IMG/VR virus record: IMGVR_UViG_3300032893_000048
Span: 1 to 59,936 of that record
Origin: a virus
Taxonomy: Duplodnaviria; Caudoviricetes
Length of the DNA: 59,936 bases
Reading direction: 5' to 3' (one strand)
A model generated the notes under the pieces. The model was given only the letters and a program-made list of their open reading frames with translations, ran no database searches and was not told the origin of the DNA. A program made the position numbers and the translations under genes. Shown in pieces: positions 1 to 59,936 of the stretch (positions within the stretch are counted from its first letter, which is position 1; each line of letters begins with the position of its first letter).

Positions 1-126
1 TTATCGTCGGTAATGACGAATGCCACCGGGATGGATTGCTTGGCTGACGTTTCCTCGTCCTTCTCGTAAGCTTTTGGTATCTCGTGCTCGTCAGGATCGC
101 AAGGGGGAATCGGGGCGGCTGCAATC
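1..126. repeat. Terminal direct repeat / circular overlap, copy 1 (identical to 59779-59904)
   Basis: ttatcgtcgg...gctgcaatc is identical at both ends; a - strand ORF reads through the junction. Confidence 0.95.
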
Positions 127-338
127 ATTGACCGCCATACCGTCCAGGCATCGTGATCCCGCCACATGCGATCACCAAGAGCGTTCAGCATCTTGTCCGT
201 CGGCTCCCTCGGCACCATCACCCATCCGTCCACCGGCTCCTTGCAAAGCGCCTCCAGGCGGTCGGCCCATCCGTCAATAGCGGCCTCGGGGAATGATGCC
301 TCACGCATCTCAGCCACGATCTTTGGTACCGAGTCCAT
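1..338 (-). CDS. 5' part of a hypothetical phage protein spanning the circular junction (continues into 59475-59778)
   Basis: ATG at 338 overlaps the upstream stop; reads MDSVPKIVAEMREASF...GWVMVPREPTDKML...MIAAAPIPPCDPDEHE, in frame with ORF 59475-59915; the VPREPT..M...MIAAAP motif is common in phage accessory proteins. Confidence 0.8.
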   Translation of the reverse strand, partial: MDSVPKIVAEMREASFPEAAIDGWADRLEALCKEPVDGWVMVPREPTDKMLNALGDRMWRDHDAWTVWRSMIAAAPIPPCDPDEHEIPKAYEKDEETSAKQSIPVAFVITDD

Positions 339-610
339 TACCCGAGCTCCTCGTATTCTTTCAGCGGTGAGACATCGTACAGCTTCGCCCGCGGGACCTT
401 GTACCACACCTTCCGTCGACCATCGTACATGGCGAAGGCATTCACCTCACGCTGGTCGTAGCCGATGCCGGCGGCGGTGAACGGCCCATTGTAGATCAGG
501 CACACCGGGAGGAACTCCTCACTGATCTCACACGGCTTGTCAGTTACGAGGCCATTCATGTCCAACCAGATAGCCTTGTCCTGGTCTTCTGGATTAACGT
601 AGCAGCCCAT
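338..610 (-). CDS. Hypothetical protein (90 aa)
   Basis: ATG at 610 preceded by a GGAG RBS; abuts the next gene. Confidence 0.7.
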   Translation of the reverse strand: MGCYVNPEDQDKAIWLDMNGLVTDKPCEISEEFLPVCLIYNGPFTAAGIGYDQREVNAFAMYDGRRKVWYKVPRAKLYDVSPLKEYEELG

Positions 611-714
611 CTGTCGTCTCCTCTGGTTAAGGGAGGCCCCTTCAACGTCGGTATCACCACAACACCGTGCGCATCCACTCAAGGGAATTACATGTTGTTG
701 AAGGGGCCATAAAC

Positions 715-1086
715 CTACTTCTTATCGGGTACCAAACGATGTGCCTCGGTGATCGGGATGTTGGCCTCGGTCGGCACGTAGATGATCTGGTTGATCGAAC
801 CGTCCTTAATCGCCTCAGCAAAGGCCCCGATGAACTCCTGCTGGCGATATTCAGGGTATTCCTTCGCCGCCTTACCCATGATCTCGATCGCCGCCGCCCG
901 CTGGGTTGCGGCCTCCTTCTCAGCGCTCGCCTGCTGAACGAGGATTTGCCGGTTCTGGCTGGCCCGTGCCAGCTCGGCCTCGCCCTTCAGCCGCTGCTCA
1001 TAGACGGTATACTGCGGGCAGCCTGCCATGATGGCAAACACCAGCACCAAGAACCCACTCACACAACCAAAAATTACGCCGCCCAT
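715..1086 (-). CDS. Membrane-anchored coiled-coil protein (band-7/SPFH-like phage membrane protein)
   Basis: N-terminal TM helix, Ala/Glu coiled coil, C-terminal IIYVPTEANIPITEA typical of this phage family. Confidence 0.6.
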   Translation of the reverse strand: MGGVIFGCVSGFLVLVFAIMAGCPQYTVYEQRLKGEAELARASQNRQILVQQASAEKEAATQRAAAIEIMGKAAKEYPEYRQQEFIGAFAEAIKDGSINQIIYVPTEANIPITEAHRLVPDKK

Positions 1087-1149
1087 ATCATATTCCCCTC
1101 GGTTGATAAAAAATGGTGGCCTAGCCACTGATCTCCGTGCGCACCGGTG

Positions 1150-1222
1150 ATTCGATGGGTGGGATTCGAACCCACATCTCCGTGCTAATAGGAAGGCTGC
1201 CCATTACCCCACCACCTATCAG
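1150..1222 (-). pseudogene. Degenerate tRNA-like element
   Basis: Perfect T-arm GTGGG-TTCGAAT-CCCAC; acceptor, D and anticodon arms imperfect. Confidence 0.35.
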
Positions 1223-1322
1223 CAGCATCGGCCATAATTGGCGGCCCGACCGCCTGGGCGATCGGTGGTTCCTGTGGCGCGTCTGGACGCTTGCACCGAG
1301 GCGAGCGCAAGGTGCAGCAGGA

Positions 1323-1613
1323 TCAGTCCGGGCGGCCAAGGGTCGGGCCATAAACCCACTTATGTCGTTCACGCTCCTGCAGCCCCTGGTGGGGGATATA
1401 CTTGTTCAGCCGTCCCATGTAGCGATCATAGTGACGCTCGGCCCGTCGACAGCGATCGAGGACCCGATCTCGCCAGTTGGCCATCATGGTCTCAAACTCA
1501 AACGTACTTCTTGCCATCGCGGGGTTCGGCATCTCCTCCAGCATCGATACCTGCTGAAGGTACATCTTCCGGTCGTGGATGCCGAACCGTGGCGCTTTGA
1601 CATTATCCTTCAT
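1323..1613 (-). CDS. Hypothetical protein
   Basis: 96-aa ORF overlapping the upstream gene in a tight operon. Confidence 0.65.
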   Translation of the reverse strand: MKDNVKAPRFGIHDRKMYLQQVSMLEEMPNPAMARSTFEFETMMANWRDRVLDRCRRAERHYDRYMGRLNKYIPHQGLQERERHKWVYGPTLGRPD

Positions 1614-1926
1614 TCTTGGCTCCTAGGTTAACTGTGTCGATCTCATTAACAATCATCTCGGTGACCTTTACCCGCATCTCCACAAGACCAATCACCTCGA
1701 TAATGGAGGTTGCCGTTGTAGTTGGCGACCTCGCGATGGCGTCGGTGATCATCTTCTCGACGCTGACCATCGCCATCAAGCGACCGATGTGCAGGTGCCG
1801 GTCGTTGATGCCTAGCTCCTTGGCGATCTTCAGGGCCTGGGCAAGATGCTTGGTCGCCTTCTCGAGGTTGGTCAGCGCCTCGCTGTGGGCCGTCAGTCGA
1901 ACTACGCTTATAAGCTCTTCGTTCAT
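1603..1926 (-). CDS. Hypothetical protein
   Basis: 107-aa ORF with 4-nt overlap with the upstream gene. Confidence 0.7.
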   Translation of the reverse strand: MNEELISVVRLTAHSEALTNLEKATKHLAQALKIAKELGINDRHLHIGRLMAMVSVEKMITDAIARSPTTTATSIIEVIGLVEMRVKVTEMIVNEIDTVNLGAKNEG

Positions 1927-3509
1927 TTTACGATCCGATATGCGGTGATTACACCATTTGGCACGCCTAAGTTATCAAGACGAGGTTCTCCCCACAGCCA
2001 GGTGCCTGCCGTGGTTCTAAAGTCGTACATGTTGTAGTCTGAACCATGGCACAACTCTACCCTCGTGTCATATAGCACAGGTCTCGGCCCACCGAGCCAC
2101 TGAATCCACCCCTCATTCAGCGCGTTCAGCTTCGCCCAGTTCATATCTATTGCAACGTGCCCACCGCCACCGCCTCCAGGTGCGGCCCAGCCGTGTGCTT
2201 CTGTATCCCAGTTGCCACCGCCATTACCTACCCAGTACTTCATCGGCTTATCGAGCGGCACTGAGATTCGACCGGCCTCATCGACGCTGATGATGGATTT
2301 CACCTCCTCCACCATGGGGCGCTTCATGATGTCACGGATGCGCTCGTCAGGCACGCCTCGGTTGTACATGCTGCCGTCGAGGCGGTCGTCACCTTGCTCC
2401 CAGCTGTACGTGACCAGCCCGCGCCGGCGGTCATAGGTCTTGCTGAGCCGACCAAAGCGCACCCGCAGCTTCCCACGCTTCCGTACATCCACGGGGATGC
2501 CGGCCTCGGCAAGCCGCGCCAGGAGCTTGGGCTCACCGATCGGCACGGTTAACGTATGCTGTCGGGACGGCGCAGCCGCGAGGTCGACGGCCACCACACA
2601 GCGGCAGTTGAAGACCTCACCCGTTGGAACCGCCGAACCACCTCCAGCGCGGGCCTGGACCAGGTTGTCCGCCAGCTTACCACCGTAGCTGGGTACCGGT
2701 TTCATGTTAGTGACGGCTTCTTGCATCATCTCCTCGATCTCATGGTAGGTCAATGCTCGCGGAATAGAACCATGCAGGCCACACATTGACACTACTTCTT
2801 CCTGAGTATAACCTCGAGGATTATATAGCGCGCTGCGCTTGGCTAGTTCCTGCGGGCTGTTGTAATTGGCCGGCATGAGGTCATCAATGGACCCCATCGA
2901 GGCCTTCGCCACATTACGTGAGTCGTCAATGCGGTTACCAAACATCGGATAGAGTGACGGCAGCGCCCGCTGGATATCCCACATGCGGGCCGCGCGGTGG
3001 TTCCACTCCTCGACCATCCGCTGATGGGCCCTCATGGTCATGTACGACGGTAGGTTCAGCGAATCGTTGTGCACAGCTTCCTTGATGTTGTTCAGCTCCG
3101 CTACGCTCAATGCTGGCTTCTGCGGGTCATCCGCGTCGGTTACCTTGAACACCCCACCAACGACCGCACCCACCTTCTTGCGATCCTTCATGTAAACCTT
3201 GGTATAGGCGAAGACCCCGTGGACCCCCAGCTCATTGTTGACACTACGATGACGGCTTACCCGCAGGGTCCCGAACTCGACGCCCCAGAAGGCCTCGCCG
3301 GTATCTGGTACGATCTGAGCCCGAGTCAGCTTATTGACGTCGGTCAATGGGATGCCATGAAGCTCGAACAGCCGACGCACCACCGCACTGCGGTCATCGG
3401 TGCCATATGCCGACTTAAGGTGGTTGATGTACTCATCGGCGAAGAACAGCTTCACCCGCACGATGTCGTCATCATTAGTCATCTCTTTGATGCCCATTCT
3501 AACCTCCAA
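1923..3509 (-). CDS. Large mosaic hypothetical protein (about 520 aa)
   Basis: Long ORF; likely ATG at 3497 after GGAGG; contains short scraps resembling virion-protein motifs. Confidence 0.75.
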   Translation of the reverse strand: MEVRMGIKEMTNDDDIVRVKLFFADEYINHLKSAYGTDDRSAVVRRLFELHGIPLTDVNKLTRAQIVPDTGEAFWGVEFGTLRVSRHRSVNNELGVHGVFAYTKVYMKDRKKVGAVVGGVFKVTDADDPQKPALSVAELNNIKEAVHNDSLNLPSYMTMRAHQRMVEEWNHRAARMWDIQRALPSLYPMFGNRIDDSRNVAKASMGSIDDLMPANYNSPQELAKRSALYNPRGYTQEEVVSMCGLHGSIPRALTYHEIEEMMQEAVTNMKPVPSYGGKLADNLVQARAGGGSAVPTGEVFNCRCVVAVDLAAAPSRQHTLTVPIGEPKLLARLAEAGIPVDVRKRGKLRVRFGRLSKTYDRRRGLVTYSWEQGDDRLDGSMYNRGVPDERIRDIMKRPMVEEVKSIISVDEAGRISVPLDKPMKYWVGNGGGNWDTEAHGWAAPGGGGGGHVAIDMNWAKLNALNEGWIQWLGGPRPVLYDTRVELCHGSDYNMYDFRTTAGTWLWGEPRLDNLGVPNGVITAYRIVK

Positions 3510-3596
3510 AGGTTAACCAACCGGCAGGCCAGGATCACGTACCACGGTCGACGTGGTGGGACCCAACGAAAGATCACGGTCTTCCTGTTGCAGCAG

Positions 3597-3782
3597 TCAT
3601 ATCGATAAAGGGGTCCCACGTAAAACCCTAAATTCGTAGGAAGCGATGGCTACGATGTCATAAGTTACTGGTATCTTAGCCAACATCAGCCGCCAAAAGA
3701 TTATCATCTCAGGCGAGTTATAGTTAAGCAACTCTGAGTCCGTGAATTTGACGGTGATCGGCGCCTCCTCAGTGCAGCGCAT
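3597..3782 (-). CDS. Small hypothetical protein (61 aa)
   Basis: AT-richer ORF filling the gap, overlapping the upstream gene end. Confidence 0.4.
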   Translation of the reverse strand: MRCTEEAPITVKFTDSELLNYNSPEMIIFWRLMLAKIPVTYDIVAIASYEFRVLRGTPLSI

Positions 3783-4140
3783 CGGGCATCTGCTCCGCAT
3801 CATCCGTGGCCACCAGCTGCTGAAGCTCGACCAGCAGGTTCCGCTGCCACTGCCCCAGGTGGCGCAGCAGGAGGTACTGGCCGGCGAGATAACCGCAGTG
3901 CTCGTCATCCTGGCCCTCATGCTCCAGGGCCCGGTGGAGGTGCATCTGCAGGTTGATCGCGGTCGTGATGTCGTTGATGGCGCCCTGGGTGGCCAGGTTG
4001 ACCGCCGTGGGGCTGCCATGCTCCGCGATGCGTGTCGCGATCTGATTCAGCTGCCCCAGCTGCTCGTCGACCTGCACAAGCTTGTTCTGAATGCTGGCCA
4101 TCTTCTCAGCTCGGGTGCGGATGGGTGACTCGGTGCTCAT
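3769..4140 (-). CDS. Hypothetical coiled-coil protein
   Basis: 123-aa ORF with AGGAG RBS. Confidence 0.75.
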   Translation of the reverse strand: MSTESPIRTRAEKMASIQNKLVQVDEQLGQLNQIATRIAEHGSPTAVNLATQGAINDITTAINLQMHLHRALEHEGQDDEHCGYLAGQYLLLRHLGQWQRNLLVELQQLVATDDAEQMPDALH

Positions 4141-4149
4141 TTGGGCTCC

Positions 4150-4548
4150 TTAGACCTTGTTGACGGAGAGGGTGACGACGGTGAAGGGCTCCACGCCGGG
4201 GACCTTCTTCTTGTTGTCCCAGCGGGCCTCGACCGCGGTCTTCGAGACGGCCTTGTTCAGCAGGTCGAACTCACCGGTCCGCTTGATGTACTTGTAGAAG
4301 TCATCCCAGTTCACGACCTGCGGCACCGCTTTGGTCACCACCGTGACCCGCGCCAGCTTGCCAGCCACCCCGGACGCCTCCGACTTGGGCAGCGTGTTGA
4401 TGAGATAATCCTTCAAGGCCTTCTCCTCGGCCTCGACCGCGGCCACCTCCTTGGCCATGGCCAGCCGCTTCTCGCGGAGCTCATAGTAGCGGTCCGCGCA
4501 GGCGGCCATGGTCTTGGGGAACTTGTACTTCTTGGGTTCTGCTGCCAT
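4150..4548 (-). CDS. Conserved phage protein (132 aa; coiled coil plus Gam-like C-terminus)
   Basis: MAAEPKKYKF...ADRYYELREKRL...VVNWDDFYKYI...VPGVEPF; true start at 4548. Confidence 0.7.
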   Translation of the reverse strand: MAAEPKKYKFPKTMAACADRYYELREKRLAMAKEVAAVEAEEKALKDYLINTLPKSEASGVAGKLARVTVVTKAVPQVVNWDDFYKYIKRTGEFDLLNKAVSKTAVEARWDNKKKVPGVEPFTVVTLSVNKV

Positions 4549-4555
4549 GGTTGAA

Positions 4556-5086
4556 CTACTCCCCGAGGAGGTGGTTGGTGATGTGGCCCATCGCGGCCTC
4601 GACGCAGCGCTCCGCCTCGGTGAGGTCCCCGTCAATCGGTAGGGCCCGCATCTCACAGCGGATTTGGTGCAGCCGCTTCCACAGGCCGTGGTAGGTGCTG
4701 ACCGTGGTGACCTTGGGCGCCAAGGGCACCGGAGGCGGCGGGGACGGGATCGGATCGGCATGCCGCAGGAAGGCCATACCCAGCTGCTCCGGCTCGGCCG
4801 GCTTGGGTTTGACCTGCCGCTTGGCGGCCAGGTGCTTGCCGCGCGCGAGCAGCACCTCGATTGGTGCGTGGTCGGTGATCTTGTGCACGCTAAGCCGCCC
4901 ACGGTAACCGATGACCTCGGTCACGCCCTCCCGGTTCAAGGTAGTCAGCGCGGCGCTGATGGCGCTGGAGCTCTCATCTTTGAAATCGACCCGCTTGGCG
5001 ATGTCAGCGGAGGTGAATTTATACCCGATCTTGTGTTGTTTTACCCACCTGAAAACCCGGTAGGATAGGGACATCTTACGGCTCAT
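4556..5086 (-). CDS. Putative winged-HTH DNA-binding protein
   Basis: FTSADIAKRV...SAISAALTTLNREG pattern; first gene after a promoter. Confidence 0.5.
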   Translation of the reverse strand: MSRKMSLSYRVFRWVKQHKIGYKFTSADIAKRVDFKDESSSAISAALTTLNREGVTEVIGYRGRLSVHKITDHAPIEVLLARGKHLAAKRQVKPKPAEPEQLGMAFLRHADPIPSPPPPVPLAPKVTTVSTYHGLWKRLHQIRCEMRALPIDGDLTEAERCVEAAMGHITNHLLGE

Positions 5087-5123
5087 TGAACTACTCCCCT
5101 CAGCTTGTTAGTAGGTGAATCGC

Positions 5124-5152
5124 ATCCTACCGCCCACGCGGCAGGTTGTAAA
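5124..5152 (-). promoter_or_regulatory. sigma70-type promoter TTTACA-N17-TAGGAT
   Basis: One of 8 promoters with identical -35 and exact 17-nt spacer. Confidence 0.75.
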
Positions 5153-5161
5153 CAGTTATTT

Positions 5162-6031
5162 TTAGAGGTCGCGGGGGTCCCGGAACCCCAGGAACACGGG
5201 AAACCTCGGCTTCTCCTTGACCCCCGTGGGCTGGTACTTATACCTGACCAAGCGACCCGGAAGGTCGTTCCTGGTTGACCACAGGAGCTCTCGGTCATGC
5301 TGGTTGAACCCGGTCCCGATCTCAAACTCGACGCCGGTCGTCAGGTCCCGGACCTGCAGGGCCCCCAGGGTCCCGGCGCCCACCAGCCCCGCCTTGGCCC
5401 GGCTCCGCTCGAGGTGGCCCAGGGCGTTCCGCATGGCACCATTGAGGTTGGTCATCAGCTCGACGACCCCCAGCACCTCGGCCTCGCTGTCCTCGAATCG
5501 CTTCAGCTTGAGCAGTAGGCCCTCCTTGAGCGTCGACCGGCCGTGCTTGTAGTAGCCGTTCGGGTCCCGGATCATGATCCCCTCGTAGCCCAGGGCCAGC
5601 ATGTCGGTCTCATACCGCAGCAGCTCCTGCTCATTGGTGATGACCGAGTGCTTGACCACCATAACGCTGCCCCAACCCGCGATCCTCGCATGCAGGCCCT
5701 TATGCCGGTACTTGAAGGTCCCTACATGGGTGTGGTCATCAAACACGTAGAACCGGGTCGGTGGGGTGCCCTCGCGGCTCATCACCCCGGATGTGGTGAC
5801 GTTGCACACGTTCTTGGCCGTCGGGTCCCCGATGATCAGCTCCCCATCGAGACCGTGGAACTCCCGCCGCCCGAATAGCATCTGGATGTGCTTGTTGGGG
5901 ATCAGCTTCAGGCTCCGACTGAGCAGGATGCCGTTGATGTTGATGGCCCGCACCCCATCCAGCTTCGGTGAGGCGAGCAGGGGGTAGCGCAGGTTCGTGC
6001 CGTCGGTCGCGGCGGCAAGGGTCGGCTTCAC
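5162..6031 (-). CDS. lig: ATP-dependent DNA ligase
   Basis: Motif I SPKLDGVR, LDGEL, FYVFD, EGIMIR, LLKLK, OB-fold EIGTGF...KPRFPVF. Confidence 0.95.
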   Translation of the reverse strand: MKPTLAAATDGTNLRYPLLASPKLDGVRAININGILLSRSLKLIPNKHIQMLFGRREFHGLDGELIIGDPTAKNVCNVTTSGVMSREGTPPTRFYVFDDHTHVGTFKYRHKGLHARIAGWGSVMVVKHSVITNEQELLRYETDMLALGYEGIMIRDPNGYYKHGRSTLKEGLLLKLKRFEDSEAEVLGVVELMTNLNGAMRNALGHLERSRAKAGLVGAGTLGALQVRDLTTGVEFEIGTGFNQHDRELLWSTRNDLPGRLVRYKYQPTGVKEKPRFPVFLGFRDPRDL

Positions 6032-6363
6032 GTCTTCTCCTTTCGGTACCCGGGTGGGACCATGTAGTTAAGTTTGTTATTGAGGGCGTTCACCAACCGG
6101 CTCTTCGCCTCATCGAGGGTCGTGGCCGGTCGGACCAGCCGCCGGTTCGTGGGCCGGAGCAGGTCCTTCGAGTAGTCGGTGACGTAGATGGTGATCGGCC
6201 CATGCCTGGCCGCCGCCACATCCCGCGGCTCGTAGCTGTCGTCGCAGCCGAGGAACCCGGCCAGCCGCCCGTCCCGATAGTAGGCAGCCGGCCACGACCG
6301 GTGGGCGAAGGCTCGGTAGGGGCCGGTGGGCACCTCACCCACCCGCCAACGTAGGTTGATCAT
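6028..6363 (-). CDS. Hypothetical protein
   Basis: ORF coupled by 4-nt overlaps on both sides. Confidence 0.7.
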   Translation of the reverse strand: MINLRWRVGEVPTGPYRAFAHRSWPAAYYRDGRLAGFLGCDDSYEPRDVAAARHGPITIYVTDYSKDLLRPTNRRLVRPATTLDEAKSRLVNALNNKLNYMVPPGYRKEKT

Positions 6364-6587
6364 CCTCGTAACTTCCAAAATTCATTGGTATCCTCATGTC
6401 GCACATACTGCTGGCCAGTACCGGTGCCGAACTTCAGGACCTCACCCACGGCGCAATCAAGGCACATGATGGCCCACGGGCCGGCCTTGGTCTTGCCGTC
6501 GACGAAGCTGTTTCTAATCACATTCCCGCATAGCTCGCAGTTGGTGGGGTTGCCACCACACCATTTGACTCGTGCTGACTCGACCAT
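6360..6587 (-). CDS. Small Zn-binding protein
   Basis: CELC...FVDGKT..GPWAIMCLDC...GTGTGQQY. Confidence 0.7.
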   Translation of the reverse strand: MVESARVKWCGGNPTNCELCGNVIRNSFVDGKTKAGPWAIMCLDCAVGEVLKFGTGTGQQYVRHEDTNEFWKLRG

Positions 6588-6588
6588 G

Positions 6589-7284
6589 TTAGCCTCCGTT
6601 GATCAGCAGCCGCTGGGCGGCCGCGCCATTGATGGGTTTGTGGATGGACTCACCGAGGGCCGCCTGCTGCCCCGCTTGGTAGCCTTGATAGCCAAGCCGA
6701 CGCTTTTGCACGCCTGCCTCCTTGCCGCTCGAAACCGCCTTGATGTGGTCGTCGATGAGGGCCTTGACCTCGTCCCCCATGGCGAACTCATGGACCGTCT
6801 TCCGGATCGTGGCCACCCAGCCGTGGCAAAAGCCGTCGGCCTCCATCGTCTTGGCCTGCCGTGAGAGGTGCTCGGGCAGGTTGGTGACGAAGCGGGCCCG
6901 TGAGCTCATGAGCTTCCGCTGCAGCACCTCGGTCGTGTAGGCGGCCAACGGCACCTGGGTCTTCAGGCCGACGATCGTGTAGTGACCGAAGACCTCCTCG
7001 TTGTGGCTGTAGGACTTGGCCCACATCAGCCTGCAACCGAACGCCCGGGCCACGGTGTTGAGGAGGGCGAGCTCCCAATCCTTGATCCGCGAAACGCTGG
7101 CCTTGGACTTGACGGTGGCCTCCCCGATCTCGGCCCGGCCGAGGTCCGCTTGGCTCACGCCATGCAGGTCCATCAGCTTCTGGGCCTGCCGCAGCGCGGC
7201 CGCTGCCTCATGGGGCTCGGGTGACTGCGACAGCGCGAGGCACTTCTTGATCTTGTTGAGAATCTTGTCGTCGAGTTGCTTCAT
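6589..7284 (-). CDS. DUF2786-domain protein
   Basis: N-terminal KILNKIKKCLALSQSPEPHEAAAALRQAQKLM; C-terminal FCHGW and GYQAG. Confidence 0.85.
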   Translation of the reverse strand: MKQLDDKILNKIKKCLALSQSPEPHEAAAALRQAQKLMDLHGVSQADLGRAEIGEATVKSKASVSRIKDWELALLNTVARAFGCRLMWAKSYSHNEEVFGHYTIVGLKTQVPLAAYTTEVLQRKLMSSRARFVTNLPEHLSRQAKTMEADGFCHGWVATIRKTVHEFAMGDEVKALIDDHIKAVSSGKEAGVQKRRLGYQGYQAGQQAALGESIHKPINGAAAQRLLINGG

Positions 7285-7308
7285 TGGTCGTTCCCCTCAG
7301 CAAGGAAG

Positions 7309-7326
7309 GGCGGGCCGAAGCCCGCC
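7309..7326 (-). terminator. GC-rich hairpin (UUCG loop on the - strand)
   Basis: ggcgggc-cgaa-gcccgcc. Confidence 0.45.
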
Positions 7327-7333
7327 GTGGTGA

Positions 7334-7552
7334 TCACCAGTTGTCGTACTTCAGACCGTCAAGCAGCGTGCTCACGAGGTGGGTGAGCTGCTCGTAGGGG
7401 CTCAAACCCTCCTTGTTCATCTGCTTCATGAGCGAATCGAACGACTTCGCCCCCGAGATGCCACAAACCTCACCAAACCCACTCGCATTGTAATACTTGA
7501 CGTACACCTCACGAATGTGGTCGATCGGTGTGTATGTTTTGCCACTCATCAT
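7334..7552 (-). CDS. Early hypothetical protein
   Basis: First gene after a promoter, GAGGAG RBS. Confidence 0.75.
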   Translation of the reverse strand: MMSGKTYTPIDHIREVYVKYYNASGFGEVCGISGAKSFDSLMKQMNKEGLSPYEQLTHLVSTLLDGLKYDNW

Positions 7553-7555
7553 TCT

Positions 7556-7654
7556 CTCCTCAGCAGGTCCGATCGTAACTCGATCGTGGGTTCATCATAA
7601 TCCGTTGATGCCCGCTTGTAAATAGGTAGTTTTAACTTGTGACACTGTGTTACA
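7556..7654 (-). promoter_or_regulatory. Early promoter cassette: TGTGAC-N5-GTTACA box, TTTACA-N17-TATGAT, CGATCG hairpin, ACCTGCTGAGGAG RBS
   Basis: Near-identical cassettes at 8401-8497, 46937-47034 and 51773-51874. Confidence 0.85.
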
Positions 7655-7655
7655 G

Positions 7656-7907
7656 TCAATCATTCCAGACCTCGAGGGTCAAGGTGCCAAACTCCTGTTG
7701 ATAGTGGTGCGTACCATTGTTGTCGGTATGCTTGTGGACGAACCTCAGACCGTTGCCGACATTTGGCGCCACCTCGAAGAACGTAGGCCGTTGGCCGGGG
7801 GTCAACCCGAGGTCTGAAGCGACGCAGGTGAAATAGGTGTCGCGAAACGGCCCCATGGTGAAGGCGGCAAATCGATTCAGGTGGCTGGTTGTGATGATCA
7901 TGGTCAT
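7656..7907 (-). CDS. Early hypothetical protein
   Basis: ATG at 7907 after AAGGAG. Confidence 0.7.
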   Translation of the reverse strand: MTMIITTSHLNRFAAFTMGPFRDTYFTCVASDLGLTPGQRPTFFEVAPNVGNGLRFVHKHTDNNGTHHYQQEFGTLTLEVWND

Positions 7908-7912
7908 GCTCC

Positions 7913-8113
7913 TTAGCCGTCCTTCTTGACGACGACCCACTCAAACTCACCGGTGAATCGCTCAAGCAGGACCGCGCGGTCATAAGCTTCCATCCACGAT
8001 GAAAATTCCGTGGCGTCATCACGAACGTTGCTTATTCGGATGACATTCTCACGAGGTTTCTCAAGGTGTGAGACATAGAACCGGTCCGAGCAGTTGTCAG
8101 CTAGGATGTACAT
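7913..8113 (-). CDS. Early hypothetical protein
   Basis: 66-aa ORF in a tight operon. Confidence 0.65.
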   Translation of the reverse strand: MYILADNCSDRFYVSHLEKPRENVIRISNVRDDATEFSSWMEAYDRAVLLERFTGEFEWVVVKKDG

Positions 8114-8115
8114 GG

Positions 8116-8394
8116 TCAGATGCCCTTCACGACGATGTTAGACCCGGTCGCCTTCAGGGCGGTCTGGATGTCGCGGAGCAGCTCCTTGGTCACGCCCCGA
8201 TGGAAGGGGTGGAAGAAGAGGTCCCCGTTCTCGTCCTCATGCACCACGTTGATCAGCTCACCCACCTGAATGTGCACGCGGCCGGTGATGACCACCTCCC
8301 CGTCGACATTGTTCCACGTGTCCTCCTCTGCGAACCCGCAGGCGGGGACACCCATGTCCAAGGTCAACTTCCGATAGACGGCGCTCGCTCTCAT
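8116..8394 (-). CDS. Early hypothetical protein
   Basis: First gene after a promoter cassette. Confidence 0.75.
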   Translation of the reverse strand: MRASAVYRKLTLDMGVPACGFAEEDTWNNVDGEVVITGRVHIQVGELINVVHEDENGDLFFHPFHRGVTKELLRDIQTALKATGSNIVVKGI

Positions 8395-8400
8395 GATTTA

Positions 8401-8497
8401 TCTCCTCAGCAGGTCCGATCGTTAATCGATCGTAGGTCTACTATAGCCCGCCGACGGATGTTTGTAAATAGCTAGTTTTAACATGTGACATTCGTTG
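8401..8497 (-). promoter_or_regulatory. Early promoter cassette TTTACA-N17-TATAGT
   Basis: -35 at 8463-8468, -10 at 8440-8445, same hairpin and RBS motif. Confidence 0.85.
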
Positions 8498-8702
8498 ACA
8501 GTCGACGGACCTGGATGCCGCTGTACCACACCCGGGTGCCGATGATCCCGACCGGCTTCCCCTCGGTTCCGGCCCGGAGCCATGCGAGCAGCTGGTAGGC
8601 ATCCCGAACGGGCAGCTCCAGCTCCGTCGGAATCACGGACCCCGCGAGGGGCCCGTCCAGGAAGTGCCGGTTGTAGCGGATGAGGTAATTGAGCCGGGCC
8701 AT
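8478..8702 (-). CDS. Hypothetical protein
   Basis: 74-aa ORF coupled to the upstream gene. Confidence 0.6.
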   Translation of the reverse strand: MARLNYLIRYNRHFLDGPLAGSVIPTELELPVRDAYQLLAWLRAGTEGKPVGIIGTRVWYSGIQVRRLSTNVTC

Positions 8703-8944
8703 CAGCTGGCTTCCCGCTGCTTGATGAGCAGCTTGTAGGCCTCGATCGAGTGCACGTCCGCGATCGGCTCAGCCCCCTGGGCCCGCAGGTCCAAGGTCGC
8801 CCGCTCGGCCTGCAGGTGGTGGTAGTTGATCATGGCCAGCCGCCCGCCGCAGTAGGCGAGGTCGGTATCCTTCTCTAAATAGTAGGCCTCCAGGGCGTGG
8901 TGAACGTAGTGGGCCTGGAGCTCGTCAATGGTCTTGGTCGTCAT
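8702..8944 (-). CDS. Early hypothetical protein (paralog of 45557-45790)
   Basis: First gene after a promoter; shares LQA...AY..GR...LRA.G.EP..HS.EA with the paralog. Confidence 0.75.
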   Translation of the reverse strand: MTTKTIDELQAHYVHHALEAYYLEKDTDLAYCGGRLAMINYHHLQAERATLDLRAQGAEPIADVHSIEAYKLLIKQREAS

Positions 8945-8977
8945 GGCACCATCTCCTCAGCAGGTTGAACCAGGCCC

Positions 8978-9006
8978 ACCTTACCCTACCCGATGAAGCT
9001 TGTAAA
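8978..9006 (-). promoter_or_regulatory. sigma70-type promoter TTTACA-N17-TAAGGT
   Basis: Same -35 and spacer; followed by the ACCTGCTGAGGAG RBS. Confidence 0.7.
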
Positions 9007-9033
9007 CAATCAGTTTCTAAAAGCGTGACGGGG

Positions 9034-9240
9034 TTAACGGTTTTCTTCGTCCCCGCCCCGGAGGCCGGCCTTCTGCCGCTCCGCCGCCTCGAGCTCCGAC
9101 GCGAACAGCTGACCCTGCCCCTTGCACCCAAACCGCCGCTCGTACATGAACCGCCGGCGTCCCGTCGTCTTGTTGGGCTTGGACCACACCCGGACCAGCC
9201 CGTCCTCATTCACCGTCGCCACCACGATGTTCTCTTGCAC
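9034..9240 (-). CDS. Hypothetical protein
   Basis: GTG start with AAGGA RBS. Confidence 0.6.
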   Translation of the reverse strand: MQENIVVATVNEDGLVRVWSKPNKTTGRRRFMYERRFGCKGQGQLFASELEAAERQKAGLRGGDEENR

Positions 9241-9257
9241 ACCCGCTTCCTTCTTAG

Positions 9258-9542
9258 TTATCGATCAATCGTTCCGGTCCCACCACAGCGGTTGCAGATC
9301 AGGGCCACGCTCATAAAACCGCCCCGCTTCACCCGCCCCTGCCCCTGGCAGACCGGGCAGACCAGCGGAGTCTCCGTCAGCCGCAGGGCCTGCTCATATG
9401 CCTGCCGCAGCTCGTGGAACCTGGCCCCGTCGCCCCCATGATCCGGGTGGTGCTGGGAGGCCAGCTGCCGCCAGTGGCGCTTGAGGGCGTCGCTGGTGAT
9501 CGTGGCTGGCACCCCCAGCACCTCAAACGGGTCCCCCTTCAT
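9258..9542 (-). CDS. J-domain protein with DnaJ-type Zn finger
   Basis: DPFEVLGV...HHPDHGG (HPD motif) plus CPVCQGQG and CNRCGGTG. Confidence 0.9.
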   Translation of the reverse strand: MKGDPFEVLGVPATITSDALKRHWRQLASQHHPDHGGDGARFHELRQAYEQALRLTETPLVCPVCQGQGRVKRGGFMSVALICNRCGGTGTIDR

Positions 9543-9679
9543 GCAAGGTTCCACCCCAGCATCGCCGCCTTCCAGGTCATGTGAGCGATCCAACCGGTAA
9601 CAATCACGGTCAGCACCGAGGTGAGGAATATACCAATGATCCACCCGAGCACCTGGGCCCGCGCTTTAAAGTCCTTCAT
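9539..9679 (-). CDS. Small membrane protein
   Basis: Hydrophobic ORF overlapping its neighbours. Confidence 0.55.
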   Translation of the reverse strand: MKDFKARAQVLGWIIGIFLTSVLTVIVTGWIAHMTWKAAMLGWNLA

Positions 9680-9956
9680 TGAGCACCTCCACCAGCTTGT
9701 CTTGGTACCACTTGCACTTCCCGGCATCGAGGCTCGCGGGCCCCTTCTTCCCCAGCCGCCAGGTGTACTTCATCACCTGCCCCTGCAGAAAGGCGATGAA
9801 CCCCTGCCGCCCCAGCGCCGCCCGGATCGCATCGATGCACTCGATTCCGCCCTCGTCCTCATCGGACTTGTAGTGCGGCGGGTGATTAACCATCACCGAT
9901 GAGACCAACTGCCTTTCGGCCTCGTCATCTGCCCCAACACGTGGGTTCGGGATCAT
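9666..9956 (-). CDS. DUF3310 (SaV / T7 gp1.7-like) protein
   Basis: VNHPPHY...IECIDAI...GQVMKYTWR.GKK...D..K..WY. Confidence 0.9.
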   Translation of the reverse strand: MIPNPRVGADDEAERQLVSSVMVNHPPHYKSDEDEGGIECIDAIRAALGRQGFIAFLQGQVMKYTWRLGKKGPASLDAGKCKWYQDKLVEVLNEGL

Positions 9957-10639
9957 CCTTCATGCTCCTTCTCGTCACTTGGAAAGTAGTTAAACAAATC
10001 AGCCAGCGCCGGGGCCTCATCCAGCAGGGCCGCCCGGCATTGCAGGGCCACCTCCCGATGCTCGAGCTGGGTCCCGTTGCCCGTGCGCAGCTGGATGTAG
10101 TGAATCCAGCTGCGCAGCGAGCCAGCCATGTACAGCCGGGAGGGCGTCATCCCCTCCGGCAGCACCGTCCGCGCCACCTCCTTCGCGATCCCCTTCTCCA
10201 GGGCGGCCTGGTAAGCCAACCGCGTGGCTGCCGCCACCTGGGCCTGGGTCTCCAACCACCACGCGTCCAGGGCCTCATCATCCGTGGTGAGGCTGCTCTG
10301 CCGGTTCTTGAGGTCTTGCAACCGGGTGCCGCGGAACACCGGCTCATCAGCAACCACCGCGTACCGCTGGCTGAACTCCTGGAAGCTGAAGGATCGATGC
10401 CGGAGAATCTGCCTAGCGATGTCCCGGGTCGTGATGATCTCCATCACCACGTGAGCCATCTCGAACGGCGACCAGTGCTGATGGTTGACCAGGTACCGCA
10501 ACAGCTTCCCGGCCGTGCCATGGTTCAGCTGGTTGGTCGGGTTCGACGCCCGGGCGCAGTAGGCCACCAGGGCCTGGGCATCCATGACCACGTCATCGAT
10601 GATGGCGTTGGTAATTCCAATCACCTTGACCGAGCTCAT
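9953..10639 (-). CDS. thyX: Flavin-dependent thymidylate synthase
   Basis: HWSPFE and the RHRSFSFQEFSQRY signature; ATG at 10639. Confidence 0.97.
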   Translation of the reverse strand: MSSVKVIGITNAIIDDVVMDAQALVAYCARASNPTNQLNHGTAGKLLRYLVNHQHWSPFEMAHVVMEIITTRDIARQILRHRSFSFQEFSQRYAVVADEPVFRGTRLQDLKNRQSSLTTDDEALDAWWLETQAQVAAATRLAYQAALEKGIAKEVARTVLPEGMTPSRLYMAGSLRSWIHYIQLRTGNGTQLEHREVALQCRAALLDEAPALADLFNYFPSDEKEHEG

Positions 10640-10839
10640 GAGGGGTCCGCTTCCGTGCAGAGGTTGTTGATGAAGTCCAGCAGGTCCTCCTTCTTGACCG
10701 GGATGTCCGCGTCGTCGATCTCCACGGAGCGAGGTCCCACCTTCGCCAGGTCCGCTACCACCGGCCGCAGCGCCCGGGCCTGGGCCTGCGTGCCAGCGTA
10801 ACGCCGAATGCCCTTCGCGCTCACAAGATAACATCTCAT
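10636..10839 (-). CDS. Hypothetical protein
   Basis: 67-aa ORF coupled to thyX. Confidence 0.7.
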   Translation of the reverse strand: MRCYLVSAKGIRRYAGTQAQARALRPVVADLAKVGPRSVEIDDADIPVKKEDLLDFINNLCTEADPS

Positions 10840-10910
10840 CGTCGTCTCCAGATAAAATAAGGGGCCGACGAAACTCGCCAGCCCCTAGGGTGCTACATCA
10901 TGGTCTTAGA

Positions 10911-11141
10911 TCAGGCCGCCTTGATGCGCGCGGTGAGGTCACGCAGGGCCGCGGTAACCGCCTTGCGCTCCGCCGGCTCGAGGTCCTCGGACTCCTTGGC
11001 CTCGGTGCTCAGCTCCTTGATGTGCTCCAACGCCGCCTTCATGGCCGCCTTCGCAGCAGCCGCCTCGCGCTTCGCCACCAGGGTGGCAACCTTCTCGTCT
11101 TCCAACAGCTTGCTCATCGCTTCGTCTCCGACTAACTTCAC
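10911..11141 (-). CDS. Small Ala/Lys-rich helical protein
   Basis: ORF after a promoter; start at 11141 or 11117. Confidence 0.7.
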   Translation of the reverse strand: MKLVGDEAMSKLLEDEKVATLVAKREAAAAKAAMKAALEHIKELSTEAKESEDLEPAERKAVTAALRDLTARIKAA

Positions 11142-11185
11142 ATGCGGCGAGTTTTCAGCAGGTCCTCGCCTGAACTGCCGGGCCC

Positions 11186-11214
11186 AATCTATCTCGCCCG
11201 AGAAAGCTTGTAAA
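11186..11214 (-). promoter_or_regulatory. sigma70-type promoter TTTACA-N17-TAGATT
   Basis: Member of the promoter family. Confidence 0.7.
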
Positions 11215-11225
11215 TAGTGATTTTA

Positions 11226-13319
11226 CTAATATTTCGCCGCCTTCGGCTGCTGACCGTTGTTCCAGTCATCGATGTGCTTCACGACGTCACCCACCGAGGC
11301 CCGCATCCAATGGTCGATGCGCCGAACCGCATAGAACCGGCTTTGCGAGCCGTCACCCACCCGCACCGGCTTCCCGTGCACGACCTGACGCACCCCGGCC
11401 CGTGTAAGCTCGCGACCCAGGCCGTTGGCCGTGGTGCCGGTCTTCCCGATGGGGTCGTACAGCTGCAGCAGCTCCTTGGTCGTGAACAGGTCCTTCCGGA
11501 TGGGGATGTCGCCCACCTTGAGCACGTAGTCGGGGTTCATGATCAGCTGCCGGCACCAGGCCCCGAGGTCCGACTGCACGTTGGCAATCATCCGCTCCTT
11601 CGCCGCCGTCTTGAAGGCGGGCGCCGCTGGGTTGAAGTCACCCAAGTCCAGCTTGAGCAGGTGCTCAAACACGGCCTGACTTCCCCCGCTGTCCAACCAG
11701 AGGTCGTACTCGACGTAGAACTCCTCCGGCAGCGGTTGGACCTGCACCTCGTGGATGAAGAACCGCCGGTCGTCGTCCTCCAAGAAGAACGCGTCCGGGT
11801 GGTTGGAGGTGAACAGGTAATTGATGCAATCCGGCACGACGTAGCTGGGGACGTACTTGGGGTTGACGCGGAGTTCCCGCTGGGTGATGAGCTTCTTGAG
11901 CATGTCCGCGTCCTGCCGCCGATTGGACCCGGTCACATCATCACCCAGCACGAACTGCTTGCCCTCCGCCCACTCGTTGAAGCTGCTGTGCAGGTCGTTC
12001 TGGGTGATCTCGGTGAAGTTCTCCCCGTAGATGCGGCCCAGCGTGTACCCCACCAACGATTTGCCCGTGCCGTGGCGGATGCCATGCAGCACCGCCGACG
12101 TAAACATCTTCACTCCCGGGTGCTGGAGGGGGTAAGCACACCAGCGGAGGAACCACTCCTTGGCCGCCGGCTCCGCGCTGCTGAACAGGTGGTCGATCAA
12201 TTGAAGGAACAGCTTGACATCACCCTTCTTCGGTTGCACCCCCCACCCCGGCCAGATGTTGAAGAGCAGGGTCCCGTTGGCGATCAGGGTTGGCTGCCCC
12301 GGGCGGTAGGTGAGCTGACCCGCCTCGGCCCGCAGCGGCCATCTGAGCCAAGCGGCGGCGGCCGGGACCGGCTTGTACTGCACGACCCCATCCTTATAGA
12401 CCCCCTCCTGGTAGATCGACGGCGCCTCCAGGTGGTCGCGGAAGGCACCTGGCGCCGCCTTGAACCGGGTGCGTTGGTCCAAGACCAGCCCCGGGTTCTT
12501 GATGTAGATGTACTGCTCGTTCAGCTTCCACAGCACCGCGGTGAGACCCAGGGGCTCGGCCCCCTGCAGCAGGTTTGCAAACTGCTGGGTGGCATTGGGG
12601 GCGCCGACCAGGAAGTCGTCCAGGCCCGTCTTGTCGACGGTGGGCAGCGCCGGCAGGTTCACCAGGTGGCAGAAGGCGCCGCGGCGTTGAAGCTCCGCCG
12701 CCAGCTCCCGCAGGGCCGCGCTCACGCTGGGGTTTGACCTAAGATCGGAATCGAAGCAGAGGTACACGTGGCGCCGGGACCAGGTCACCACCTCCAGGGA
12801 GGGCAGCCAGGTCACCCCATTACCAACCGACCGCCAGGACCACACGCCACCGAGGCCGATGGTGGGGAACCCCTCCTTGCAGGCCTTGGCGGCCTTGAGC
12901 TCCCCCTCCGTGATGATCAGGGGTTGGTCGGGGTCATTGATCAACTGCGGCCAGGCGACGCTGGCAGGGTAATAGGCAACCGGCACGGTGCCGGGCGGCT
13001 GCACGTAGCGGGTCACCTTCTTGTCGGTGACGGCATCGAAGCTGGTGTCGGCTTCCAGGTAGCGGAGGCGGTAGTAGGGTGGACCCTCAGGCCAATCTTG
13101 GGCTGGCTTGCCGTGGGGATCGAGGTAATCGAAGCGAAGGCTGCCCAGCGGCTTGAACGCGGGGCTGAGGGCGCGGACCTTGGTTCCGGGGACCCAGGTA
13201 ATCCTGAGCCGCTTGGCGTCCTCTAATGTTAGTCCCGAACTTTGGAGCTTGGTCTCTGCGAGTTCCCGCAGCTTGCCGTCAGGTGACGACGGCCCCTTCT
13301 TGGTCGTTGTCCGAGCCAC
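11226..13319 (-). CDS. Primase-helicase (DUF3854-type TOPRIM plus SF3/NrS-1-like helicase)
   Basis: IITEGELKA, GLGGVW, CFDSD, GLDDF; Walker A GIRHGTGKS. Confidence 0.9.
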   Translation of the reverse strand: MARTTTKKGPSSPDGKLRELAETKLQSSGLTLEDAKRLRITWVPGTKVRALSPAFKPLGSLRFDYLDPHGKPAQDWPEGPPYYRLRYLEADTSFDAVTDKKVTRYVQPPGTVPVAYYPASVAWPQLINDPDQPLIITEGELKAAKACKEGFPTIGLGGVWSWRSVGNGVTWLPSLEVVTWSRRHVYLCFDSDLRSNPSVSAALRELAAELQRRGAFCHLVNLPALPTVDKTGLDDFLVGAPNATQQFANLLQGAEPLGLTAVLWKLNEQYIYIKNPGLVLDQRTRFKAAPGAFRDHLEAPSIYQEGVYKDGVVQYKPVPAAAAWLRWPLRAEAGQLTYRPGQPTLIANGTLLFNIWPGWGVQPKKGDVKLFLQLIDHLFSSAEPAAKEWFLRWCAYPLQHPGVKMFTSAVLHGIRHGTGKSLVGYTLGRIYGENFTEITQNDLHSSFNEWAEGKQFVLGDDVTGSNRRQDADMLKKLITQRELRVNPKYVPSYVVPDCINYLFTSNHPDAFFLEDDDRRFFIHEVQVQPLPEEFYVEYDLWLDSGGSQAVFEHLLKLDLGDFNPAAPAFKTAAKERMIANVQSDLGAWCRQLIMNPDYVLKVGDIPIRKDLFTTKELLQLYDPIGKTGTTANGLGRELTRAGVRQVVHGKPVRVGDGSQSRFYAVRRIDHWMRASVGDVVKHIDDWNNGQQPKAAKY

Positions 13320-13325
13320 ATCTAT

Positions 13326-13515
13326 TCCTTCTTGTCATTTTGACTTCAGCGCTTGCTTCTACCCGACCCCCAGCGAGCGGGTACCCTCATGCCAAGCAGC
13401 TGCGCAAAGGGACGTCGACCGGGCCAGACCTTGCTGAGGGGTTGCGGCGCTTTTGACAAGAAGGAGCCTGCCGGCGGAGGGCGGGTCTTCTAGGGCTGAC
13501 GCGGCCCGGTCGACG
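13326..13515 (-). ncRNA. Structured primase leader / antisense regulatory RNA (candidate)
   Basis: 13-bp closing stem 13413-13425 with 13503-13515 begins at the predicted TSS; internal segments are complementary to RBS motifs. Confidence 0.6.
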
Positions 13516-13522
13516 AGCTAGC

Positions 13523-13551
13523 ACTCTAGCCTAACTGATTCCAGCTGTAAA
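13523..13551 (-). promoter_or_regulatory. sigma70-type promoter TTTACA-N17-TAGAGT (primase leader)
   Basis: Member of the promoter family. Confidence 0.75.
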
Positions 13552-13573
13552 TATGATCATTAAGTCATTGATC

Positions 13574-14092
13574 CTAGTAGCTGCTCCCAGCCGGTTTGAT
13601 CATCTTGAGGGGTGTGGTCCCCAGCTGCTTGGCCGCCTCGACGATGTGAGGCAGGGAAAGGGTGAGGACATCCTCCATCCGATCCACGACCACGTTGAAT
13701 GAGACCAGGCCGTGGTTCTTATAGAGCAGCACACGAAGTGATTGGACAGACCGTCCAGCCAGCTTAGCGGCCTCCTCCCAGCTGGCATACCATTCGTTCC
13801 CCGACGTGCGATAAAGCACATGGATTCGCGCTAACTCTGCCCGGGTGAGGATCGTGGTACGAAATCGCTTGGTAATTGGAGCGGATAAAGTTGGGTTCGC
13901 GGCCCGCCAAGCAGCGGATCGTCGATCCCCGAAAAGGTCCTCCTCGATGCCAAATTCAGCGGCAATTGCGATGATTTGAGCGGATGCGCTTGCCCGTGAA
14001 TTGGCCGGCATCGCATTGATCAGGTCGATGAAGTGTGACTTAAGTACTTCAAATGATTGGTCTTTGGTCTTGGTTCTTGGGGCTTTGGCCAT
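13574..14092 (-). CDS. Putative DNA-binding protein
   Basis: 172-aa ORF; YASWEEAAKLAGRSVQSLR is HTH/NUMOD1-like. Confidence 0.55.
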   Translation of the reverse strand: MAKAPRTKTKDQSFEVLKSHFIDLINAMPANSRASASAQIIAIAAEFGIEEDLFGDRRSAAWRAANPTLSAPITKRFRTTILTRAELARIHVLYRTSGNEWYASWEEAAKLAGRSVQSLRVLLYKNHGLVSFNVVVDRMEDVLTLSLPHIVEAAKQLGTTPLKMIKPAGSSY

Positions 14093-14109
14093 CTCTCGTC
14101 TCCTCGCTA

Positions 14110-14340
14110 CAAAACTACGGCACTACACCAAACCCTATTCCTCTAGGATTTATACTCTGTACTTCTCTTCTATATTATATCCTTTTATCTCTATCTTTCT
14201 ATATAGATAGAGATAAAATAGAGTATATATTGCATCCTCTTGATCCTATTCAAAAATTCCTGCTACAGCACATAGCAACGGATTCTGTAGTTTCAATTTC
14301 TTCTTGTAATTCAACAAGCTGGAAATCATCTTCTGTAGTC
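14110..14340. other. AT-rich intergenic region at the strand switch; candidate replication origin or divergent control region
   Basis: Sharp GC drop; perfect 14-bp inverted repeat at 14183-14218. Confidence 0.55.
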
Positions 14341-14444
14341 AGGGCCCACCGGCCTGCCGGAGTATATACGCCTCCCACCGTGCGATGTAGAATCACGCGT
14401 AGAAAATGTGAACGGATGGCAACGGCCAGGCCCCAAGGAGTTCG

Positions 14445-14876
14445 ATGTTGAGCAAGGTCCCCTCGCCTCCCAAGGTGAACAAAGGCCGCGGCGGTCGGCC
14501 CAAAGGTGCCATCTCATCCTTCTCGATGAGGATGCGCGAAGCAGCAGCGGCCGCTGGCATGCTCCCCCATGAGTTCCTGCTCATGATCGTCCGGGGCGAA
14601 CCCATCCCCCAAAAGCGGTACGTCGAGGTCAAGGACAAAAGCGACAAGGTCATTGGCCACGAGCTCATCGAGGAGCTCGTCTACCCGGACCTCGTGTTGC
14701 GCCAAGATTCCGCCAAGGCCGCGGCTCCCTACTACGCCCCACGTCTCGCCACCCAGACCGTCAACCTGAATGGAACTCTGCGCACCGAAACAATGACGGA
14801 CGAGGAGCTCGATTCCGCCATCAAGGACATCCAGACGGCCCTCGGCATAGGCGGGGCCAATGCCAAGAATCGCTAA
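14445..14876 (+). CDS. terS: Terminase small subunit
   Basis: GGRPKG, AKAAAPYYAPRL, MTDEEL; overlaps terL. Confidence 0.85.
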   Translation: MLSKVPSPPKVNKGRGGRPKGAISSFSMRMREAAAAAGMLPHEFLLMIVRGEPIPQKRYVEVKDKSDKVIGHELIEELVYPDLVLRQDSAKAAAPYYAPRLATQTVNLNGTLRTETMTDEELDSAIKDIQTALGIGGANAKNR

Positions 14877-16302
14877 CGAGCAATTCGTCGCCAACGCTGC
14901 CCTGAAGCAGAAGCTTTATGACCTGCTCCGTGAGAAGCAGCGCCGCCAGGTTGTCAACAAGATTCCCATCATCCCCAAGCTTGAGCCGGTCCTCAGCGAA
15001 CCCGCGCGTTACAAGGTCATCTACGGGGGTCGTGGCGCCGGACGCACCTGGTCCGTGGCCCGCAAGCTTATCTCCCGGGCCTTCAAGGAAAAGCTGCTCA
15101 TCCTCTGTACCCGTGAATATCAGAACTCCATCCAGGAGTCGGTGCATCGCGTGCTGGTGGATCAGATCGAGCGCCTGGACCTGCAGAATCACTTCAAGAT
15201 CACGGATAGTAACATCTCCTCGGCCTCCGGGTCCGAGTTCATCTTCAAAGGCCTGTCAGCGAACATTCGATCCCTGAAGTCCTTTGAAGGTGTGAACATC
15301 TGCTGGATCGAGGAGGCTGAGAAGGTCAGCGACGACAGCTACAAGGCGCTCATCCCCACGATCCGCCGCCCTGGGTCCGAGATTTGGATCAATTTCAACC
15401 CGAACGAGGAGAAGGACCCCACCTACCAGCGCTTCGTCATCAACAAGGACAAGCTGCCCAGCGCCAACGTGGTCAAGATCACGTATGAGGACAATCCTTG
15501 GTTCCCGGATGAGCTGCGCATGGAGATGGAATATCTCCGGGCCATCGATTACGACGCGTACCTCCACGTCTGGGAGGGCGAGTGCCTGCAGCATGGCGAC
15601 GCCCAGGTGCTGCGTGGCCGCTTCGTGTGCCAGACCTTCGAGCCGAACCCCGATACGTGGGGCGGTCCTTACTATGGCGTGGACTGGGGCTTCGCCAAGG
15701 ACCCCACCGTCATGATTCGCTGCTGGGTGCATGAGCGCACCCTGTACGTGGAATATGAGGCCTACGGTATCGGGGTCGACACCCATAAGCTTGCCAAGCT
15801 GTTCGAACCGGTGGTCGGGGGCGTGGAGCATATCTCACGCGCCGACTCCGCCCGCCCTGAGACCATCTCCTACATGCAGCAGCACGGCTATCCGATGATG
15901 CGCGGGGCGGACAAGGGCCCAGGCAGCGTAGAGGATGGGGTCGAGCATCTGCGCGGCTACGAGAAAATCGTGATTCATCCCCGCTGCCCGCAGACCCTCC
16001 AGGAGGCGAAGCTGTGGTCTTACAAGACCGACCGCATCACGGGTGAGGTCCAGCCGGTGCTCATCGATAAGCACAACCACTGCTGGGATGCGATCCGCTA
16101 CGCCTTGGAGCCGATCATCAAGCGCAGTGGCCGTGGGCTGCTGGACTTCTACAAGCAGGAGGCGGCCAAGACCAAGGAAGCGAACGAGAAGCAACGTGGT
16201 CAACTTGGCGCCGTGCGCACGGAGCTCGCGACGGCAAGCAATGAGGCCCAGGCGGCGCGGGCCACGGGCGCGAATGCCCTGCTGGGGATGTTCAAACGAT
16301 GA
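14860..16302 (+). CDS. terL: Terminase large subunit, PBSX/SPP1 headful family
   Basis: YGGRGAGRT, REYQNSI, WIEEAE, FNP, GVDWGF, ADSARPE, NHCWDAIRY. Confidence 0.97.
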   Translation: MPRIANEQFVANAALKQKLYDLLREKQRRQVVNKIPIIPKLEPVLSEPARYKVIYGGRGAGRTWSVARKLISRAFKEKLLILCTREYQNSIQESVHRVLVDQIERLDLQNHFKITDSNISSASGSEFIFKGLSANIRSLKSFEGVNICWIEEAEKVSDDSYKALIPTIRRPGSEIWINFNPNEEKDPTYQRFVINKDKLPSANVVKITYEDNPWFPDELRMEMEYLRAIDYDAYLHVWEGECLQHGDAQVLRGRFVCQTFEPNPDTWGGPYYGVDWGFAKDPTVMIRCWVHERTLYVEYEAYGIGVDTHKLAKLFEPVVGGVEHISRADSARPETISYMQQHGYPMMRGADKGPGSVEDGVEHLRGYEKIVIHPRCPQTLQEAKLWSYKTDRITGEVQPVLIDKHNHCWDAIRYALEPIIKRSGRGLLDFYKQEAAKTKEANEKQRGQLGAVRTELATASNEAQAARATGANALLGMFKR

Positions 16303-16397
16303 TGAAGCTCTTGTTGGTTGTTGTGATCCTGATGGTCGTGGCTGCGGTGGTGGGTGGCTTGCTTGGGCTGCTGGTCTTTGGGCTGTGGCCGTCATGA
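16299..16397 (+). CDS. Small membrane peptide (32 aa, below the ORF-track cutoff)
   Basis: MMKLLLVVVILMVVAAVVGGLLGLLVFGLWPS with ATGA overlaps at both ends. Confidence 0.6.
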   Translation: MMKLLLVVVILMVVAAVVGGLLGLLVFGLWPS

Positions 16398-16645
16398 TCA
16401 ACCCGGGTTCAGCTGACTGGTTCGCGGTACGTCGGGTCATCCAGTGTGTGATGCCCAACCCGCCCGAGGTCGAGGTGGTGGAGCTCGGTGACGGTTGGTG
16501 CAGATGGTGGTGCGCCGCGATCCTCGCCGGAGGGGAACGCCAGGGTACGCCGGCTGAGGTGCGGGATCATGTGCTTCAGTACGTAGCACGTACCAAGCAT
16601 TCGATGAACAAATTTGAGCGGAGTTACATGACATGCGGGATTTGA
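16394..16645 (+). CDS. Hypothetical protein
   Basis: MINPGSADWF... coupled by an ATGA overlap. Confidence 0.55.
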   Translation: MINPGSADWFAVRRVIQCVMPNPPEVEVVELGDGWCRWWCAAILAGGERQGTPAEVRDHVLQYVARTKHSMNKFERSYMTCGI

Positions 16646-16905
16646 ATCGCACCTTGTTGCCGCCCAGCCGGATGCGTCGTGGGACGTGGCGTCACAGCCA
16701 CATCTTTCAGGCCTACATCTGCTGCCCGCGCTGCGGGGCCGTTGCTTACCTGGGACAGGACCACACGGTGTCGCCTGAGGGTTACGTGAGCCCCAGCGTG
16801 CGGTGCCCGGATGCCATCGCTTGCCAGTTCGACGAGTTCGTGATCCTCAAGGGCTGGCGCATGCAGGTGGTGCCGATGCCCTCGGACCTGAGGGCGGTCG
16901 CATGA
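16633..16905 (+). CDS. Zn-ribbon hypothetical protein
   Basis: CCPRCG...VSPSVRCP...C. Confidence 0.65.
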   Translation: MRDLNRTLLPPSRMRRGTWRHSHIFQAYICCPRCGAVAYLGQDHTVSPEGYVSPSVRCPDAIACQFDEFVILKGWRMQVVPMPSDLRAVA

Positions 16906-17174
16906 GGGCATGGCTCACCCACGCGAGCGTGGTCCTGCGAGTCTACATCCTGCGGGTGCTGGTGGCGTTCGACCAGCTCATCAATGCAGTCTTTGGTGGA
17001 TACCCGGATGAGACTATCTCGGCCCGGTGGTACCGCCTGCAGAACAAGGTGGCCTTGGCCTACTGGGGCTGCAAGCTGCTGTGGCTCATCGAGACTGACC
17101 ACTGCTACAAGGCTTACTTAAGCACGATCAATCAGAAGTATGTGCAGCCCACGGAGCGCACCGTCAATGAATGA
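16902..17174 (+). CDS. Conserved phage membrane-associated protein
   Basis: AFDQLINA..GGYPDETISAR...DHC motif. Confidence 0.7.
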   Translation: MRAWLTHASVVLRVYILRVLVAFDQLINAVFGGYPDETISARWYRLQNKVALAYWGCKLLWLIETDHCYKAYLSTINQKYVQPTERTVNE

Positions 17175-17349
17175 GCTTGAGATTGGTAAGCAGGTCATCA
17201 TCAAGGCCACGCGCAAGGTTGGCATGATCGTGGGTCGCGTGTTCAGTGCTGAGAAAGGTTATCGCTACAAGGTTCATATCGCGATTGGTAGCTCCGAGTG
17301 GCATGCCGCCGATGAAATCATGTTGTATAAGAAGGAACCGAAGTCATGA
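17167..17349 (+). CDS. Small SH3-like hypothetical protein
   Basis: LEIGKQVIIKATRKVGMIVG pattern. Confidence 0.55.
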   Translation: MNELEIGKQVIIKATRKVGMIVGRVFSAEKGYRYKVHIAIGSSEWHAADEIMLYKKEPKS

Positions 17350-17729
17350 CGTACCAAGTACCTGATTATATTGGCGCACCTGATGCTGCTGGCACCAGCC
17401 GCCGCCGTCGGTCGCATCGTGGGCAGTATGGCTACGCCCTGGGTCAGACCCCGTTCTTGATTGCCTATGAATCTACCGGTGTGGTCTTTGCCGATGGTAC
17501 CACGGTCGAGGAGCCATTGTCTGCGGCCGAGGCACTTCGTATCGACTACACGAACCCAGATTTCAGTTTTCCAATTCGCAATCCCACGGATGACAGTGAC
17601 ACAGGAACCACGATGACGGACGCACAGTTTTTTGCTGCGTTTTACTCACGTGTGCGGGCAGCTCAGAAGGCGCGAGATGATGCCGCCATCGCGGCGGATG
17701 CCACCAACCCTGCAATGCCGAGTCCCTGA
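17346..17729 (+). CDS. Hypothetical protein, possible fibre-associated chaperone
   Basis: 127-aa ORF immediately upstream of the fibre-like gene. Confidence 0.65.
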   Translation: MTYQVPDYIGAPDAAGTSRRRRSHRGQYGYALGQTPFLIAYESTGVVFADGTTVEEPLSAAEALRIDYTNPDFSFPIRNPTDDSDTGTTMTDAQFFAAFYSRVRAAQKARDDAAIAADATNPAMPSP

Positions 17730-17732
17730 TAA

Positions 17733-20700
17733 ATGGCAAACCGCTATTGGGTTCCTGTCGCTGGATCAGGATCAGGCACATGGGATACATCTGACACCAC
17801 CCACTGGTCTACTTCTAGTGGTGGTGCTGGTGGATTTGCGCCGCCTACATCCAGCGATACGGCTATTTTCGACGCCAATAGCGGCACCGGAACAGTCACC
17901 GTCTCAAGTGCCGTCGCAAACACAGTCAATCTCAGTGCAAGCAGCATTCTTACATTCGTCAGTTCCGGGGTAACTTGTAGCGGCGCATTTACTGGCAAAG
18001 CTGCGGTTTCATTCGGACCAGCTCTTACAATGTCAGGCACCGGCAACCTGACAAGCAACGGCATGACACTACCGTCGCTGACGATCAACGGATCATCCAT
18101 CACGGTTACGTTGCAGGATGATCTGAATGTAAGCGGTACACTTACGCTTACCAAGGGGTCAATCAGCGCAGGCTCGCACAATGTTACCTGTGCGAACTTC
18201 TCGTCGAGCAATACCAATACCCGCACGATCAATTTAGGGACTGGCACCTGGAATCTTACTGGCACCGGAACCGTCTGGGATGTCTCGACCACCACTGGGC
18301 TGACTGTTACCCGTAATTCTGGCGGCGCGGGTACGATCAAACTATCAGATACCAGCACTACAGCGCGCACTTTTGCTGGCGGTGGCAAGAGCTATAGCAA
18401 CCTGTGGATTACGGGTTCAGGTAACAGCACGACCACCCTTACCGGTAGCAATCTTTTTACCGACATCCTGATTGATGCGGCTCCGCGCACCGTTACATTT
18501 CCGGCAAGCAGCACCACCACATACAACACGCTAAGGACGCGCGCTACAGCTACTGCGGCGATCACTCTCAATTCGTCGTCATCTGGCACAGCCGCAAGCC
18601 TGTCAAATAATAAGGGATACACGACATTTTGGGATTATTGCTCGATCAAGGATATTCATTCTGTCCAATCGAGCGTCTGCTATGCTGGAACGCATAGCAC
18701 GAACGTCAGCGGCAACGCCAACATCACCTTTACAAACCCGCCAAATGCGCTGACGGGAAACCAGACCATTACTTCATCTGGGATGTACTGGTGGACTGCT
18801 ACAGCAGACGGAACTCTGAAGTCTGAGCTGTGGGGTGCGGGCGCTCAGGGCAACACCGATACCGAGGCGGTGCAGGGTGGTGCTGGTGGTGCGTACTCGA
18901 AAGTTAATGCTTACCCAGTAAATAATTACTACAGCTACTTTGTCTACATCGTAGCTGCGGGGGCGGTCAATAATGTTGCGGATGGTACGGCTTATCCGAC
19001 CTTCCTTGAGACCCCGCTTACGCAATGCGCCTATGCCGGCAACGGCGGCGACAACCTGGGATTAAGCAATGGCGGCATTGGTGATGTCGTCTATAACGGC
19101 GGCTCGGGTGTTGGATGTGGGGGCGGTTCAAGCGCAGGCACAGCATCGAACGGAACTGATTCAACCGCGGGCAGCGACAGCGGCGCAGTCGGGCCAACGG
19201 GCAGTGGCCCGGGTGGCGACGGTGATTCCTCTGGTTCTGGTAATGGTAGTAACGGCGTCGCGCCTGGCGGTGGTGGTGGTGGCTCCTACGACATGACCGG
19301 CGGCCTGGGTGCCCAGGGCAAAGCGATCCTCACCTTCACGGCCTCAGGTGGTGGCACCACGGTCTACAGCGACATCCGCATCCCTGATTCGTGGGCCTCA
19401 CTCATCAACGCTGATATCAAGATGCCGATTGCTGAAATCCTCGGCATCCAGGCCGACCTGCGCACCGCTATCGCGCAGCTGGCGACGGCCCGCCTGGATG
19501 CTGTGGCCACCGATGCCTGGGTCCAGATCGTAGCCACGAGCTTGCGCATCGCCACGGACCTGCTCAGCACGATCAACGCGGATCGCACCATCCCCATCGA
19601 GTTCATCTCGAGCTCGGTGACGATTACCAGCGACCTCCGGGTTGCGATCGACAACCTGGCCGCCATGACCCGGGACCTGCGGAACGCGATCGACAACACC
19701 GAGTTGGCGCGGGCCGACCTGCTCGAGCCCATCGCCAACCTGCTGGTCGTGGCCGACAACCTGGTGCTGCCACGTGATGCAGCAGGTACCACCAGATCGG
19801 ACCTGCAGGACCCGTTCGCGGCACTTGGGACCGTGGCGCCGAGCGGCAGCGTCCGGTTCGACTGGGTGGGCAGGACCACCGATGACTTCGTGGTGTCGAC
19901 CGAGGAGCTGCTCAACGCCCGCCGTGATTCCATGATGGCGATGGAGAACCTCCAAACGGCGCGGACCGACCTGAAGCTGCTCGTGGCCTGGTTGACTAGC
20001 ATCAACGCGGACCAGCGCCTGCCGGTGGAGTGGGTGGGCGCCGCGGGGATCAACGCCTACGTGGCGGTGCCCTACGACTGGGTCACCCCGCTGCGGCGGG
20101 ACCTGACGGTCCCCATCGATGCAACGTTGGCCGCGCGGACCGACGTGGTCACGGCCCAAGAGCACATGATCCGTACCTACAACGACGAGCGCGGCACCAT
20201 CGAGTTCTTGCAGCAGGCGCGGCAGGATGGGCGGGTGGCGTTCGATTATCCGCTGGCCCTGACCGAGGATAGCCGGATCGTGATCGAGCGCCTGGGGGCC
20301 CTGCACGATGATCCGCGGTTCAACCTCGAGAACCTGCAGACGGCGCGGGTGGATGACCGCATCCCCTTCGAGAACCAGGGCGGCCTTGGTGCTCACTCAG
20401 ACGTGGTCATGCCGCTGGATTGGACCAGCAAGGTCATCGTTGATGCCGTGGTGCGGCGGGACAACACCGCCCTGCTGTTCGTCGATGAGAAGGTGGCCAT
20501 CGAGACCTTGAAGGTGGCGAGCCCGGTCGATACCACCTTCCGCTTCGCCTTCGGGCGGGACGTACACCAGGACGCCAAGGTCCTCATGGAATGGCTGGGG
20601 ATCAGTCAATTCTCCAGCGATTCCAAGCTGGCGTTCGACTGGACCTCACCGGTCCGGGGCGACGCGAGGCTCAACATTGAAGCAACGATCGCGGCTGGGG

Positions 20701-20924
20701 GCAGCTACCACCTGGTCGTGGAAAATCTTGCCAAGGTCCTGGGCATCGAGGTCCTGCCCGGTGACACCTTGGTGCTTGTCAACGCCGATTCGTTCATCAA
20801 GGCGGAGTGGGGCGGCTCCAGTGGGTTTGTGGAAGGCAACGCAGTTGTCATTCATATTGGCGCGCGCAGGTCGGTGTGGCATATACCTGCACGCATAGTT
20901 AAGCGTTACACCATCGAACAGTAA
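17733..20924 (+). CDS. Large virion fibre/adhesin-like protein (beta-helix-like N half, Gly-rich domain, 14-aa repeat stalk)
   Basis: MANRYWV.GSGTWD...HWSTSSGGAGG start; Thr/Ser/Gly-rich; D-periodic 14-mers from about 19359. Confidence 0.75.
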   Translation: MANRYWVPVAGSGSGTWDTSDTTHWSTSSGGAGGFAPPTSSDTAIFDANSGTGTVTVSSAVANTVNLSASSILTFVSSGVTCSGAFTGKAAVSFGPALTMSGTGNLTSNGMTLPSLTINGSSITVTLQDDLNVSGTLTLTKGSISAGSHNVTCANFSSSNTNTRTINLGTGTWNLTGTGTVWDVSTTTGLTVTRNSGGAGTIKLSDTSTTARTFAGGGKSYSNLWITGSGNSTTTLTGSNLFTDILIDAAPRTVTFPASSTTTYNTLRTRATATAAITLNSSSSGTAASLSNNKGYTTFWDYCSIKDIHSVQSSVCYAGTHSTNVSGNANITFTNPPNALTGNQTITSSGMYWWTATADGTLKSELWGAGAQGNTDTEAVQGGAGGAYSKVNAYPVNNYYSYFVYIVAAGAVNNVADGTAYPTFLETPLTQCAYAGNGGDNLGLSNGGIGDVVYNGGSGVGCGGGSSAGTASNGTDSTAGSDSGAVGPTGSGPGGDGDSSGSGNGSNGVAPGGGGGGSYDMTGGLGAQGKAILTFTASGGGTTVYSDIRIPDSWASLINADIKMPIAEILGIQADLRTAIAQLATARLDAVATDAWVQIVATSLRIATDLLSTINADRTIPIEFISSSVTITSDLRVAIDNLAAMTRDLRNAIDNTELARADLLEPIANLLVVADNLVLPRDAAGTTRSDLQDPFAALGTVAPSGSVRFDWVGRTTDDFVVSTEELLNARRDSMMAMENLQTARTDLKLLVAWLTSINADQRLPVEWVGAAGINAYVAVPYDWVTPLRRDLTVPIDATLAARTDVVTAQEHMIRTYNDERGTIEFLQQARQDGRVAFDYPLALTEDSRIVIERLGALHDDPRFNLENLQTARVDDRIPFENQGGLGAHSDVVMPLDWTSKVIVDAVVRRDNTALLFVDEKVAIETLKVASPVDTTFRFAFGRDVHQDAKVLMEWLGISQFSSDSKLAFDWTSPVRGDARLNIEATIAAGGSYHLVVENLAKVLGIEVLPGDTLVLVNADSFIKAEWGGSSGFVEGNAVVIHIGARRSVWHIPARIVKRYTIEQ

Positions 20925-20940
20925 CGAGAGGAATTGAAAG

Positions 20941-21957
20941 ATGTCTGTGCAAGCAACTGATCTTGTCGCCTACGGCTCGGCTTCGATGCCGGATGACGAC
21001 ACCGGTACTAACATCGGCGGCGCCGTCTCCAGCGGTAGCAACCTCATCCGCATGGTTTTTGACGACATCACGCCCAGCGGCAACGTCCAGGTCGTATCCA
21101 GCGCCACGGGTGACACCACCCAGTCGGTTGCGGTCTCGGGTCGTGACGCCTCAGGTGTGCTGATCAGCGAAACCAAGACCCTTAACGGTCAGACCGCCGT
21201 GGCGATGACCACCAACACGACCTGGGAGCGCCTGCTCAAGGCCGTCAAGTCTGCCACCACCACGGGCGACGTCGCGGTGGAATCTGCCACGGCGGTGCGC
21301 ACGGGGACGGCGCAGGCCGGCACGTCGACCTCCATCACGCTGGACTCGGGCGCCTCGGGCACCGACGACGCCTACAAAGACATGATCATCCGCATCACGA
21401 GCGGCACCGGTGCGGGCCAGATTCGCAAGATCAGTCAGGTCGGCTCGGTGGCTTACACGGGTTCCACCAAGGTGGCCACGGTCGATCGCGCGTGGGGCAC
21501 GACCCCGGACAGCACGTCGGTGTTTCGCATCTCACATGGCATGTACTTCGAGAAGGCGCCGAACGAGGTCTTCCAGCTGCGTCGTCCGTTCTACAACTCG
21601 TCGGCCGATGTGGCGGGTGGGTCAGCCAAGACCTACTACGAGAAGATCTTCCTGACCAACAACAACTCCTCGTTGGCGCTGACCGCGGCCACCATCGCGT
21701 TGCAGGCCGATACGTCGGGTTACGTGAGCTTTGCCCTGGAATCATCGTTGAACGGCACGGATACCAACGGCAGCGGCAACAACCGTCAGGTGGCGCCCAG
21801 CGGCTACACGTTCAACACGACCACCAAGAACGTGGCGAACTCGCAGAACCACACCAACGGCGCCGGCCAGGGCGTGTGGCTCAAGCTGGCCCTGCCGGCT
21901 GGCGCAGCTGCGGCGAAGAACACCTTCACGCTGCGTGAGTCGGGTACCACGACCTAA
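20941..21957 (+). CDS. Virion structural protein (decoration/fibre base)
   Basis: TGTAQAGTSTSITL...DDAY...ITSGTGAGQ.RKI...YTGSTKVATV module; strong RBS. Confidence 0.7.
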   Translation: MSVQATDLVAYGSASMPDDDTGTNIGGAVSSGSNLIRMVFDDITPSGNVQVVSSATGDTTQSVAVSGRDASGVLISETKTLNGQTAVAMTTNTTWERLLKAVKSATTTGDVAVESATAVRTGTAQAGTSTSITLDSGASGTDDAYKDMIIRITSGTGAGQIRKISQVGSVAYTGSTKVATVDRAWGTTPDSTSVFRISHGMYFEKAPNEVFQLRRPFYNSSADVAGGSAKTYYEKIFLTNNNSSLALTAATIALQADTSGYVSFALESSLNGTDTNGSGNNRQVAPSGYTFNTTTKNVANSQNHTNGAGQGVWLKLALPAGAAAAKNTFTLRESGTTT

Positions 21958-21969
21958 GGACTGTGAGCC

Positions 21970-22296
21970 ATGAGCAACCCGACCGTGCTGGTTAAATTCG
22001 CGAGTGCCGCGCCGCTCTTCAACATCGACCTGACAGCCTTGCTGAACGGTCGGACCATAGATCATCTGATCGAGTTGGTCGCGTTGAACGACGACGAGAA
22101 CACCCTGACGATCGGTGATGTGGTTATCAACGACACGCCTGTCGTGTTCGATGACGGCCAGGTCGCCCCAGTGCGGTCGGTTTTCCAATTAACGATCGGG
22201 GACGGCACCCCTGGCATGATCTACGAGCTAGCAGGCCAGTTCGTCATGTCAGGCGGTTACCCCGATGAATTTCGCGTGCTGCTGGAGGTTCTCTGA
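21970..22296 (+). CDS. Hypothetical structural protein
   Basis: 108-aa beta-rich ORF coupled to the portal gene. Confidence 0.6.
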   Translation: MSNPTVLVKFASAAPLFNIDLTALLNGRTIDHLIELVALNDDENTLTIGDVVINDTPVVFDDGQVAPVRSVFQLTIGDGTPGMIYELAGQFVMSGGYPDEFRVLLEVL

Positions 22297-25200
22297 TGCC
22301 CGGGCTAATCAAACGACTCGCTGACTCGACCAGGTATGTGCTGGCTGGGTCCAACCCGCTTGGTAAGGCGGCAAGTGAGCCGGTAAGCTTCACGGATCGG
22401 GTAACCGAGGCCACGCGCTACGTGGTTGACGGCATCCAGCCGGTGTCCTGGTTCTCGCCGGCCCAGCCGATGGAACCGGTGGCCCAGCAGGCGATCGGCC
22501 GCCAGTTCGACTACCCCGTCGGCTACAACCTGCGTATTACCCCACGGCAGGAGGAGGCGATCAGCTTCCCTCAGCTGCGCTCGCTGGCCGATAGCCATGA
22601 CATCACGCGGCTGCTCATCGAGACCCGTAAGGACCAGATGGTCAAGGTGCCGTGGAACATCATCTACCGCGACAGCCAGAAGAACCTGGACGACAACTCC
22701 AAGGACACCCGCATCCAGGAGGTGCTGGCCTTCCTGCGCATGCCGGATCGCATCAACACGTGGCAGAAGTGGTTGCGGGCCCTCATGGAGGACATGCTGG
22801 TCATCGACGCCGCCACGGTCTATCCTCGCTTCACGAAGGGCAAGAAGCTCTACTCGTTGGACCTGATCGACGGCGCCACCATCAAGCGGGTGCTGGATGA
22901 GACCGGCCGCGTGCCGATGCCGCCGAGCCCTGCATACCAACAGGTGCTCAAGGGCCTCGGGGCCGTCGACTACTCCGCCGACGACCTGATCTACGCGCCG
23001 CGCAACATTCGGACGAACCGCATCTACGGGTACTCACCCGTCGAGCAGATCATCATGACGATCAACATCGCCCTGCGCCGGCAGGTCCACCAGCTGCAGT
23101 ACTACACGGAAGGCAGCCTACCGGACCTGATCTTCACAGTGCCGGATTCGTGGACCACCGACCAGCTGGCCGAGTTCCAGGAGAACTGGAACATGGAGCT
23201 CGAGGGCAACACCGCGGCCCGGCGCAAGACCCGCTTCGTGCCGGACGGCACCAAGCCGCTGAACATCAAGGATGCGATCCTTAAGGACGAATACGACGAG
23301 TGGATCGCCCGTGTGTGCTGCTACTGCTTCAGCGTGCCGCCCACCGCCTTCGTGAAGCAGGTCAATCGATCCACATCTGAGTCGCTCCAGCAGGCGGCCC
23401 TGGAGGAAGGTCTCTATCCGCTCATGGCCTGGGTCAAGGACCTGATGGACATGATCCTGTGGCGCTACTTCGGCTACGATGACCTCGAGTTCGAATGGAA
23501 TCAGGAGAAGACCATCGATCAGGTCGAGCAGGCCACGATCGACAAGACCTACGTGGAGGCTGGCATCTGGTCGATCGACGAGGTGCGGGACCGCCAAGGT
23601 AAGCGGATGCTGGGGATCGGCAACATGATCATCACCGGGTCCGGTCCGGTCATGCTCAAGGACTTCACCGATGAGGCCCTGGACCAGCAGGCCAAGGAGG
23701 AGGAAGCTAACCAGGCGGCCGCCCTGCAGGCCGGGCCTCAGACGACGGCTCAGAATGAGCCGGGGACAACCGAGGTGACGCCAGGTGAACCGGGGCAGGC
23801 CAAGCCTGGGGTAACGCAGCCCAAGGGTGCCGCTCCCCAGAAGGCACCTCAGCCGGCCAAGCCGGCGGTGACCAAGGTGGACGACCAGGCCCACCAGGCG
23901 GCCACGAGTCCGTTGAACACCCGACCCGATCCGACCCCGGCCCAGATTCAGGCCGGCAACTATAAGAAGGGTCATGTGCAGCTGAACGGACTGCGGATTG
24001 CTATCGAGAACCCGCGTGGTTCTCAGCGGAGCGGGGTGGCAGCGGATGGCAGCACCTGGACCACCACGATGAACGACCACTACGGCTACATCAAGGGGTT
24101 CCGTGGAGCGGATGACGACTACGTGGATGTCTTCCTCGGCGCGAGGTGTGAAGATGCTGACTGCCCTGTACACATTATCAATCAGCTTGACCCTAGCACT
24201 GGCGATTTTGATGAGCACAAGGTGATGCTGGGCTACAGCTCGCCTGAGCAGGCCCAGATCGCGTATGCGATGAACTACTCGGACTACGCCACCGCGATCG
24301 ACCGCATCGGTAGCGTGAAGACGATGTCGCTGGACGACTTTAAGGACTGGCTTCGGCGAAGCTCAAATGACGAAGCCGCTAAGATGAGCAAAGGCGATAC
24401 GCCTGGGCATGACTTTCATGGGAATCAATATACCGCTGGCGAGGTTGCCGCTGTGAAGGAGTACCAGTCGGGCATGTATAACAGCGATGTCGGTGGCTAC
24501 GCCAACCTGCAGGGTATGCTTCGCACCGGCCAGCCTAAGTTCCCGCATGCGTGGGACGAGGCGCGTGGTCAGACGCACCTTGAGAACCTCAAGTCAGCGT
24601 TTGACAAGACGTCGACTGAGAAGGACACCACCGCCTACCGTGGCGTGCGGATCGAACGCGGCCAGCAGTCTGATCTTCTGACCGCCAAGGTCGGATCGAT
24701 CCTGACCGACAAAGGTGTGACGTCCACCTCCACCAGCAAGGACGTGGTGGCAAGCAAGTTCTCGAACCCGTTGAATCGGTCTGATCAGATCGTGCGGATG
24801 GAGATAAAGGTCCCAGCGGGCTCAAAAGCCATCGACATCGACCATGTCGCCGGCAAGGTTGGTGAGAAGGAGCTGGCACTGGCCCCGAACGCACGGCTGC
24901 AGGTGACCGGCCGCAGCGAGCGGAATGGCGTGATCCACCTGAAGGCCACCATGCTCCACGATGCAAAGAAGATGGCCAAGGCGGCGCCGAAGGCGATCAA
25001 CCGCACCCGCCCGGCGACGCTGAAGGCGAAGAAGGCCATTGAGGACGCGACGAAGAAGGTCTTCAAGAAAACCGCTAAGAGCGTGGCCGCTCAGCTGAGG
25101 TCCAAGCTCAAGAAGGCCCTCATCAAGGCAGATGATGTCGAGATGGTGCTGGCAAGCCTCGACCTGAGCGACCTCCAGGACCTGGGCCCGCAGCTACAAC

Positions 25201-25814
25201 GCATCTACGAGGAGTTGGGTCGGGACGGGGTGATGCAGGCACTGGTCCAGCTCAAGGAGATCGGCTACACGCCCACCACCGAGGAGGAAGCGTCAGTCAT
25301 CGAGCAGGCCAACTCGGCTGCCGTGACCTGGGCCCGCCAGCGCGCCGCGACCCTCGTGGGCCGCCATATCAACGAGGACGGTGAGATCGAGGAGGCGGTG
25401 CGGTCTGAGTATCAGATCGAGGAGACCACACGCAGCATGCTCCGCAGCCTGATCACCCGGGCGCTGGACGAGGGCACGACCCCGGCTGACCTCGCGCAAC
25501 AGCTCAGCGACGCCAGCGTGGCCGAGGACTTCCCCTTCAGCGATGCCCGCGCCACGACCATCGCCCGCACCGAGACGGCCTTCGCTGATGTCGCGGGGAA
25601 CATGGCGACCTACCGCAGCACCGGTGTGGTGGCCGGCAAGCGCTGGATTACCGCCGGCGATGACCAGGTTTCTGAGGACTGCGACGCCAACCATGAGCAG
25701 GGTGTCGTGGACCTGGAGGATGAGTTCCAAGGGGGCGTGGATGCCCCACCCCAGCATCCAAATTGCCGGTGCGACGTTGTGCCGGTGCTTGCATCTGATA
25801 CGGAGGAATCCTGA
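22296..25814 (+). CDS. Portal protein fused to an inorganic-pyrophosphatase-like domain, an ADP-ribosyltransferase and MuF (SPP1 gp7-like)
   Basis: Portal YGYSPVE, FSVPP, SIDEVR; InPase-like NYKKGH...IENPRGS.RSG...HYGYI...DVFLG...HKVMLG; ART YRG...STS...EKE; MuF IARTET...KRW...PPQHPNCRC. Confidence 0.9.
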   Translation: MPGLIKRLADSTRYVLAGSNPLGKAASEPVSFTDRVTEATRYVVDGIQPVSWFSPAQPMEPVAQQAIGRQFDYPVGYNLRITPRQEEAISFPQLRSLADSHDITRLLIETRKDQMVKVPWNIIYRDSQKNLDDNSKDTRIQEVLAFLRMPDRINTWQKWLRALMEDMLVIDAATVYPRFTKGKKLYSLDLIDGATIKRVLDETGRVPMPPSPAYQQVLKGLGAVDYSADDLIYAPRNIRTNRIYGYSPVEQIIMTINIALRRQVHQLQYYTEGSLPDLIFTVPDSWTTDQLAEFQENWNMELEGNTAARRKTRFVPDGTKPLNIKDAILKDEYDEWIARVCCYCFSVPPTAFVKQVNRSTSESLQQAALEEGLYPLMAWVKDLMDMILWRYFGYDDLEFEWNQEKTIDQVEQATIDKTYVEAGIWSIDEVRDRQGKRMLGIGNMIITGSGPVMLKDFTDEALDQQAKEEEANQAAALQAGPQTTAQNEPGTTEVTPGEPGQAKPGVTQPKGAAPQKAPQPAKPAVTKVDDQAHQAATSPLNTRPDPTPAQIQAGNYKKGHVQLNGLRIAIENPRGSQRSGVAADGSTWTTTMNDHYGYIKGFRGADDDYVDVFLGARCEDADCPVHIINQLDPSTGDFDEHKVMLGYSSPEQAQIAYAMNYSDYATAIDRIGSVKTMSLDDFKDWLRRSSNDEAAKMSKGDTPGHDFHGNQYTAGEVAAVKEYQSGMYNSDVGGYANLQGMLRTGQPKFPHAWDEARGQTHLENLKSAFDKTSTEKDTTAYRGVRIERGQQSDLLTAKVGSILTDKGVTSTSTSKDVVASKFSNPLNRSDQIVRMEIKVPAGSKAIDIDHVAGKVGEKELALAPNARLQVTGRSERNGVIHLKATMLHDAKKMAKAAPKAINRTRPATLKAKKAIEDATKKVFKKTAKSVAAQLRSKLKKALIKADDVEMVLASLDLSDLQDLGPQLQRIYEELGRDGVMQALVQLKEIGYTPTTEEEASVIEQANSAAVTWARQRAATLVGRHINEDGEIEEAVRSEYQIEETTRSMLRSLITRALDEGTTPADLAQQLSDASVAEDFPFSDARATTIARTETAFADVAGNMATYRSTGVVAGKRWITAGDDQVSEDCDANHEQGVVDLEDEFQGGVDAPPQHPNCRCDVVPVLASDTEES
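24390..24431 (+). repeat. KGDTPGHDFHGNQY tag, copy 1 (precedes the ART domain)
   Basis: Protein-level repeat, 4 copies in two head genes. Confidence 0.9.
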
Positions 25815-25816
25815 TC

Positions 25817-28555
25817 GTGGATATGTTTGTACAAATCACCAAGGTGGACGAGGCACGACGGGAGGTCTACGGTCGCGCGGTCCAGGAGGTCCCCGATAAG
25901 GCCGGGGAGATTTTTGACTATGCCACCAGTAAGCCCAACTTCGAGAAGTGGTCGGCTGATGTGGAGAAGGATTCCGGTGGCCGCTCACTGGGTAACGTGC
26001 GCTCCATGCATGGGAACGTCGCGGCTGGCAAGGTCATCAAGATCAACTTCAACGACGATGAGAAGGCCATCGACATCGGGGCCAGGATCGTCGACGACAA
26101 CGAGTGGCAGAAGGTGCTGGAGGGTGTCCACACCGGCTTCTCCATCGGCGGCAGCTACGGCAAGACCTGGCAGGACGGTAAGCTGAAGCGCTACACGGCC
26201 ATCCCCAGCGAGATCAGCTTGGTGGATCGTCCCTGCATTCCCACCGCCAAGTTCTTTCAGGTGGTGAAGATGGACGGCAGCACCGAGGACCGGGCATTCA
26301 TGGAGAAGGGCGATAAGCCCGGCCACGAGTTTCACGGGAATCAGTATAAGGAAAGTACTAATGCTGCCTTTGATGCCACTGCGAAAGCAAAAGAGGCATC
26401 TGCCAAAGCACACTCTGAAAAGACAGTAGAAGCGCATAAAGAGGCGATTACGGCTCATCGCGAGGCTAGCGAAGCTCATTATCAGGCGGCGAGGGTAAAC
26501 GCCTTGAGCACCGATAGACCACCTAAGGAGAAAGAGGCACGGGAAATTACTCACACCTCCCTGCGCCGTTATCACGACAGCGAAGTGGATAGCCATCAAG
26601 ATGCTATTCGCCGCATTGGAAAGACCGAATCCTCTGACGGCCTCGAAAAAGGTGACCATCCCGGTCATGAGTTCCATGGGAACCAGCACTCAGGTGGCGG
26701 CAGTGGTAAGGAAAGCGACGCCAACCGTGGACTTGCTCACAGCGCGGCTAGCAACCGCGCTGAGGCTGCCAGCGAGGCCGCGAAGAGCACCACGGGCAGC
26801 AATAAAGATAAGGCCCAAGCGCAATATCACGCGGCTACCGAGCACGCCAAGGCGAGCGCGGAGCACCGGGCCACGGGGAACCACGATAAGGCGGACTACC
26901 ACGCCCAGAAGGCGGCGGATCACGCCAAAGCAGGTAAGGACTATGAGCGCTCCGCTAAGAAAGCTGAGGAAGATGAGATGAATAAGGGCGACAAACCTGG
27001 GCATGAGTTCCATGGGAATCAGCATACCAAGGGCGCAGCAGGCGTGATCGATTCCAAGGACCACCTTAATTGGACTGGGAATCATGGTAAAGGTTCGCTT
27101 AAGGTGAGCGGCGACAAGATTACTTTGCAGGATTCTCACTATTCGCGTAGTAACGCTGAGCGTGCAGTGAGTGATGCAAAAAAGGATTGGAGTCCTGGTG
27201 GGATGTACCACTCCTATATGAAGGAACAAGGCTATGACGTATCACATGTCTCATCGAATATTGATGAGAAAGGTGATCGCTCTGTTGTATCACACACCAT
27301 TCGTGTAAATGGTCCAGCTGAAAAATCTGAGGAACCCGAAATGACGAAGTTGAGCGAGCAGGAGGTTTATGCCTCCGTGCAAAAGAGCATTATGGATGGC
27401 GCCATCACGCAGGACGACGTCCTTCGGGTACTGAGCAACCTGGCCAAGGGTAAGAAGGAAACCAAGGCATCCGATAAGGATGACGGCGAGGATGCCGACA
27501 AGCAGGACGATAAGAAGGATGATGAGGACGTCGATAAGAAGGACGACGCCGACAAGCAGGATGATGCTGATAAGAAGGACGATGCCGACAAGAAGGACGA
27601 CGGCAAGAAGGAAGGCGAGATCGAGAAGGTTGCGGCTCGCGACGACGTCGACCCCAAGGAGGGGAAGGAAAAGTACGGCGACGTCGAGTTCGCCGATGCC
27701 AAAAACAAGAAGTATCCGATCGACACGGAGGAGCATATCCGCGCCGCGTGGAACTACATCAACAAGGAGAAGAACGCGGGCAAATACGACGCCGAGGACC
27801 TGACCGCCATCAAAGCTAAGATCGTGAGCGCCTGGAAGTCCAAGATCGATAAGGAAGGTCCGCCCAGCGCCGCCGAGAAGAGTGAGGCCGTGACCCTGAA
27901 GAAGGGCATGTACACGGTCGCGGCGCTCGCCAACCTGCTGCAGCAAATTCGCAACATGGTGGACAACGTGAGCGCAGAGGCCGCAAGTGAGGGCGACAAC
28001 TCGACCCTGCCGGACCAGCTGATGAGCTGGCTGAAGTCGGGCGTGGATGTGCTCACGGACATGGTCGGTGAGGAAACGTCGGAGCTCGTGGGTGACGAGA
28101 ACGACGGGGACCTCCCGGTGCTGGCGATGAGCCAGGCCATCGGTGAACTTGCTAAGGCCGGCGCCCGCAACAGCAAGGCGGACCTTGACAAGCTCCAGCA
28201 GATGCATGACCTATGCAAGGACCTCGGGGCCAACTGCGGAGGCGGCATGGACAAGGCCGAGGGCGGTGACGCTCTCAACAAGGCACTGGGTCAGGTCAAC
28301 GAACTGAAGAAGACGGTTACCGAGCTCACCACCGCGCGTGATGAGCTCCAGAAGCGTGTTACTGAGTTGGAAGCGCAGCCTGAGGCACCGAAGGCCGTGC
28401 TGAAGAGCATCGACAAGGGCAGTGACATCCTCACTGCTGTTGATAGTGGAGATAAGGTTGAACCCATTACCAAGCGTGATGGTTCAGTTGACGAAACCGC
28501 CACGGCGTTCAAAAAGATTCTCGCCACCGGCGGTAAGCACATCTCGCGGATTTAA
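25817..28555 (+). CDS. Prohead protease (HK97/XkdF-like) plus tagged cargo modules, DUF6582-like domain and scaffold
   Basis: NVRSMH, GFSIGG, EISLVDRPC; FADAKNKKYPIDTEEHIRAAWNYI; C-terminal coiled coil; directly upstream of the capsid gene. Confidence 0.88.
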   Translation: MDMFVQITKVDEARREVYGRAVQEVPDKAGEIFDYATSKPNFEKWSADVEKDSGGRSLGNVRSMHGNVAAGKVIKINFNDDEKAIDIGARIVDDNEWQKVLEGVHTGFSIGGSYGKTWQDGKLKRYTAIPSEISLVDRPCIPTAKFFQVVKMDGSTEDRAFMEKGDKPGHEFHGNQYKESTNAAFDATAKAKEASAKAHSEKTVEAHKEAITAHREASEAHYQAARVNALSTDRPPKEKEAREITHTSLRRYHDSEVDSHQDAIRRIGKTESSDGLEKGDHPGHEFHGNQHSGGGSGKESDANRGLAHSAASNRAEAASEAAKSTTGSNKDKAQAQYHAATEHAKASAEHRATGNHDKADYHAQKAADHAKAGKDYERSAKKAEEDEMNKGDKPGHEFHGNQHTKGAAGVIDSKDHLNWTGNHGKGSLKVSGDKITLQDSHYSRSNAERAVSDAKKDWSPGGMYHSYMKEQGYDVSHVSSNIDEKGDRSVVSHTIRVNGPAEKSEEPEMTKLSEQEVYASVQKSIMDGAITQDDVLRVLSNLAKGKKETKASDKDDGEDADKQDDKKDDEDVDKKDDADKQDDADKKDDADKKDDGKKEGEIEKVAARDDVDPKEGKEKYGDVEFADAKNKKYPIDTEEHIRAAWNYINKEKNAGKYDAEDLTAIKAKIVSAWKSKIDKEGPPSAAEKSEAVTLKKGMYTVAALANLLQQIRNMVDNVSAEAASEGDNSTLPDQLMSWLKSGVDVLTDMVGEETSELVGDENDGDLPVLAMSQAIGELAKAGARNSKADLDKLQQMHDLCKDLGANCGGGMDKAEGGDALNKALGQVNELKKTVTELTTARDELQKRVTELEAQPEAPKAVLKSIDKGSDILTAVDSGDKVEPITKRDGSVDETATAFKKILATGGKHISRI
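26306..26347 (+). repeat. KGDKPGHEFHGNQY tag, copy 2
   Basis: Follows the protease domain. Confidence 0.9.
26648..26689 (+). repeat. KGDHPGHEFHGNQH tag, copy 3
   Basis: Seen in translation. Confidence 0.9.
26984..27025 (+). repeat. KGDKPGHEFHGNQH tag, copy 4
   Basis: Seen in translation. Confidence 0.9.
27470..27612 (+). repeat. Asp/Lys tandem repeat (DADKKD)n in the scaffold region
   Basis: DKKDDADKQDDADKKDDADKKDD; imperfect 18-nt DNA tandem. Confidence 0.85.
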
Positions 28556-28588
28556 CAACCGCGATCACAACGAAGGAGCTGCAGTAAG

Positions 28589-30103
28589 ATGAGCATGAAT
28601 GATACCACGAACGCCAGCCTGGACTTGATCCGTAAGTCCCAGGCATCTCCGGTGGACCTGGCCAAGTCGACGTTCTCACAGTCGGCCTCTGCCACCTCCG
28701 GTCTTACCTTCTACGACCTGGAGCCCGGTGCGAAGCTGCTGTACCCCGTGCTGACCCCGCTCCGCAACATCATCCCCCGCGTGAGCGGTAAGGGTGGCAT
28801 TCAGGCTTCGTGGCGCGCTGTGACCGCGATCAATAGCACCAACGTGGGTGCTGGTCTCGGTGCAGGCAACCGCGGTGGCGTGATCCCCGTCACCACGGCC
28901 GACTACATCGCGGCCTACCGTGGCCTGGGTCTGGAATCCAACGTCGACTTCGAGGCGGATTACGCGGCTCGCGGCTTCGATGACGTCAAGGCCCTGGCGG
29001 TGCAGTCGCTGCTCGAGTCTCTGATGATCCAGGAGGAGCACACGATCCTCGGTGGCAACGCCAGCCTGGCGCTAGGCACCTGCCCCACCCCCTCGGTGAC
29101 GGGTTCCACCTCCGGCGGCACCGTCTCCACCGGCACGACCCTGAGCGTGAAGTGCGTGGCGCTCACCTACGAGGGCTACTACCGCTCCAGCATCGCCAAC
29201 GGCGTGCCTGGTCAGATCACTCGTACGAACGCCGATGCGTCGACCGACACCTTCGGTGGCGGCACGTCGCAGGTCTCTGCGGCCGGTACGGGCACGGTCG
29301 GTTCCTCGGCCGGTTCCGCCACCGCGACGGTGACGGCGGTCAAGGGTGCCGTGGCCTACGCGTGGTACTGGGGTGCCTCCGGCTCCGAGAAGATCGGTGC
29401 CATCACCACCATCAACTCGGTGAGCATCACCGCGGACGCGGCCGGTACGCAGACCCCGGCGGCAGCTGGTTCCTTCAGCGGCCTGGCCTCGGATTACAGC
29501 CGCAACACGCTGATCTTCGATGGCCTTATTTCGCAGATTTGCACCTCCGGTTCCAACGCTTACTACAAGGCGCTGGCGACGGGCACGGCTGGTGTCGGCA
29601 CCCCGCTGACCTCTAACGGTGCGGGCGGCATCTCCGAGATCGACGCAGCCCTGAAGAGCTTCTGGGACAACTATCGTCTGTCTCCTGATACCATCTGGGT
29701 GAGCTCGCAGGAGCAGGGCAACATCTCGGCGAAGGTGCTGGCCACGACCTCCGGCAACCCGGGCGCCCAGCGCTTCGTGTTCTCGGCTGATCAGTCGAAG
29801 GTCGGCGGCGGTGTGATGGTCACCTCCTATCGCAACCCGTACTCCATGGACGGGGCGAAGGAGATTCCCATCAAGCTCCACCCGACGCTGCCTCCCGGCA
29901 CGATCATCTTCACCACCAACCGCTTGCCCTACCCCATGAGCAACGTGGCCAACGTGGTGCAGGTGCGCACGCGTCAGGAGTACTACCAGATCGAGTGGCC
30001 GCTTCGCTCGCGCAAGTACGAGTACGGCGTCTATTGCGACGAGGTGCTGCAGAACTACGCACCTTTTGCCTTCGGCGTCATCACCAACATCGCCAACGGC
30101 TAA
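28589..30103 (+). CDS. Major capsid protein
   Basis: Follows protease/scaffold; YDLEPGAKLLYPVLTPLRNIIPRV; ends FGVITNI; strong codon bias. Confidence 0.9.
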   Translation: MSMNDTTNASLDLIRKSQASPVDLAKSTFSQSASATSGLTFYDLEPGAKLLYPVLTPLRNIIPRVSGKGGIQASWRAVTAINSTNVGAGLGAGNRGGVIPVTTADYIAAYRGLGLESNVDFEADYAARGFDDVKALAVQSLLESLMIQEEHTILGGNASLALGTCPTPSVTGSTSGGTVSTGTTLSVKCVALTYEGYYRSSIANGVPGQITRTNADASTDTFGGGTSQVSAAGTGTVGSSAGSATATVTAVKGAVAYAWYWGASGSEKIGAITTINSVSITADAAGTQTPAAAGSFSGLASDYSRNTLIFDGLISQICTSGSNAYYKALATGTAGVGTPLTSNGAGGISEIDAALKSFWDNYRLSPDTIWVSSQEQGNISAKVLATTSGNPGAQRFVFSADQSKVGGGVMVTSYRNPYSMDGAKEIPIKLHPTLPPGTIIFTTNRLPYPMSNVANVVQVRTRQEYYQIEWPLRSRKYEYGVYCDEVLQNYAPFAFGVITNIANG

Positions 30104-30111
30104 CAACCTCA

Positions 30112-30137
30112 CGGGAGCCCAGAACACCGGGCTCCCG
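30112..30137 (+). terminator. Hairpin after the capsid gene
   Basis: cgggagccc-N8-gggctcccg; weak U-tract. Confidence 0.5.
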
Positions 30138-30153
30138 CCCTTAGGAGACTGAC

Positions 30154-30375
30154 ATGAAGATGAAGCATTCTGACCCCGACGTGACCGGCTTCAGCGCCGA
30201 GGAAACCGTGTATCCCGTCGAGGATGGTACGATCAATGTTCGTGAGGAGCATGTGGAGGCCGCGGTCGCCCACGGTTTCACTCCGGTGGTCGAGGAAACA
30301 ACCGACTCCGGCGACCTGGATGAGGAGGTCGAGGGCACCGAGGAGCAGCCTCGTCGGAAGAAGAAGGAGAAGTAA
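30154..30375 (+). CDS. Small acidic head-associated protein
   Basis: AGGAG RBS; Y.VE.G...V......A...G.TP motif shared with the next gene. Confidence 0.75.
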   Translation: MKMKHSDPDVTGFSAEETVYPVEDGTINVREEHVEAAVAHGFTPVVEETTDSGDLDEEVEGTEEQPRRKKKEK

Positions 30376-30376
30376 T

Positions 30377-30586
30377 ATGAAGCTCCATGCACCTAAGGGC
30401 TGTGACGGGGTGACCCTGATGGACATCTTCTACTCGGTGGACGCCCACGGCAACGTGGATGTGCCTGATGCGGTGGCAGCTGGCGCCATCGCGGCTGGCT
30501 ACGAGCCGGTGACCAGTGATGTTCAGTCGGCGCCCAGCCAGCCCGACAACACTCAGGAAATGCATGATGACCACGCCGCTGGTTGA
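30377..30586 (+). CDS. Small head-associated protein (paralog-like of the preceding gene)
   Basis: MKLHAPKG...YSVDAHGNVDVP...GYEP. Confidence 0.7.
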   Translation: MKLHAPKGCDGVTLMDIFYSVDAHGNVDVPDAVAAGAIAAGYEPVTSDVQSAPSQPDNTQEMHDDHAAG

Positions 30587-31142
30587 TCTTGCGACCTTGG
30601 ACGACGTCAAGGGCTACCTTGGCGTCAGCCAGGTGTCGGCGAATGATGATCCACTGCTGAAGCGCTTAATTACCTCAGCCTCGGCCTACATTCGCAACTA
30701 CACGACCAATGACATCACCACCCAGACGGTAACTGAATGGCGGAAGGGCAACGGCCGTACCAACATGGCCCTGCGGAATACACCAATCACAGATGTTGCG
30801 TCGGTGACAATCAATGGCATCAGCGTTCCAAATGCGATGGATGACGTCGAGTGGGCAACCGGCTACATCTACGACAGCAACTTTCTCTACCTTCGAGGAT
30901 TCATCTTCGAGAAAGGCATGCGGAACGTGAAGGTCGTATACACGGGCGGCTACGCGGACCCGCCAGTCGACATCGTTCAGGCCTGCTGTGAGATCGTGGC
31001 GCTGATCTACCGTCGTCGGAGCTGGATCGGTCAGTCCAGCAAGGGGATGGCAGGTGAGACCACGAGCTTCATCCAGAAGGAGGTTGCGCCGGAGACGTTG
31101 GCTACCCTGAAACGCTATAACACGGTGGTGCCTATCGTATGA
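30564..31142 (+). CDS. Head-tail adaptor (gp6/gp15-like)
   Basis: LATLDDVKGYL...DD.LL..LI..AS; NVKVVYTGGY...PVDIVQAC. Confidence 0.88.
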   Translation: MMTTPLVDLATLDDVKGYLGVSQVSANDDPLLKRLITSASAYIRNYTTNDITTQTVTEWRKGNGRTNMALRNTPITDVASVTINGISVPNAMDDVEWATGYIYDSNFLYLRGFIFEKGMRNVKVVYTGGYADPPVDIVQACCEIVALIYRRRSWIGQSSKGMAGETTSFIQKEVAPETLATLKRYNTVVPIV

Positions 31143-31603
31143 GCCGCATTGTTGGGACCATTGTCGGTGATAAGAACATCCTGAAGCAGTTCCAGGATGT
31201 TGTGGCCAATACCCGCACCCGGCTGGAGCAGACGGTGGCGGAGATCGGCCTTACGCTGCTGACGAAGGTCAAGGAGGAGAAGTTGTCTGGTACCCCCGCC
31301 AGCAAGATTCTCACCCGTGGGCCGAACAAGGGGAAGCGTCGCTATTACCGTGCCAGCAAGGACCTGCCCGGTGGTCAGCAGCTGTCGGTGATCACGGGTA
31401 ACCTGCGTCGGTCCATCAACATGCAGTTGACCAGCGATGAGACCAGCATCGTCGCCTCGGTTGGTGTGGGTAAGACGGCGCCGTATGGCAAGTACCATGA
31501 ATTTGGAACCAGCCGGCTGCCGGAGCGGTCATTTTTGCGATCGTCGCTCCAGGAGTTGGCTGATGACGCGCGAGCCAAGATTCTTGGCGCGGTGAGGAGG
31601 TAA
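31139..31603 (+). CDS. Neck/tail completion protein (HK97 gp10-like)
   Basis: TGNLRRSI...PYGKYHEFGT..LPERSFL. Confidence 0.85.
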   Translation: MSRIVGTIVGDKNILKQFQDVVANTRTRLEQTVAEIGLTLLTKVKEEKLSGTPASKILTRGPNKGKRRYYRASKDLPGGQQLSVITGNLRRSINMQLTSDETSIVASVGVGKTAPYGKYHEFGTSRLPERSFLRSSLQELADDARAKILGAVRR

Positions 31604-31604
31604 C

Positions 31605-32033
31605 ATGTACGTCGACCGTGAGCAAATCTACGACGCTTTGTTCCAGCTGATCGGGCAGGCGCCGGGGATCAACTTGAAGGCGCGCCGTCTGCGTCATTGG
31701 GCCGACGTGCCTGATTCTCAGCAGCCGGCGCTCTTCATGCTCCAGCGTAATGAAACTCCGTTGCAGGTGACCAACATGCCGCCGCGGTGGAAGCTCAACG
31801 TCGAGCTGTACCTTTATGCGAAGACGCAGGACATCAATGAGGCGCCGTCAGCCATTCTGAACCCCATCATTGATTATGTTGACCGGGCCCTGGCCCCAAT
31901 AAATGGAATGGAGAACCAAACTCTCGGCGGGTTGGTGCATTACTGCCGAATCAGTGGGGCTCTTCAAACTGACGAGGGGTTGCTTGGCGACCAGGCGGTT
32001 GTCATCATCCCAGTTGAAATCATGGTTCCTTAA
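31605..32033 (+). CDS. Tail terminator protein
   Basis: Position; REQIYDALF...QPAL...QTLGGLV. Confidence 0.75.
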   Translation: MYVDREQIYDALFQLIGQAPGINLKARRLRHWADVPDSQQPALFMLQRNETPLQVTNMPPRWKLNVELYLYAKTQDINEAPSAILNPIIDYVDRALAPINGMENQTLGGLVHYCRISGALQTDEGLLGDQAVVIIPVEIMVP

Positions 32034-32056
32034 CTTAAAGAGCAGGAGTAGTAAAA

Positions 32057-32833
32057 ATGCAAATCGGTTTCGCATCTGGTATCATCTGGGCACGTCCGAG
32101 CACGGACGTCACTGGTACCGCCATCGCCAACCCCACTGTGCAGAAGTTCGGCGCGTTGCAGGACATCTCGCTGGACATCAGCTTCGATACGAAGATGCTG
32201 TATGGCGGCTATCAGTTCCCCATCGATGTGGCGCGCGGTAAAGGCAAGGCCACCGCTAAGGCCAAGGCTGCCCTGGTCAACGGCAACCTGCTGAACGCGC
32301 TTGTGTTTGGCGGCACCACCAATGCCGGCACGGCGCTTTATGACTATCAGGATACCGCCGGCCTGCCAATCCCGGCGTCCAGCCCGTACACCCTGACCAT
32401 CGCGCCGCCGTCCACCGGCACCTTTGCGAAGGACTTGGGTGTGCGCAACGCCACCACGGGCCTGCCGCTGACCCGCGTGGCCACGCCCTCGGTAAGCGGA
32501 CAGTACTCGGTGAACGAGTCGACCGGTGTTTACACGTTCTACAGCACCGACGCGAATACCAAGGTCTACATCGATTACCGCTACTCGGCAACGATCACGA
32601 ATGCGCTTAACTTCGACATTAACAATCAGCCGATGGGCAACGCGCCGCGGTTCGGCATTGACCTGGCTATCCCGTATCAGGGTAAGCAACTTACCTTCTC
32701 GTTCCCGAATTGCATGTCGAACAAGTTGTCATTCGCAACGAAGTTGGATGACTACATGATTCCTGAGTTCGACATCGACATCTTCGCTGACCCCACCACT
32801 AACAAGTTTGGTACCGTCAGCACGGCCGAATAA
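32057..32833 (+). CDS. Major tail tube protein
   Basis: Position before chaperones and tape measure; FGALQDISLDISF...PIDVARGKGK. Confidence 0.85.
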   Translation: MQIGFASGIIWARPSTDVTGTAIANPTVQKFGALQDISLDISFDTKMLYGGYQFPIDVARGKGKATAKAKAALVNGNLLNALVFGGTTNAGTALYDYQDTAGLPIPASSPYTLTIAPPSTGTFAKDLGVRNATTGLPLTRVATPSVSGQYSVNESTGVYTFYSTDANTKVYIDYRYSATITNALNFDINNQPMGNAPRFGIDLAIPYQGKQLTFSFPNCMSNKLSFATKLDDYMIPEFDIDIFADPTTNKFGTVSTAE

Positions 32834-32888
32834 TAACTGCCCAACCGGCGCCGCCTCCATGGGGCGCCCCACAACTTAGGAGACGACA

Positions 32889-33305
32889 ATGGAAGAATAC
32901 CAAGTGGGATTTGAGGTCCCCGGACCTGCTGAGCCTACCTTGGACTCAGTGTACGTGGAAAAGGATAAGGTCCCCTTCGAGGGGGAGGAGGTCGTGATTG
33001 CCAAACGGGTGTGGGTGGTGCCACAGCTCAGCTTGAAGCAGGCCAAGACGATCCAGCCACGTGTCAACAGCATGCAGCAAGGGACCCTCCCGACCTTCCA
33101 GGTGATCGCTGAGGTGGTCTTTGCGGCATTGAAGCGTAACTACCCCAACCTGACCATGGACCTGGTCGAGGACCAGCTGCTCACGGTTGGCAACAGCATC
33201 AGCATCTTCCAACAGGTCATGCGAGTAGCGGGGTTCAAACAGGGGGAAGGGGCGGGGCAGCCGACAATGGCCCCATCGACTGGGACCACATCTACGCCCA
33301 CCTAA
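32889..33305 (+). CDS. Tail assembly chaperone (G)
   Basis: Between tube and tape measure genes; contains slippery GGGGGAA. Confidence 0.85.
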   Translation: MEEYQVGFEVPGPAEPTLDSVYVEKDKVPFEGEEVVIAKRVWVVPQLSLKQAKTIQPRVNSMQQGTLPTFQVIAEVVFAALKRNYPNLTMDLVEDQLLTVGNSISIFQQVMRVAGFKQGEGAGQPTMAPSTGTTSTPT

Positions 33306-33508
33306 TCACCATCACCGGATGGACGTGGGAGTATATTGATGAGTTCATGACCATCCCGCGGCTGGATGCGTTAATGAGTTACTGGAAGCAGCAACCTCCG
33401 ACCCATGCTCTGATGGCGGGGTATGTGGGGTATAAACCACCCTCAGAGTTCAAGATTGCGACTGAGGAAGAGTTGGCAGCATTCTTAACAGGATTTGGCA
33501 ATGTCTGA
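33242..33508 (+). CDS. Tail assembly chaperone -1 frameshift extension (GT)
   Basis: -1 frame open for 88 codons from G GGG GAA: GRGGAADNGPIDWDHIYAHL...GWTWEYID...YWKQQPPTH. Confidence 0.8.
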   Translation, partial: GGRGGAADNGPIDWDHIYAHLITITGWTWEYIDEFMTIPRLDALMSYWKQQPPTHALMAGYVGYKPPSEFKIATEEELAAFLTGFGNV

Positions 33509-36212
33509 TAGTGACCAAGAGGTATCAGTAAAGGTCGCAGCTGAGGTAGGTGACCTCAACGCTGGCATGGCTTCAGCTGCTGAGGCTGTCAGTGCGTTCA
33601 CCACCTCGACCACGGCAGCCTTTGACAACCTAGCGGCTGACACCTCAGCGCAGATTGCGGAGATTACCAACAACGTTAACTCAGCTTTCGATGACCTGGG
33701 TGCCAGCTCCGCACATCTGGATGAAGTAAGTAAGAGCCTAGATGACATGGGCAACCATGCCAAGGACGGCACGGAGGAGCTCAAGGAACATGGCGAGGAG
33801 GCATCAGGGCTCTTCGGCAAGTTGAAGGTGTCGGCTGGCGAGTTCACCGAGGCGTTCAAGGAGCAACTTGAGGGGCTTAAGGGCCCCTTTGAGTTCGTGG
33901 AGGAGCACCTGAAGGCACTTGCTGCGATCCTCGCCGGTGGAGCCATCTTCAAGAAGTCCGTTGATGAGGCGGTGAACTTCACGCGTGAATCCTACAACAT
34001 GGCCCGGCAGATGGGCATCACGGCTGATCAGGCATCCGCCCTGAAGGTCGCGATCGAGGATGCCCACGTGACCACCGAGGCCTATATGTCAGCCAATATG
34101 CGGTTGACACGGCAGGTCAAGAACAACGAAGAGGCCCTCAATGCCCTGGGGCTGGTGACCCGTGATGCCAACGGCCACCTGCTCGACCAGAACACCATCA
34201 TGCTCAACGCGATCGAGTCTCTCAAGGACTACAAGGAGGGTACCGATCGCAACCTCGTGGCGCAGCAGTACTTCGGTCGCGGTGGTGCCAGCAACGCTGA
34301 CATGCTCAACATCACCAAGGAGAAGTTGGATGAGGCCCGTGAGGCGCAGGATCGCTTCAACCTGACCGTCGGTGAGGAGGCCCTGGCCAGCTTCCAGGAG
34401 TATCGCAACTCCATGCAGGATGCTCATGATGTGCTTGATGGCATCGGGGTAACGATCGGTCGAGCGGTCATGCCGGCCCTCACACAGTTTGCCAACTGGT
34501 TTGTCAGCGTCGGCCCCACCGCGATCCTGGTGGTCAAGGGCGCCATCGGCGGCTTCATGGCGGCCCTGGACGGCATCATCTTGACGGTGAACCTGATCGT
34601 TGACATTTTCAAAACCGAATTCCGTAATATCGTAGCAGCGGTGGCTGATGCCGCGGTGGCCATCAACGACCTCTTTCATGGTGATGTCGCCGGGGCCATC
34701 GCTGCCGGCAAATCGTTTGGCAGCGATATCGTCGATTCCTGGAAGCAGGGTTGGGATGAGGCCGTCAAGGATGCGGAGAAGACCCAGACCCAGCTTGCCA
34801 ACCTGTTCGGCAACCAGACCCCCATTACGCAGAAGAACGAGGGCAAGGAGTATCACAACCCCAAGGACAAGTCGAAGGCCGAGGAGGAGGGCAAGAAGGA
34901 ACTTGAGCAGCTGAAGCAGGAACTCGAGCAGAAGAAGCTGGCCACCGCCGACTTCCATCAGTGGACCCAGGCTGAGGAGGCCGCCTTCTGGCAGGAGAAC
35001 ATAAGTCGGGTGACCGCTGGCACCACCGCCCGCCTGGAGGCCGAGAACCTGGGCAACAAGGCCCGGCGGTCCATGACCGAGGAGGCCTACAAGCAGCACT
35101 TCGACGACATGAAGGCCTTCATGGAGCAGGAGCAGGAGGGCAGCCTCGAGCGCCTGCAGACCGCCGAGCTGATCGCCAAGGGGATCGGTGAAACCTACGG
35201 CGAGGACAGCAAGCAGTACGCCGCGGCTATGAAGGACCTTGAGAAGGAAGCCAAGGCCCACGTCGATTATATGGCGAAGCTGGATGAGGCGCAGGCCGTC
35301 TATGAGCGCGACCATCAGTTGGCCATGCTGGACCTTGAATCTGAGGCCATCAAGCAGCAGAAGAACCTGGATATCATTAATGCCGAGGATGAACTGCAAC
35401 GGACGATGGACGTCGAGGAGAAGAAGTTTGAGATTAAGCGTGAGTTCCTACAGAAGCAGCTTGCTGCGCAGAAGACCGGGACTATCGAGTACGCTAACAC
35501 GCTGAATGAGATCAAGAAGCTTGACGATGCCTTTGGTTTGACCGTGGTGAAGAACTCAAATGATCGCGCCAAGGCCGTCAGTGACAGCTACAAGACGCTG
35601 GTGGGTGGGGTGACCAACGCCATTCACGGGTCCGTTCAAGGCATCCTCCAGGGGACCCTGACCGTTTCGCAGGCCTTACATAACTTCACCACCGCGGTCC
35701 TGGCTTCCTTTGCGGATATGGGCGCTCAGGTGGTGGCCAAGTGGGCTGAGAAGGAGCTCACCCAGACCGCACTGACCGCGGAGGGTGAGGCCACCCGCCA
35801 GGGCATCGAGGAAGCCGGGGCCATCCAAAGCGTGGCCATCGCCGCCTGGGCAGCGGTCAAGAAGATCGCCATCTGGGCTTGGCAGGCGGCCGTGGGTGCC
35901 TACACCTGGGCCGTGGATAAGCTGGGTCCCTGGGGCGCGGCTGGGGCGGCTGCCCTGGCCCTCGCCACGGTCTATGAGATCGGTTCCCATATCGCGGGTG
36001 GCTCAGGTGGCGGTGGAGGAGGTGGCTCGGTTGCCGGAGGGGGGACGGTAACGCCTAGTGCTCAGTCAAATGCTAACCAGACTGCCACCTCATCGACCTC
36101 AAACCAGCCGATAACCAACATCTACATCCAGGGTGACGTTGTCGATTACACCCAGCTGGCGCGGAAGCTCCGGCTGCCGAACCAATACACCACCACGGTT
36201 GATGCCATATGA
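33501..36212 (+). CDS. Tape measure protein
   Basis: About 900 aa, helical and Ala-rich, after the chaperones. Confidence 0.92.
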   Translation: MSDSDQEVSVKVAAEVGDLNAGMASAAEAVSAFTTSTTAAFDNLAADTSAQIAEITNNVNSAFDDLGASSAHLDEVSKSLDDMGNHAKDGTEELKEHGEEASGLFGKLKVSAGEFTEAFKEQLEGLKGPFEFVEEHLKALAAILAGGAIFKKSVDEAVNFTRESYNMARQMGITADQASALKVAIEDAHVTTEAYMSANMRLTRQVKNNEEALNALGLVTRDANGHLLDQNTIMLNAIESLKDYKEGTDRNLVAQQYFGRGGASNADMLNITKEKLDEAREAQDRFNLTVGEEALASFQEYRNSMQDAHDVLDGIGVTIGRAVMPALTQFANWFVSVGPTAILVVKGAIGGFMAALDGIILTVNLIVDIFKTEFRNIVAAVADAAVAINDLFHGDVAGAIAAGKSFGSDIVDSWKQGWDEAVKDAEKTQTQLANLFGNQTPITQKNEGKEYHNPKDKSKAEEEGKKELEQLKQELEQKKLATADFHQWTQAEEAAFWQENISRVTAGTTARLEAENLGNKARRSMTEEAYKQHFDDMKAFMEQEQEGSLERLQTAELIAKGIGETYGEDSKQYAAAMKDLEKEAKAHVDYMAKLDEAQAVYERDHQLAMLDLESEAIKQQKNLDIINAEDELQRTMDVEEKKFEIKREFLQKQLAAQKTGTIEYANTLNEIKKLDDAFGLTVVKNSNDRAKAVSDSYKTLVGGVTNAIHGSVQGILQGTLTVSQALHNFTTAVLASFADMGAQVVAKWAEKELTQTALTAEGEATRQGIEEAGAIQSVAIAAWAAVKKIAIWAWQAAVGAYTWAVDKLGPWGAAGAAALALATVYEIGSHIAGGSGGGGGGGSVAGGGTVTPSAQSNANQTATSSTSNQPITNIYIQGDVVDYTQLARKLRLPNQYTTTVDAI

Positions 36213-37369
36213 TGAGCCGCCCGCAATTGCTGATCAGCGACCCCACCATCATGGGTGGCGTCGTTGCATCCAGCACCTTGGATGGCTACCCAGCCTCCAA
36301 TTTGGCGGACAACCGTACCACCACGTTCTGGCGGTCGGCCAATACCGCTGATCAGTATTTGACCATCTCGACGACCGCAGTCATCAACGCGATCGGGTTA
36401 GCAGGGCACAACTTTACCGGAGCGACAGTTTTGGTGCAGGTCTCTAACGACGGCTTCGTCTCCGACGTCGTGACCTGCACCACTTTTTTAGTGATGTCCA
36501 CTGACCCCGTCTTAAAAACCTTCACCTCGGTGGCTGGTAAGACTGCCTGTCGGGTGAAGATCAGTGGCCTGACCGCTGCTGCGGCGCTTGCCATCCTGGC
36601 CCTGGGCAGCTATGTGGAGTTTGACCACCCCATCGAGGATGATTACGCCCCTGCTGATCAGACGGTGAATACCTCGTTGCCAACTAATACAGGTGGGAAC
36701 AACACCTCGAATGTTGGCCAACTTGTGCAACCTCATTATTTGTTCAGTGCATTAAAGACTGACATTACGTTCCCCTTGGTAGGTGATACGTGGTGGCGTG
36801 TGGTGTTCCAACCGCTGTGGCGGTCGTGGCTTGGCTTGGGGATGCCGTTTTTCTGGAAACCATCGCCTGATATCTTCCCAGATGATTCATATCTGTACCG
36901 GGTAGACGATGGGTTCACCATCTCACCGAAGCACTGGGGTCTGGGTTATCGTCAGCTGCAGATGACCTTTGTGGGAGTAGGCAACATCCAGGATCGTGCT
37001 GTTATTGAGTTGATTCGTATCGATTCTGATACACCGTGCTCAACGGAAAACCTGTTGGTGGTTCGAGTTGACTTCAACTTGCCACTTGATAATACTAACA
37101 GGGGTCTTGTGCACGCAGATATTATGATGCGTATGGAGTCACTGAGCCCAGCTACCTCGTCGTTAATCACAATTCCAATTTCGAATGCTGCTGTGGTCGT
37201 AGGTGACATCAGAATGAATGACAGTTGGCAGCAACTAACCTCAAGCGACATGAGGATCAACTTCAGTGAAAGTCTAAAAACTTACACTGATCTGATTTTG
37301 AATAATGACTACCGGGTGGCAGATACTAGCTTCTCGTTTGTAGAACTACTTCTTCATATGGATGCGTGA
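36209..37369 (+). CDS. Distal tail-like protein with 14-aa repeat extension and C-terminal LLLHMDA strand
   Basis: Follows the tape measure; discoidin-like ASNLAD...FWRS; paralog of 40629-41453. Confidence 0.7.
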   Translation: MMSRPQLLISDPTIMGGVVASSTLDGYPASNLADNRTTTFWRSANTADQYLTISTTAVINAIGLAGHNFTGATVLVQVSNDGFVSDVVTCTTFLVMSTDPVLKTFTSVAGKTACRVKISGLTAAAALAILALGSYVEFDHPIEDDYAPADQTVNTSLPTNTGGNNTSNVGQLVQPHYLFSALKTDITFPLVGDTWWRVVFQPLWRSWLGLGMPFFWKPSPDIFPDDSYLYRVDDGFTISPKHWGLGYRQLQMTFVGVGNIQDRAVIELIRIDSDTPCSTENLLVVRVDFNLPLDNTNRGLVHADIMMRMESLSPATSSLITIPISNAAVVVGDIRMNDSWQQLTSSDMRINFSESLKTYTDLILNNDYRVADTSFSFVELLLHMDA

Positions 37370-37374
37370 TATGA
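37340..37374 (+). repeat. 35-bp direct repeat, copy 1 (30/35 identical to 38169-38203)
   Basis: gtagaactacttcttcatatggatgcgtgatatga. Confidence 0.85.
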
Positions 37375-38198
37375 CTTCGATCATGTTCGGCAGTGGCACA
37401 ATGTGGTGGTATCAGACCACTGGGCCTGATGGGTCACTACTGAATACACCTATTGCGCAAACCTTTGGTCTGCTGCAAGATGTCACCATCGACTGCTCAT
37501 TCGATGCCAAGATGATGTATGGCGGGCTTCAAAATGCGATTGACATTGGTCGCGGAAAAGGAAAGTTGACTGGTAAGGCAAAATTTGCTCAATTAAATGC
37601 TAACATTTTCAGTGCGCTTTTCTTTGGCCAATCAGCGATCGATGGGCTGCTGAACGACTACAACGACCTCAGCGTCGGTACAGCCATCCCGAGCTCGCCT
37701 TATCAGATCACCGTGTCGCCGCCGTCAAGCGGGATGTACATGAAGGACCTTGGGGTGCGATATGTCGCCTCAGGTGTCGCCCTTATGCGGACAGGTGGGA
37801 CCCCTGGTCCCAGTCAGTATTCGGTGGACGAGGGTACTGGGACCTACACATTCAACACCGGCGCAGTGGGATTGAAGATAAACATCGATTACCAGTACTC
37901 GCTTCCAGGTGGTAAGACCATTCCGTTGACCAATCAATTGATGGGCTACACCCCACAATTCGGGGTGGATTTGACATTGTCCTACCTTGGTAAGATAACC
38001 ACGCTCTGCTTCATGAATTGCCAAAGTAGCAAGTTATCACTTGCCTCGAAGTTGGATGACTACACCTTGATTGACTTTGAATTTGATATCTTGCCTACAT
38101 CAACTGGTGTGCTTTATTCAATTAGCAGTACAGATATTGGGGCTCCTGGCGAACCTAGCTTCGACCACGTAAAACTACTCCTTCATATGGACGCATAA
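37371..38198 (+). CDS. Second tail-tube paralog with C-terminal LLLHMDA strand
   Basis: Colinear similarity to 32057-32833 (FG.LQD...D.SFD.KM.YGG, RGKGK, KLS.A.KLDDY). Confidence 0.88.
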   Translation: MTSIMFGSGTMWWYQTTGPDGSLLNTPIAQTFGLLQDVTIDCSFDAKMMYGGLQNAIDIGRGKGKLTGKAKFAQLNANIFSALFFGQSAIDGLLNDYNDLSVGTAIPSSPYQITVSPPSSGMYMKDLGVRYVASGVALMRTGGTPGPSQYSVDEGTGTYTFNTGAVGLKINIDYQYSLPGGKTIPLTNQLMGYTPQFGVDLTLSYLGKITTLCFMNCQSSKLSLASKLDDYTLIDFEFDILPTSTGVLYSISSTDIGAPGEPSFDHVKLLLHMDA

Positions 38199-38203
38199 TA
38201 TGA
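38169..38203 (+). repeat. 35-bp direct repeat, copy 2
   Basis: gtaaaactactccttcatatggacgcataatatga. Confidence 0.85.
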
Positions 38204-38802
38204 GCTTTATTGATTCTTCAAGTTTTGCACGGACACCGACTATAACTGGCAGTCCAGCTATAGTTTCAGACTCAGATGCGATTGGTGGAAAATGTGGAGA
38301 ATTTTCTGGTAGTAGCCAGTACCTAACCTATACCAATACTGCTTTTCTTTTGTCTGGTCTTTTCACCATAGAGTTTCGATTAAAGGTTCTTGCCTACCCA
38401 TCTGGGTCTGAAGGGTACCCATTCGGGTTTAACGATGCGCAGGATTACTTCGTGGTAAATGGAGTAGGAACTCCTGGGCAGTGGGCATTCGTGTTTTTAG
38501 GCGGAAGCATGGGTTCCGGAAGTGATAGCAGCAAGTTTATTACACTAAATCAATTCTATGATTTTGCAATTTGTCGTGATGGCAGTAATACAATATATGT
38601 CTTCAAAGATGGTAATCTTATAATTACGCACTCTAGCAGCACCGTTCGAACAGGTACGCCATCCATGTATATCGGTTCTGCTGGGCCATCATTTGCAAGT
38701 TCTGGTGTAAATTGTCGACTGGATGAATTTCGTTTCACTCAAGGCGTATGCAGATATACAGGAAATTATACGCCACTCTCTGTGCCTTTCCCGGATTCTT
38801 AA
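38200..38802 (+). CDS. LamG/concanavalin A-like lectin domain protein lacking its first strand
   Basis: FTIEFR...AICRDG...YVFKDG...LDEFRFTQGVCRYTGNYTP..VPFPD; low GC. Confidence 0.85.
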   Translation: MSFIDSSSFARTPTITGSPAIVSDSDAIGGKCGEFSGSSQYLTYTNTAFLLSGLFTIEFRLKVLAYPSGSEGYPFGFNDAQDYFVVNGVGTPGQWAFVFLGGSMGSGSDSSKFITLNQFYDFAICRDGSNTIYVFKDGNLIITHSSSTVRTGTPSMYIGSAGPSFASSGVNCRLDEFRFTQGVCRYTGNYTPLSVPFPDS

Positions 38803-38805
38803 GCC

Positions 38806-40632
38806 ATGACAGCCGCCTACGACACTGAGTTGCAGAAGCTAAGCCGCCAGCCCTCGACGCTGGTGGTGATTTCGCTTGATCGGTGCACGCGCACCTTCGG
38901 GTCGTCGCCGTGCCTCGCCACCGGGGCGCCGTGCTACAACACCTACCAGACGTGCAAGTACAAGGCGGCCTACAATGCCACGACCCAGGACTACAAGTTC
39001 TGTTGCAACACCACCACCCAACCGCTGCCGGGTCAGATCATTCGCCCGTACCTCATCGATGAGAAGTACGTGGCCCAGGAGATCAGCCCCTCAGAGGCCC
39101 TGACCATCAACCAGCAGGTGGACCTCACCATGCTGGAGGAGGATGACGACGACATCTGGGTCGACCCCTACCGGGTGAGCGCCACGCTGCGCAGCGCCCC
39201 GGGTGGAACGCAGGCGGTGGCGGCCCAGGGTGGCTTCTGGCGGAAGCTCCGGGCTCGGTCACCCAACTATATCAACCGAATGGTGACCATCAAGCACGGG
39301 TTCATCGTCCCGGGGTTCACCGAGGACGACTACAACACGGTCTTCACCGGGGTCTTCTATAACCTTCAGTTCGCCCCGGGTGAGGCGATCGTGTCGGTGA
39401 AGGGTCTGCTGGCCCTGACGGACCAGGACTACCCGACTAAGACCGACGGTAAGTTGGACGCTGCGATGCTCACTACCGACACGTCCTTGACATTGTCCTC
39501 CGGTACAGGGACCATCAGCGACGTGATCGGTCTCACCTCCCAGTATGACACCTCAGGTTATATTGTGATCGAGGGGGAGGTGATGAGCTACACCGGGGTT
39601 TCAGTGGACCTCGGGACTGGTCAGACGACCTTGACTGGCCTGACCCGCGGGCTCTACCAGGCATATGGGTGGACCGCGGCGGCGGCTCATGGTGCCACCG
39701 CGGAGGTTCAGCAGGCGTATGTTCTAAATGGTAACCCGTTGGACCTGATGGTAGCTCTACTTGAGAGCGCGGGCATTCCCAGTGGGAACATTGATACTAC
39801 ATTATTCGCCTCCGAACGTGACCTCTGGTTCAGCAGCACACAGTTCCTAGGCATCCTTGATCAACCGGTCAAGATCAAGGACCTGCTGCAGGAGCTCCGG
39901 GCTCAGACCAACACGGTAATTTGGCAGGGCGACGACCAGCTGATCAAGGTCAAGTTCCTGGGTCCGAACCAGCCTGGCAGCAGCTATCGCCTCATCACCG
40001 ACTCGAACAACCTTGTGAGCAACACCAACGGTTCGTCACTCACGATCGATGACAACAGCATCCAGCGCATCACACGAGCTAGTATTTACTACGATATCAT
40101 TGCCACGAAGGACATCTCAGACCCGTCCAACTTCCAACACGCGGCAGTCACCCTTGACGCTGAGGCTGAATCCGCCACGCTTTACAATGATGTGAAGGTG
40201 CGGACGCCCATGTATTCCCGCTGGGTGCGCACGGCGCTGCTTGGCGACGCCTATGGGCGGCTGATTTGCCAGAAGATCGTGGCTCGCTTTCGCGATGGCA
40301 ACCGGCTGATCACCTTCACGCTTGAGCTGAAAGATGAGGGGTTGGCACTCGGGGAGATATTCCAGCTACTCTCACAGGAAATTGTAGATAAGGACGGTGC
40401 CCCGGCCCTGAGTTACTTCATGGTGACCAGCAAAGAGCGAACCGGTCTTGGGACCATCCAATACAAGGCCGCGCAGGTCTCCAATATTAGTACTCGCAGC
40501 GCCTTCATTGCGCCAAGCACAGTTTCTAGGGACTACGACACGGCGACCGATGCTGATAAGCAGTACTGTTATATTGTAAGCGGAACGTCGCTCACCTTCG
40601 ATGATGGCACAGGACCATATCTAATCTCATGA
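38806..40632 (+). CDS. Tail tip / baseplate hub protein
   Basis: 608 aa; CTRTFG.SPC.A...CYNT..TC N-terminus; LTGLTRG...AAAH insert. Confidence 0.75.
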   Translation: MTAAYDTELQKLSRQPSTLVVISLDRCTRTFGSSPCLATGAPCYNTYQTCKYKAAYNATTQDYKFCCNTTTQPLPGQIIRPYLIDEKYVAQEISPSEALTINQQVDLTMLEEDDDDIWVDPYRVSATLRSAPGGTQAVAAQGGFWRKLRARSPNYINRMVTIKHGFIVPGFTEDDYNTVFTGVFYNLQFAPGEAIVSVKGLLALTDQDYPTKTDGKLDAAMLTTDTSLTLSSGTGTISDVIGLTSQYDTSGYIVIEGEVMSYTGVSVDLGTGQTTLTGLTRGLYQAYGWTAAAAHGATAEVQQAYVLNGNPLDLMVALLESAGIPSGNIDTTLFASERDLWFSSTQFLGILDQPVKIKDLLQELRAQTNTVIWQGDDQLIKVKFLGPNQPGSSYRLITDSNNLVSNTNGSSLTIDDNSIQRITRASIYYDIIATKDISDPSNFQHAAVTLDAEAESATLYNDVKVRTPMYSRWVRTALLGDAYGRLICQKIVARFRDGNRLITFTLELKDEGLALGEIFQLLSQEIVDKDGAPALSYFMVTSKERTGLGTIQYKAAQVSNISTRSAFIAPSTVSRDYDTATDADKQYCYIVSGTSLTFDDGTGPYLIS

Positions 40633-41453
40633 TAGCCAACAGCGAAATTCTATATGATAACCGCTTCGCGGACGCCGCACCGGTGGCCAGCTCAACGGCG
40701 GCAGGGTATGACCCGCGCTTCATCGCCGACTGGCGTGCTTACACCTATTGGGCGGCGACCTCGGCTGCCGATCAGACCATCACGGTGGACTGCGGCAGCG
40801 CGGCGTCGGCCGACACCCTGGCCCTTACTAACCATAATTTAGGTGGCGCGAAGTTGCTGGTGCAGGGGTCCTCAGATGGATCAACCTTCACCACGCTTAC
40901 CGGCATTGATATCGATGCTGATGACAGTATGGTGATTTACTGCAAGGTACCGAGCAGCAGCTACCGGTACTGGCGTATCAAGTTGGAAAATTTGTCGGTT
41001 GCCCCTTACATCGGCATCCTGGCGCTTGGCGTGGCATTGGTGATGAACCGCCCGCTGCAGGACGGTGAGTTCAGCCCCGCAGATGAGGCGGCTAACAACA
41101 TCACCAGCGTCTCCCGCTACGGTGATGTGCTGGGGGTGGTGCAGCTTGTGCGGGTCCTCACCACCACGTTAAACTGGACGGTAACCGACGCCTGGTACCG
41201 CAGCACTTTTATTGAGGCATGGTCGGTGCATCTTGGACAGTGTATTCCATTTTTCTTCGCCCCGGACCGCGAGAGCAATGATGTGGTGGACTCCTATTTT
41301 ACTGAGGTCCAACTTTTGCTGCATTTTGATAATATTACGCCTAATATGATCGAGGCTTATCTTTATCGAGTCGCCTCAGGTTCCACCCTAACGGCCAAGT
41401 TCAACACCTCGTACTTCAGAGACATTGCAATGTCGGTGGAAGGCGTGCTTTAA
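40629..41453 (+). CDS. Tail protein, paralog of 36209-37369, with internal LLLHFD strand
   Basis: Shares ASST..GY, ADQ..T, HN..GA..LVQ.S.DG, ILALG, PFF, YLYRV. Confidence 0.75.
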   Translation: MIANSEILYDNRFADAAPVASSTAAGYDPRFIADWRAYTYWAATSAADQTITVDCGSAASADTLALTNHNLGGAKLLVQGSSDGSTFTTLTGIDIDADDSMVIYCKVPSSSYRYWRIKLENLSVAPYIGILALGVALVMNRPLQDGEFSPADEAANNITSVSRYGDVLGVVQLVRVLTTTLNWTVTDAWYRSTFIEAWSVHLGQCIPFFFAPDRESNDVVDSYFTEVQLLLHFDNITPNMIEAYLYRVASGSTLTAKFNTSYFRDIAMSVEGVL

Positions 41454-41463
41454 CGGAGACTAT

Positions 41464-42336
41464 ATGGCGACTGATTCTGATTTTTCATCTGGCAACCAGA
41501 TACCTGATAGCGAGATTTCAGCAAGCAAGCCCGTAGATGATATCTTGATGGCTAAGATAAAGGCTCGGGATATTGAGTTGCTGGGGAGAATGAACCCGTT
41601 TGGGGGACCTTCCGCTGTAGATGCTGGGTCAGCTATCGGACATGGTGGAAATATAACTATTTCTGCCAATACAACGTTAGGTGGAGTACATTACTATACC
41701 AACTTCACCATTACTGGTGGAGTTACGGTAACTTCCAGCGGTCCTTTAATCATCTATGCATCTGAATCTATAAATATACAAGGTGAAATCAATGCTACAG
41801 GACAGGGTGCGCCTGCTCCTGACATGCATGTAGTAACTAATCCAGAAAATGGAATTTCAGCAACCGGCGGTGGATCCGTGGACTATGCAGGAGGTGGGAT
41901 TATATATGGAAATTACTCCATCATACCCGAAGGTACTTCCCCAATCACCGAGGGTGTTTCTGCCGCTTCTAATGCTGGGTTACTAGCTGCAATACTTGCA
42001 GACCCACTATCTGCGGTTAAGCATAAAGGTGGCGCAGCTGGTGCTGGAAACTTATATGTAATTTATGCCGCAGGAAGTGCTGGCGGTGGGATAATTATAC
42101 TAATCTCTCCCATAGTAAACTTAGCAGGTGGAAGTTTACTCGCAAAAGGTGTATCGGGCAATGCTGGCGGCGGTGCTGGGACAGGAGGCGGTGGTGGCGG
42201 TTTAATTTACATCGCTACCAAAGCATATACCGCCCCTACTACGCTCAGTGTTGCTGGCGGGACTGGTGGAACTGGCAGTGCCTTTAATGGTGGAAAAGGT
42301 GGTGATGGGATAATTCAGATAAATGTTTATTCGTAA
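41464..42336 (+). CDS. Gly-rich tail fibre/spike protein
   Basis: IPDSEI....PVD N-terminus; GGGGGG motifs; low GC. Confidence 0.7.
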   Translation: MATDSDFSSGNQIPDSEISASKPVDDILMAKIKARDIELLGRMNPFGGPSAVDAGSAIGHGGNITISANTTLGGVHYYTNFTITGGVTVTSSGPLIIYASESINIQGEINATGQGAPAPDMHVVTNPENGISATGGGSVDYAGGGIIYGNYSIIPEGTSPITEGVSAASNAGLLAAILADPLSAVKHKGGAAGAGNLYVIYAAGSAGGGIIILISPIVNLAGGSLLAKGVSGNAGGGAGTGGGGGGLIYIATKAYTAPTTLSVAGGTGGTGSAFNGGKGGDGIIQINVYS

Positions 42337-42356
42337 CCTAGAAGAAAGGTGTTACC

Positions 42357-42668
42357 GTGGGTGAAAACCATGGGTATGAAGGGGAGGAGCGTCGTCACAA
42401 CCGGGTCTGCCTGAGTGACGACGACCTAAGTCAAATAATCAACGAGGCGGCTGATGCGGCGGCGAAGCGGGCCGTGGCGGAGGCCACTGAGAAGTTGAAA
42501 GCGATGTCGATCATCTCGGCTAAGGAAACCCTGGCCGAGCAGGACCGGCAGCGGTTTCAAGCGGTGGGTGCCGCGGTCATCGGTAAGCTTCACTGGGCCG
42601 TCGGCGTAATAGTCTTATATATCGCATATGTGGTGTACAATAACTGGCCCGGTGTGAAGGGCCACTAA
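42357..42668 (+). CDS. Membrane protein (holin/antiholin candidate)
   Basis: YEGEERR N-terminus and one C-terminal TM. Confidence 0.55.
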   Translation: MGENHGYEGEERRHNRVCLSDDDLSQIINEAADAAAKRAVAEATEKLKAMSIISAKETLAEQDRQRFQAVGAAVIGKLHWAVGVIVLYIAYVVYNNWPGVKGH

Positions 42669-42676
42669 AGGAGTAA

Positions 42677-42961
42677 ATGATGGAAAATCTTTCTCAGATT
42701 CGTGACCTGATGGAGTCCCGTCGCTTCAACGGGGCCTGGACGGTGATCCTGGCCGTCCTGGCGCTGCTAATGGGCGCCACGGCCCACGGCAAGGACTTCC
42801 TGGTGATGCTGATGATCGCGGGTGCCATGGAATGCTACATGGGCTACGTCCGTCGCGACCCCAATGCGAAGCTCACCTTCAAGATCACCCACCTGATGTG
42901 GTTCCTGGTCTTCGGAGCCGCACTGCTGGGTGAGCAGCACTACGGACCGCTGCTGAAATGA
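42677..42961 (+). CDS. 3-TM membrane protein (holin candidate)
   Basis: Three hydrophobic segments upstream of the endolysin. Confidence 0.55.
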   Translation: MMENLSQIRDLMESRRFNGAWTVILAVLALLMGATAHGKDFLVMLMIAGAMECYMGYVRRDPNAKLTFKITHLMWFLVFGAALLGEQHYGPLLK

Positions 42962-43179
42962 ACTGGGCGCGACGGATCAAGATCAGAATTTGTGAGGTAG
43001 GCGAGGTGGGGGTCTTCAGGACCCCGTCTGAGCTCATCAGAATCTGTCCTCATCCGTCGCCTCAATTCAACTACCTCTTCTCCAGGTATGGCAAGGACGC
43101 CCTGCTTGGGGTCTTTAACAAACGGGTAACCGAGGCTGAGATTGCCGAGATACTCCACCACGAGGGCATCACCAAATGA
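42958..43179 (+). CDS. Hypothetical protein
   Basis: ATGA-coupled on both sides. Confidence 0.6.
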   Translation: MNWARRIKIRICEVGEVGVFRTPSELIRICPHPSPQFNYLFSRYGKDALLGVFNKRVTEAEIAEILHHEGITK

Positions 43180-43619
43180 ACCTTACACCCCATTTCACCC
43201 TAGAGGAGCTGCTGCACTCGCAGACCGCCGTCCGCATGGGTATCGACAACACCCCGACCGATGGCATCGTCCAGGCCCTGACCGTCACCGCCCAGGGACT
43301 TGAGCGCATCCGGGCCCTCCTGGGGGTGCCGATGATCATCAGCAGCGGCTACCGCTGCCCCGCCTTGAATGCGGCGGAGCGTGGCGCCAGGAACTCTCAG
43401 CATATGCTGGGGCAGGCGGCGGACTTCATTGCCCCCATGGCCGGTGAGCCGATCATCGTGGCCAAGATCATCGCTGCCCACGCCCAGGACATCGGATTCG
43501 ATCAGCTGATTCAGGAGGGCACCTGGGTCCATGTGTCATTCATCGTCGGCGAGCCGCGCCGTGAGGTGCTGACCGCCCACTTCGCTAACGGCTCGGTTAC
43601 CTATAGCGAAGGTCTTTAA
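43176..43619 (+). CDS. Endolysin, peptidase M15 family
   Basis: LTPHFTLEE...ISSGYRC..LN...SQHMLGQAAD...WVHVS. Confidence 0.93.
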   Translation: MNLTPHFTLEELLHSQTAVRMGIDNTPTDGIVQALTVTAQGLERIRALLGVPMIISSGYRCPALNAAERGARNSQHMLGQAADFIAPMAGEPIIVAKIIAAHAQDIGFDQLIQEGTWVHVSFIVGEPRREVLTAHFANGSVTYSEGL

Positions 43620-43630
43620 AGGAGAAGGTC

Positions 43631-43996
43631 GTGGAACTTGTGCAGGGTATCAGCAGGTGGTATACGCTGACCGCACTTGAAGAACAACACAAAATCGCGG
43701 TTGTGACAATGGACGTCGTACAATTTGGTGACAAGGCTTGGGTGATGAACATCATGGAGGGGGAAGGCGGGAAGTTCGCTGAGCACTTCGGCACGTTCTG
43801 CGAGCAGCTGATTGATCGCGGGGTGGTCGTGGCCAGCGGCTACATGCAGGCCCTCCTGGCCAGGTCGGCGGTGCGACTGGCCCACCAGTGCGGCTACCAA
43901 GCAGGGGTAGCCCACCGGACCTACGTGCCTCATGATGACCGCCAGGTGCTGTGGGTCGATGTTTGGCTCCAGGACCCCAAGGAGGTCTGGCAATAA
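43631..43996 (+). CDS. Hypothetical protein
   Basis: GTG start with AAGGAG RBS. Confidence 0.65.
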   Translation: MELVQGISRWYTLTALEEQHKIAVVTMDVVQFGDKAWVMNIMEGEGGKFAEHFGTFCEQLIDRGVVVASGYMQALLARSAVRLAHQCGYQAGVAHRTYVPHDDRQVLWVDVWLQDPKEVWQ

Positions 43997-44016
43997 CAAC
44001 TATGAAAGGATCAGAG

Positions 44017-44328
44017 ATGAAACCTACGTCCCGCAACCTCATGCATCACCTCATTGCCGCGGTGATGGTCACGGGGTTCTTTGCGGTGCTGTTCTACCTG
44101 ATGTACATCGTCGGCATGGCGAAGGAGGAGTTGCGGGCCAACACGGCCCTGGAGATTCTCTTCGGCTGCTTGGCTACCAACGTCGGCATGATCATCTCCT
44201 GGTATTTTGGCAGCAGCAGTGACAGCAGCCGGAAGACCGACCTGATGGCGGCGGCCAAGGAGCCGGGTGAGCCCATACCCCAGGCGCCCATACCCCGGGC
44301 GGTCATGCCCCCACCCGTGGCCCCGTGA
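44017..44328 (+). CDS. Holin-like 2-TM protein
   Basis: Two TMs followed by IISWYFGSSSDS..KTD. Confidence 0.7.
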   Translation: MKPTSRNLMHHLIAAVMVTGFFAVLFYLMYIVGMAKEELRANTALEILFGCLATNVGMIISWYFGSSSDSSRKTDLMAAAKEPGEPIPQAPIPRAVMPPPVAP

Positions 44329-44783
44329 TGTTAGCCCTCATCGCCAAGTTCGCCGGCCGGTTCGCGGGGGCCCACTGGGTGGCCATTCTGGAGTGGGTGG
44401 TGGCCATGGCCCTGGGGGCCCTGCTGATGCGGGGCTGGCTGCTGCCCCAGCTGGCCCACCAGGAGCTGATCACGGAGCAGCTACGGACCCAGCAGGCCAC
44501 CCAGCTGGCCGATCAGCGTCAGGCCACCCTGGTGGCGGTGCAGGCCAGCGCGGCTGATATGCACCACGCGGCGATGGTGGCAACCCAGGCCACCGTCAAC
44601 CTCACCAACCTTCTACAAGGATACCAGCATGCCCGCTTTCAAGCTGACCTGCCTACTGACTGCCGCCCTGATGATCAGCGCGTGCGCGAGCTGTCCGCCT
44701 ACTACGACGCAGTTCATCAAGCCGTCGTTGGAGGCCACATTGTCGGACCCGTGTCCGGACCTGCCCCCGAAGCCCAGCCCTGA
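44325..44783 (+). CDS. i-spanin (Rz-like)
   Basis: N-terminal TM, coiled coil, LPTDCRPD. Confidence 0.8.
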   Translation: MMLALIAKFAGRFAGAHWVAILEWVVAMALGALLMRGWLLPQLAHQELITEQLRTQQATQLADQRQATLVAVQASAADMHHAAMVATQATVNLTNLLQGYQHARFQADLPTDCRPDDQRVRELSAYYDAVHQAVVGGHIVGPVSGPAPEAQP

Positions 44784-44880
44784 CTTCGACCATTGGCAGC
44801 GGTGGACCGAAACCCTGATGGTTCAGTACGCCGACTGCGCCACCCGCCACCGTCAGGTGGTGGAGGTCTTGTCAAGATAG
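44629..44880 (+). CDS. o-spanin (Rz1-like lipoprotein)
   Basis: Lipobox ISAC, Pro-rich, YADCATRH; overlaps Rz in another frame. Confidence 0.85.
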   Translation: MPAFKLTCLLTAALMISACASCPPTTTQFIKPSLEATLSDPCPDLPPKPSPDFDHWQRWTETLMVQYADCATRHRQVVEVLSR

Positions 44881-45098
44881 CAGTTGATCATATTGGACTT
44901 CAGCTCACCGATGGCCCGGGCCCGCTGGACCCGGAGGCCGTAGAACGACCGGTCATCGTCAGCACTGAAGAACCGCTTCAGCAGACGGGATACGTACTCG
45001 GCCTCCTGGGAGCTTGGGCTGACCGCGATGGTCAGCTCGAGCTCCTTCTTCAGGGCGTAGGCATGCTCCACGAGGAGCTCACAGATTTCACATGTCAT
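44853..45098 (-). CDS. Hypothetical protein
   Basis: Last gene of a - strand operon, convergent with lysis genes. Confidence 0.6.
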   Translation of the reverse strand: MTCEICELLVEHAYALKKELELTIAVSPSSQEAEYVSRLLKRFFSADDDRSFYGLRVQRARAIGELKSNMINCYLDKTSTT

Positions 45099-45166
45099 TG
45101 CCGAACCACACGGCGCCGAGGATCAGCTCGATGACGAGCGTGATCATGATAACCTTGATGCTCATG

Positions 45167-45349
45167 TCAGAACCACTCCGGACGAAAAAGCGCGGTGACG
45201 CCCACCGCTAGGCCTGCGCTGCCCATCACCACCTGATAAGCAAATCGATGCACGTCCATGCCGTTGAGGTAGTCACTGATCCCCAGCACCAGCATGGTCT
45301 CAGCGACGGCGATTAGCAACACGCATATCAACCTCACCCCGGCGCTCAT
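45167..45349 (-). CDS. Small 2-TM membrane protein
   Basis: Hydrophobic 60-aa ORF. Confidence 0.6.
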   Translation of the reverse strand: MSAGVRLICVLLIAVAETMLVLGISDYLNGMDVHRFAYQVVMGSAGLAVGVTALFRPEWF

Positions 45350-45555
45350 CGGGTTGCCGCCTTAGGGGTCTTCTCCACATGATTCACCTCCACAACCACG
45401 AACACATCCGGGAAGGTGCCGTTCCAGTAGGGCGAGGCGGCCCGAAGGTCACCATGCTCAGCGATGCCTTGGTAGCCGGCCCAACCACCGGGCTTCCCAT
45501 TAACGATCAGCCGGTGGCTGCCGGATGGGGCGTACTCATGCACGACCTTTGCCAT
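45346..45555 (-). CDS. Hypothetical protein
   Basis: MAKVVHEY... after a GAGG RBS. Confidence 0.6.
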   Translation of the reverse strand: MAKVVHEYAPSGSHRLIVNGKPGGWAGYQGIAEHGDLRAASPYWNGTFPDVFVVVEVNHVEKTPKAATR

Positions 45556-45556
45556 A

Positions 45557-45790
45557 TTACACCTCGGCTTGTTTATTACGAATGGCCGCAGCCTCAGGGC
45601 TGTGGATGTTGAGTGGCTCGACCCCGAGCGCCCTGAGCTGATTGGAGGCCGCACGGGCCTCCTCACTCAGCTGCGCGATCCTTGGCCCACGCCCATTGGT
45701 GTACGCGTAGTCATCCATCTGGAGCAGAAAGGCCTGATAGGCCTTGGTGACCCAGGTTGCCTGAAGGTCCGAAATTTGCTGCTCGTCCAT
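45557..45790 (-). CDS. Early hypothetical protein (paralog of 8702-8944)
   Basis: MDEQQISDLQATWV... Confidence 0.7.
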   Translation of the reverse strand: MDEQQISDLQATWVTKAYQAFLLQMDDYAYTNGRGPRIAQLSEEARAASNQLRALGVEPLNIHSPEAAAIRNKQAEV

Positions 45791-45791
45791 C

Positions 45792-46622
45792 TTACATCTC
45801 CTCACTGATGATCTTGACCCGATTGACCAGGGTCTGATTTTGACCTTTATACTCACCATGCTCCTTGACCGTGGCCTTGATGACCAGCTTCTCACGCTCG
45901 TCCGGGCAGAAGGTGGTGGACTTACAAACCACACAGGCGCCGGAGTCAGTTTCCCGCATGGTGACGATGAAGACCGCCTCGGCCCGCCACGGGGCGTTGA
46001 ACATCGGACGGGTGAAGGTGAACACCCGTATTACCTCGACCTTCATGGTGAGGCGCTGACCAACCTCCCCGATGTGCACCTGACTCAGCTGAGGTGCCCG
46101 CAGCTCCGGGTGGTTCCGCGCATACTTGCCGGCGTAGGCGAAGATGCTGCCTTCCTCGAACTCGGTGGTCGCAAGGAACTCGATGTAGCCGGTGGGGATG
46201 CTGCTGAAGGGCGTATCGCGATACCGGCCGAGGGGCATGATGCCGTCGTCGATCATGGCTCGCAGCTGCTCGTTGCGCTCCTGACGCTCGGCTTCCCACT
46301 TGGCCTGACGCTCCCTTAGCTCCGCCTCACGACGGGCGAGCTGCTCCGCGGTGGCGCGCTTGATTTCGCGCATCTCACGTTGGATGCCCTCGAGGGTGGA
46401 GGTGAGCTGAAGCTCCATGCCGATGGCCCGATCCACCGCCTTAGCATACGCCTCCGTGGGGTCCTGGGCGAGGTTGCAGTGGTGAAAGCTGCGGACCTCA
46501 GTATGGTCGCCGTAGGCATCACGCCAGCTGTGGAGGTAGGTCTCACGGAGCGTGAAGAAGGCCTCAGTCTCACCGATGCCGATGTAGAGATGCGGGGTGA
46601 AGGTGTCGCGGCTCATGGTCAT
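45792..46622 (-). CDS. Protein with DUF3820-like motif and C-terminal OB fold
   Basis: MPLGRYRDTPF..IPTGYI; HIGEVGQR...IKATVKEHGEYKG..QT.VNRVK. Confidence 0.7.
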   Translation of the reverse strand: MTMSRDTFTPHLYIGIGETEAFFTLRETYLHSWRDAYGDHTEVRSFHHCNLAQDPTEAYAKAVDRAIGMELQLTSTLEGIQREMREIKRATAEQLARREAELRERQAKWEAERQERNEQLRAMIDDGIMPLGRYRDTPFSSIPTGYIEFLATTEFEEGSIFAYAGKYARNHPELRAPQLSQVHIGEVGQRLTMKVEVIRVFTFTRPMFNAPWRAEAVFIVTMRETDSGACVVCKSTTFCPDEREKLVIKATVKEHGEYKGQNQTLVNRVKIISEEM

Positions 46623-46642
46623 CTCCCGGAAGATGACCGCCC

Positions 46643-46930
46643 TCAGGCGGCCACCTCCTTGGTGAACCCGATGTACCGCATGCGGCTCGAGGCACCGCGA
46701 CCATTACCACGCATGCCGTGGTAGCCGTAATCAGAGATGTCGCGGGCTGTGTAGGTGTCCTGACCGGGCTTCGTCCAGATGTACACCACGCCGCGGTGAG
46801 TCTTGTTGCCGGTGGTGGTCACCAGGTCGATCCCGCCAACCATGACCAGCGTCTCGCCGCGGTCGTTGGTGTTCCACTTGCTGGCTTCGACCTCCTTGGT
46901 CACCCCGTTCAACGTCAGCTTGATCTTCAT
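46643..46930 (-). CDS. Early hypothetical protein
   Basis: First gene after a promoter cassette. Confidence 0.75.
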   Translation of the reverse strand: MKIKLTLNGVTKEVEASKWNTNDRGETLVMVGGIDLVTTTGNKTHRGVVYIWTKPGQDTYTARDISDYGYHGMRGNGRGASSRMRYIGFTKEVAA

Positions 46931-46936
46931 TTCTGT

Positions 46937-47034
46937 CCCCTCAGCAGGTCAGATCGTTAATCGATCGTGAGTCTAGTATAAACCTCCGACGGATGCCTGT
47001 AAATAGGTAGTTTTAACTTGTGACAATGTGTTAC
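46937..47034 (-). promoter_or_regulatory. Early promoter cassette TTTACA-N17-TATACT
   Basis: -35 at 46998-47003, -10 at 46975-46980, upstream box at 47019-47034. Confidence 0.88.
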
Positions 47035-47519
47035 GATCCATGCTGGTGGGTCCAGACCCGACCGGCGCCGACCCACAGGTCCCGGGTGGCATCCAGCCCA
47101 GGGTAGGGCGACCGGAACACAATCTCCCGGCAGGAGGTGTTCAGCAGCAGCTTCGTGCAGGTCATGCAGGGTGACGTGGTCACGTAACAGGTCTGAATCA
47201 GGTGCACATCCCGGCACTGCAGGAGGGCATTCTGCTCCGCATGGATCGCCCGGCAGTTGTCCAGCTGGGTTCCACTCGGGGCCCAGGCCCCAGGGCAGGC
47301 GTGGGCATGCAGGAGCACATCGAGGTCCCCGTCATAGCCCTCCCCCGTCACCTCGTTGCAATGGGGCTGACCAGCGGCCACCCCATTGTAGCCGGTGGCC
47401 AGGACATGCCCTCGGCCATCCAGGAGCACGCATCCGACCGCCCGCCTGAGGCAGGTACTTCGCCTGGCCGTCACCTGGGCCAGCTCCATGGCCCAGGCGT
47501 CCCGCGTGATCCGGGTCAC
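47031..47519 (-). CDS. dCMP deaminase
   Basis: STCLRRAVG, TGYNG, HAEQNA, SPCMTC. Confidence 0.95.
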   Translation of the reverse strand: MTRITRDAWAMELAQVTARRSTCLRRAVGCVLLDGRGHVLATGYNGVAAGQPHCNEVTGEGYDGDLDVLLHAHACPGAWAPSGTQLDNCRAIHAEQNALLQCRDVHLIQTCYVTTSPCMTCTKLLLNTSCREIVFRSPYPGLDATRDLWVGAGRVWTHQHGS

Positions 47520-48322
47520 GCTTGCAGCTCCCACCAGCGGATCGGATCACCCTTCCGGGATTCCCGGAGGTCCTTCAGGGTGGTCATCAGCTGGACCTGG
47601 TTAATGTACAGCTCCGCAGGGGTCGGGTTCTGCTCCGGGACGGTCCCCACCGCCTGGATGCAGGTCTTGGCATCCGCCCAGTTGATATCATAGAGGTGGC
47701 TGGATGCCGCGGTGTGGAACAGGACCCCCGGCTCGACCACCGTATCTTCATTGTAGCTGTTCAGCTCGGCGCAGACCAGGTGAGCCAGCATGCTGAAGTT
47801 GAAGGCATCGTACGGCAGGCCCAGCCACACATCGTTGGATCGCATGAAGCTGTGGCAGTTCAGCTTGCCACGGCGAAGTTGGAACCACAGGGCCACGGTG
47901 CAGGGTACGTCCTTCGTGGCCGGTGGGTTCTCACGCCAGATGGTGAGGCCGGCCTGACGGGTGTTGGGGTCCTGCTGAAGGCGTGCGACCACACCGGGCA
48001 GCTGTTCCATGATCTTGGGTCCGTAGGCCCCGAAGAAGGTCTCACCGTCGTCTGAGAACTCCGCGATGCGAGAGTTGTAGGGGGCGATCGTCGCCACCCG
48101 GTTGTCGCCGGTGAGAATCCAGTAGGCCTCGGCGGCCATGAAGCGGTAGCTGAGGCTGCGCTCCGGGGAGGTCACCACCGGCTTGCGCATATCGATGACC
48201 GAGGTGTACTGCGGCAGCTCCAGGGTCAGCTTGCCCCGCGGGGCCACCTCATCTCCCCAATGGAAGATGTCGTTCATCGTGGTGATCCACGCGGAGGTTA
48301 GGTCGTTAATCGGGATCGTCAT
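47516..48322 (-). CDS. ThyA-superfamily enzyme, predicted dCMP hydroxymethylase/methylase
   Basis: KDVPCT (catalytic Cys), MRSNDVWLGLPYD with Asp at the ThyA Asn177 position, SSHLY. Confidence 0.85.
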   Translation of the reverse strand: MTIPINDLTSAWITTMNDIFHWGDEVAPRGKLTLELPQYTSVIDMRKPVVTSPERSLSYRFMAAEAYWILTGDNRVATIAPYNSRIAEFSDDGETFFGAYGPKIMEQLPGVVARLQQDPNTRQAGLTIWRENPPATKDVPCTVALWFQLRRGKLNCHSFMRSNDVWLGLPYDAFNFSMLAHLVCAELNSYNEDTVVEPGVLFHTAASSHLYDINWADAKTCIQAVGTVPEQNPTPAELYINQVQLMTTLKDLRESRKGDPIRWWELQA

Positions 48323-48323
48323 G

Positions 48324-49238
48324 TTATTCTCCGAGATATTGGACCAGCGGATAGGGCCGCCGATTGTTGAACCGCCGCCAGAACTGCGGGTGGGGAACCG
48401 ACCTGCCGGGCAGCTGAAGCTCACGAATCTTGGCGGTGGCGATGTCGCCCAGGCCGATGATCCGCTTCTCGGTCAGGTTGTTGACAGCCGCCAGCGGCTC
48501 CAGCTGATCCGCGTTCACCCACAGCAGACCAAATTCACCTATGTGGGCATAGTCCAGCTGCTCAGCCAGCCATTGGCTGCAGCCCTCGTTGCTGAAGGAG
48601 GCGAAGGGCCACTGGTAGAAGGGGTCGGTATCCTTCCGCTCACCGAAGCTGTCGCCGACCAGGACATATTCAGCATCCCAGTTACCGGCCGACCGCACAT
48701 CGAGGAGGTGACTGGGCATCCGTTTATCAACGATTCGGATGAACACCTTACCATCATCATTGACGTAGTCGTACAGAACCGTTGGGAGGGCCGTGGGCTG
48801 CTGGCGGTAGAGGTCATACACCACCCGCAACTGACCGACGTCGGCCAGCATCTCCAGGTGCCTCCGCTTGATGTAGCAGGCCCGCACCGCCTCCCAGCCG
48901 GGATCGCAGCGGACCACAACCGCCCCGCAGCGCATGGCCAGCCGCTCCAGCATCCGACGAGACGCTGCCGTCATGCGATCGAAGCCCTCACGAAAAGCCA
49001 CCCCGTAGGGGAGCTCACTAAGCCAGCTGCGATCGAACACCACGTCACGGTGGCCCAGCAGTGCCGGGAGCATCGCCTCCACGTACATGCGGGCCAGCCC
49101 CTTCGTCACCCGCGGCAGGGCTGGGAAGTGGACGTACTCGGCCTTGAGGAAGGCGGCGTATTCCTTGGCCAGCGTGCTCTTCCCGCTGCCGTCCGGTCCC
49201 TCGAAGATAGTGAGGGTTTTGGTGATGTGGGTCAACAT
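48324..49238 (-). CDS. dNMP (thymidylate-type) kinase fused to a uracil-DNA-glycosylase-fold domain
   Basis: FEGPDGSGKST, FDRSWLSE; C-terminal VLVGD..G...PF...IIGLG..A...PHPQ. Confidence 0.8.
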   Translation of the reverse strand: MLTHITKTLTIFEGPDGSGKSTLAKEYAAFLKAEYVHFPALPRVTKGLARMYVEAMLPALLGHRDVVFDRSWLSELPYGVAFREGFDRMTAASRRMLERLAMRCGAVVVRCDPGWEAVRACYIKRRHLEMLADVGQLRVVYDLYRQQPTALPTVLYDYVNDDGKVFIRIVDKRMPSHLLDVRSAGNWDAEYVLVGDSFGERKDTDPFYQWPFASFSNEGCSQWLAEQLDYAHIGEFGLLWVNADQLEPLAAVNNLTEKRIIGLGDIATAKIRELQLPGRSVPHPQFWRRFNNRRPYPLVQYLGE

Positions 49239-49591
49239 GGCGCCACCTCGACCACCGAGCCGTCATCGATGCGCTGGTGATTCACCTGCCACTTCGCCCG
49301 CAAAGCCTCGGTGAGCTCCTCGGGGGTGATGTCCATCGCCAGCGCCGCGTTGGCCCAGAACTGCAGGACGTCGGTCAGCTCAGTGGCCAGCTTCTTGCGG
49401 TCGACCTCGAACGTCTTCGCCTTCCACGGCTTGAAGTTGATCTCACGCAGTGCCTCCACCGTCTCCACGATCGCGTGGAGCAGATTTTCCTTCACCCCAG
49501 GCTCACCGAGTCCGGTGGGGTTGCCCATGCGGGCTTGAAGTTTTCGTTGAGTTTCGAGGAGTTCGGTTAAATCAAGAATACTGCTCGTCAT
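49232..49591 (-). CDS. All-alpha NTP pyrophosphatase (dimeric dUTPase/dCTPase, MazG-like)
   Basis: ETVEALRE..FKPWK...ELTDVLQF...K..VN..R. Confidence 0.88.
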   Translation of the reverse strand: MTSSILDLTELLETQRKLQARMGNPTGLGEPGVKENLLHAIVETVEALREINFKPWKAKTFEVDRKKLATELTDVLQFWANAALAMDITPEELTEALRAKWQVNHQRIDDGSVVEVAPC

Positions 49592-50445
49592 TAGAACGGC
49601 GCTCCTCGCTTGCTGACCTTCTTCGCAACCGGCTTGGCGACCTTGGCTGCACCCGCGACCGGCTTACGGCAGACCCATAGGTTGTTGCGGGCCTGGTCGG
49701 GGTACATCGGACCAAAGATGTTGCTGATTGCGTCGTTGTCGAAGTACTCCTTCAGCAGCGTGGAGATGATCTCAGCTGCATGGGCAACCTCCTCCTCGGC
49801 CCATGGTGTGGACCGTGGCAGCCCATCATACTTGAGGCGCTTACCGATATGCTTGATGTCCATGAAGGTACCGAAGCGCTTCTCCACCACGAACCCAGCC
49901 TTCTCCACGGCAGCCTTCAGCTCCGGCACGGTATACTCGTGGATGTGGTTCGCCGCGTGGCGCTTGCCGTCGTAGACGGGGGTGGACATCAGCATGATGC
50001 CGCCGGGCTTGAGGCAGGCGAGGGCCGCCTTCAACAGCTTGGCCCCATGCTCGACCTTCATGTGCTCGATGACCTCGAGGTGAACCACCACATCGAAGCC
50101 GTCCTTGAACTGACCCGTCAGCAACTCCTTCCACTGCTCGACGAAGTTGAACTCACCATGAAAGTCCAACCGCTCGCTGGCCGACGGCTTCAGCTTGTTG
50201 AGGTCGACCCCGACGTACCTGTTGACGTGGGCCGCAGCCCCACCGGTCAGAATCTTGCTGAGCGGCTTATCCTGCCCACAGCCGATCTCCAGCACGTTGT
50301 CCTTCTGGGTTATGAATCGACGTGCGAAGCTCCAGCGAAAGAAGTGAGCTGAATAATCGCGGTGAAGGGAGCGACCGTGACCAGCTTCATGCAGCTGGGT
50401 GGTATCATAGTCACGGTCGTCCCGATTCTTTTCACGACGGGCCAT
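49591..50445 (-). CDS. Class I SAM-dependent methyltransferase (small-molecule type)
   Basis: VLEIGCG, YVGVDL, FDVVVHLEVIEH, LKPGG...STP, HIHEY. Confidence 0.92.
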   Translation of the reverse strand: MARREKNRDDRDYDTTQLHEAGHGRSLHRDYSAHFFRWSFARRFITQKDNVLEIGCGQDKPLSKILTGGAAAHVNRYVGVDLNKLKPSASERLDFHGEFNFVEQWKELLTGQFKDGFDVVVHLEVIEHMKVEHGAKLLKAALACLKPGGIMLMSTPVYDGKRHAANHIHEYTVPELKAAVEKAGFVVEKRFGTFMDIKHIGKRLKYDGLPRSTPWAEEEVAHAAEIISTLLKEYFDNDAISNIFGPMYPDQARNNLWVCRKPVAGAAKVAKPVAKKVSKRGAPF

Positions 50446-50530
50446 ACGTGGTACCTCATCTAAGTTAATTGTTGGTTAAAGCCACGCTGGCCCGGCTACT
50501 GCCTACCCTCATGACTGCTCCCTTCAGTTT

Positions 50531-51151
50531 CTACTTTGCATCAGGTGGATTCTGACCCTGCTTGCGCAGGTGGTTGCGGTACCAACCGACATACCCCCGC
50601 TTGCCGTCATCCAGGTTAAACTCCGCCTTGACCTTGGCGAAAATCTGATCATCCGTCAATTTCCCCTGCATGATCAGGTCCTGGAACATCTGCGCCGCGC
50701 TGTGGCGCTTTTCACCCGTGGACTTCTTAGGTGCCGGCTTGGCATCAGCCTTAACCGGCTTTTCAGCCTTCTTCGGGGTGGCCTTGGCGCTGACAGCCTT
50801 GCTGGGTTTTGCCGGGGCAGGCGCCTGACGTGCCTCGGCGGCGGCTCGCTTGTTGGTGGCCATAACGGCTACCTCCTTCGTGATGGTGATAACTCGGCCA
50901 AGGTATCCCAAGGCCTCCTGGGTTGCCCCGATGTTTTGACTGTAGCTGAGATACAGCTCACAGGCTCGCTTCACCGGGTAGCCGGCGATCGGTTTGAACC
51001 GGTCGTCGAACTCTCGTTGGGAGAGGCCGCAGACCTGCAGCCCGTCCACGTCGAGTGGGATGAACTTGACCCGACCATCAACCCGCTCGACCTGAATACA
51101 TGTCCGTCGCTGGTGATCGTAGCAGACGGTCATCTCTGATGCTTCGCTCAT
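50531..51151 (-). CDS. Putative DNA-binding protein (Lys/Ala/Pro linker plus WYR helical domain)
   Basis: FQDLIMQGKLTDDQI...YVGWYRNHLRKQG. Confidence 0.65.
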   Translation of the reverse strand: MSEASEMTVCYDHQRRTCIQVERVDGRVKFIPLDVDGLQVCGLSQREFDDRFKPIAGYPVKRACELYLSYSQNIGATQEALGYLGRVITITKEVAVMATNKRAAAEARQAPAPAKPSKAVSAKATPKKAEKPVKADAKPAPKKSTGEKRHSAAQMFQDLIMQGKLTDDQIFAKVKAEFNLDDGKRGYVGWYRNHLRKQGQNPPDAK

Positions 51152-51411
51152 TTCTTTCCCTTCTTCTTCGCTGCCTCACGCTGCTGAAGCACGTCGGCGG
51201 TCAGCCCCAGCTCCAACAGACCCTCCAGCATGGCCTTGGCCTCGTTCCAGGCCAATGCACCATAGACCATCCAGTGCAGCCGGGGCTGCAGGTCGTGCTT
51301 CCGCAGCTCGACCATCGCCCGCCGCTCACCATCGACGTAGAGCGTGTGCTGAATGACACCATCCGCGCTCTCATCTCTGATCTCGATGGTACTGCGATCC
51401 CCCAACATCAA
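51148..51411 (-). CDS. Hypothetical protein
   Basis: Coupled ORF. Confidence 0.65.
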   Translation of the reverse strand: MMLGDRSTIEIRDESADGVIQHTLYVDGERRAMVELRKHDLQPRLHWMVYGALAWNEAKAMLEGLLELGLTADVLQQREAAKKKGKK

Positions 51412-51765
51412 TCAGCCTGCCTTGTTCAGCTGGCAGCGATACCACGAGGGATAGTGGTGCTTCTCGGGCGGCAGGTTCAGCTTGGTCTTGATCTCGTCGT
51501 TGCTCAAGCCCTGACGGATCATGTCACGGATGGTCTGCGCGAGCCCACCAAAGCGGCTGCGCGGGGTGTCGTCACCCGTGGTCTTGGTCGGGGGCTTGGG
51601 TCCCTTGCCGGCCTTCAGGGCCTCGACGCGACCGACATCCACCATGAAGCGACCATCGGTCAGCTCCTTGATGTAAACATGATACGAGTCGCGGTGGATG
51701 CCAAGCTTGCGCAGAATGGCGGTAGCGGAGTCACGACGGGTGACGATCTTGACGTTGTTGCTCAT
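51412..51765 (-). CDS. Putative DNA-binding protein (WYR helical domain)
   Basis: IRDMIRQGLSNDEI...YPSWYRCQLNKAG; first gene after a promoter. Confidence 0.7.
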   Translation of the reverse strand: MSNNVKIVTRRDSATAILRKLGIHRDSYHVYIKELTDGRFMVDVGRVEALKAGKGPKPPTKTTGDDTPRSRFGGLAQTIRDMIRQGLSNDEIKTKLNLPPEKHHYPSWYRCQLNKAG

Positions 51766-51772
51766 GTTCAGT

Positions 51773-51874
51773 CTCCTCAGCAAGGTTCCGGTCGTTAGTC
51801 GACCGTGGTTAGATCATAGCCTCAGCACACCAACTTGTAAACACCTATTTTTGAATTAGAGACAATGTGTTACA
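51773..51874 (-). promoter_or_regulatory. Promoter cassette TTTACA-N17-TATGAT upstream of the nucleotide-modification operon
   Basis: -35 at 51836-51841, -10 at 51813-51818, CGGTCG hairpin, ACCTTGCTGAGGAG RBS. Confidence 0.85.
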
Positions 51875-53354
51875 ATTTACGTCGGACCCGACGGAGCTCC
51901 TGGAGGGCCACGAACAGCGCGTCCTGGCCCCGCTTCTTCGAGTGGAGGGCCCCGATGATCTGCTCGTCGATGGTATCGCGGGCGATGATGTGGTGAACGA
52001 AAACCCGCTTGGCATCGTTGCCCTGCCGCCATACGCGACGGATGAACTGGTCATAGTCCTCGTAGTTCCACGTCAGGGAATGCCAACATACATGGTGACC
52101 GGCCTGCTGCAGGTTCAACCCAAGCGAGACGGTCTGCGGGTGACCCAGCAGGACCGGCAGCTTCCCGGCGTTCCACAGGCCCTCCAGCTCCTTGGCTCGC
52201 TTGCCGGTCACCCCGCCGCCTAGGTACGGCACGTCCTTCCCCAGCACCTGGCGGAGGCGGTCCAGGTCATGCTCGAAGTCGTAGGCCACGAGCAGCGGGC
52301 TGCCCTGCAGCTCCTCGACCAGGTCCGCCACGGCATTCGCCTTCTCATGGTGCAGGTCGACCCACTCCCGCTTCCTGAGCTTCTTCTTGATCAGCCCGTC
52401 AAGCTCAGGCGCGAGGAAGACCCCACCGTTGGCCACCTGCCGGCACTTCATGCTGGCCACCGCGGCCGTGGCAGCCGTTACCACCCGGTCGTCCAGCTGC
52501 GAGATGAGGTCATCCTCCAGCTCGTCGTAGACCCGACGGGCGTCATCCGGCAGGTCGACATAGATCGGGTTGGGGTGAAGCTTGGGCATATCGATGTTGC
52601 CCTCGGCCCCGATTCGCAGCGCCAGCGGCTTGATCCGCTCATATATCTCGATGTCGGCCCCCTCACGGAGGTCCCAGCTGAACCCGTCGTAGCTAGGCAG
52701 GAAGTACTTCTGCCGGTAATGGGTGATGTACGGGCCGAGCGATCGTCCCTCATCCAGGATGTAGCACTGGCCGAAGAGGTCCATCAACCCGTTGGCCGCG
52801 GGGGACCCCGTCAGCCCCCACCGGCGGGCGAACGTGGGCACGACCTCCCGCAGGGCCTTGAAGCGGGCGGTGGTGCCATGCTTGAAGCGGGTCAGCTCGT
52901 CGATGACGAGGTGATCGAACCCCAACTTCTTCCACCGCTTCATATCTACCTTGACGCTGACCCGGCCCTTCTTGGCGGATTTGGTCTTCTCGACCTGCAG
53001 CAGCCACTCCAACCCCTCCGGGTTGATGAGATAGATGTCGGCGTCCTCCTTCAGCAGCTCGTTCTTGTGGGGTCCGTGGAGAGTGACCATCCGCAACTTC
53101 CCGAAGTCCTCCCACTTCTGCAGCTCCGCCGGCCACACCAGCTGAATCACCCGGAGCGGCGCGATCAGGAGGATTTTGTGGGTCAGCTTCATCTTCAGCA
53201 GGACCTTGATGGCCGCCAGCGAGATGGAGGTCTTCCCAAGCCCTGGGTCCAAAAACAGCGCCGCCGCGGCATGCTCCAGGAGGAACTTGACCGCGGTCTT
53301 CTGATATTTCTTCGGCACCCACGGTACCGGAACTGGGGCAAAGATGTTGCTCAT
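51870..53354 (-). CDS. SNF2-family helicase
   Basis: LDPGLGKT, VIDEL, LTGSP, GLNLQ, QFIRRVWRQG. Confidence 0.95.
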   Translation of the reverse strand: MSNIFAPVPVPWVPKKYQKTAVKFLLEHAAAALFLDPGLGKTSISLAAIKVLLKMKLTHKILLIAPLRVIQLVWPAELQKWEDFGKLRMVTLHGPHKNELLKEDADIYLINPEGLEWLLQVEKTKSAKKGRVSVKVDMKRWKKLGFDHLVIDELTRFKHGTTARFKALREVVPTFARRWGLTGSPAANGLMDLFGQCYILDEGRSLGPYITHYRQKYFLPSYDGFSWDLREGADIEIYERIKPLALRIGAEGNIDMPKLHPNPIYVDLPDDARRVYDELEDDLISQLDDRVVTAATAAVASMKCRQVANGGVFLAPELDGLIKKKLRKREWVDLHHEKANAVADLVEELQGSPLLVAYDFEHDLDRLRQVLGKDVPYLGGGVTGKRAKELEGLWNAGKLPVLLGHPQTVSLGLNLQQAGHHVCWHSLTWNYEDYDQFIRRVWRQGNDAKRVFVHHIIARDTIDEQIIGALHSKKRGQDALFVALQELRRVRRKL

Positions 53355-53635
53355 AGCCGACGCAGAATCGCCTCCTTGAAGTCGTCAAGATCATCATAGA
53401 CCCCGACGTCGTAACCCAGCTTGCGGAGTAGGCGGTGAATGTACGCCTGCTTGGGCCGCGGTTCCTCATCCGGCCGCTTGAACTCCGCCAGGTGAGGCGA
53501 CCCACCTGGGATCATCACCAGCCGATCCGGCCACCCCGTGTCACCAGGCGTGACCAACTTCGGGGCCGGCAGGTGCAACTCATTCCGCACCCACGCGGCC
53601 CCTGCTCGCTCGATCTGGGTCTCTAGAACTCGCAC
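53351..53635 (-). CDS. VRR-NUC nuclease
   Basis: GWPDRL...AEFKRP...PRPKQ...H..L..LG; start uncertain. Confidence 0.9.
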   Translation of the reverse strand: MRVLETQIERAGAAWVRNELHLPAPKLVTPGDTGWPDRLVMIPGGSPHLAEFKRPDEEPRPKQAYIHRLLRKLGYDVGVYDDLDDFKEAILRRL

Positions 53636-54348
53636 TGCCCGCCCCCGTTGGCCGCGTTCGACCGACGATAGAAGCACCACTTGCACCTATCGTTGGGCCG
53701 TGGGGCGAAGACGGTATCGTTCATCATTGGCTTGACCCGCTTCTCCCACGTCTTCTTCAGCTTGGGCAGGTCGGCCTGGGTATAGGCCTCAGGAATCTCC
53801 GGGTGAATCTTACCGGCGTCGGTGTAAGCCAACCGCGGTTGGACCTCCTTGATATGCGGGTGAAGCAGGAGGGCCCCCAGGGCATACAGCTCCAGCTGCT
53901 CCTCGTAGTCGGTCACCGTATCCGGCCGGAAGGACCCGGTCTTCCAGTCGGTGATCACCAGGGTGTCCTCATCGAGGTGATGGGCGCAGTCCAGCTTGAT
54001 GCGCAACCAACAGCCGGTCCAGTCATTCCACATCGTGCGGTCCCAGGTCTTGGTGAAGGCCCACGAATCCTCTACCACCATGGCCAGCGACTTCTTCTTG
54101 TACATCGCCCGAAGGGTGGTGAACTCGCCCTTGAGCAACTTCAGCTCCGCCGGCATGGCACGAATCTTGCCCTTGATGTAGTCCTCCGCCAGCTTGTGAA
54201 TCTCACTGCCTCGGGCCATGGCCTGGTTCGGCGGCTCGGTGATCTTGTCCAAGAAAGCCAGCTTCGCCTTCCGCGGGCATTGCTTGTAGGTGGTGTACCG
54301 GCTGTAGGACCAGCTGGTCAGCTGCTTCGGGGGCGGACGGCGGCTCAT
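53623..54348 (-). CDS. PD-(D/E)XK Cas4/RecB-like exonuclease
   Basis: WSYSR...CP, RGSEIH, KLD, ITDWKTG, QLELYA, CKWC...C. Confidence 0.92.
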   Translation of the reverse strand: MSRRPPPKQLTSWSYSRYTTYKQCPRKAKLAFLDKITEPPNQAMARGSEIHKLAEDYIKGKIRAMPAELKLLKGEFTTLRAMYKKKSLAMVVEDSWAFTKTWDRTMWNDWTGCWLRIKLDCAHHLDEDTLVITDWKTGSFRPDTVTDYEEQLELYALGALLLHPHIKEVQPRLAYTDAGKIHPEIPEAYTQADLPKLKKTWEKRVKPMMNDTVFAPRPNDRCKWCFYRRSNAANGGGQCEF

Positions 54349-56276
54349 ACGGTCTTTCCTTTCTTGTCAACATCGATGAGCGAATCCCAGTTGGTCTCTG
54401 AGACCGCGCCCTCACTTAACATCGGCACATCGAACTCAATGCTCTCCATCGCCTGACGAAGCACCTGCATCTCACCCTTTGCGAGCTTCTTCGGCACCGA
54501 GACGGTGATCTGATCATGCACATTGAGGATGATCTTGGCCTCCGGGTGCTTGACCGCGTGGTAGCGGATCAGTGCCTCCTTGGTGCAGTCCGCAGCGGAG
54601 CCCTGAATGAGCACGTTCACCAGCTTATAATCGAACTCCCGGATGCGGCCCTCGACCAGCCGCGGTGGCTCGCAGTAGTACTCACGGCCGCCCCATGTGC
54701 GCACAGGCTGATTGGTCTTGGCCCGCAGCTTCATGTCCTGATACATCGCCTTGAGGCCGGGGTAAAGCAACAGAATGGCCTTCTTCAGCTCGCCGGCCTC
54801 CTCCACCGACATATCGTTCTTTGCTGCCAGCTTGCCCACCCCCATGCCATAGATCAGGCCCAGGTTGGTGTTCTTCACCGGCTTGCGCTCGTAGTGCTTC
54901 CCCATCTTGGCCAGCTCGGCCTTCGCATAATCGTGAAAATCGATCCACGGGTCCTCGAGGTACTTCTGAAGCAGCGATCCGCCGTCGAAGTGAGCGAGGA
55001 TGCGCGGTTCCTGCTGGCTGTAGTCGCGGTCGATCAGCACGTGGCCCTTGAACGGGATGATGTAACTCCGCACCCGTGGCAGCGCCGGCATGGTCTTGAA
55101 TGGGCATTTCGGCAACCCCTTCTTCGGCGCCTCGTGGTGAAAGATCGGCGAGAACTCCTTGGGGATGTTCTGGAAGTTTGGAGTGCTGGAGAGGCGCCCG
55201 GTGCGGGTTCCCACGCTGTGGTCGCCTGACGGCGCCTTCGTCTGGTTCCAGGTGGTGAAGATCAGGCCACCCGATCGCCGTGCAATGGCTAGCCACGGCC
55301 GCATGAAGGTGTTGAGGCAGGTGCTCAGCTGGGTCCGGTACTTCAGCATCGCCAGCAGCGGCTTATCCGTGACCGCGATCAGCAGGGCCTCCTTGTTGGT
55401 CTGGAACTTCCCGGTCGGGGTCCGTGGCACCTGGTCCGCATCGGCCTTGCCGGCAGCGATGAGGGCCGCCATCAGCTGCTCACCGGAATCGAGGTTGAAC
55501 GACGTATCCTTAGCGCTAATACCCAGGGTCTTCGTGATCCACTTGTTGATGTTGCCCAACCAAACTGAATAGGAGGCGACATCGATCTCCAGCTGACGCA
55601 GGTCAACCGGCAGGCCCTGGCGCTCCATCTCCAGCAGGATGGGGAGCAGCTTCAGCTCGCGCTCGTAGGCCGCCAGCATCCCGCGCTCGACGGTCTTCGG
55701 GTAGAGCAGGTCGAACAGCTGGGCGGTGCGGTCGACGTCACCGATCGCGTAAGGCCCCACCACGGTGGAACCCGGGGCGAAGGCGATGTACCGACCAAAG
55801 TAACGCTCGGAGTTCTTGGACCGGCTGATCTTGACCCCCTTAATGGGCTGGTGCTTGATCAGCCACTCACCCACGGCGTCCTGCTCCTCCGGCGGCAGGC
55901 CCAGGAGCCGCTCCGCGCTGGGCTTGAGGCTCAGCTCGGTTTGATGTGGATCGTCAAGGAACAGCAGGAACATGGTGTCATGAATCGCCACCTGCCCCAG
56001 GTTGACACCCATGTGGGTCTCAGCCACGTCCAGGTCAAACTTCATATTCTGACAGAGCACGCCGTCCTTATGGGCCGCAGCCTTCAGCAGCACCTCCTTG
56101 GCCTCGTCCCACGTCGAGTTGTTGTCGGTGGGATGGCCCCAGGCATAGTACTTGCCCGGCTTGCCTGGCCACTTGACCGCCACCCCCACCGGCACCGGCG
56201 GATAAGCAGGCCGGCCCTCGATGCCCATCGTCTCGAAGTCGACCGTGACCGGCTTTGGAATCCTGTCCTTTTTCAT
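54345..56276 (-). CDS. polA: DNA polymerase family A with 3'-5' exonuclease
   Basis: VDFET exo I, TGRLSS.PNFQNIP, DYSQQEPR, RKPVKNTNLGLIYG, IQGSAAD, VHDQ. Confidence 0.97.
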   Translation of the reverse strand: MKKDRIPKPVTVDFETMGIEGRPAYPPVPVGVAVKWPGKPGKYYAWGHPTDNNSTWDEAKEVLLKAAAHKDGVLCQNMKFDLDVAETHMGVNLGQVAIHDTMFLLFLDDPHQTELSLKPSAERLLGLPPEEQDAVGEWLIKHQPIKGVKISRSKNSERYFGRYIAFAPGSTVVGPYAIGDVDRTAQLFDLLYPKTVERGMLAAYERELKLLPILLEMERQGLPVDLRQLEIDVASYSVWLGNINKWITKTLGISAKDTSFNLDSGEQLMAALIAAGKADADQVPRTPTGKFQTNKEALLIAVTDKPLLAMLKYRTQLSTCLNTFMRPWLAIARRSGGLIFTTWNQTKAPSGDHSVGTRTGRLSSTPNFQNIPKEFSPIFHHEAPKKGLPKCPFKTMPALPRVRSYIIPFKGHVLIDRDYSQQEPRILAHFDGGSLLQKYLEDPWIDFHDYAKAELAKMGKHYERKPVKNTNLGLIYGMGVGKLAAKNDMSVEEAGELKKAILLLYPGLKAMYQDMKLRAKTNQPVRTWGGREYYCEPPRLVEGRIREFDYKLVNVLIQGSAADCTKEALIRYHAVKHPEAKIILNVHDQITVSVPKKLAKGEMQVLRQAMESIEFDVPMLSEGAVSETNWDSLIDVDKKGKTV

Positions 56277-56467
56277 TTGGCCAGCTCCGCCCGCTCACGG
56301 TCGGCCCGGACCTTGTTCAGCCTGGAGTGAATGCGCTTGAGAAACTGCTGACGCTTTTTGCCTGCCTTCTCCGCCTTCAGCAGGGCCTGACAGGTGGCCT
56401 CGTTGGCATCGCGCAATGCATCATTCAGGGCGACCCAGGTTGCGAGGGCCTCGTCAATCTTGCTCAT
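56273..56467 (-). CDS. Small conserved phage protein
   Basis: W..LN..L...E..GKKR..FLKRIH.R. Confidence 0.75.
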   Translation of the reverse strand: MSKIDEALATWVALNDALRDANEATCQALLKAEKAGKKRQQFLKRIHSRLNKVRADRERAELAK

Positions 56468-56485
56468 TCTTACCTCCTAAATCGA

Positions 56486-56503
56486 TGCCGGCCGAAGCCG
56501 GCA
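56486..56503 (-). terminator. Hairpin (UUCG loop on the - strand)
   Basis: tgccggc-cgaa-gccggca. Confidence 0.45.
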
Positions 56504-56512
56504 CCTGGTGGA

Positions 56513-57328
56513 TCAATACTTACGACCGCGCGCAGCTGTTTTCTTCTTGGTCGCGGGCTTGCGACGCTGAGGTTGCTCTTCTTCCTCAGCCAGCTGATAA
56601 GGGAACTCGATAACCGATTTGGCCTCCTCGTGGCGTGTCATGATCGCGCCCATCAGCTCATCAGGCAGCTGGGTGAGCGGCTCGAAGATCACCTTGAACT
56701 GACTCTTCGGATCGGGGACCACCTTCACCTTGGTGACGATGCCGTGCGGCGGCCGCTTGAGGGCCCCGGCCACCTGTTTGACAAAGGCCGCGTAACCCTT
56801 GATCGACGTGACCGGCAGTTTCATGAAGCCGATCTGGGTGGACTCATAGTGCTCAGCGTCGTCGATCAGCTCGAGCTTGCCCGCGGCGGTGAGGTGCCCA
56901 GCCGGGATCATCGCCAGGCGGCGGGTGTTGCGGCAGGCCTTGCCACGACCGACGTTGGCGGTGCCGAACTCGTTCATCTCACACCCCTTGCACTGGGGCG
57001 CCATGGCCTGACCGGCCTCGACAACCGACTTGTGGGGGCCCATCGTGTTCTCATCGCGTCCATGAGCGAAGCAGTGCGGGGACTGAGGTTCACCCTTGAT
57101 GTAGGGTCCGTCGTAGTAGACGTTCTCCAGGACCGCGTCGAGGATCACCACCGCCATCTGGTTACCCTCGATCGGGGCGTCGTTCCAGGTCAGGATGCCG
57201 CCCTCGAGACCGAAGAACCGACCGGAGGCGGTGCTCTCCTCCATTCCTGCCGCGATCTGAGCTTGTCGAGCAAGCTCCTCATCCCACTTCGCCACGGCGG
57301 TGCCGGGCTTCTTCTTTGCAGTTGCCAT
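56513..57328 (-). CDS. Putative ssDNA-binding/replication protein
   Basis: 271 aa upstream of polA; PHCFA...CKGC..N.FG....GKACRN.RRL; strong RBS. Confidence 0.6.
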   Translation of the reverse strand: MATAKKKPGTAVAKWDEELARQAQIAAGMEESTASGRFFGLEGGILTWNDAPIEGNQMAVVILDAVLENVYYDGPYIKGEPQSPHCFAHGRDENTMGPHKSVVEAGQAMAPQCKGCEMNEFGTANVGRGKACRNTRRLAMIPAGHLTAAGKLELIDDAEHYESTQIGFMKLPVTSIKGYAAFVKQVAGALKRPPHGIVTKVKVVPDPKSQFKVIFEPLTQLPDELMGAIMTRHEEAKSVIEFPYQLAEEEEQPQRRKPATKKKTAARGRKY

Positions 57329-57431
57329 ACAAGCTCCTTGTTACGAGATACTAGTTACGAGTTACGTGGACGACCGTCACCGGTCGGCGATCATTCTACC
57401 TTGTCAGTTGGTGGAATAAAATATGCAGTTA

Positions 57432-57764
57432 TCAGCTGTCGCTTAAAGAGGACCCACTGTCACTGCTTGAGCTGCTATCATCCCACGAGGACGTCGCCCC
57501 GGCGCCACCGAACCCGCCATCACTCGGCTGCTCATAGGTATCCCGCGTCGTCTCAGTCGAGGGAGCTGGAACGATCATGTCCAGGTTGTTCAGGTTGCCG
57601 ATCAGGGTCCCCAGCGTGAAGATGTGGATGTTATCCTCATCATAGCAGACATGCTCAGGCTTCTTGTTGAGCCGCTCCTCCAGCAGCTTTGCGGTGTGCG
57701 GGCAGCTAGTTGAGCAGATGGGGCCATTTGGAAGGCGGAACTTCCAAGCGCGTGGAGTCATCAT
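57432..57764 (-). CDS. Hypothetical protein with Gly/Ser-rich tail
   Basis: GGFGGAGATSSWDDSSSS. Confidence 0.65.
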   Translation of the reverse strand: MMTPRAWKFRLPNGPICSTSCPHTAKLLEERLNKKPEHVCYDEDNIHIFTLGTLIGNLNNLDMIVPAPSTETTRDTYEQPSDGGFGGAGATSSWDDSSSSSDSGSSLSDS

Positions 57765-58018
57765 ATCTTGTCACCTCCTCGATAAAATTCAGTTAGATGC
57801 TTCATGCGCTCGTTCCAGTCGGCCTTGACGTGGACCTCAGGCTCCTTGACGTGGAACTCCAGTTGCTTTTGATACCTCGTCCATTTAGCCCGTTCCTCCA
57901 AACGTCCCTCACGGAAGCCAACGCGATACCAATAGATCGCGGTGTAGATCACGAACCCTACAACGACGATGCTTAACATGATGAAATCCAGGTACTTGAT
58001 CATCCGGCCATCCCCCAT
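57761..58018 (-). CDS. Membrane-anchored hypothetical protein
   Basis: TM followed by GFREGRLEER; start uncertain. Confidence 0.6.
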   Translation of the reverse strand: MGDGRMIKYLDFIMLSIVVVGFVIYTAIYWYRVGFREGRLEERAKWTRYQKQLEFHVKEPEVHVKADWNERMKHLTEFYRGGDKI

Positions 58019-58103
58019 AAGATTACCCCGGTGCAGATTGACCACACCAATAGATCAAACTTGTCCTTCATCAACATGAACGTAACGACGATGATCGTGG
58101 CGG

Positions 58104-58442
58104 TCATGTCTCCTCCCTCTCCTCAAACAGCCCACCACAATATGGGCAGTACTTCACCTCGCCCTCACCGAGCCATGCCACATTTGGGCTGCAGCTTGGC
58201 ACATGCCAACCATCTTTGTCAAGGCCTTGCACGCAGACCTTGAGGAGCTCAGGTTCAGCGGACGACGGTACCTGGACGGTCTCCAGCAGCTCGATCAACC
58301 GCAGCCCGTTGCCGCCGTAACCCGGTTCCAGCTGATAAGCAATGCGATTTGCGGCATCCCCAGCCAGCTGCGCCGCCATCGACAGCTTGCTTACTGCCGT
58401 CTCGATGCGATGGATCGCGGCCCAGTTGATCTCTTGGCTCAT
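58104..58442 (-). CDS. Hypothetical protein with C-terminal Zn ribbon (paralog of 59293-59478)
   Basis: RIAY.LE.GYGGNG..LI.LLE; KYCPYCG. Confidence 0.75.
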   Translation of the reverse strand: MSQEINWAAIHRIETAVSKLSMAAQLAGDAANRIAYQLEPGYGGNGLRLIELLETVQVPSSAEPELLKVCVQGLDKDGWHVPSCSPNVAWLGEGEVKYCPYCGGLFEEREET

Positions 58443-58505
58443 CAGTCATGTCTCCTATGAATCATAAGAATTGTAATAACCAGGCCAATCAGCACCCATA
58501 CGATG

Positions 58506-58955
58506 TCAGACCACATTAGTCTGAGCCTTTGATCTCCCCATGGCGGCATCGACGGCATCATCACCACTCAGACCTTGTACAAGACTAAGTGCGATGTTAG
58601 TTGTTATGCGATCGGCCTCCTTCGAGCTTTCACCTGTCATGATGGGCCGCACGTAAATATAGCGCTCGGAGTTCTGCTTCAGCCCCTCAACGAGCTCAGG
58701 CAGGTCATGCCAACTCCAAAGCGTGTCCTCAGGCGGCTTCCCACGAACTATGGCTACCGTCCGCGTCAACAGGTCAGCCATCTTGGTGCTCACCCGCTCG
58801 CGTTCCTCAGCCTCCTGCTGAAGCTGCGCATTCTCGGCGCGCAGTCGGGCATGTAATTGGTCCGCCCACGTTCGTATGACCACCTGATCTGCAAGTGCAA
58901 GCTCAGCGTTCATGCTACCTAGCAGCACCGCCATATCCTCATCGCTCACGGTCAT
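58506..58955 (-). CDS. Hypothetical protein
   Basis: Coiled coil, WSWHDLPE, ERY.Y.R motif. Confidence 0.7.
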   Translation of the reverse strand: MTVSDEDMAVLLGSMNAELALADQVVIRTWADQLHARLRAENAQLQQEAEERERVSTKMADLLTRTVAIVRGKPPEDTLWSWHDLPELVEGLKQNSERYIYVRPIMTGESSKEADRITTNIALSLVQGLSGDDAVDAAMGRSKAQTNVV

Positions 58956-59296
58956 GACTGCGTTACCTCTCCCTCGGTTATGTGGCCGTGGAATCCAAGG
59001 GCATCCAGCCCTATCGACGGAGACAGCGTCAGCGTTTCGAACGTGTCGCCGCTTACTCGGTGATGGAATCCTTCGTGCGGAACCGGAGTCCCCCTATGTT
59101 CCCATCCATCCGGGTCAATGGGCGGCCAAAAATTCACGGCCAACCGTCGCTCTCGACTTGCCCCACAAGTCGGACATTTCGAGTGGTCGTGATTAGGGTG
59201 AAGGAAAGAGACTCCTATATAAAACCGTGGGGCGCCTTCATAAGACATGCCTTGTGGTGCTATCCAATGCGGCTTCAGGTCTACGAGTCTGGTCAT
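58952..59296 (-). CDS. DUF6527-like metal-binding protein
   Basis: CPTC...GDTFETLTLSPSI...FHGHITEGEV. Confidence 0.6.
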   Translation of the reverse strand: MTRLVDLKPHWIAPQGMSYEGAPRFYIGVSFLHPNHDHSKCPTCGASRERRLAVNFWPPIDPDGWEHRGTPVPHEGFHHRVSGDTFETLTLSPSIGLDALGFHGHITEGEVTQS

Positions 59297-59478
59297 GGCT
59301 TGGCCTCCGTATCAGCATCTTCAAGTAACTGAATTAACTTGATACCATTCCCGCCGTACCCATCTTCTAATAAGTAGGCGATGCGTCTAGCGGCTTCCTC
59401 CATCCGGTCAGCGGCATTGGACATTTTTGATGCGGCTTCCTCTATGTGATGAACCATCTGCCAAGATAAGTCGTTCAT
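59293..59478 (-). CDS. Hypothetical protein (paralog of 58104-58442)
   Basis: RIAYLLEDGYGGNGIKLIQLLE. Confidence 0.75.
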   Translation of the reverse strand: MNDLSWQMVHHIEEAASKMSNAADRMEEAARRIAYLLEDGYGGNGIKLIQLLEDADTEAKP

Positions 59479-59904
59479 TGCTTAGTCTCCGGCAAAAGCC
59501 GCCGCAGCGCATTGGCGACCATACGGCTTTCAAAGCGGATTGACGCGCATATCTCATCCTCCGCTCCGTCGTCATACTCCTGTATCAGCGCCTCGATCAC
59601 GCTCACCGGGACGGAGGGCTCGGCGGGCGGGGGAGGGGCGACTAGCTGCATGTGCTTTATCCAATCGGCCTCCAGCACCTTGTTCTGCCCATTTATCCGA
59701 ATATGAAGGTTCGTGTAGTGCGCGTGCTTTAGATACTCCACCGTTTTGCGAATCGTGTTGACCTGCAAGTGGTTAATATTATCGTCGGTAATGACGAATG
59801 CCACCGGGATGGATTGCTTGGCTGACGTTTCCTCGTCCTTCTCGTAAGCTTTTGGTATCTCGTGCTCGTCAGGATCGCAAGGGGGAATCGGGGCGGCTGC
59901 AATC
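59475..59904 (-). CDS. 3' part of the junction-spanning hypothetical protein (start at 338)
   Basis: In-frame continuation across the terminal repeat. Confidence 0.8.
59779..59904. repeat. Terminal direct repeat / circular overlap, copy 2
   Basis: Identical to 1-126. Confidence 0.95.
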
Positions 59905-59936
59905 CTGACGAGCACGAGATACCAAAAGCTTACGAG

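Follow-up and report, generated by a model that had tools for sequence, protein, structure and literature searches.

A covarying RNA with two antisense elements in the primase leaders of many related phages

The primase mRNA of the phage described here begins with a structured RNA domain of roughly 100 nt that folds as a three-way junction and carries two antisense elements, an interior segment (element B) and a hairpin loop (loop A). This element is real; it represents a phage RNA family of the c4/CI kind that is widely conserved and had not been catalogued. The window, i.e. the whole analysed stretch of 59,936 nucleotides, is a complete IMG/VR phage record, and an earlier note made from its letters only had proposed that the primase leader holds a stem-enclosed RNA with two antisense elements. 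Such an RNA is indeed present and the core idea is supported for the primase. The fold of the domain, its complementarities and their conservation and covariation among related phages are demonstrated below. From these sequence comparisons we consider it probable that the domain with B and loop A controls the start of primase translation, following the two-box logic of P4 CI and P1 c4.

The primase mRNA leader comprises about 198 nt and forms, together with its promoter, the region 13326-13551 (Table 1). The promoter is of the sigma-70 type, was already recognised in the earlier note and is the sole promoter-like site in 13200-13700, where shuffled sequences lead to an expectation of 0.0. From 5' to 3' the leader contains the domain enclosed by the stem P1, two downstream hairpins, the primase SD and the start codon GUG. 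The primase ORF starts with GTG at 13319 and AAGGA is found 6 nt before it; this start is supported by the primases of relatives, which align from residue 1. An equivalent promoter lies ahead of P1 in most relatives, and there as well as in the window the distance from the end of the -10 box to P1 is 6-8 nt. A small plus-strand ORF beginning after the inverted motif was looked for and none was found. Two public sequencing runs contain the window sequence, both of them DNA wetland metagenomes, and no RNA runs are listed.

Table 1. Positions of the features discussed in the text (energies are those of pairing with loop A).
Feature	Position	Strand	Remarks
Promoter TTTACA-N17-TAGAGT	13523..13551	-	predicted start ~13515-13518, at the foot of P1
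Structured RNA domain	13405..13517	-	P1 enclosing P2/B and P3/A, then pyrimidine-rich tail UCCCUUUG; match of model R1
P1 5' arm	13503..13515	-	inverted repeat and compensatory changes
Element B, UCCUUCUUGUCA	13454..13465	-	complementary to primase SD region
P3 hairpin	13428..13442	-	loop CCUCAGCAA (13431-13439) is the core of element A
P1 3' arm	13413..13425	-	inverted repeat and covariation
Downstream hairpin 1	13384..13411	-	assigned by position; window stem read by hand, degenerate
Downstream hairpin 2	13361..13382	-	stem ACCCG/CGGGU, loop with GCUGGGGG (13367-13374)
Primase translation initiation region	13317..13337	-	UGACAAGAAGGA, then AAUAGAU, then GUG
Primase-helicase gene, 697 aa	11226..13319	-	DUF3854, DUF5906 and VapE-like domains
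Motif UCCUUGCUGAGGGG	7293..7306	-	SD of ORF 6589-7284 (DUF2786/DUF7168); 13 nt complementary to A; -28.1 kcal/mol
Motif ACCUUGCUGAGGAG	51773..51786	-	SD of 117-aa ORF, downstream of TTTACA promoter; -23.9 kcal/mol
Motif GACCUGCUGAGGGG	46937..46950	-	SD of 95-aa ORF; -28.5 kcal/mol
Motif ACCUGCUGAGGAG	8953..8965	-	SD of 80-aa ORF; -19.9 kcal/mol
Motif ACCUGCUGAGGAG	8402..8414	-	SD of 92-aa ORF; -23.0 kcal/mol
Motif ACCUGCUGAGGAG	7556..7568	-	SD of 72-aa ORF; -23.0 kcal/mol
Partial motif GCUGAGGGG	5096..5104	-	SD of ORF 4556-5086; -20.5 kcal/mol

The two arms of P1 are 13 nt long, 100% complementary and separated by 77 nt, so that the perfect stem described in the earlier note is found where it had been placed. 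Comparison with relatives reveals a stem that is conserved and covaries. When 35 non-redundant leaders are aligned with MAFFT, RNAalifold returns P1 as the closing stem, with compensatory changes in 10/10 predicted pairs. All three closing pairs of P3 (13440:13430, 13441:13429 and 13442:13428) covary as well, 93.9% of their cells being paired. For P1 (11 pairs) and the 3-bp P3 counted together on this alignment, which is independent of the covariance model R1 introduced below, 87.0% of the cells are paired in comparison with 33-39% when the partners are slid; double-change cells number 120 versus 20-35, and the covariation score is reached by 0/500 shuffles. On the alignment fitted to R1 the paired fraction of cells amounts to 95.2%. 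Covariation thus supports the closing stem P1 and the hairpin P3 with its 9-nt loop. The middle hairpin P2 appears in single-sequence folds only. Behind P1 follows a tail, ACCUUUU, that is nearly constant in relatives.

When folded in isolation the domain of the window has an energy of -44.4 kcal/mol (z -2.47), and the isolated domains of eight members (z -2.5 to -6.6) show P1, an inner hairpin and an exposed loop A. Together with the covariation of P3 these folds mean that A is a hairpin loop. The 14-mer designated as element A in the earlier note does occur at the position given there but is no free single strand, since it comprises the loop plus the closing pairs of this small hairpin. For the whole 218-nt window leader the minimum-free-energy fold is devoid of P1, its z being only -1.95, and this full-length fold pairs the 5' arm of P1 with the start-codon region (-27.5 kcal/mol). 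The latter pairing was rejected as it is not conserved: among 24 representatives the cognate combination yields -10.42 and the non-cognate one -10.05 kcal/mol.

The covariance model R1 was built from the alignment of the 35 leaders, the window being among the training sequences. Within the window, to be read as the score of such a training sequence, it gives one strong match of 54.5 bits followed by a next best of 16.9, i.e. a single copy of the domain. Primase homologues were collected from 80 IMG/VR loci, from the Stenotrophomonas phage AXL3, the Pseudoxanthomonas phage PW916, the uncultured record MW202621 and a few MAG contigs; in species genomes primase relatives are found on 6 MAG contigs only. 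R1 detects the domain in 71/87 of these related primase loci (59 distinct sequences), where it invariably precedes the primase gene and shares its strand. AXL3, PW916, MW202621 and two MAG contigs are among the positive loci. In AXL3, whose published laboratory host is S. maltophilia D1585, the domain is located at about 46,690-46,800 on the minus strand. The 16 loci missed by the model represent mostly the most distant primases and loci with little or no upstream sequence.

In the 230 nt upstream of their primases the relatives have almost no sequence in common with the window, yet they share one architecture. It starts with the promoter and a long stem whose arms differ between phages, with CCUCAGC(AAG) located just before the 3' arm, and continues with ACC and a pyrimidine tail, a hairpin with GCUGAG in the loop, a hairpin with GCUGAGG in the loop and finally the primase SD. 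This family is visible only via short conserved cores and structure. A blastn search of the leader against 50,697 phage records gave no match, and the covariance search suggested in the earlier note, run against Rfam 15 with gathering as well as permissive thresholds, gave no family (C4 included) that scores the element. No description of this RNA was found in the literature searched, and the words "promoter" and "antisense" do not occur in the AXL3 paper (PMC7504290). Two lines of search yielded candidates that were discarded. When IMG/VR was scanned with a gapped DNA pattern most hits were due to chance, with only one of the 80 loci listed passing the covariance model (it lies on the same contig as locus L002), and extra apparent antisense copies in the related locus L055 are ordinary ribosome-binding sites of genes on the opposite strand.

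Element B links the domain with the gene behind it. As claimed in the earlier note, it is complementary over 12/12 nt (100%) to the primase SD region at 13326-13337, and the repeat covers AAGGA. In the relatives the interior segment 5' of loop A is likewise complementary to each phage's own primase start region, and these pairings use unrelated sequences in different lineages: CUCCUUCUUGUCA with UGACAAGAAGGA in the window, AAUCUCCGGU with ACCGGAGAU in L020, GACUCCAGU with ACUGGAGUU in L036, CUGUCAGA with UCUGACAG in L048 and L051, and AGCCCCA with UGGGGCU in L080 (interior segment named first). For 24 representatives with SD regions less than 60% identical to one another, the mean duplex energy is -18.57 kcal/mol for cognate and -13.71 kcal/mol for non-cognate combinations. 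The cognate mean was reached by 0/20,000 permutations, and in a decoy region (-60 to -32) of the same representatives the cognate advantage is absent. The proposed pairing of B with the primase ribosome-binding site is thereby conserved and covarying across relatives. Two leaders of the AXL3 type are exceptional, for at their SD regions 19 and 12 of the 24 RNAs outbind the cognate one. L005 carries an inserted HNH-like ORF that separates the RNA from the primase, and B there matches the SD region of that first ORF. This covariation between B and the start region is the strongest evidence for a domain that would control the translation of the gene behind it. The second target of B suggested in the earlier note is the exonuclease gene. 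A match to its SD region is real (54358-54369) but weak, with 2 mismatches or one bulge, and the start region of the ORF 9666-9956 matches B better than that of the exonuclease gene or even that of the primase itself.

Loop A has partners in the same leader that the earlier note had overlooked. Its core CCUCAGC shows no variation among 35 to 37 leaders, and the invariant columns of the whole-leader alignment are this core and that of GCUGAGG in the second downstream hairpin; the pairing of A with GCUGAGG is also the consensus helix that RNAalifold returns for the whole-leader alignment. The most conserved partners of A are the loops of the two downstream hairpins (GCUGAG and GCUGAGG), which display GCUGRG(G). 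The flanks of these hairpins vary in sequence and stay complementary, with mean z values against shuffled flanks of -3.08 for hairpin 1 and -1.87 for hairpin 2 (n=32 each). Flanks of A and of the site in hairpin 2 (site 2) covary, C-G being replaced by U-A at the next position, and in L080, L027 and L012 the helix between both can be extended by 5-6 more pairs. In the window site 2, GCUGGGGG, is complementary to loop A via one G.U pair. The hairpin 1 loop of the window does not contain the GCUGAG found there in relatives; it reads GCAGCUGCUUG, and the 3' arm UGAGGG is complementary to A. The 3' AAG of loop A is nearly invariant and mostly unpaired with the loops of hairpin 2.

The comparison with P4 CI and P1 C4 drawn in the earlier note holds at the level of architecture and two-box logic. 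The C4 model of Rfam (RF01695, which includes P4 CI; gathering threshold 45 bits) finds the P4 CI RNA used as positive control at 74.9 bits, and it gives no match at E<=10 in 13250-13620 or in the whole record and none at E<=5 in the loci of 9 relatives. Conversely R1 does not score P4 CI. The layout is nevertheless the same: the C4 consensus comprises a 17-bp closing stem, two hairpins, a junction and a CC-containing tail, and in both families a long closing stem, made by the two ends, surrounds two hairpins (in the primase leader P2 is derived from single-sequence folds only). The tail of the present family has the consensus ACACCUUUU with two nearly invariant C and reads GUCCCUUUG in the window; the C4 consensus ends with CCcuu. 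In C4 RNAs the single-stranded CC-containing tail, which follows the closing stem directly, is a determinant for RNase P.

P4 CI acts via transcription termination in a temperate satellite (PMC4825925), whereas here the start region of the primase itself is the putative target and AXL3, the cultured member, is reported to be virulent and without lysogeny genes (PMC7504290). Like the present element, the CI RNA of P4 is embedded in a leader, that of an operon with the primase gene alpha at its end. Two boxes lie downstream of P4 CI on its transcript, one an exact complement of the loop of the second hairpin and the other of the junction, and one of the boxes abuts GGAGG and AUG. Elements and boxes follow the same antiparallel order in both systems. 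P4 has additional upstream copies of both boxes (seqA) that are missing in the element described here; since only 6-8 nt separate the -10 box from P1, no upstream boxes would be transcribed. The primases of P4 and of the window share a weak P-loop match only (E 0.064).

For c4, Citron and Schuster are said to have described in 1990 two recognition elements with targets on the same transcript, one of them at a ribosome-binding site. Maturation of the c4 RNA involves RNase P, and a1/b1 copies are also located upstream of it. In P1 and P7 it is, like the element here, a leader-encoded antisense RNA, without which the downstream icd-ant operon is not fully repressed (PMC8198154). It differs in serving lysogenic immunity and shows no similarity in sequence or model to the primase leader element. 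Further parallels are offered by the kissing-loop antisense RNAs that act on rep leaders of plasmids, CopA/CopT of R1 and Inc RNA/repZ of ColIb-P9. They have in common with the present element a short loop-loop recognition in the leader of a replication initiator and the occlusion of a translation start, but these copy-number RNAs come from the strand opposite to their target, whereas here the element and its targets are on the same strand and the same transcript. In virulent Pseudomonas phages 34 of 42 terminators in 5'UTRs are of a two-mode type (Putzeys et al. 2024, PMC10914365), and the ncRNA candidates from such 5'UTRs are short and structured, share the 5' end of the mRNA, have functions that are not known and include one upstream of a primase/helicase gene; in the available part of that paper no antisense logic is reported for them. 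R1 gave no significant match on the PAK_P3 locus, the best one having an E of 0.092 and lying on the opposite strand.

In line with P4 CI and P1 c4, the following sequence of events is the most likely one for the primase leader. Loop A would make a fast loop-loop contact with the loops of the downstream hairpins, this contact would bring B onto the translation initiation region of the primase, and B in this position would block ribosome binding. Each mRNA could be blocked in cis by its own leader, and a released domain could act in trans. Of this scheme repression as the direction of control, the kissing step and any processing of the RNA are inferred.

Complements of element A are not restricted to the primase leader. 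In the window the complement of the A 14-mer has 5 matches at <=2 mismatches versus 0.60 expected, and 0/100 shuffles reach 5. With indels allowed all 6 listed main sites are recovered (7293-7307, 51773-51787, 46937-46950, 8953-8965, 8402-8414 and 7556-7568), each 6-9 nt before an ATG. The A-complementary sites that the earlier note had given at 7293, 51775, 46937, 8955, 8404 and 7558 were thereby confirmed with support from shuffled controls, and the partial ones near 5096 and 11155 were found again as well (about 5098-5104 and 11152-11164). Altogether A pairs with 7/51 early-strand start regions of the window at -19.9 to -28.5 kcal/mol, the median being -10.6, and the pairing of late genes with A is weaker than -15 kcal/mol. 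The sequence YUGCUGAGG(A/G)G is found in the leaders of 7 early genes of the window, 6/7 of which are the first gene behind a TTTACA-type promoter; the ORFs behind the motif are mostly small and had no protein-family match.

The motif, in full ACC(U)UGCUGAGG(A/G)G, is part of a repeated minus-strand early cassette that consists of TTTACA-N17-TAnnnT, a short leader, the motif, 6-9 nt and ATG. Often the short leader contains a small hairpin (CGAUCG-AUUAA-CGAUCG), and another copy of it has a compensating pair (CGGUCG/CGACCG). Four of the seven motif sites belong to a full cassette, those at 8955 and 5104 have the promoter without the hairpin and that at 7295 is without promoter. Promoters of the primase type are also present at 11214, 8468, 7622 and 5152. 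In each of 5 complete relatives TGCTGAGG occurs in 7-11 copies in comparison with 0-2 for the reversed control, with a strand bias in 4/5 of them, and many copies of the motif lie between the -10 box and ATG in every genome examined, AXL3 included. The early-leader motif is found throughout the nearer part of the family but is scarce in two distant members, G006 and G007, which have kept the sites in their own primase leader and have few early-leader motifs. A trans layer, if real, is therefore possibly limited to some lineages.

Three observations speak for a genuine pairing with early leaders. The AAG of loop A, which finds little pairing in hairpin 2, pairs with CUUG of the early leaders. 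In AXL3 the loop contains CAAAGG and one leader has CCUUUG; in MW202621 the loop reads CCUCAGCAGC and six motif-bearing ribosome-binding sites read CUGCUGAGG, while CUUGCUGAGG occurs at none. Since A and its targets are both nearly invariant, the pairing with early mRNAs depends on few covarying positions. Given that loop A complements seven early leaders, the RNA may repress early mRNAs or may be titrated by them. Action in trans on early-leader mRNAs is plausible, and we put forward tentatively, at somewhat below even chances, that the RNA also represses the early mRNAs carrying YUGCUGAGG(A/G)G or is titrated by them. The silencing of many early genes in trans, the switch and the carrier state that the earlier note had put forward are likewise conjectural. 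In its most far-reaching form the idea would make the ~100-nt RNA an RNA-only timer of virulent siphophages. Its loop would pair with the leader/SD motif of essentially all early transcripts of the host polymerase, shutting off their translation or being titrated by them, and the second element would gate the primase, so that the end of the early programme would be coupled to the onset of replication without a protein repressor. Such a timer is, as a whole, rather unlikely.

Much of the evidence could also be accommodated by a purely cis-acting translational operator, in which P1, P3, the downstream hairpins and the pairing of B with the SD belong to a single leader, folded or pseudoknotted, by which the translation of the primase is set. 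The pairings between loops would then be tertiary contacts, a trans function would not exist and the early motif would be shared for other reasons, e.g. as a favoured ribosome-binding context that spread with promoter cassettes. All conserved partners of A and B are indeed located within the same leader, the region after P1 shows no terminator-like site, the distant members have own-leader sites with few early-leader motifs, and the early promoters and leaders do resemble repeated cassettes. An operator of this kind does not account for the 3' AAG of loop A, which pairs with early leaders rather than with hairpin 2, nor for the loop variant of MW202621 that matches the early ribosome-binding sites of its own genome, nor for the persistence of the motif in early leaders of genomes whose remaining leader sequence differs widely. 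We regard it as a serious explanation that is on the whole unlikely.

The nearly constant tail after P1 brings up an attenuator or generator of a small RNA, where P1 and the pyrimidine- and U-rich tail would act as conditional terminator or processing site, leading to a short RNA and less read-through into the primase. Short RNAs derived from 5'UTRs are common in virulent Pseudomonas phages, one of them upstream of the primase/helicase gene of PAK_P3 (PMC10914365). However, P1 encloses 50-80 nt and is no simple hairpin, the tail of the window has only three U, no terminator-like site was scored there, and attenuation would leave unexplained why B covaries with the start region. We consider attenuation improbable; it is compatible with the two-element control of the primase start preferred here and not exclusive of it.

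A protein could also be the reader of the motif. GCUGAGG in the hairpin loops and early leaders would in this case be bound by a phage or host RNA-binding translational regulator, and loop A would mask these sites as decoy or anti-operator. The RegA protein of T4 is such an RNA-binding translational regulator. The conservation of the motif is far tighter than pairing alone needs and the motif is exposed in loops, a common setting of protein operators. Against this stand the missing candidate protein, the flanks of A and site 2 that covary as a helix, and the exact reverse complement, whose own invariance and presentation in a loop are explained directly by a pairing model; a protein operator is accordingly quite improbable. 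Finally, the motif as a double-stranded DNA operator that works in either orientation, with the inverted copy in the primase leader as another operator, would fit the presence of one inverted copy among many direct ones, but this alternative, already named in the earlier note, is highly improbable in view of the strand bias in 4/5 complete relatives scanned, the fixed spacing to start codons and not to promoters, the position at ribosome-binding sites and the embedding of the inverted copy in helices that covary as RNA.

Antisense RNAs of the c4/CI type, embedded in leaders, are known from temperate elements (P1, P7 and P4), which they serve as immunity devices. Here, the same architecture and two-box logic are found in a covariation-supported family that is absent from Rfam and located directly ahead of the primase gene, and besides a large number of uncultured phages this family includes the cultured AXL3 and PW916. 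It represents a concrete, testable case of a putative RNA-based control of the translation of a replication gene in a phage reported to be virulent. Because AXL3 grows in the laboratory the proposal is directly testable, and because the recognition loop matches the early-gene leader motif such work may uncover a phage sRNA with multiple targets that sets the timing of the early programme.

The duplex of element B (13454-13465, -), the segment of the primase leader that is complementary to the primase SD region, is stronger with the start region of ORF 9666-9956 (-25.7 kcal/mol) than with the primase's own (-19.6 kcal/mol) or that of the exonuclease (-17.5 kcal/mol). Counts of approximate matches to the element B complement are inflated by a coding repeat at 27496-27612 (+), where seven near-copies of CGAyAAGmAGGA stand in series with 12-24 nt spacing within a + strand ORF. 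Additionally, the 5' arm of P1, the closing stem of the RNA domain, can pair alternatively (13498-13516 with the primase start-codon region 13300-13323, -; -27.5 kcal/mol), and the minimum-energy fold of the full leader in the window selects this pairing. It is restricted to the window and is not conserved across 24 representative leaders.

In early 5' leaders of the window (- strand) a small hairpin is found immediately 5' of the YUGCUGAGG motif, the sequence at SDs that is complementary to element A. At 51790-51804 (-) it occurs in the compensating version GGUCG-ACUAA-CGACC, and relatives as well as the cultured Stenotrophomonas phage AXL3 show similar hairpins (CACGGUC...GACCG) 5' of the motif. 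Downstream of primase, 11146-11214 (-) holds a further promoter and, behind it, a hairpin with the stem GGCGAG/CUCGCC; the motif recurs incompletely in the hairpin loop as ACCUGCUGAAAA, and after this hairpin a two-codon ATG-TGA precedes the next gene.

Features located in the window and in relatives
Feature	Position	Strand	Detail
Early-leader hairpins	about 8416-8432, 7570-7586, 46951-46967, 51790-51804	-	CGAUCG-AUUAA-CGAUCG; at 51790-51804 GGUCG-ACUAA-CGACC
Start region of ORF 9666-9956	9957-9986	-	GUGACGAGAAGGAGC, pairs with element B
Further promoter	within 11146-11214	-	TTTACA-17-TAGATT, directly after primase stop
Inserted Cys-rich/HNH-like ORF	L005:2073-2497; likewise L035		

The tRNA model of Rfam scores 32 bits at 1151-1218 (-), slightly over its cut-off of 29, and ARAGORN made zero tRNA calls across the entire window including this segment. 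In one relative the 'drum' RNA family (RF02958) matches weakly at L050:4450-4561 (29 bits vs a cut-off of 43), overlapping the 3'-terminal part of the primase match.

Some relatives carry an additional Cys-rich ORF with HNH-like features between RNA domain and primase; a different ORF is inserted there in two primase loci (L031 and L066). The stop of the Cys-rich ORF overlaps the primase start (TAAATG), and the SD region complemented by element B is the one used by this ORF.

What the first reader, a model, noticed from the sequence alone, without database searches (positions are those of the whole stretch)
24390..27340. Tagged cargo polyproteins: K|GDxPGH(E/D)FHGNQ heads four modules inside the portal and protease genes
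Seen: the 14-aa motif occurs four times, once in the portal fusion (24390, directly before the ADP-ribosyltransferase) and three times in the protease-scaffold gene (26306, 26648, 26984). Each copy precedes a distinct module of about 100-180 aa. Synonymous positions differ between copies, so conservation is at the protein level. Each tag follows [M/L]-x-K (MSK, MEK, LEK, MNK), and similar xxK|[G/A/S/V/T] sites bound the other domains (VTK|V, MAK|A, LIK|A, IGK|T, AEK|S, IEK|V, LKK|G, LAK|A, MDK|A; capsid LAK|S). The modules at 26350-26620 and 27030-27320 look AT-richer than their flanks, as expected for swapped cassettes. Known: the HK97 protease cuts after Lys, and T4 packages internal proteins via a short capsid-targeting sequence and injects the ART Alt. 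Inference: cargo is built into procapsid proteins, excised by the prohead protease, and the exposed N-terminal GD.PGHEFHGNQ acts as a retention or ejection signal delivering host-takeover or anti-defence effectors. I know of no characterised function for this motif.
Basis: partly seen in the sequence, partly recalled or inferred. Interest (0 to 1): 0.92.

Follow-up and report, generated by a model that had tools for sequence, protein, structure and literature searches.

The report
Conserved tag punctuating phage head polyproteins
A short conserved peptide that marks the start of passenger modules inside this phage's portal and head-protease genes belongs to a widespread, phage-specific and apparently undescribed tag, probably exposed when the head protease cuts just before it.

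Summary
K|GDxPGH(E/D)FHGNQ occurs four times, only in the portal-InPase-ART-MuF gene and the protease-scaffold gene, and is conserved at protein level, not DNA level.

It is not a local oddity. A profile of the motif finds 1,921 protein clusters among 1.84 billion representatives, with up to 9 copies per protein. Nearly all sampled instances in viral contigs carry the full context. In bacterial genomes only about 8 of 119 pattern matches do. No Pfam model, solved structure or searchable paper covers it.

It sits at the N-terminal edge of modules and is followed by a Gly-rich linker. AlphaFold2 predicts it disordered.

Cleavage just before GD is supported indirectly. The preceding residue is fixed within a lineage and tracks the prohead-protease family. 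Some genes start directly with M-GD-x-PGH. The capsid protein of this family has an invariant Phi-x-K before its conserved N-terminus.

The tag is not obligatory. Most relatives carry cargo without it. What the tag itself does remains unknown.

The parts
22296..25814 (+). Portal-InPase-ART-MuF polyvalent head polyprotein (1172 aa)
   Evidence: Pfam: Phage_portal aa 114-434, InPase PF18823 aa 549-686, ADPrib_exo_Tox aa 733-875, Phage_Mu_F aa 1050-1161. PHROG portal 7.7e-123.
23940..24353 (+). InPase (polyvalent-protein pyrophosphatase) module; it has no GNQ tag in front of it
   Evidence: PF18823 E 1.5e-47. No motif upstream.
24390..24428 (+). Tag copy 1: MSK|GDTPGHDFHGNQ, heading the ART module
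24492..24920 (+). ADP-ribosyltransferase domain (C3/VIP2-like). YRG, STSTS and EKE are visible in the sequence
   Evidence: PF03496 40.8 bits against a cut-off of 23.4. Sequence printed. The assignment of the catalytic motifs is recalled, not from a call.
24972..24980 (+). MAK|A junction between cargo and MuF, a candidate protease site
   Evidence: The same KMAK|A stands between portal and MuF in Brevundimonas phage Polewnik. The cut itself is inferred.
25443..25778 (+). MuF (SPP1 gp7-like) head-morphogenesis domain
   Evidence: PF04233 E 2.3e-15
25817..28555 (+). Prohead protease - three tagged modules - DUF6582 - scaffold fusion (912 aa)
   Evidence: PHROG 9427 head maturation protease, E 3.9e-8. 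tblastn to capsid maturation proteases of 35 Streptomyces phage records. 428 homologues at E<=1e-5.
25817..26296 (+). Protease domain; His65 and Ser109 are invariant
   Evidence: 57-row alignment A4: H65 and S109 invariant. No Pfam S78 or S78_2 match at E<=0.01.
26306..26344 (+). Tag copy 2: MEK|GDKPGHEFHGNQ
26345..26650 (+). Module 1: His/Ala-rich helical module, GC-poor
   Evidence: Leave-out profile 26.6 bits against 5.0 for the best shuffle. GC 0.505-0.55.
26648..26686 (+). Tag copy 3: LEK|GDHPGHEFHGNQ
26687..26986 (+). Module 2: same helical family; predicted three-helix bundle with four near-invariant His
   Evidence: AF2: helices at 32-54, 59-82 and 86-118 with pLDDT 96-98. Near-invariant His columns in A5. 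Leave-out profile 21.6 bits.
26984..27022 (+). Tag copy 4: MNK|GDKPGHEFHGNQ
27023..27340 (+). Module 3: orphan module, GC-poorest stretch of the region
   Evidence: No Pfam match. No homologue beyond the tag itself. No usable Atlas hit. GC 0.45-0.535.
27626..27838 (+). DUF6582 domain, common in this protease-scaffold family
   Evidence: PF20223 E 7.4e-27. Present in many homologues.
27839..28552 (+). Scaffold-like C-terminal part with conserved Phi-x-K sites (LKK|GMY, LAK|AGARNS and others)
   Evidence: Conserved K columns with a hydrophobic residue two positions upstream in 94-100% of rows. That they are cut is inferred.
28589..30103 (+). Major capsid protein (HK97 fold) with predicted maturation site LAK|STF at 28658-28666
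   Evidence: The AF2 model's best Foldseek matches are phage capsid proteins (SU10, Pa223, HK97; prob 1.00; E 2e-4 to 7e-3). K26 is invariant in 34 relatives. Variable propeptide followed by Phi-x-K in the 61 of 80 loci where the N-terminal region was captured.

Best explanation
The motif is a portable 'cargo-boundary tag' of tailed-phage head polyproteins. Its general form is Phi-x-P1 | G-D-x-(P)-G-H-x-F-[R/H]-G-N-Q-[W/Y/H]-T-x-G-G..., that is, a disordered 13-residue peptide followed by a Gly-rich linker and then a passenger domain.

In this phage, passengers are built into two proteins that are certain to enter the procapsid. The ART sits between portal and MuF. Two His-rich helical bundles and one orphan module sit between the prohead protease and its scaffold.

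The HK97-like Ser/His prohead protease cuts after Phi-x-K. This is the same site type that trims the capsid protein at LAK|STF. Each passenger is therefore freed inside the head with GDxPGH... as its new N-terminus (inferred, not shown).

The tag travels with the cassettes, while the three residues before it adapt to the local protease. The invariant tag most likely docks to a conserved partner of the head machinery. The protease itself or the capsid interior are the best candidates, serving capture, processing or later release with the DNA. This last step is conjecture.

The tag is optional: many related phages carry untagged cargo.
For: Reality and spread:
- 4 copies forward, 0 reverse and 0 in the control.
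- 1,921 protein clusters at E<=1e-3, 436 at <=1e-10 and 63 at <=1e-30 among 1.84e9 representatives, with up to 9 copies per protein.
- Among 157 unique IMG/VR instances, G stands at -3 in 152, D at -2 in 141 and an aromatic residue or His after Q in 155. G/A/S-rich positions follow.

Phage specificity:
- In 596 Gb of prokaryote genomes, only 7 of 119 pattern matches have the GD...aromatic context, plus one variant.

Head and effector context:
- Among 158 motif-bearing IMG/VR ORFs: MuF 10, portal families 10, XkdF protease 8, DUF2213 5. Also present are ARTs, topoisomerase IB, PI3/4-kinase-like, GNAT, Acb1, 2H phosphoesterase, NUDIX, PBECR and pentapeptide domains.
- The top 28 multi-copy proteins are rich in ART and MuF domains.
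- In 27 records with an identified protease, the nearest tag lies within 3 kb in 16, within 10 kb in 24, and in the same ORF as the protease domain in 9.

Cut before GD:
- (a) The residue before GD has 2.09 bits of entropy overall but 0.37 within a protein.
- (b) It tracks the protease family. In 21 records with XkdF or S78 it is K in 18, and in 3 it is the K|GGPGSG variant. In 6 records with DUF2213 it is L 4, A 1 and D 1, never K. Fisher p is 3e-6, or 5e-4 to 3e-3 after collapsing related records.
- (c) Five genes start M-G-D-x-P-G-H with an upstream stop overlapping the ATG or a ribosome-binding site, and two more have 5-6 residue leaders. Only 1 of 149 instances ends at a stop.
- (d) In this capsid family, 7 of 7 tags near the capsid gene follow Phi-x-K.
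- (e) The capsid K26 is invariant, preceded by a variable propeptide and followed by a conserved N-terminus. One relative's cargo begins M|STF... directly.

Linear-motif nature:
- AF2 gives pLDDT 52-57 and no secondary structure for the tag, against 96-98 for the bundle behind it.
- The same tag precedes unrelated domains. Only 77 of 786 post-tag segments are the helical family.
Against: - No experiment shows cleavage or packaging.
- The within-protein constancy of the residue before GD is matched by the R/H position inside the motif (ratio to shuffle 0.34 for both). Shared ancestry therefore explains part of that signal. The protease correlation rests on few independent lineages, since four of the six DUF2213 records are close relatives.
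- The tag is dispensable. 115 of 120 nearest protease-scaffold homologues lack it, including all 14 that are 800 aa or longer; Pfam lists NUDIX, LigT or Acb1-like (PF23474) domains for 8 of these. 73 of 80 same-family loci lack it. 14 of 14 portal-MuF fusions in relatives lack it, although some have inserts of up to 344 aa. The InPase module in the same gene is untagged.
- Three of 27 records have tags 18-68 kb from the protease gene.
- 23 of 50 long records had no recognisable protease family.
- Modules 1-3 show no effector signature.
Confidence: 0.5

Rival explanations
1. Host-directed tag. The peptide is irrelevant to head assembly. After ejection it acts in the infected cell, for example by docking diverse effectors onto a universally conserved bacterial hub protein, or by giving them a stable Gly N-terminus.
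For: The core is invariant across phages with different proteases and very different head proteins. It is attached to enzymes typical of host takeover or anti-defence, such as ART, Acb1, NUDIX, kinase-like and GNAT domains. In this window incorporation is already guaranteed by fusion, so a packaging signal would be redundant.
Against: No host partner is suggested by any result. Two of the four tagged modules here are small helical bundles with no enzymatic signature. The tight coupling to a protease-type-specific upstream site and to protease genes points to a role in the head.
Confidence: 0.17
2. Pure cleavage cassette. The conserved stretch is only the prime-side part (P1'-P13') of an extended protease recognition site that lets foreign inserts be cut out efficiently. 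The freed N-terminus has no further function.
For: The position is always immediately downstream of the lineage-specific Phi-x-P1 triplet. Tags are often in or next to the protease gene. All identified protease families belong to the HK97/XkdF-like group, and ClpP and S49 were found in 0 of 35 records each.
Against: Genes that begin M-GD-x-PGH have nothing upstream to cut yet keep the whole motif. The capsid and scaffold sites of the same protease lack the motif. Thirteen invariant or near-invariant residues are far more than known prohead-protease sites use; this last point is recalled, not from a call.
Confidence: 0.15
3. Metal-binding element. The His of the tag acts together with His-rich passengers as a metal site, and the motif is a structural or metal-binding repeat rather than a signal.
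For: The tag has an invariant His and often a second one. The commonest single passenger family has four near-invariant His spaced seven residues apart on two helices.
Against: The second position alternates R/H. Only 77 of 786 tags precede the His-rich family. AF2 does not pack the tag onto the bundle. The motif is absent from cellular proteins, so it is not an ordinary metal-binding repeat.
Confidence: 0.07
4. Uncleaved interdomain linker or recombination joint. The motif is kept because it allows cassette shuffling or spacing, and the polyproteins stay intact.
For: It lies at every module boundary where it occurs. The flanking modules differ in GC, which suggests cassette exchange. Some large packaged phage proteins remain unprocessed, according to passages of Iyer 2017 seen.
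Against: Synonymous sites differ freely between copies, so DNA homology is not what is conserved. A spacer would not need invariant H, F, G, N and Q. The lineage-specific upstream residue and the M-GD gene starts are unexplained by this reading.
Confidence: 0.08

Closest known systems
Phage T4 capsid-targeting sequence, with gp21 processing of internal proteins and the ART Alt (recalled knowledge)
   Same: Passenger proteins, including an ADP-ribosyltransferase, are built into the prohead. They are trimmed by the prohead protease at a short hydrophobic-x-P1 site and delivered with the DNA.
   Different: In T4 the conserved targeting peptide lies upstream of the cut and is discarded. Here the conserved peptide lies downstream and would be kept. 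P1 is Lys here rather than Glu. The protease is HK97/XkdF-like rather than gp21-like. Passengers are embedded in portal-MuF and protease-scaffold fusions.
Polyvalent proteins of phages and conjugative elements (Iyer et al. 2017, PMC5512222; passages read)
   Same: Multidomain virion-associated proteins combine MuF, portal, InPase, ART and other effector domains. The paper itself notes InPase-portal fusions.
   Different: The main text has 0 occurrences of 'GNQ' and 'linker'. It proposes processing mainly by zincin-like metallopeptidases. The punctuating tag and its link to HK97-like prohead proteases are not described there. Its supplementary alignments could not be seen.
HK97 prohead protease gp4 and capsid gp5 maturation; encapsidation through a short protease tail (recalled knowledge)
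   Same: A Ser/His prohead protease cuts after Lys, and a short peptide suffices to carry a protein into an HK97-fold shell.
   Different: No Pfam S78 match for this protease. The tag sequence is unrelated. Here the protease is fused to the scaffold and to passengers.
Encapsulin cargo-loading peptides (recalled knowledge)
   Same: A short conserved disordered peptide plus a flexible Gly-rich linker precedes many unrelated cargo domains destined for an HK97-fold shell. This is the closest analogy for how the tag may work.
   Different: Encapsulin peptides are mostly C-terminal, have a different sequence and need no proteolysis. No binding of the GNQ tag to any shell protein has been shown.
MuF polymorphic toxins of temperate phages (Jamet et al. 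2017, PMC5576092; term search only)
   Same: An N-terminal MuF domain is followed by variable toxin or effector domains in head gene clusters.
   Different: The main text has no mention of a linker, conserved motif, cleavage or GNQ (0 occurrences of six terms). In the window, MuF is C-terminal to the cargo.

Membership tests
Phage polyvalent proteins (Iyer et al. 2017) | Several unrelated enzymatic or effector domains in one polypeptide together with a virion anchor (MuF or portal) | tested here: met
   Portal + InPase + ADPrib_exo_Tox + MuF in one 1172-aa ORF
Phage polyvalent proteins (Iyer et al. 2017) | Domains of the polyvalent-protein-specific families (e.g. InPase PF18823) | tested here: met
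   PF18823 161.3 bits against a cut-off of 26.8
Phage polyvalent proteins (Iyer et al. 2017) | Zincin-like metallopeptidase proposed as the processing enzyme (a frequent theme rather than a strict requirement) | tested here: not met
   No such Pfam family at E<=0.01 in either ORF
T4-type capsid-targeting sequence system | Conserved N-terminal leader upstream of the cut, removed by the protease | tested here: not met
   The conserved element lies downstream of the predicted cut. The upstream residues vary apart from Phi-x-P1.
T4-type capsid-targeting sequence system | Cleavage after L/I-x-E by a gp21-type protease | tested here: not met
   P1 is Lys in all four copies. The protease resembles HK97/XkdF-type enzymes.
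HK97/XkdF-like prohead serine proteases | Match to a curated family model | tested here: inconclusive
   No Pfam S78 or S78_2 match at E<=0.01. PHROG 9427 'head maturation protease' E 3.9e-8. tblastn to annotated maturation proteases, E 2e-6 to 9e-6.
HK97/XkdF-like prohead serine proteases | Conserved catalytic His and Ser | tested here: met
   H65 and S109 (in GFSIGG) are invariant in 57 sequences. Their catalytic role is inferred.
HK97/XkdF-like prohead serine proteases | Proteolysis of capsid, scaffold and cargo at Phi-x-K | not testable with these tools
   Comparative support only
C3/VIP2-like ADP-ribosyltransferases (PF03496) | Family model over the cut-off, and the R / S-T-S / E-x-E motifs | tested here: met
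   40.8 bits against a cut-off of 23.4. YRG, STSTS and EKE are seen in the printed sequence. The motif assignment is recalled.
Encapsulin cargo-loading peptides | Peptide shown to bind the luminal face of the shell protein | not tested
   No binding test against the capsid protein was run. This is an analogy only.

The most novel reading that the evidence does not exclude
The GNQ tag is a general, portable address label of tailed phages. Any protein carrying it behind a protease-matched Phi-x-P1 site, or directly behind the initiator Met, is captured in the procapsid by docking to a conserved surface, either the prohead protease or the HK97-fold interior. It is then released by cleavage and ejected with the DNA. 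If so, thousands of phage lineages would share one exchangeable delivery system for anti-defence and takeover enzymes, and the tag could be used to load chosen proteins into capsids. A second punctuation motif (W-D/K-E-x-x-HPR-x-x-x-G-x-F) and a capsid N-arm mimic seen in relatives would be parallel labels of the same kind.
Probability: 0.3. Interest if true: 0.88.

Novelty: new variant of a known kind. Interest (0 to 1): 0.72.

Why it matters
Phages are known to pre-load proteins into their heads and inject them. How diverse passengers are recruited, cut free and exchanged between phages is understood only for a few model phages.

A 13-residue tag shared by at least about 1,900 protein clusters gives a concrete handle on that question. 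It is attached to ARTs, Acb1-like phosphodiesterases, NUDIX enzymes, kinases, topoisomerases and many unknown domains. It offers:
- a sequence rule for finding packaged effectors in metagenomes;
- a prediction of the mature N-termini;
- a read-out of prohead-protease specificity, from the residue before GD;
- a candidate tool for loading proteins into capsids.

It also shows that the 'polyvalent proteins' have a punctuation that, as far as the searchable literature goes, has not been pointed out.

Tried and rejected
- Complex prediction of the protease domain (A4, residues 1-165) with the tag peptide (A2): no verdict, score 0.00. It is not used as evidence either way.
- tblastn of a 26-aa tag peptide against 50,697 phage records: no match, because the query is too short. 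The ART module gave 1 hit.
- Search for cultured phages with the tag. Pseudomonas phage F116 giant proteins p59 and p60 have none. P. syringae phage Orisa03 has a portal-ART fusion without GNQ. A six-frame scan of the Micromonospora phage pMLP1 locus printed no match either. No tagged isolate with virion proteomics was found.
- Pfam at E<=1 on 10 tag-bearing small proteins: nothing covers the tag.
- PDB profile search at E<=10: 0 hits.
- Foldseek of the helical-bundle model against PDB and BFVD: no hit at E<=1e-3.
- Module 3: no homologue beyond the tag itself and no usable Atlas hit.
- BLASTP of module 1 against module 2: no alignment. Their kinship shows only with a profile.
- ClpP and S49 proteases: 0 of 35 records each.
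- The idea that tag count scales with insert size in the protease family is rejected: correlation -0.02.
- The idea that the tag is the N-terminal part of the helical domain is rejected.
- The reading as a chance or low-complexity match is rejected.
- Literature: the motif strings and 'GNQ' together with phage terms gave nothing relevant. Broader searches on packaged cargo found no description.
Full report
**1. What is in the window**

The window is a whole IMG/VR virus record of 59,936 bp, estimated 100% complete.

ORF 22296-25814 (1172 aa) combines four Pfam domains: Phage_portal (aa 114-434), the polyvalent-protein pyrophosphatase InPase (549-686), an ADP-ribosyltransferase of the exoenzyme type (733-875) and Phage_Mu_F (1050-1161).

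ORF 25817-28555 (912 aa) starts with a prohead protease. It matches PHROG 9427 at E 3.9e-8. By tblastn it matches annotated maturation proteases of 35 Streptomyces phage records. His65 and Ser109 are invariant in a 57-row alignment. The ORF ends with DUF6582 and a scaffold-like part.

ORF 28589-30103 is the major capsid protein. Its AlphaFold2 model has a mean pLDDT of 67, with well-predicted core blocks. Its best Foldseek matches are the SU10, Pa223 and HK97 capsid proteins (prob 1.00, E 2e-4 to 7e-3).

**2. The observation**

The degenerate DNA pattern gives 4 forward, 0 reverse and 0 in the control.

The preceding triplets are MSK, MEK, LEK and MNK. Between copies, 3-7 of the 11-12 same-residue codons are synonymous variants, so the peptide is what is conserved.

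GC dips below the 0.592 mean over modules 1 and 3, but not over module 2.

The nearest isolated phages are Brevundimonas phages Polewnik and Strzyga. In Polewnik, whose genes were read, the portal-MuF fusion is 775 aa, the protease-scaffold is 594 aa and the capsid gene is homologous. Polewnik has no motif and none of the inserted modules. It shares KMAK|A between portal and MuF, and LAK|STF in the capsid protein. The tagged modules are therefore insertions.

**3. How widespread the motif is**

These held 199 instances, with up to 8 per locus. Among 157 unique instances the context is as follows:
- hydrophobic at -6 (I/V/L in 94);
- K at -4 (85; otherwise L 19, S 13, A 11, F 11, D 9);
- G at -3 (152) and D at -2 (141);
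- after Q, Y/W/H/F (155), then T, then a G/A/S-rich run.

A profile of 144 such 36-residue segments was run against 1.84 billion representative proteins. It finds 1,921 clusters at E<=1e-3, 436 at <=1e-10 and 63 at <=1e-30, with up to 9 copies in one protein. Single-copy proteins mostly cannot reach that threshold, so this is a lower bound.

Only 7 of 119 instances there, plus one variant, had the GD...aromatic context. The rest were chance matches or a non-coding repeat of one MAG. At least one of the true hits coincides with an IMG/VR provirus (the same peptide in L055 and L206).

The motif is therefore phage-specific, not a cellular repeat.

**4. Where the motif sits**

Pfam on all 158 motif-bearing IMG/VR ORFs of 60 aa or more gives these counts (two batches of 79):

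| Family | ORFs |
|---|---|
| Phage_Mu_F | 10 |
| Portal families (Portal_Mu 4, Phage_portal_3 4, Phage_portal 2) | 10 |
| Peptidase_S78_2 (XkdF) | 8 |
| DUF2213 | 5 |
| PI3_PI4-kinase-like | 6 |
| ADPrib_exo_Tox | 5 |
| Topoisomerase IB | 4 |
| GNAT | 3 |
| Pentapeptide | 3 |
| 2H phosphoesterase | 3 |
| ART-PolyVal | 2 |
| Acb1 | 2 |

Single cases include NUDIX, PBECR1, PBECR3, DarA_C, Zeta toxin and Arr. Most ORFs have no Pfam match.

The 28 top multi-copy proteins show the same repertoire: ADPrib_exo_Tox 7, ART-PolyVal 4, MuF 4, DUF7178 4 and others. No conjugation-type family appears in the listed top 25.

In one contig (L118), a protease gene with a GFSIGG Ser motif like the window's is followed on the same strand by a run of about nine ORFs; the XkdF family assignment was not tested. 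Several of these ORFs have a short leader, the tag and a different domain.

In 27 long records with an identified protease family, the nearest tag lies within 3 kb in 16 and within 10 kb in 24. It is in the same ORF as the protease domain in 9. In three records it is 18-68 kb away.

**5. Evidence that the cut falls just before GD**

(a) In 121 proteins with three or more copies (488 instances), the residue before GD has 2.09 bits of entropy overall but 0.37 within a protein. This is 0.34 of the shuffled value and, together with one other position, the strongest lineage signal of any variable position. That other position is the R/H residue inside the motif, which behaves alike, so common descent contributes.

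Lineage signatures extend over three residues: [IVL]-x-K, [RK]-x-[LA], x-E-[FL], x-x-E, x-x-D and x-x-N.

(b) The residue tracks the protease family:

| Protease family found | Records | Residue before GD |
|---|---|---|
| XkdF (PF14550) | 19 | K in 16; K\|GGPGSG-xx-PGH variant in 3 |
| S78 (PF04586) | 2 | K in 2 |
| DUF2213 (PF09979) | 6 | L 4, A 1, D 1; never K |

Fisher p is 3e-6. After collapsing the four closely related DUF2213 records it is 5e-4, and 3e-3 under a harsher halving. The ORF holding the DUF2213 match also matches a PHROG annotated head maturation protease; the two matched stretches overlap. The match is weak (E 6e-6). In 23 of 50 records no family was found, as also holds for the window's own enzyme in Pfam.

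(c) Five genes begin M-G-D-x-P-G-H. In three of them the upstream stop overlaps the ATG, and the other two have a ribosome-binding site or an in-frame stop just upstream. Two more genes have leaders of 5-6 residues ending I-E-K| or S-T-L|. Of 149 unique full-context instances, 7 start within 8 residues of the first possible start codon, and only 1 ends within 8 residues of a stop. After removal of the initiator Met, which is expected before Gly (general knowledge), these proteins would begin exactly as the predicted cleavage products do.

(d) Among 80 loci of the window's own capsid family (51-65% identity), 7 carry a genuine tag within about 6 kb of the capsid gene. All 7 follow Phi-x-K.

(e) The capsid protein of that family has a variable 25-45 residue N-terminal stretch, then Phi-x-K, then a conserved STF.QSGSATSGL..YDLE or AWTQSGSA.SGITAYDLE. 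This was seen in the 61 of 80 loci where the region was captured, and K26 is invariant in 34 aligned sequences.

In two long protease-family homologues, NUDIX and Acb1-like cargo sits N-terminal to the protease. It begins MTAIEK|STFAEPASATSGLQGYDLEG in one and M|STFGAPGSATSGLQGYDLEG in the other. This copies the mature capsid N-terminus, once behind I-E-K and once directly behind Met.

(f) Four conserved Lys columns in the scaffold part of the protease family have a hydrophobic residue two positions upstream in 94-100% of rows.

Against over-reading: Phi-x-K sites as such are not enriched in the portal ORF (17 against 16.0 expected). They are only mildly enriched in the protease ORF (28 against 18.1).

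**6. What the tag is like**

With a 38-row alignment, AlphaFold2 models tag plus module 2 as a confident three-helix bundle (pLDDT 96-98). It is preceded by about 30 residues, including the tag, with pLDDT 52-57 and no secondary structure. So the tag is a linear, probably disordered peptide on a flexible linker.

The bundle family has four near-invariant His, spaced seven residues apart on two helices in most members. It follows only 77 of 786 tags, with 0 hits in the shuffled control. It includes window modules 1 and 2 by a leave-out test.

No Pfam model covers the tag. No solved structure contains it.

**7. What speaks against a general requirement**

- Of the 120 best homologues of the protease-scaffold, out of 428 at E<=1e-5, only 5 carry a tag. 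In each case it is one tag plus the helical bundle, inserted at varying places.
- The 14 homologues of 800 aa or longer carry none. Pfam lists NUDIX, LigT or Acb1-like (PF23474) domains for 8 of them. One has ChaB together with PF23474, and a shorter homologue is named DUF1330.
- 14 portal-MuF fusions in relatives have no tag, although the gaps between the domains reach 344 residues.
- The InPase in the window's own portal gene is untagged.

The tag is therefore an optional accessory of some cassettes. It is not the way cargo in general is packaged, cut or delivered.

**8. Mechanism**

Shown:
- the domain architecture and the insertion nature of the modules;
- the spread, phage specificity and head-gene association of the tag;
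- its position at module N-termini and its predicted disorder.

Inferred with moderate confidence (about 0.6):
- the prohead protease cuts between P1 and Gly, so the modules are released inside the head with the tag as their N-terminus.

Conjecture:
- The invariant tag binds a conserved partner. Because incorporation is already assured by fusion here, and because leaderless M-GD genes exist, I favour docking to the head machinery. The candidates are the protease, which would explain the adjacency to the scissile bond and to protease genes, or the capsid interior, by analogy with encapsulin loading peptides. Capture, processing and possibly release with the DNA would follow from this.
- A host-directed role, a pure cleavage cassette, a metal site and an uncleaved linker are the rivals.

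The one complex prediction I could run gave no verdict.

**9. Known or new**

The architecture belongs to the polyvalent proteins of Iyer et al. 2017. I saw the abstract and passages of that paper, and its main text has 0 occurrences of 'GNQ' or 'linker'. The logic resembles T4 internal-protein and Alt packaging (recalled).

The tag itself was not found in three searches: the full-text search for six motif strings, a search for further motif strings with 'bacteriophage' and a search for 'GNQ' with phage, motif and capsid. It is also absent from the MuF-toxin paper, by term search only.

I rate the finding a new variant of a known kind: a known strategy (packaged, protease-processed cargo in polyvalent head proteins) with an apparently undescribed, very widespread punctuation tag.

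Noticed in passing
P0208 and P0178 (protease-family homologues); compare window 28658-28730: In two long homologues, NUDIX plus Acb1-like (2H/PF23474) cargo sits N-terminal to the protease. It begins with a copy of the mature capsid N-terminus (K|STF..ASATSGL..YDLEG in one, M|STF... in the other). This looks like a second kind of N-terminal label, a capsid N-arm mimic.
   Followed up: partly
L034, L079, L112, L115 and P0012: A second short punctuation motif, W-[D/K]-E-x-x-H-P-R-x-x-x-G-x-F followed by a G/S-rich stretch, occurs in some GNQ-bearing polyvalent proteins. A related KHPRSDDGKFGSNG precedes the ART in the portal-ART fusion of Pseudomonas phage Orisa03. It is not present in the window.
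   Followed up: partly
window 26345-26986; alignment A5: The helical passenger family is a predicted three-helix bundle. It has four near-invariant His, spaced seven residues apart on two helices in most members. It occurs in phages with K, D, N and A before GD and is inserted at different places in protease-scaffold proteins. Its function is unknown; it may be a metal- or pH-sensitive internal protein.
   Followed up: partly
L138, L139, L149, L167-L169, L179, L191, L197, L201, L203, L208, L230, L234, L241, L245 (one Desulfomonilaceae MAG): The DNA pattern hit an identical 16-codon frame bounded by stops at 16 or more places on three contigs of one MAG. This is a dispersed non-coding repeat unrelated to the phage tag.
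   Followed up: no
L087:952-4719 (-): A 1256-aa tag-bearing polyvalent protein matches, at residues 294-399, a PHROG annotated 'released from the phage upon host infection' (E 3.6e-15). It also matches a primase-like PHROG.
   Followed up: no
Top multi-copy proteins (A3) and IMG/VR ORFs (A6): Intein splicing domains occur inside some tag-bearing polyvalent proteins: 2 of 28 and 1 of 79.
   Followed up: no
window 17733-20924 (+): A 1063-aa ORF lies a few genes upstream of the portal gene. It has a Gly/Ser/Thr-rich N-terminal half and many repeats of the type ...ARxDL.../...TARTDL... in its C-terminal half. It was not analysed.
   Followed up: no
window 25817-26296 versus Pfam: The window's protease family has at least 428 homologues, many in Burkholderia, Paraburkholderia and Bradyrhizobium genomes. 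It has invariant His/Ser but is missed by Pfam S78 and S78_2. Members are named only after DUF6582 or after their cargo, for example 'NUDIX domain-containing protein' or 'Anti-CBASS protein Acb1'.
   Followed up: partly

Follow-up and report, generated by a model that had tools for sequence, protein, structure and literature searches.

The window analyzed here, a stretch of 59,936 nucleotides, is the complete genome of a 59.9-kb siphophage whose tail tip encodes a LamG-type jellyroll as a split gene. The following features of the tail region are referred to below; "tag" denotes a copy of the strand that the LamG ORF lacks.

32057–32833, + strand: putative major tail (tube) protein, a paralog of B (phrog_8234, E 6.3e-77)
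33495–36212, + strand: tape measure protein (hits to phrog_2854 and phrog_8462, both tape measure families in PHROG)
36209–37369, + strand: ORF A, an A/E-family tail protein with an extension and tag copy 1 (phrog_11633, weak F5/8 type C match)
37322–37369, + strand: tag copy 1, the C-terminal end of ORF A, DTSFSFVELLLHMDA, then TGA and, one nucleotide on, the ATG of B
37371–38198, + strand: ORF B, a tail-tube-like protein that ends in a flexible linker followed by tag copy 2 (phrog_8234, E 2.4e-55)
38151–38198, + strand: tag copy 2, the C-terminal end of ORF B, EPSFDHVKLLLHMDA, then TAA and, one nucleotide on, the LamG ATG in the +1 frame
38200–38802, + strand: LamG ORF (Laminin_G_3-like jellyroll by phmmer relatives and model), 200 aa, without the first strand
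38806–40632, + strand: ORF D, a tail fiber or hub-like protein (phrog_11439, E 4.7e-60)
40629–41453, + strand: ORF E, a second A/E-family protein with tag copy 3 in frame (phrog_11633, F5/8 type C match above threshold)
41289–41349, + strand: tag copy 3, inside ORF E, DSYFTEVQLLLHFDN (41289–41333), then an 11-mer resembling the junctions, translated in frame as T-P-N-M

The original prediction had placed the strand copies on three tail proteins, and PHROG matches, synteny and Foldseek bear this out for A, B and E. B and the product of 32057–32833, which share 47% identity over 242 residues (E 2e-71), belong to the siphophage tail tube protein family by sequence and fold. Foldseek with B retrieves the tail tube proteins 8xkn_B (3.3e-8) and YSD1 6xgr_A as well as chains of phage Chi, at E values of 3e-8 to 1e-5. 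Chaperone-like ORFs lie downstream of the paralogous gene at 32057–32833, as does the tape measure gene. The C-terminal extension of B is absent from all 119 B homologs listed and is thus an add-on; its linker residues 255–260 are modelled with a pLDDT below 50. ORF A consists of a core (about residues 1–258), an extra domain of ~113 residues, for which a search detected no usable relatives, and the tag. In E, the third copy lies, as had been claimed, in a real insertion, 22 residues long, which is missing from A and from all six other aligned family members. None of A, B, LamG, D and E is preceded by a GGAG site like those of the head genes, no strong ribosome-binding site serves the LamG ORF, and the genes abut or overlap; judged by this layout, the tail-tip genes look translationally coupled.

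Each tag comprises 15 residues matching the first strand of the LamG family, at the C-termini of A and B and internally in E, and the boundaries, from domain start to junction, are identical for all three copies. Re-reading of the sequence returned the coordinates and peptides previously given for these copies, and the LamG start MSFIDSS, unchanged. In a six-frame reading of the whole genome (59,936 bases), the expression [LIVM]3-H-[MFLI]-[DN] matches three times, at the three tags, and the 11-mer GCNTRATATGA occurs three times against 0.12 expected, each time directly 3′ of a strand copy (37364–37374 after copy 1). The strand copies exceed chance expectation. Relative to A, B is in the +1 frame, as LamG is relative to B. 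Of 53 nt compared, 13 differ between the A and B junctions, and so do the stop codons (TGA versus TAA). Eight codons differ between the two tags; the three at conserved motif positions are synonymous and the five at family-variable positions change the residue, a pattern not expected under neutral decay. From their sequences, the two junctions appear to be neither errors nor very recent copies. The E tag matches the B tag at 21 of 45 nt (47% DNA identity), yet all motif residues are retained, so that this copy is conserved as protein. The module had also been described as low in GC, which holds: the LamG ORF has 40–50% GC against 59.2% for the genome, within a mosaic profile whose low-GC stretches (37010–37640, 37910–38809 and 41240–42400) have their edges at or near the tags. 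The low-GC insert ends on its right side at the start of D, where GC rises to 62–67%.

The LamG ORF starts with MSFIDSS, and no other in-frame start codon is available after the stop at 38170–38172. A phmmer search with this ORF gave 5959 relatives at E up to 1e-3, with single-domain matches at about 1e-18 to 1e-20. A Pfam search with the ORF alone gave no match at E up to 1, the PF13385 gathering score not being reached; PF13385 is present in 10 of 11 aligned LamG proteins, this ORF being the exception. In that alignment, all 10 relatives carry D..f..V.LLLH.DG upstream of the point at which the ORF starts, and the C-terminal RYT.NFTP..PFP is found in the 10 and in the ORF, which keeps the conserved residues of the family through its C-terminal RYT.NYTP..PFPDS. 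The alignment to intact homologs agrees with the motifs that the original prediction had ascribed to the family and, together with the read-through model described below, with its claim that the free ORF lacks exactly the first strand of the family and that the tail of B provides it. Rescanning of 367 LamG domain instances found the strict motif in 183 and a variant in 131; 45 have no motif by regular expression and 8 more lie at a protein N-terminus (45 to 53 strand-less), so that the first strand is usual in the family, not universal. Among the strand-less members is a protein of 854 aa that is preceded by its own ribosome-binding site. Of the LamG relatives retrieved, a 469-aa metagenomic protein (P0238) is the closest; in it, an A/E-family core is covalently fused to an intact LamG domain. 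It combines the same two families at 35–36% identity, with TIEFRLK and DEFRFT.G.CRYT.NYTP stretches in common, but is a single chain that contains the strand (…VVLLLHMDG…) and has no B, split or extra tags.

The ESM Atlas model of the LamG ORF alone has a pTM of 0.87, and the entries nearest to it, whether compared by features or by structure, are clusters of PF13385, both compared sides being predictions. Among solved domains, the +1 read-through model described below superposes on domain 4 of AbnA (Z 20.9, rmsd 2.5 Å, 190 residues) and resembles many other ConA-like domains at the fold level only. The ORF is predicted to have a jellyroll β-sandwich fold; the label "lectin" derives from fold likeness to a sugar-binding domain, and ligand binding is putative. 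Since the lone ORF is confidently modelled and some family domains are strand-less, a need for complementation is not a given. When B and LamG are joined by +1 read-through, the model shows a complete jellyroll (mean pLDDT 80.9) in which residues 267–272, from the B tail, form a strand (pLDDT ~80) that is part of the superposed fold; residues 260–470 align with the whole jellyroll of 5hon_A (Z 20.7, rmsd 2.4 Å, 189 residues). A complex prediction for E with LamG reached an ipSAE of 0.52 against 0.00 for the best control, was graded weak and came without a reported interface; the score may reflect a native core–LamG interface, because P0238 joins both covalently.

The usual place of the A/E family is between the tape measure gene and D. 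It directly follows the tape measure gene in 3 of 36 related loci (those with an identified tape measure), and a D homolog lies downstream in 25, directly abutting in 23. The common order is an A/E-family gene followed by D, without B, LamG or tags (0/36), and tags were found in none of about 116 related loci (the 36 with the A/E–D module and 80 with the tube-protein family). Scans for the split-register pattern gave 50 + 53 + 16 viral matches, of which one is a real case, and four matches in GTDB genomes, of which none is. This case is an unrelated AT-rich viral contig of 81 kb (G001; GC 32%), whose LamG is 29.6% identical. There, an ORF ending …LLLHMDA-TAA is followed by an AAGGA site and the ATG of a multi-LamG ORF that starts M-N-I-I-D-S-S. 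The split register, the +1 downstream frame (M-x-hydrophobic-I-D-S-S) and the terminal Ala are the same, whereas the spacer is 10 nt long with AAGGA, both partners are giant multi-LamG proteins, and no extra tag copies were seen. The G001 split may be a frameshifted or broken giant gene; the ORF junction next to it likewise involves a change of frame. The three split junctions (A, B and G001) all end in Ala, a residue that occupies this position in 3 of 241 intact motifs, 191 of which have Gly there.

The best reading of the locus, offered tentatively and at somewhat less than even probability, is that LamG is translated separately and strand-complemented onto B, perhaps also onto A and E. Ribosomes terminating on B would re-initiate at the LamG ATG, the nascent jellyroll would adopt the B tail as its absent first strand, and LamG would thereby become attached non-covalently to the B ring in the distal tail. 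The copies in A and E would be additional or former docking sites. Covalent A/E-family–LamG fusions resembling P0238 may have been the origin, rearranged by imports of low-GC modules, and the break between strands 1 and 2 would have been retained because the split domain still assembles. In favor of complementation, the LamG ORF is a subunit encoded without one strand, only strand 1 is missing and the B tail carries it. The same-register split recurs independently in G001, the Ala-stop ending is common to the three split junctions, the genes look translationally coupled and the assembly is reproducible. Against it speak the lone-ORF model, the strand-less domains of the family, the rarity of the split, the lack of conservation of the tags in the 36 + 80 related loci and their location at GC breakpoints, as expected of recombination scars. 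Of the donor-strand docking first proposed, the part that stood is the ORF without exactly its first strand and the supply of that strand by B; docking in trans, with one LamG serving three positions, is putative, the complex prediction for E being graded weak. A wider version is rather unlikely: the 15 residues would act as a docking tag of natural origin, and a LamG module that is translated separately and exchanged horizontally would complete its jellyroll on any tail protein bearing the tag, at a C-terminus or in a loop, which would amount to a split-domain tag-and-catcher display in a phage tail. On this version, the G001 split and the Ala-stop ending would be signs of a joining mechanism that virion proteins have come to use repeatedly.

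Several other accounts of the junctions have to be weighed. That the stops are artefacts and the true genes in-frame fusions is scarcely credible. The genome is a single metagenomic contig, the only full-length public holder of this sequence (X1) probably stems from the same sample, and a second run (X2) has no junction coverage. However, X1 was independently assembled (depth 9.7) and is identical over 36900–41500, with 0 differences between the two assemblies over 4.6 kb, and neither junction falls in a homopolymer. The junctions combine the same architecture with different stops and synonymous differences, which makes independent errors an unlikely source, and an in-frame A–B fusion makes little sense. 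A programmed or tolerated +1 shift at the stop, GCA-(T)AAT, is improbable to a lesser degree; it would produce a covalent B–LamG protein (…HMDA-N-MSFIDSS…) in some ribosomes and leave the copy in A as a fossil or the source of a rare A–B fusion. The successive +1 frames of A, B and LamG and of the downstream ORF in G001 fit such a shift, as do the complete, well-modelled product and the Ala codon before the stop at all three split junctions, which is so rare in intact domains. B is moreover a paralog of a tube protein, the class extended by +1 shifts in SPP1 and Listeria phages. In the available portions of the sources, the SPP1 tube protein gp17.1 is extended to gp17.1* by a +1 frameshift at its stop, CCC_UAA, in a 3:1 ratio (PMC6316719), and the tube protein Tsh of Listeria phages PSA, A118 and A500 acquires a C-terminal extension by a +1 shift at CCC_UGA (PMC5009743). 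As described there, a tube-type gene is followed in the +1 frame by a surface-exposed β-sandwich domain of adhesion type, with the switch at the stop, much as here; but the sites CCC_UAA and CCC_UGA allow tRNA re-pairing, whereas the present ones are GCA_TAA and GCG_TGA (PMC6316719; PMC5009743). The locus thus has a potential extension encoded in the +1 frame from a tube-gene stop onward, but without a re-pairing last codon (CCC_U): after a +1 move the tRNA would face CAU or CGU with zero base pairs retained, while known sites re-pair from CCC to CCU. In the same portions of those sources, the break precedes the added domain, which has an FN3 or Ig-like fold; the break in the present locus falls within the domain, behind strand 1, the domain is a LamG whose ORF has its own ATG, and two further strand copies are carried by other proteins. 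The shift site varies in its nucleotides (GCG_TGA versus GCA_TAA, with wobble changes upstream), no Shine-Dalgarno-like stimulator was found upstream, and the downstream ORFs have their own ATG at the junction, the AAGGA and ATG of G001 being superfluous for a pure extension. Nor would a shift account for the copies in A and E. The +1 alternative named in the original prediction fits in frames and product but lacks a slippery codon, and the LamG ORF has a start of its own.

A further possibility, itself on the doubtful side, is that the strand copies are functionless scars of P0238-like LamG fusions broken by low-GC module swaps, with crossovers at conserved strand-coding DNA and at the TRATATGA junction; the LamG ORF would then work alone through other tail contacts or be a young pseudogene. 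P0238 itself makes the terminal strand of A look like a remnant of such a fusion. Most related loci lack B, LamG and tags, the low-GC stretches start or stop at or near the tags with a jump in GC at the start of D, and the 11-mer common to the three sites is a possible microhomology. Natively strand-less LamG domains and the good model of the ORF alone are likewise compatible with scars. Yet no motif residue has been lost from any of the three copies despite the differences between A and B and the low DNA identity of E, and the copies share exact boundaries. A and B both have the derived stop-T-ATG junction, which implies that the split arrangement as such underwent duplication or persisted in two lineages, with a 200-codon AT-rich LamG ORF staying open. 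In G001, the same register comes with its own ribosome-binding site. The internal third copy, originally raised against a +1 shift, counts equally against scars.

Strand complementation, the preferred reading, has precedents outside phage tails. Chaperone–usher pilins have an Ig-like fold without its C-terminal strand; a strand donated by a second polypeptide completes the β-sandwich and makes a stable non-covalent link, and both chaperone and usher are required. By analogy, a strand-less β-sandwich would be completed here by another polypeptide, but the strand would be the N-terminal one of a LamG jellyroll, no chaperone would take part, and the donor would be the terminus or a loop of a tail protein. 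Donor-strand complementation and exchange are also described for TasA in the accessible part of the source (PMC9674648). As far as the consulted text extends, the docking peptides of branched receptor-binding proteins in Klebsiella phages KP32, K11 and KP34 are a further likeness, a short conserved peptide there mediating the attachment of modular, exchangeable receptor-binding modules; in contrast to the present case, that peptide resides on the incoming protein, binds a dedicated branching domain and is not part of the incoming fold (PMC13352976). A literature search on donor-strand complementation with bacteriophage tail found nothing about phage tails.

Phages add adhesion domains to tail or head proteins via in-frame fusion or frameshifting. 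If the copies are scars only, the locus is a clear record of LamG module shuffling at conserved strand-coding sequence, and the Ala-stop ending common to two unrelated viruses would still want an explanation. If complementation is true, a domain split within its fold, with the strand shown on several virion proteins, would constitute a third route. The tail decoration could then be changed by swapping one small gene, and its site by moving a 45-nt tag, and protein engineers would gain a natural non-covalent tag-and-catcher pair on a lectin-type scaffold.

The virus record is complete (59,936 bases, CheckV completeness 100%) and carries a siphophage late operon in the order terminase, portal fusion, adaptor, tube protein, chaperone-like ORFs, tape measure, A, B, LamG, D, E, Gly-rich ORF and lysis genes. 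The split LamG locus lies among the adjoining tail-tip genes:

36209-37369, plus strand: ORF A, ending DTSFSFVELLLHMDA-TGA
37371-38198, plus strand: ORF B, 1 nt after A, ending EPSFDHVKLLLHMDA-TAA
38200-38802, plus strand: LamG ORF, 1 nt after B, N-terminus MSFIDSS
38806-40632, plus strand: ORF D, tail fiber/hub-like (phrog_11439)
40629-41453, plus strand: ORF E, containing DSYFTEVQLLLHFDN at 41289-41333

Coordinates and peptides of A, B, the LamG ORF and E agreed exactly with the original prediction on re-checking. The three peptides are 15-residue copies (tags) of the first strand of the LamG family. The underlying observation is confirmed, and its pattern is beyond chance: a loose regex for the tag motif matches only these three sites in six frames of the window, and the 11-mer GCNTRATATGA, with an expectation of 0.12, is present three times, each time just downstream of a tag copy. 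E's occurrence is another 8 nt away from its tag; translated in frame, it gives T-P-N-M. The proposed low-GC module is likewise borne out, the inserted parts having 40-50% GC vs. 59.2% for the genome. GC content rises sharply at the first codon of D, and a further low-GC stretch begins at E's tag. This second block (41240-42400, 37-54% GC) spans the last 55 codons of E and the next, Gly-rich 303-aa ORF, whose start is more likely the ATG at 41464, with GGAG ahead of it. Further upstream in the operon, a 1172-aa ORF (22296-25814) has a portal domain at residues 48-527, a central part matching large phage proteins annotated as DarB-like or endolysin-associated and, at its C-terminus, a head-morphogenesis (minor head protein) domain; two ORFs in the terminase-portal interval (17733-20924, 1063 aa; 20941-21957, 338 aa) have no PHROG match at E up to 1e-4.

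A phmmer search with the LamG ORF retrieved 5959 relatives, mostly repeats inside giant virus proteins. Pfam Laminin_G_3 is detected in 10 of 11 aligned proteins, the LamG ORF being the one below threshold, and all 10 others carry D..f..V.LLLH.DG and a short loop before the F.DSS start point, so that the free ORF indeed lacks the first strand of its family, as had been claimed. An AF2 model of a B-LamG read-through, built with TAA-T as a single step (TAAT=N), has a mean pLDDT of 80.9; its residues 255-260 form a disordered linker and residues 267-272 a strand. From residue 260 to residue 470, the model can be superposed on the whole solved jellyroll domain 5hon_A (Z 20.7, rmsd 2.4 Å, 189 residues), which makes B's tail the canonical first strand; other fold matches, including bacterial neurotoxin and trans-sialidase binding domains, reflect the shared ConA-like fold only.

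The strand is typical of the family, though not necessarily indispensable. Among 367 rescanned domain instances, 45 show no first-strand motif by the regex, some of these being variants that escape it and others lying directly after a previous repeat; a further eight instances sit at a protein N-terminus and may be truncated gene calls or more split cases. A metagenome scan with a LamG and P0238 profile (P0238 being a 469-aa metagenomic protein) found nine distant loci (27-38% identity), in which the strand is missing only from the first domain of an 854-aa multi-LamG protein (L135:6843-9404), which has its own AAGGAG ribosome-binding site and no tag on the upstream ORF. Finally, the ESM Atlas model of the LamG ORF alone is confident (pTM 0.87). 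Seven database LamG proteins (P0275, P0245, P0144, P0206, P0264, P0227, P0233) start inside or just past the first-strand motif, one of them with M-F-T-D-F-K-D-S-S, and could be truncated gene calls or additional split cases.

Among the carriers, B and the putative major tail protein (32057-32833; 47% protein identity) fall into one PHROG, and the model of B matches solved structures of tail tube proteins. Two tail-tube-family genes are present in the phage, the second of which (B) lies downstream of the tape measure with an A/E-family gene and D on either side. Gene conversion between the two was rejected, as identity stays level at 45-65% and shows no conversion tract. The paralogs A and E come from a family of about 252 residues. 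Of 36 related viral loci, 25 have a D homolog downstream of their A/E-family gene, the two genes abutting directly in 23, and phmmer finds the tape measure gene directly upstream in three of the 36. B, LamG, the tag motif and a second tube gene like B at the same position occur in none of the 36; compared with their layout, A is extended in the window, B and LamG are inserted, and D is followed by another member of the A/E family, E. Profile searches yielded 80 tube-family loci and the 36 A/E-family loci, none of them with LamG, tags or a B-like second tube gene beside A. No match to 36209-41453 was found by blastn in 50,697 phage records, IMG/VR searches with B, D or P0238 as single proteins found no locus, and the split system is absent from all relatives retrieved. 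B's 20-residue C-terminal extension is present in none of 119 listed homologs. E's tag, described as an insertion missing from the aligned site of its paralog, is also missing from all six A/E homologs; the AF2 model of E alone (mean pLDDT 47.2) is too low in confidence to place it. An ESM Atlas search with A's extension (residues 255-386) gave no usable hit.

The closest LamG among the best 149 of 5959 relatives is that of P0238 (35-36% identity), the only one of these 149 that also has an A/E-family core, covalently fused with the strand in place. Because P0238 is such a fusion, A's terminal strand looks like the stump of an A/E-LamG fusion. The tags of A and B have the derived stop-T-ATG-A junction in common, but 13 of 53 nt differ between them, as do the stop codons. 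Since this split junction is common to both, the split form either lasted long enough to diverge or exists in more than one lineage. Of the eight codons that differ, the three at conserved motif positions are synonymous and the five at family-variable positions change the residue. E's tag matches B's at 21 of 45 nt, with all motif residues kept. Judged by these substitutions, the tag copies would either have been selected as peptides after separating or derive from different LamG genes selected until recently.

A scan of IMG/VR for LLLHMD-x-TRR yielded one real case in 50 matches, on G001, an 81-kb viral contig of 32% GC:

G001:C1:58011-58034 (within L193, G001:C1:50000-62000), minus strand: split junction

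Here, an upstream ORF (about 910 residues, containing LamG repeats) terminates in ...LLLHMDA-TAA and is followed by a 10-nt spacer holding AAGGA and by the ATG of a multi-LamG ORF of about 1387 residues, which starts M-N-I-I-D-S-S in the +1 frame. Both break ends match the register in the window. The G001 virus is unrelated to the window phage, with only 29.6% identity between their LamG domains. The G001 gene may merely be disrupted, given that the boundary of the preceding ORF changes frame too. Across 241 intact domains, H-[MF]-D is followed by Gly 191 times and by Ala three times; Ala (GCR) precedes the stop in all three split junctions (window 37364-37369 and 38193-38198, and L193). Further scans, which like the first were limited to CTN leucine codons, gave no real case for LLLHMD-x-stop-N-ATG (16 matches, all AT-rich noise), LLLHFD-x-TAA (53) or, in GTDB genomes, LLLHMDA-TRR (4).

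That the stops are assembly or sequencing artefacts is very improbable, because an independently assembled public contig, though probably from the same sample, is identical over 4.6 kb (depth 9.7), neither junction has a homopolymer, and the differences between the A and B junctions are not of the kind that errors would make. The comparison was made between contigs, a level at which minority variants are invisible; a second sequencing run holds only two short identical pieces, both inside E, and none of the listed runs with locus sequence is an RNA run. Transcriptional slippage is ruled out, as both junctions lack a homopolymer. A +1 ribosome shift at B's stop, yielding a covalent B-LamG, has a strong precedent in SPP1 and Listeria phages, where, according to PMC6316719 and PMC5009743, the tube protein gains an adhesion domain when ribosomes slip by +1 on a CCC codon next to the stop. 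In the window phage, however, the last codon is GCA or GCG, making re-pairing after the shift impossible; moreover, the candidate site varies at the nucleotide level and the downstream ORFs have their own ATG, that of G001 also its own ribosome-binding site. We regard recoding as unlikely. The tail-tip genes abut or overlap, lack the GGAG sites present ahead of the head genes and appear translationally coupled; two polypeptides are the simplest reading of the B/LamG junction.

Donor-strand docking on several tail proteins had been proposed, and a complex prediction, run for the most open case, E with LamG, gave an ipSAE of 0.52 (0.43-0.57 in three runs; best of three controls 0.00), a level at which positive results are wrong more than half the time unless the complex was likely beforehand. 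Partner pLDDT is at least 87 and the runs agree in at least 81% of contacts. The score lends weak support to an association, with no interface reported, and could also reflect a native core-LamG interface as in P0238. That LamG module shuffling left the tag copies behind as scars with no function is a doubtful but serious reading. Somewhat better placed, if still short of an even chance, is a split domain whose parts come together in trans on B, in which case A and E would be additional or past docking sites. The evidence base is one metagenomic genome and one ambiguous parallel, G001, and the open-access literature searched on phage-tail donor-strand complementation and phage-tail LamG yielded no account of a split LamG. 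The split LamG is a variation on the known ways in which phages decorate their tails.
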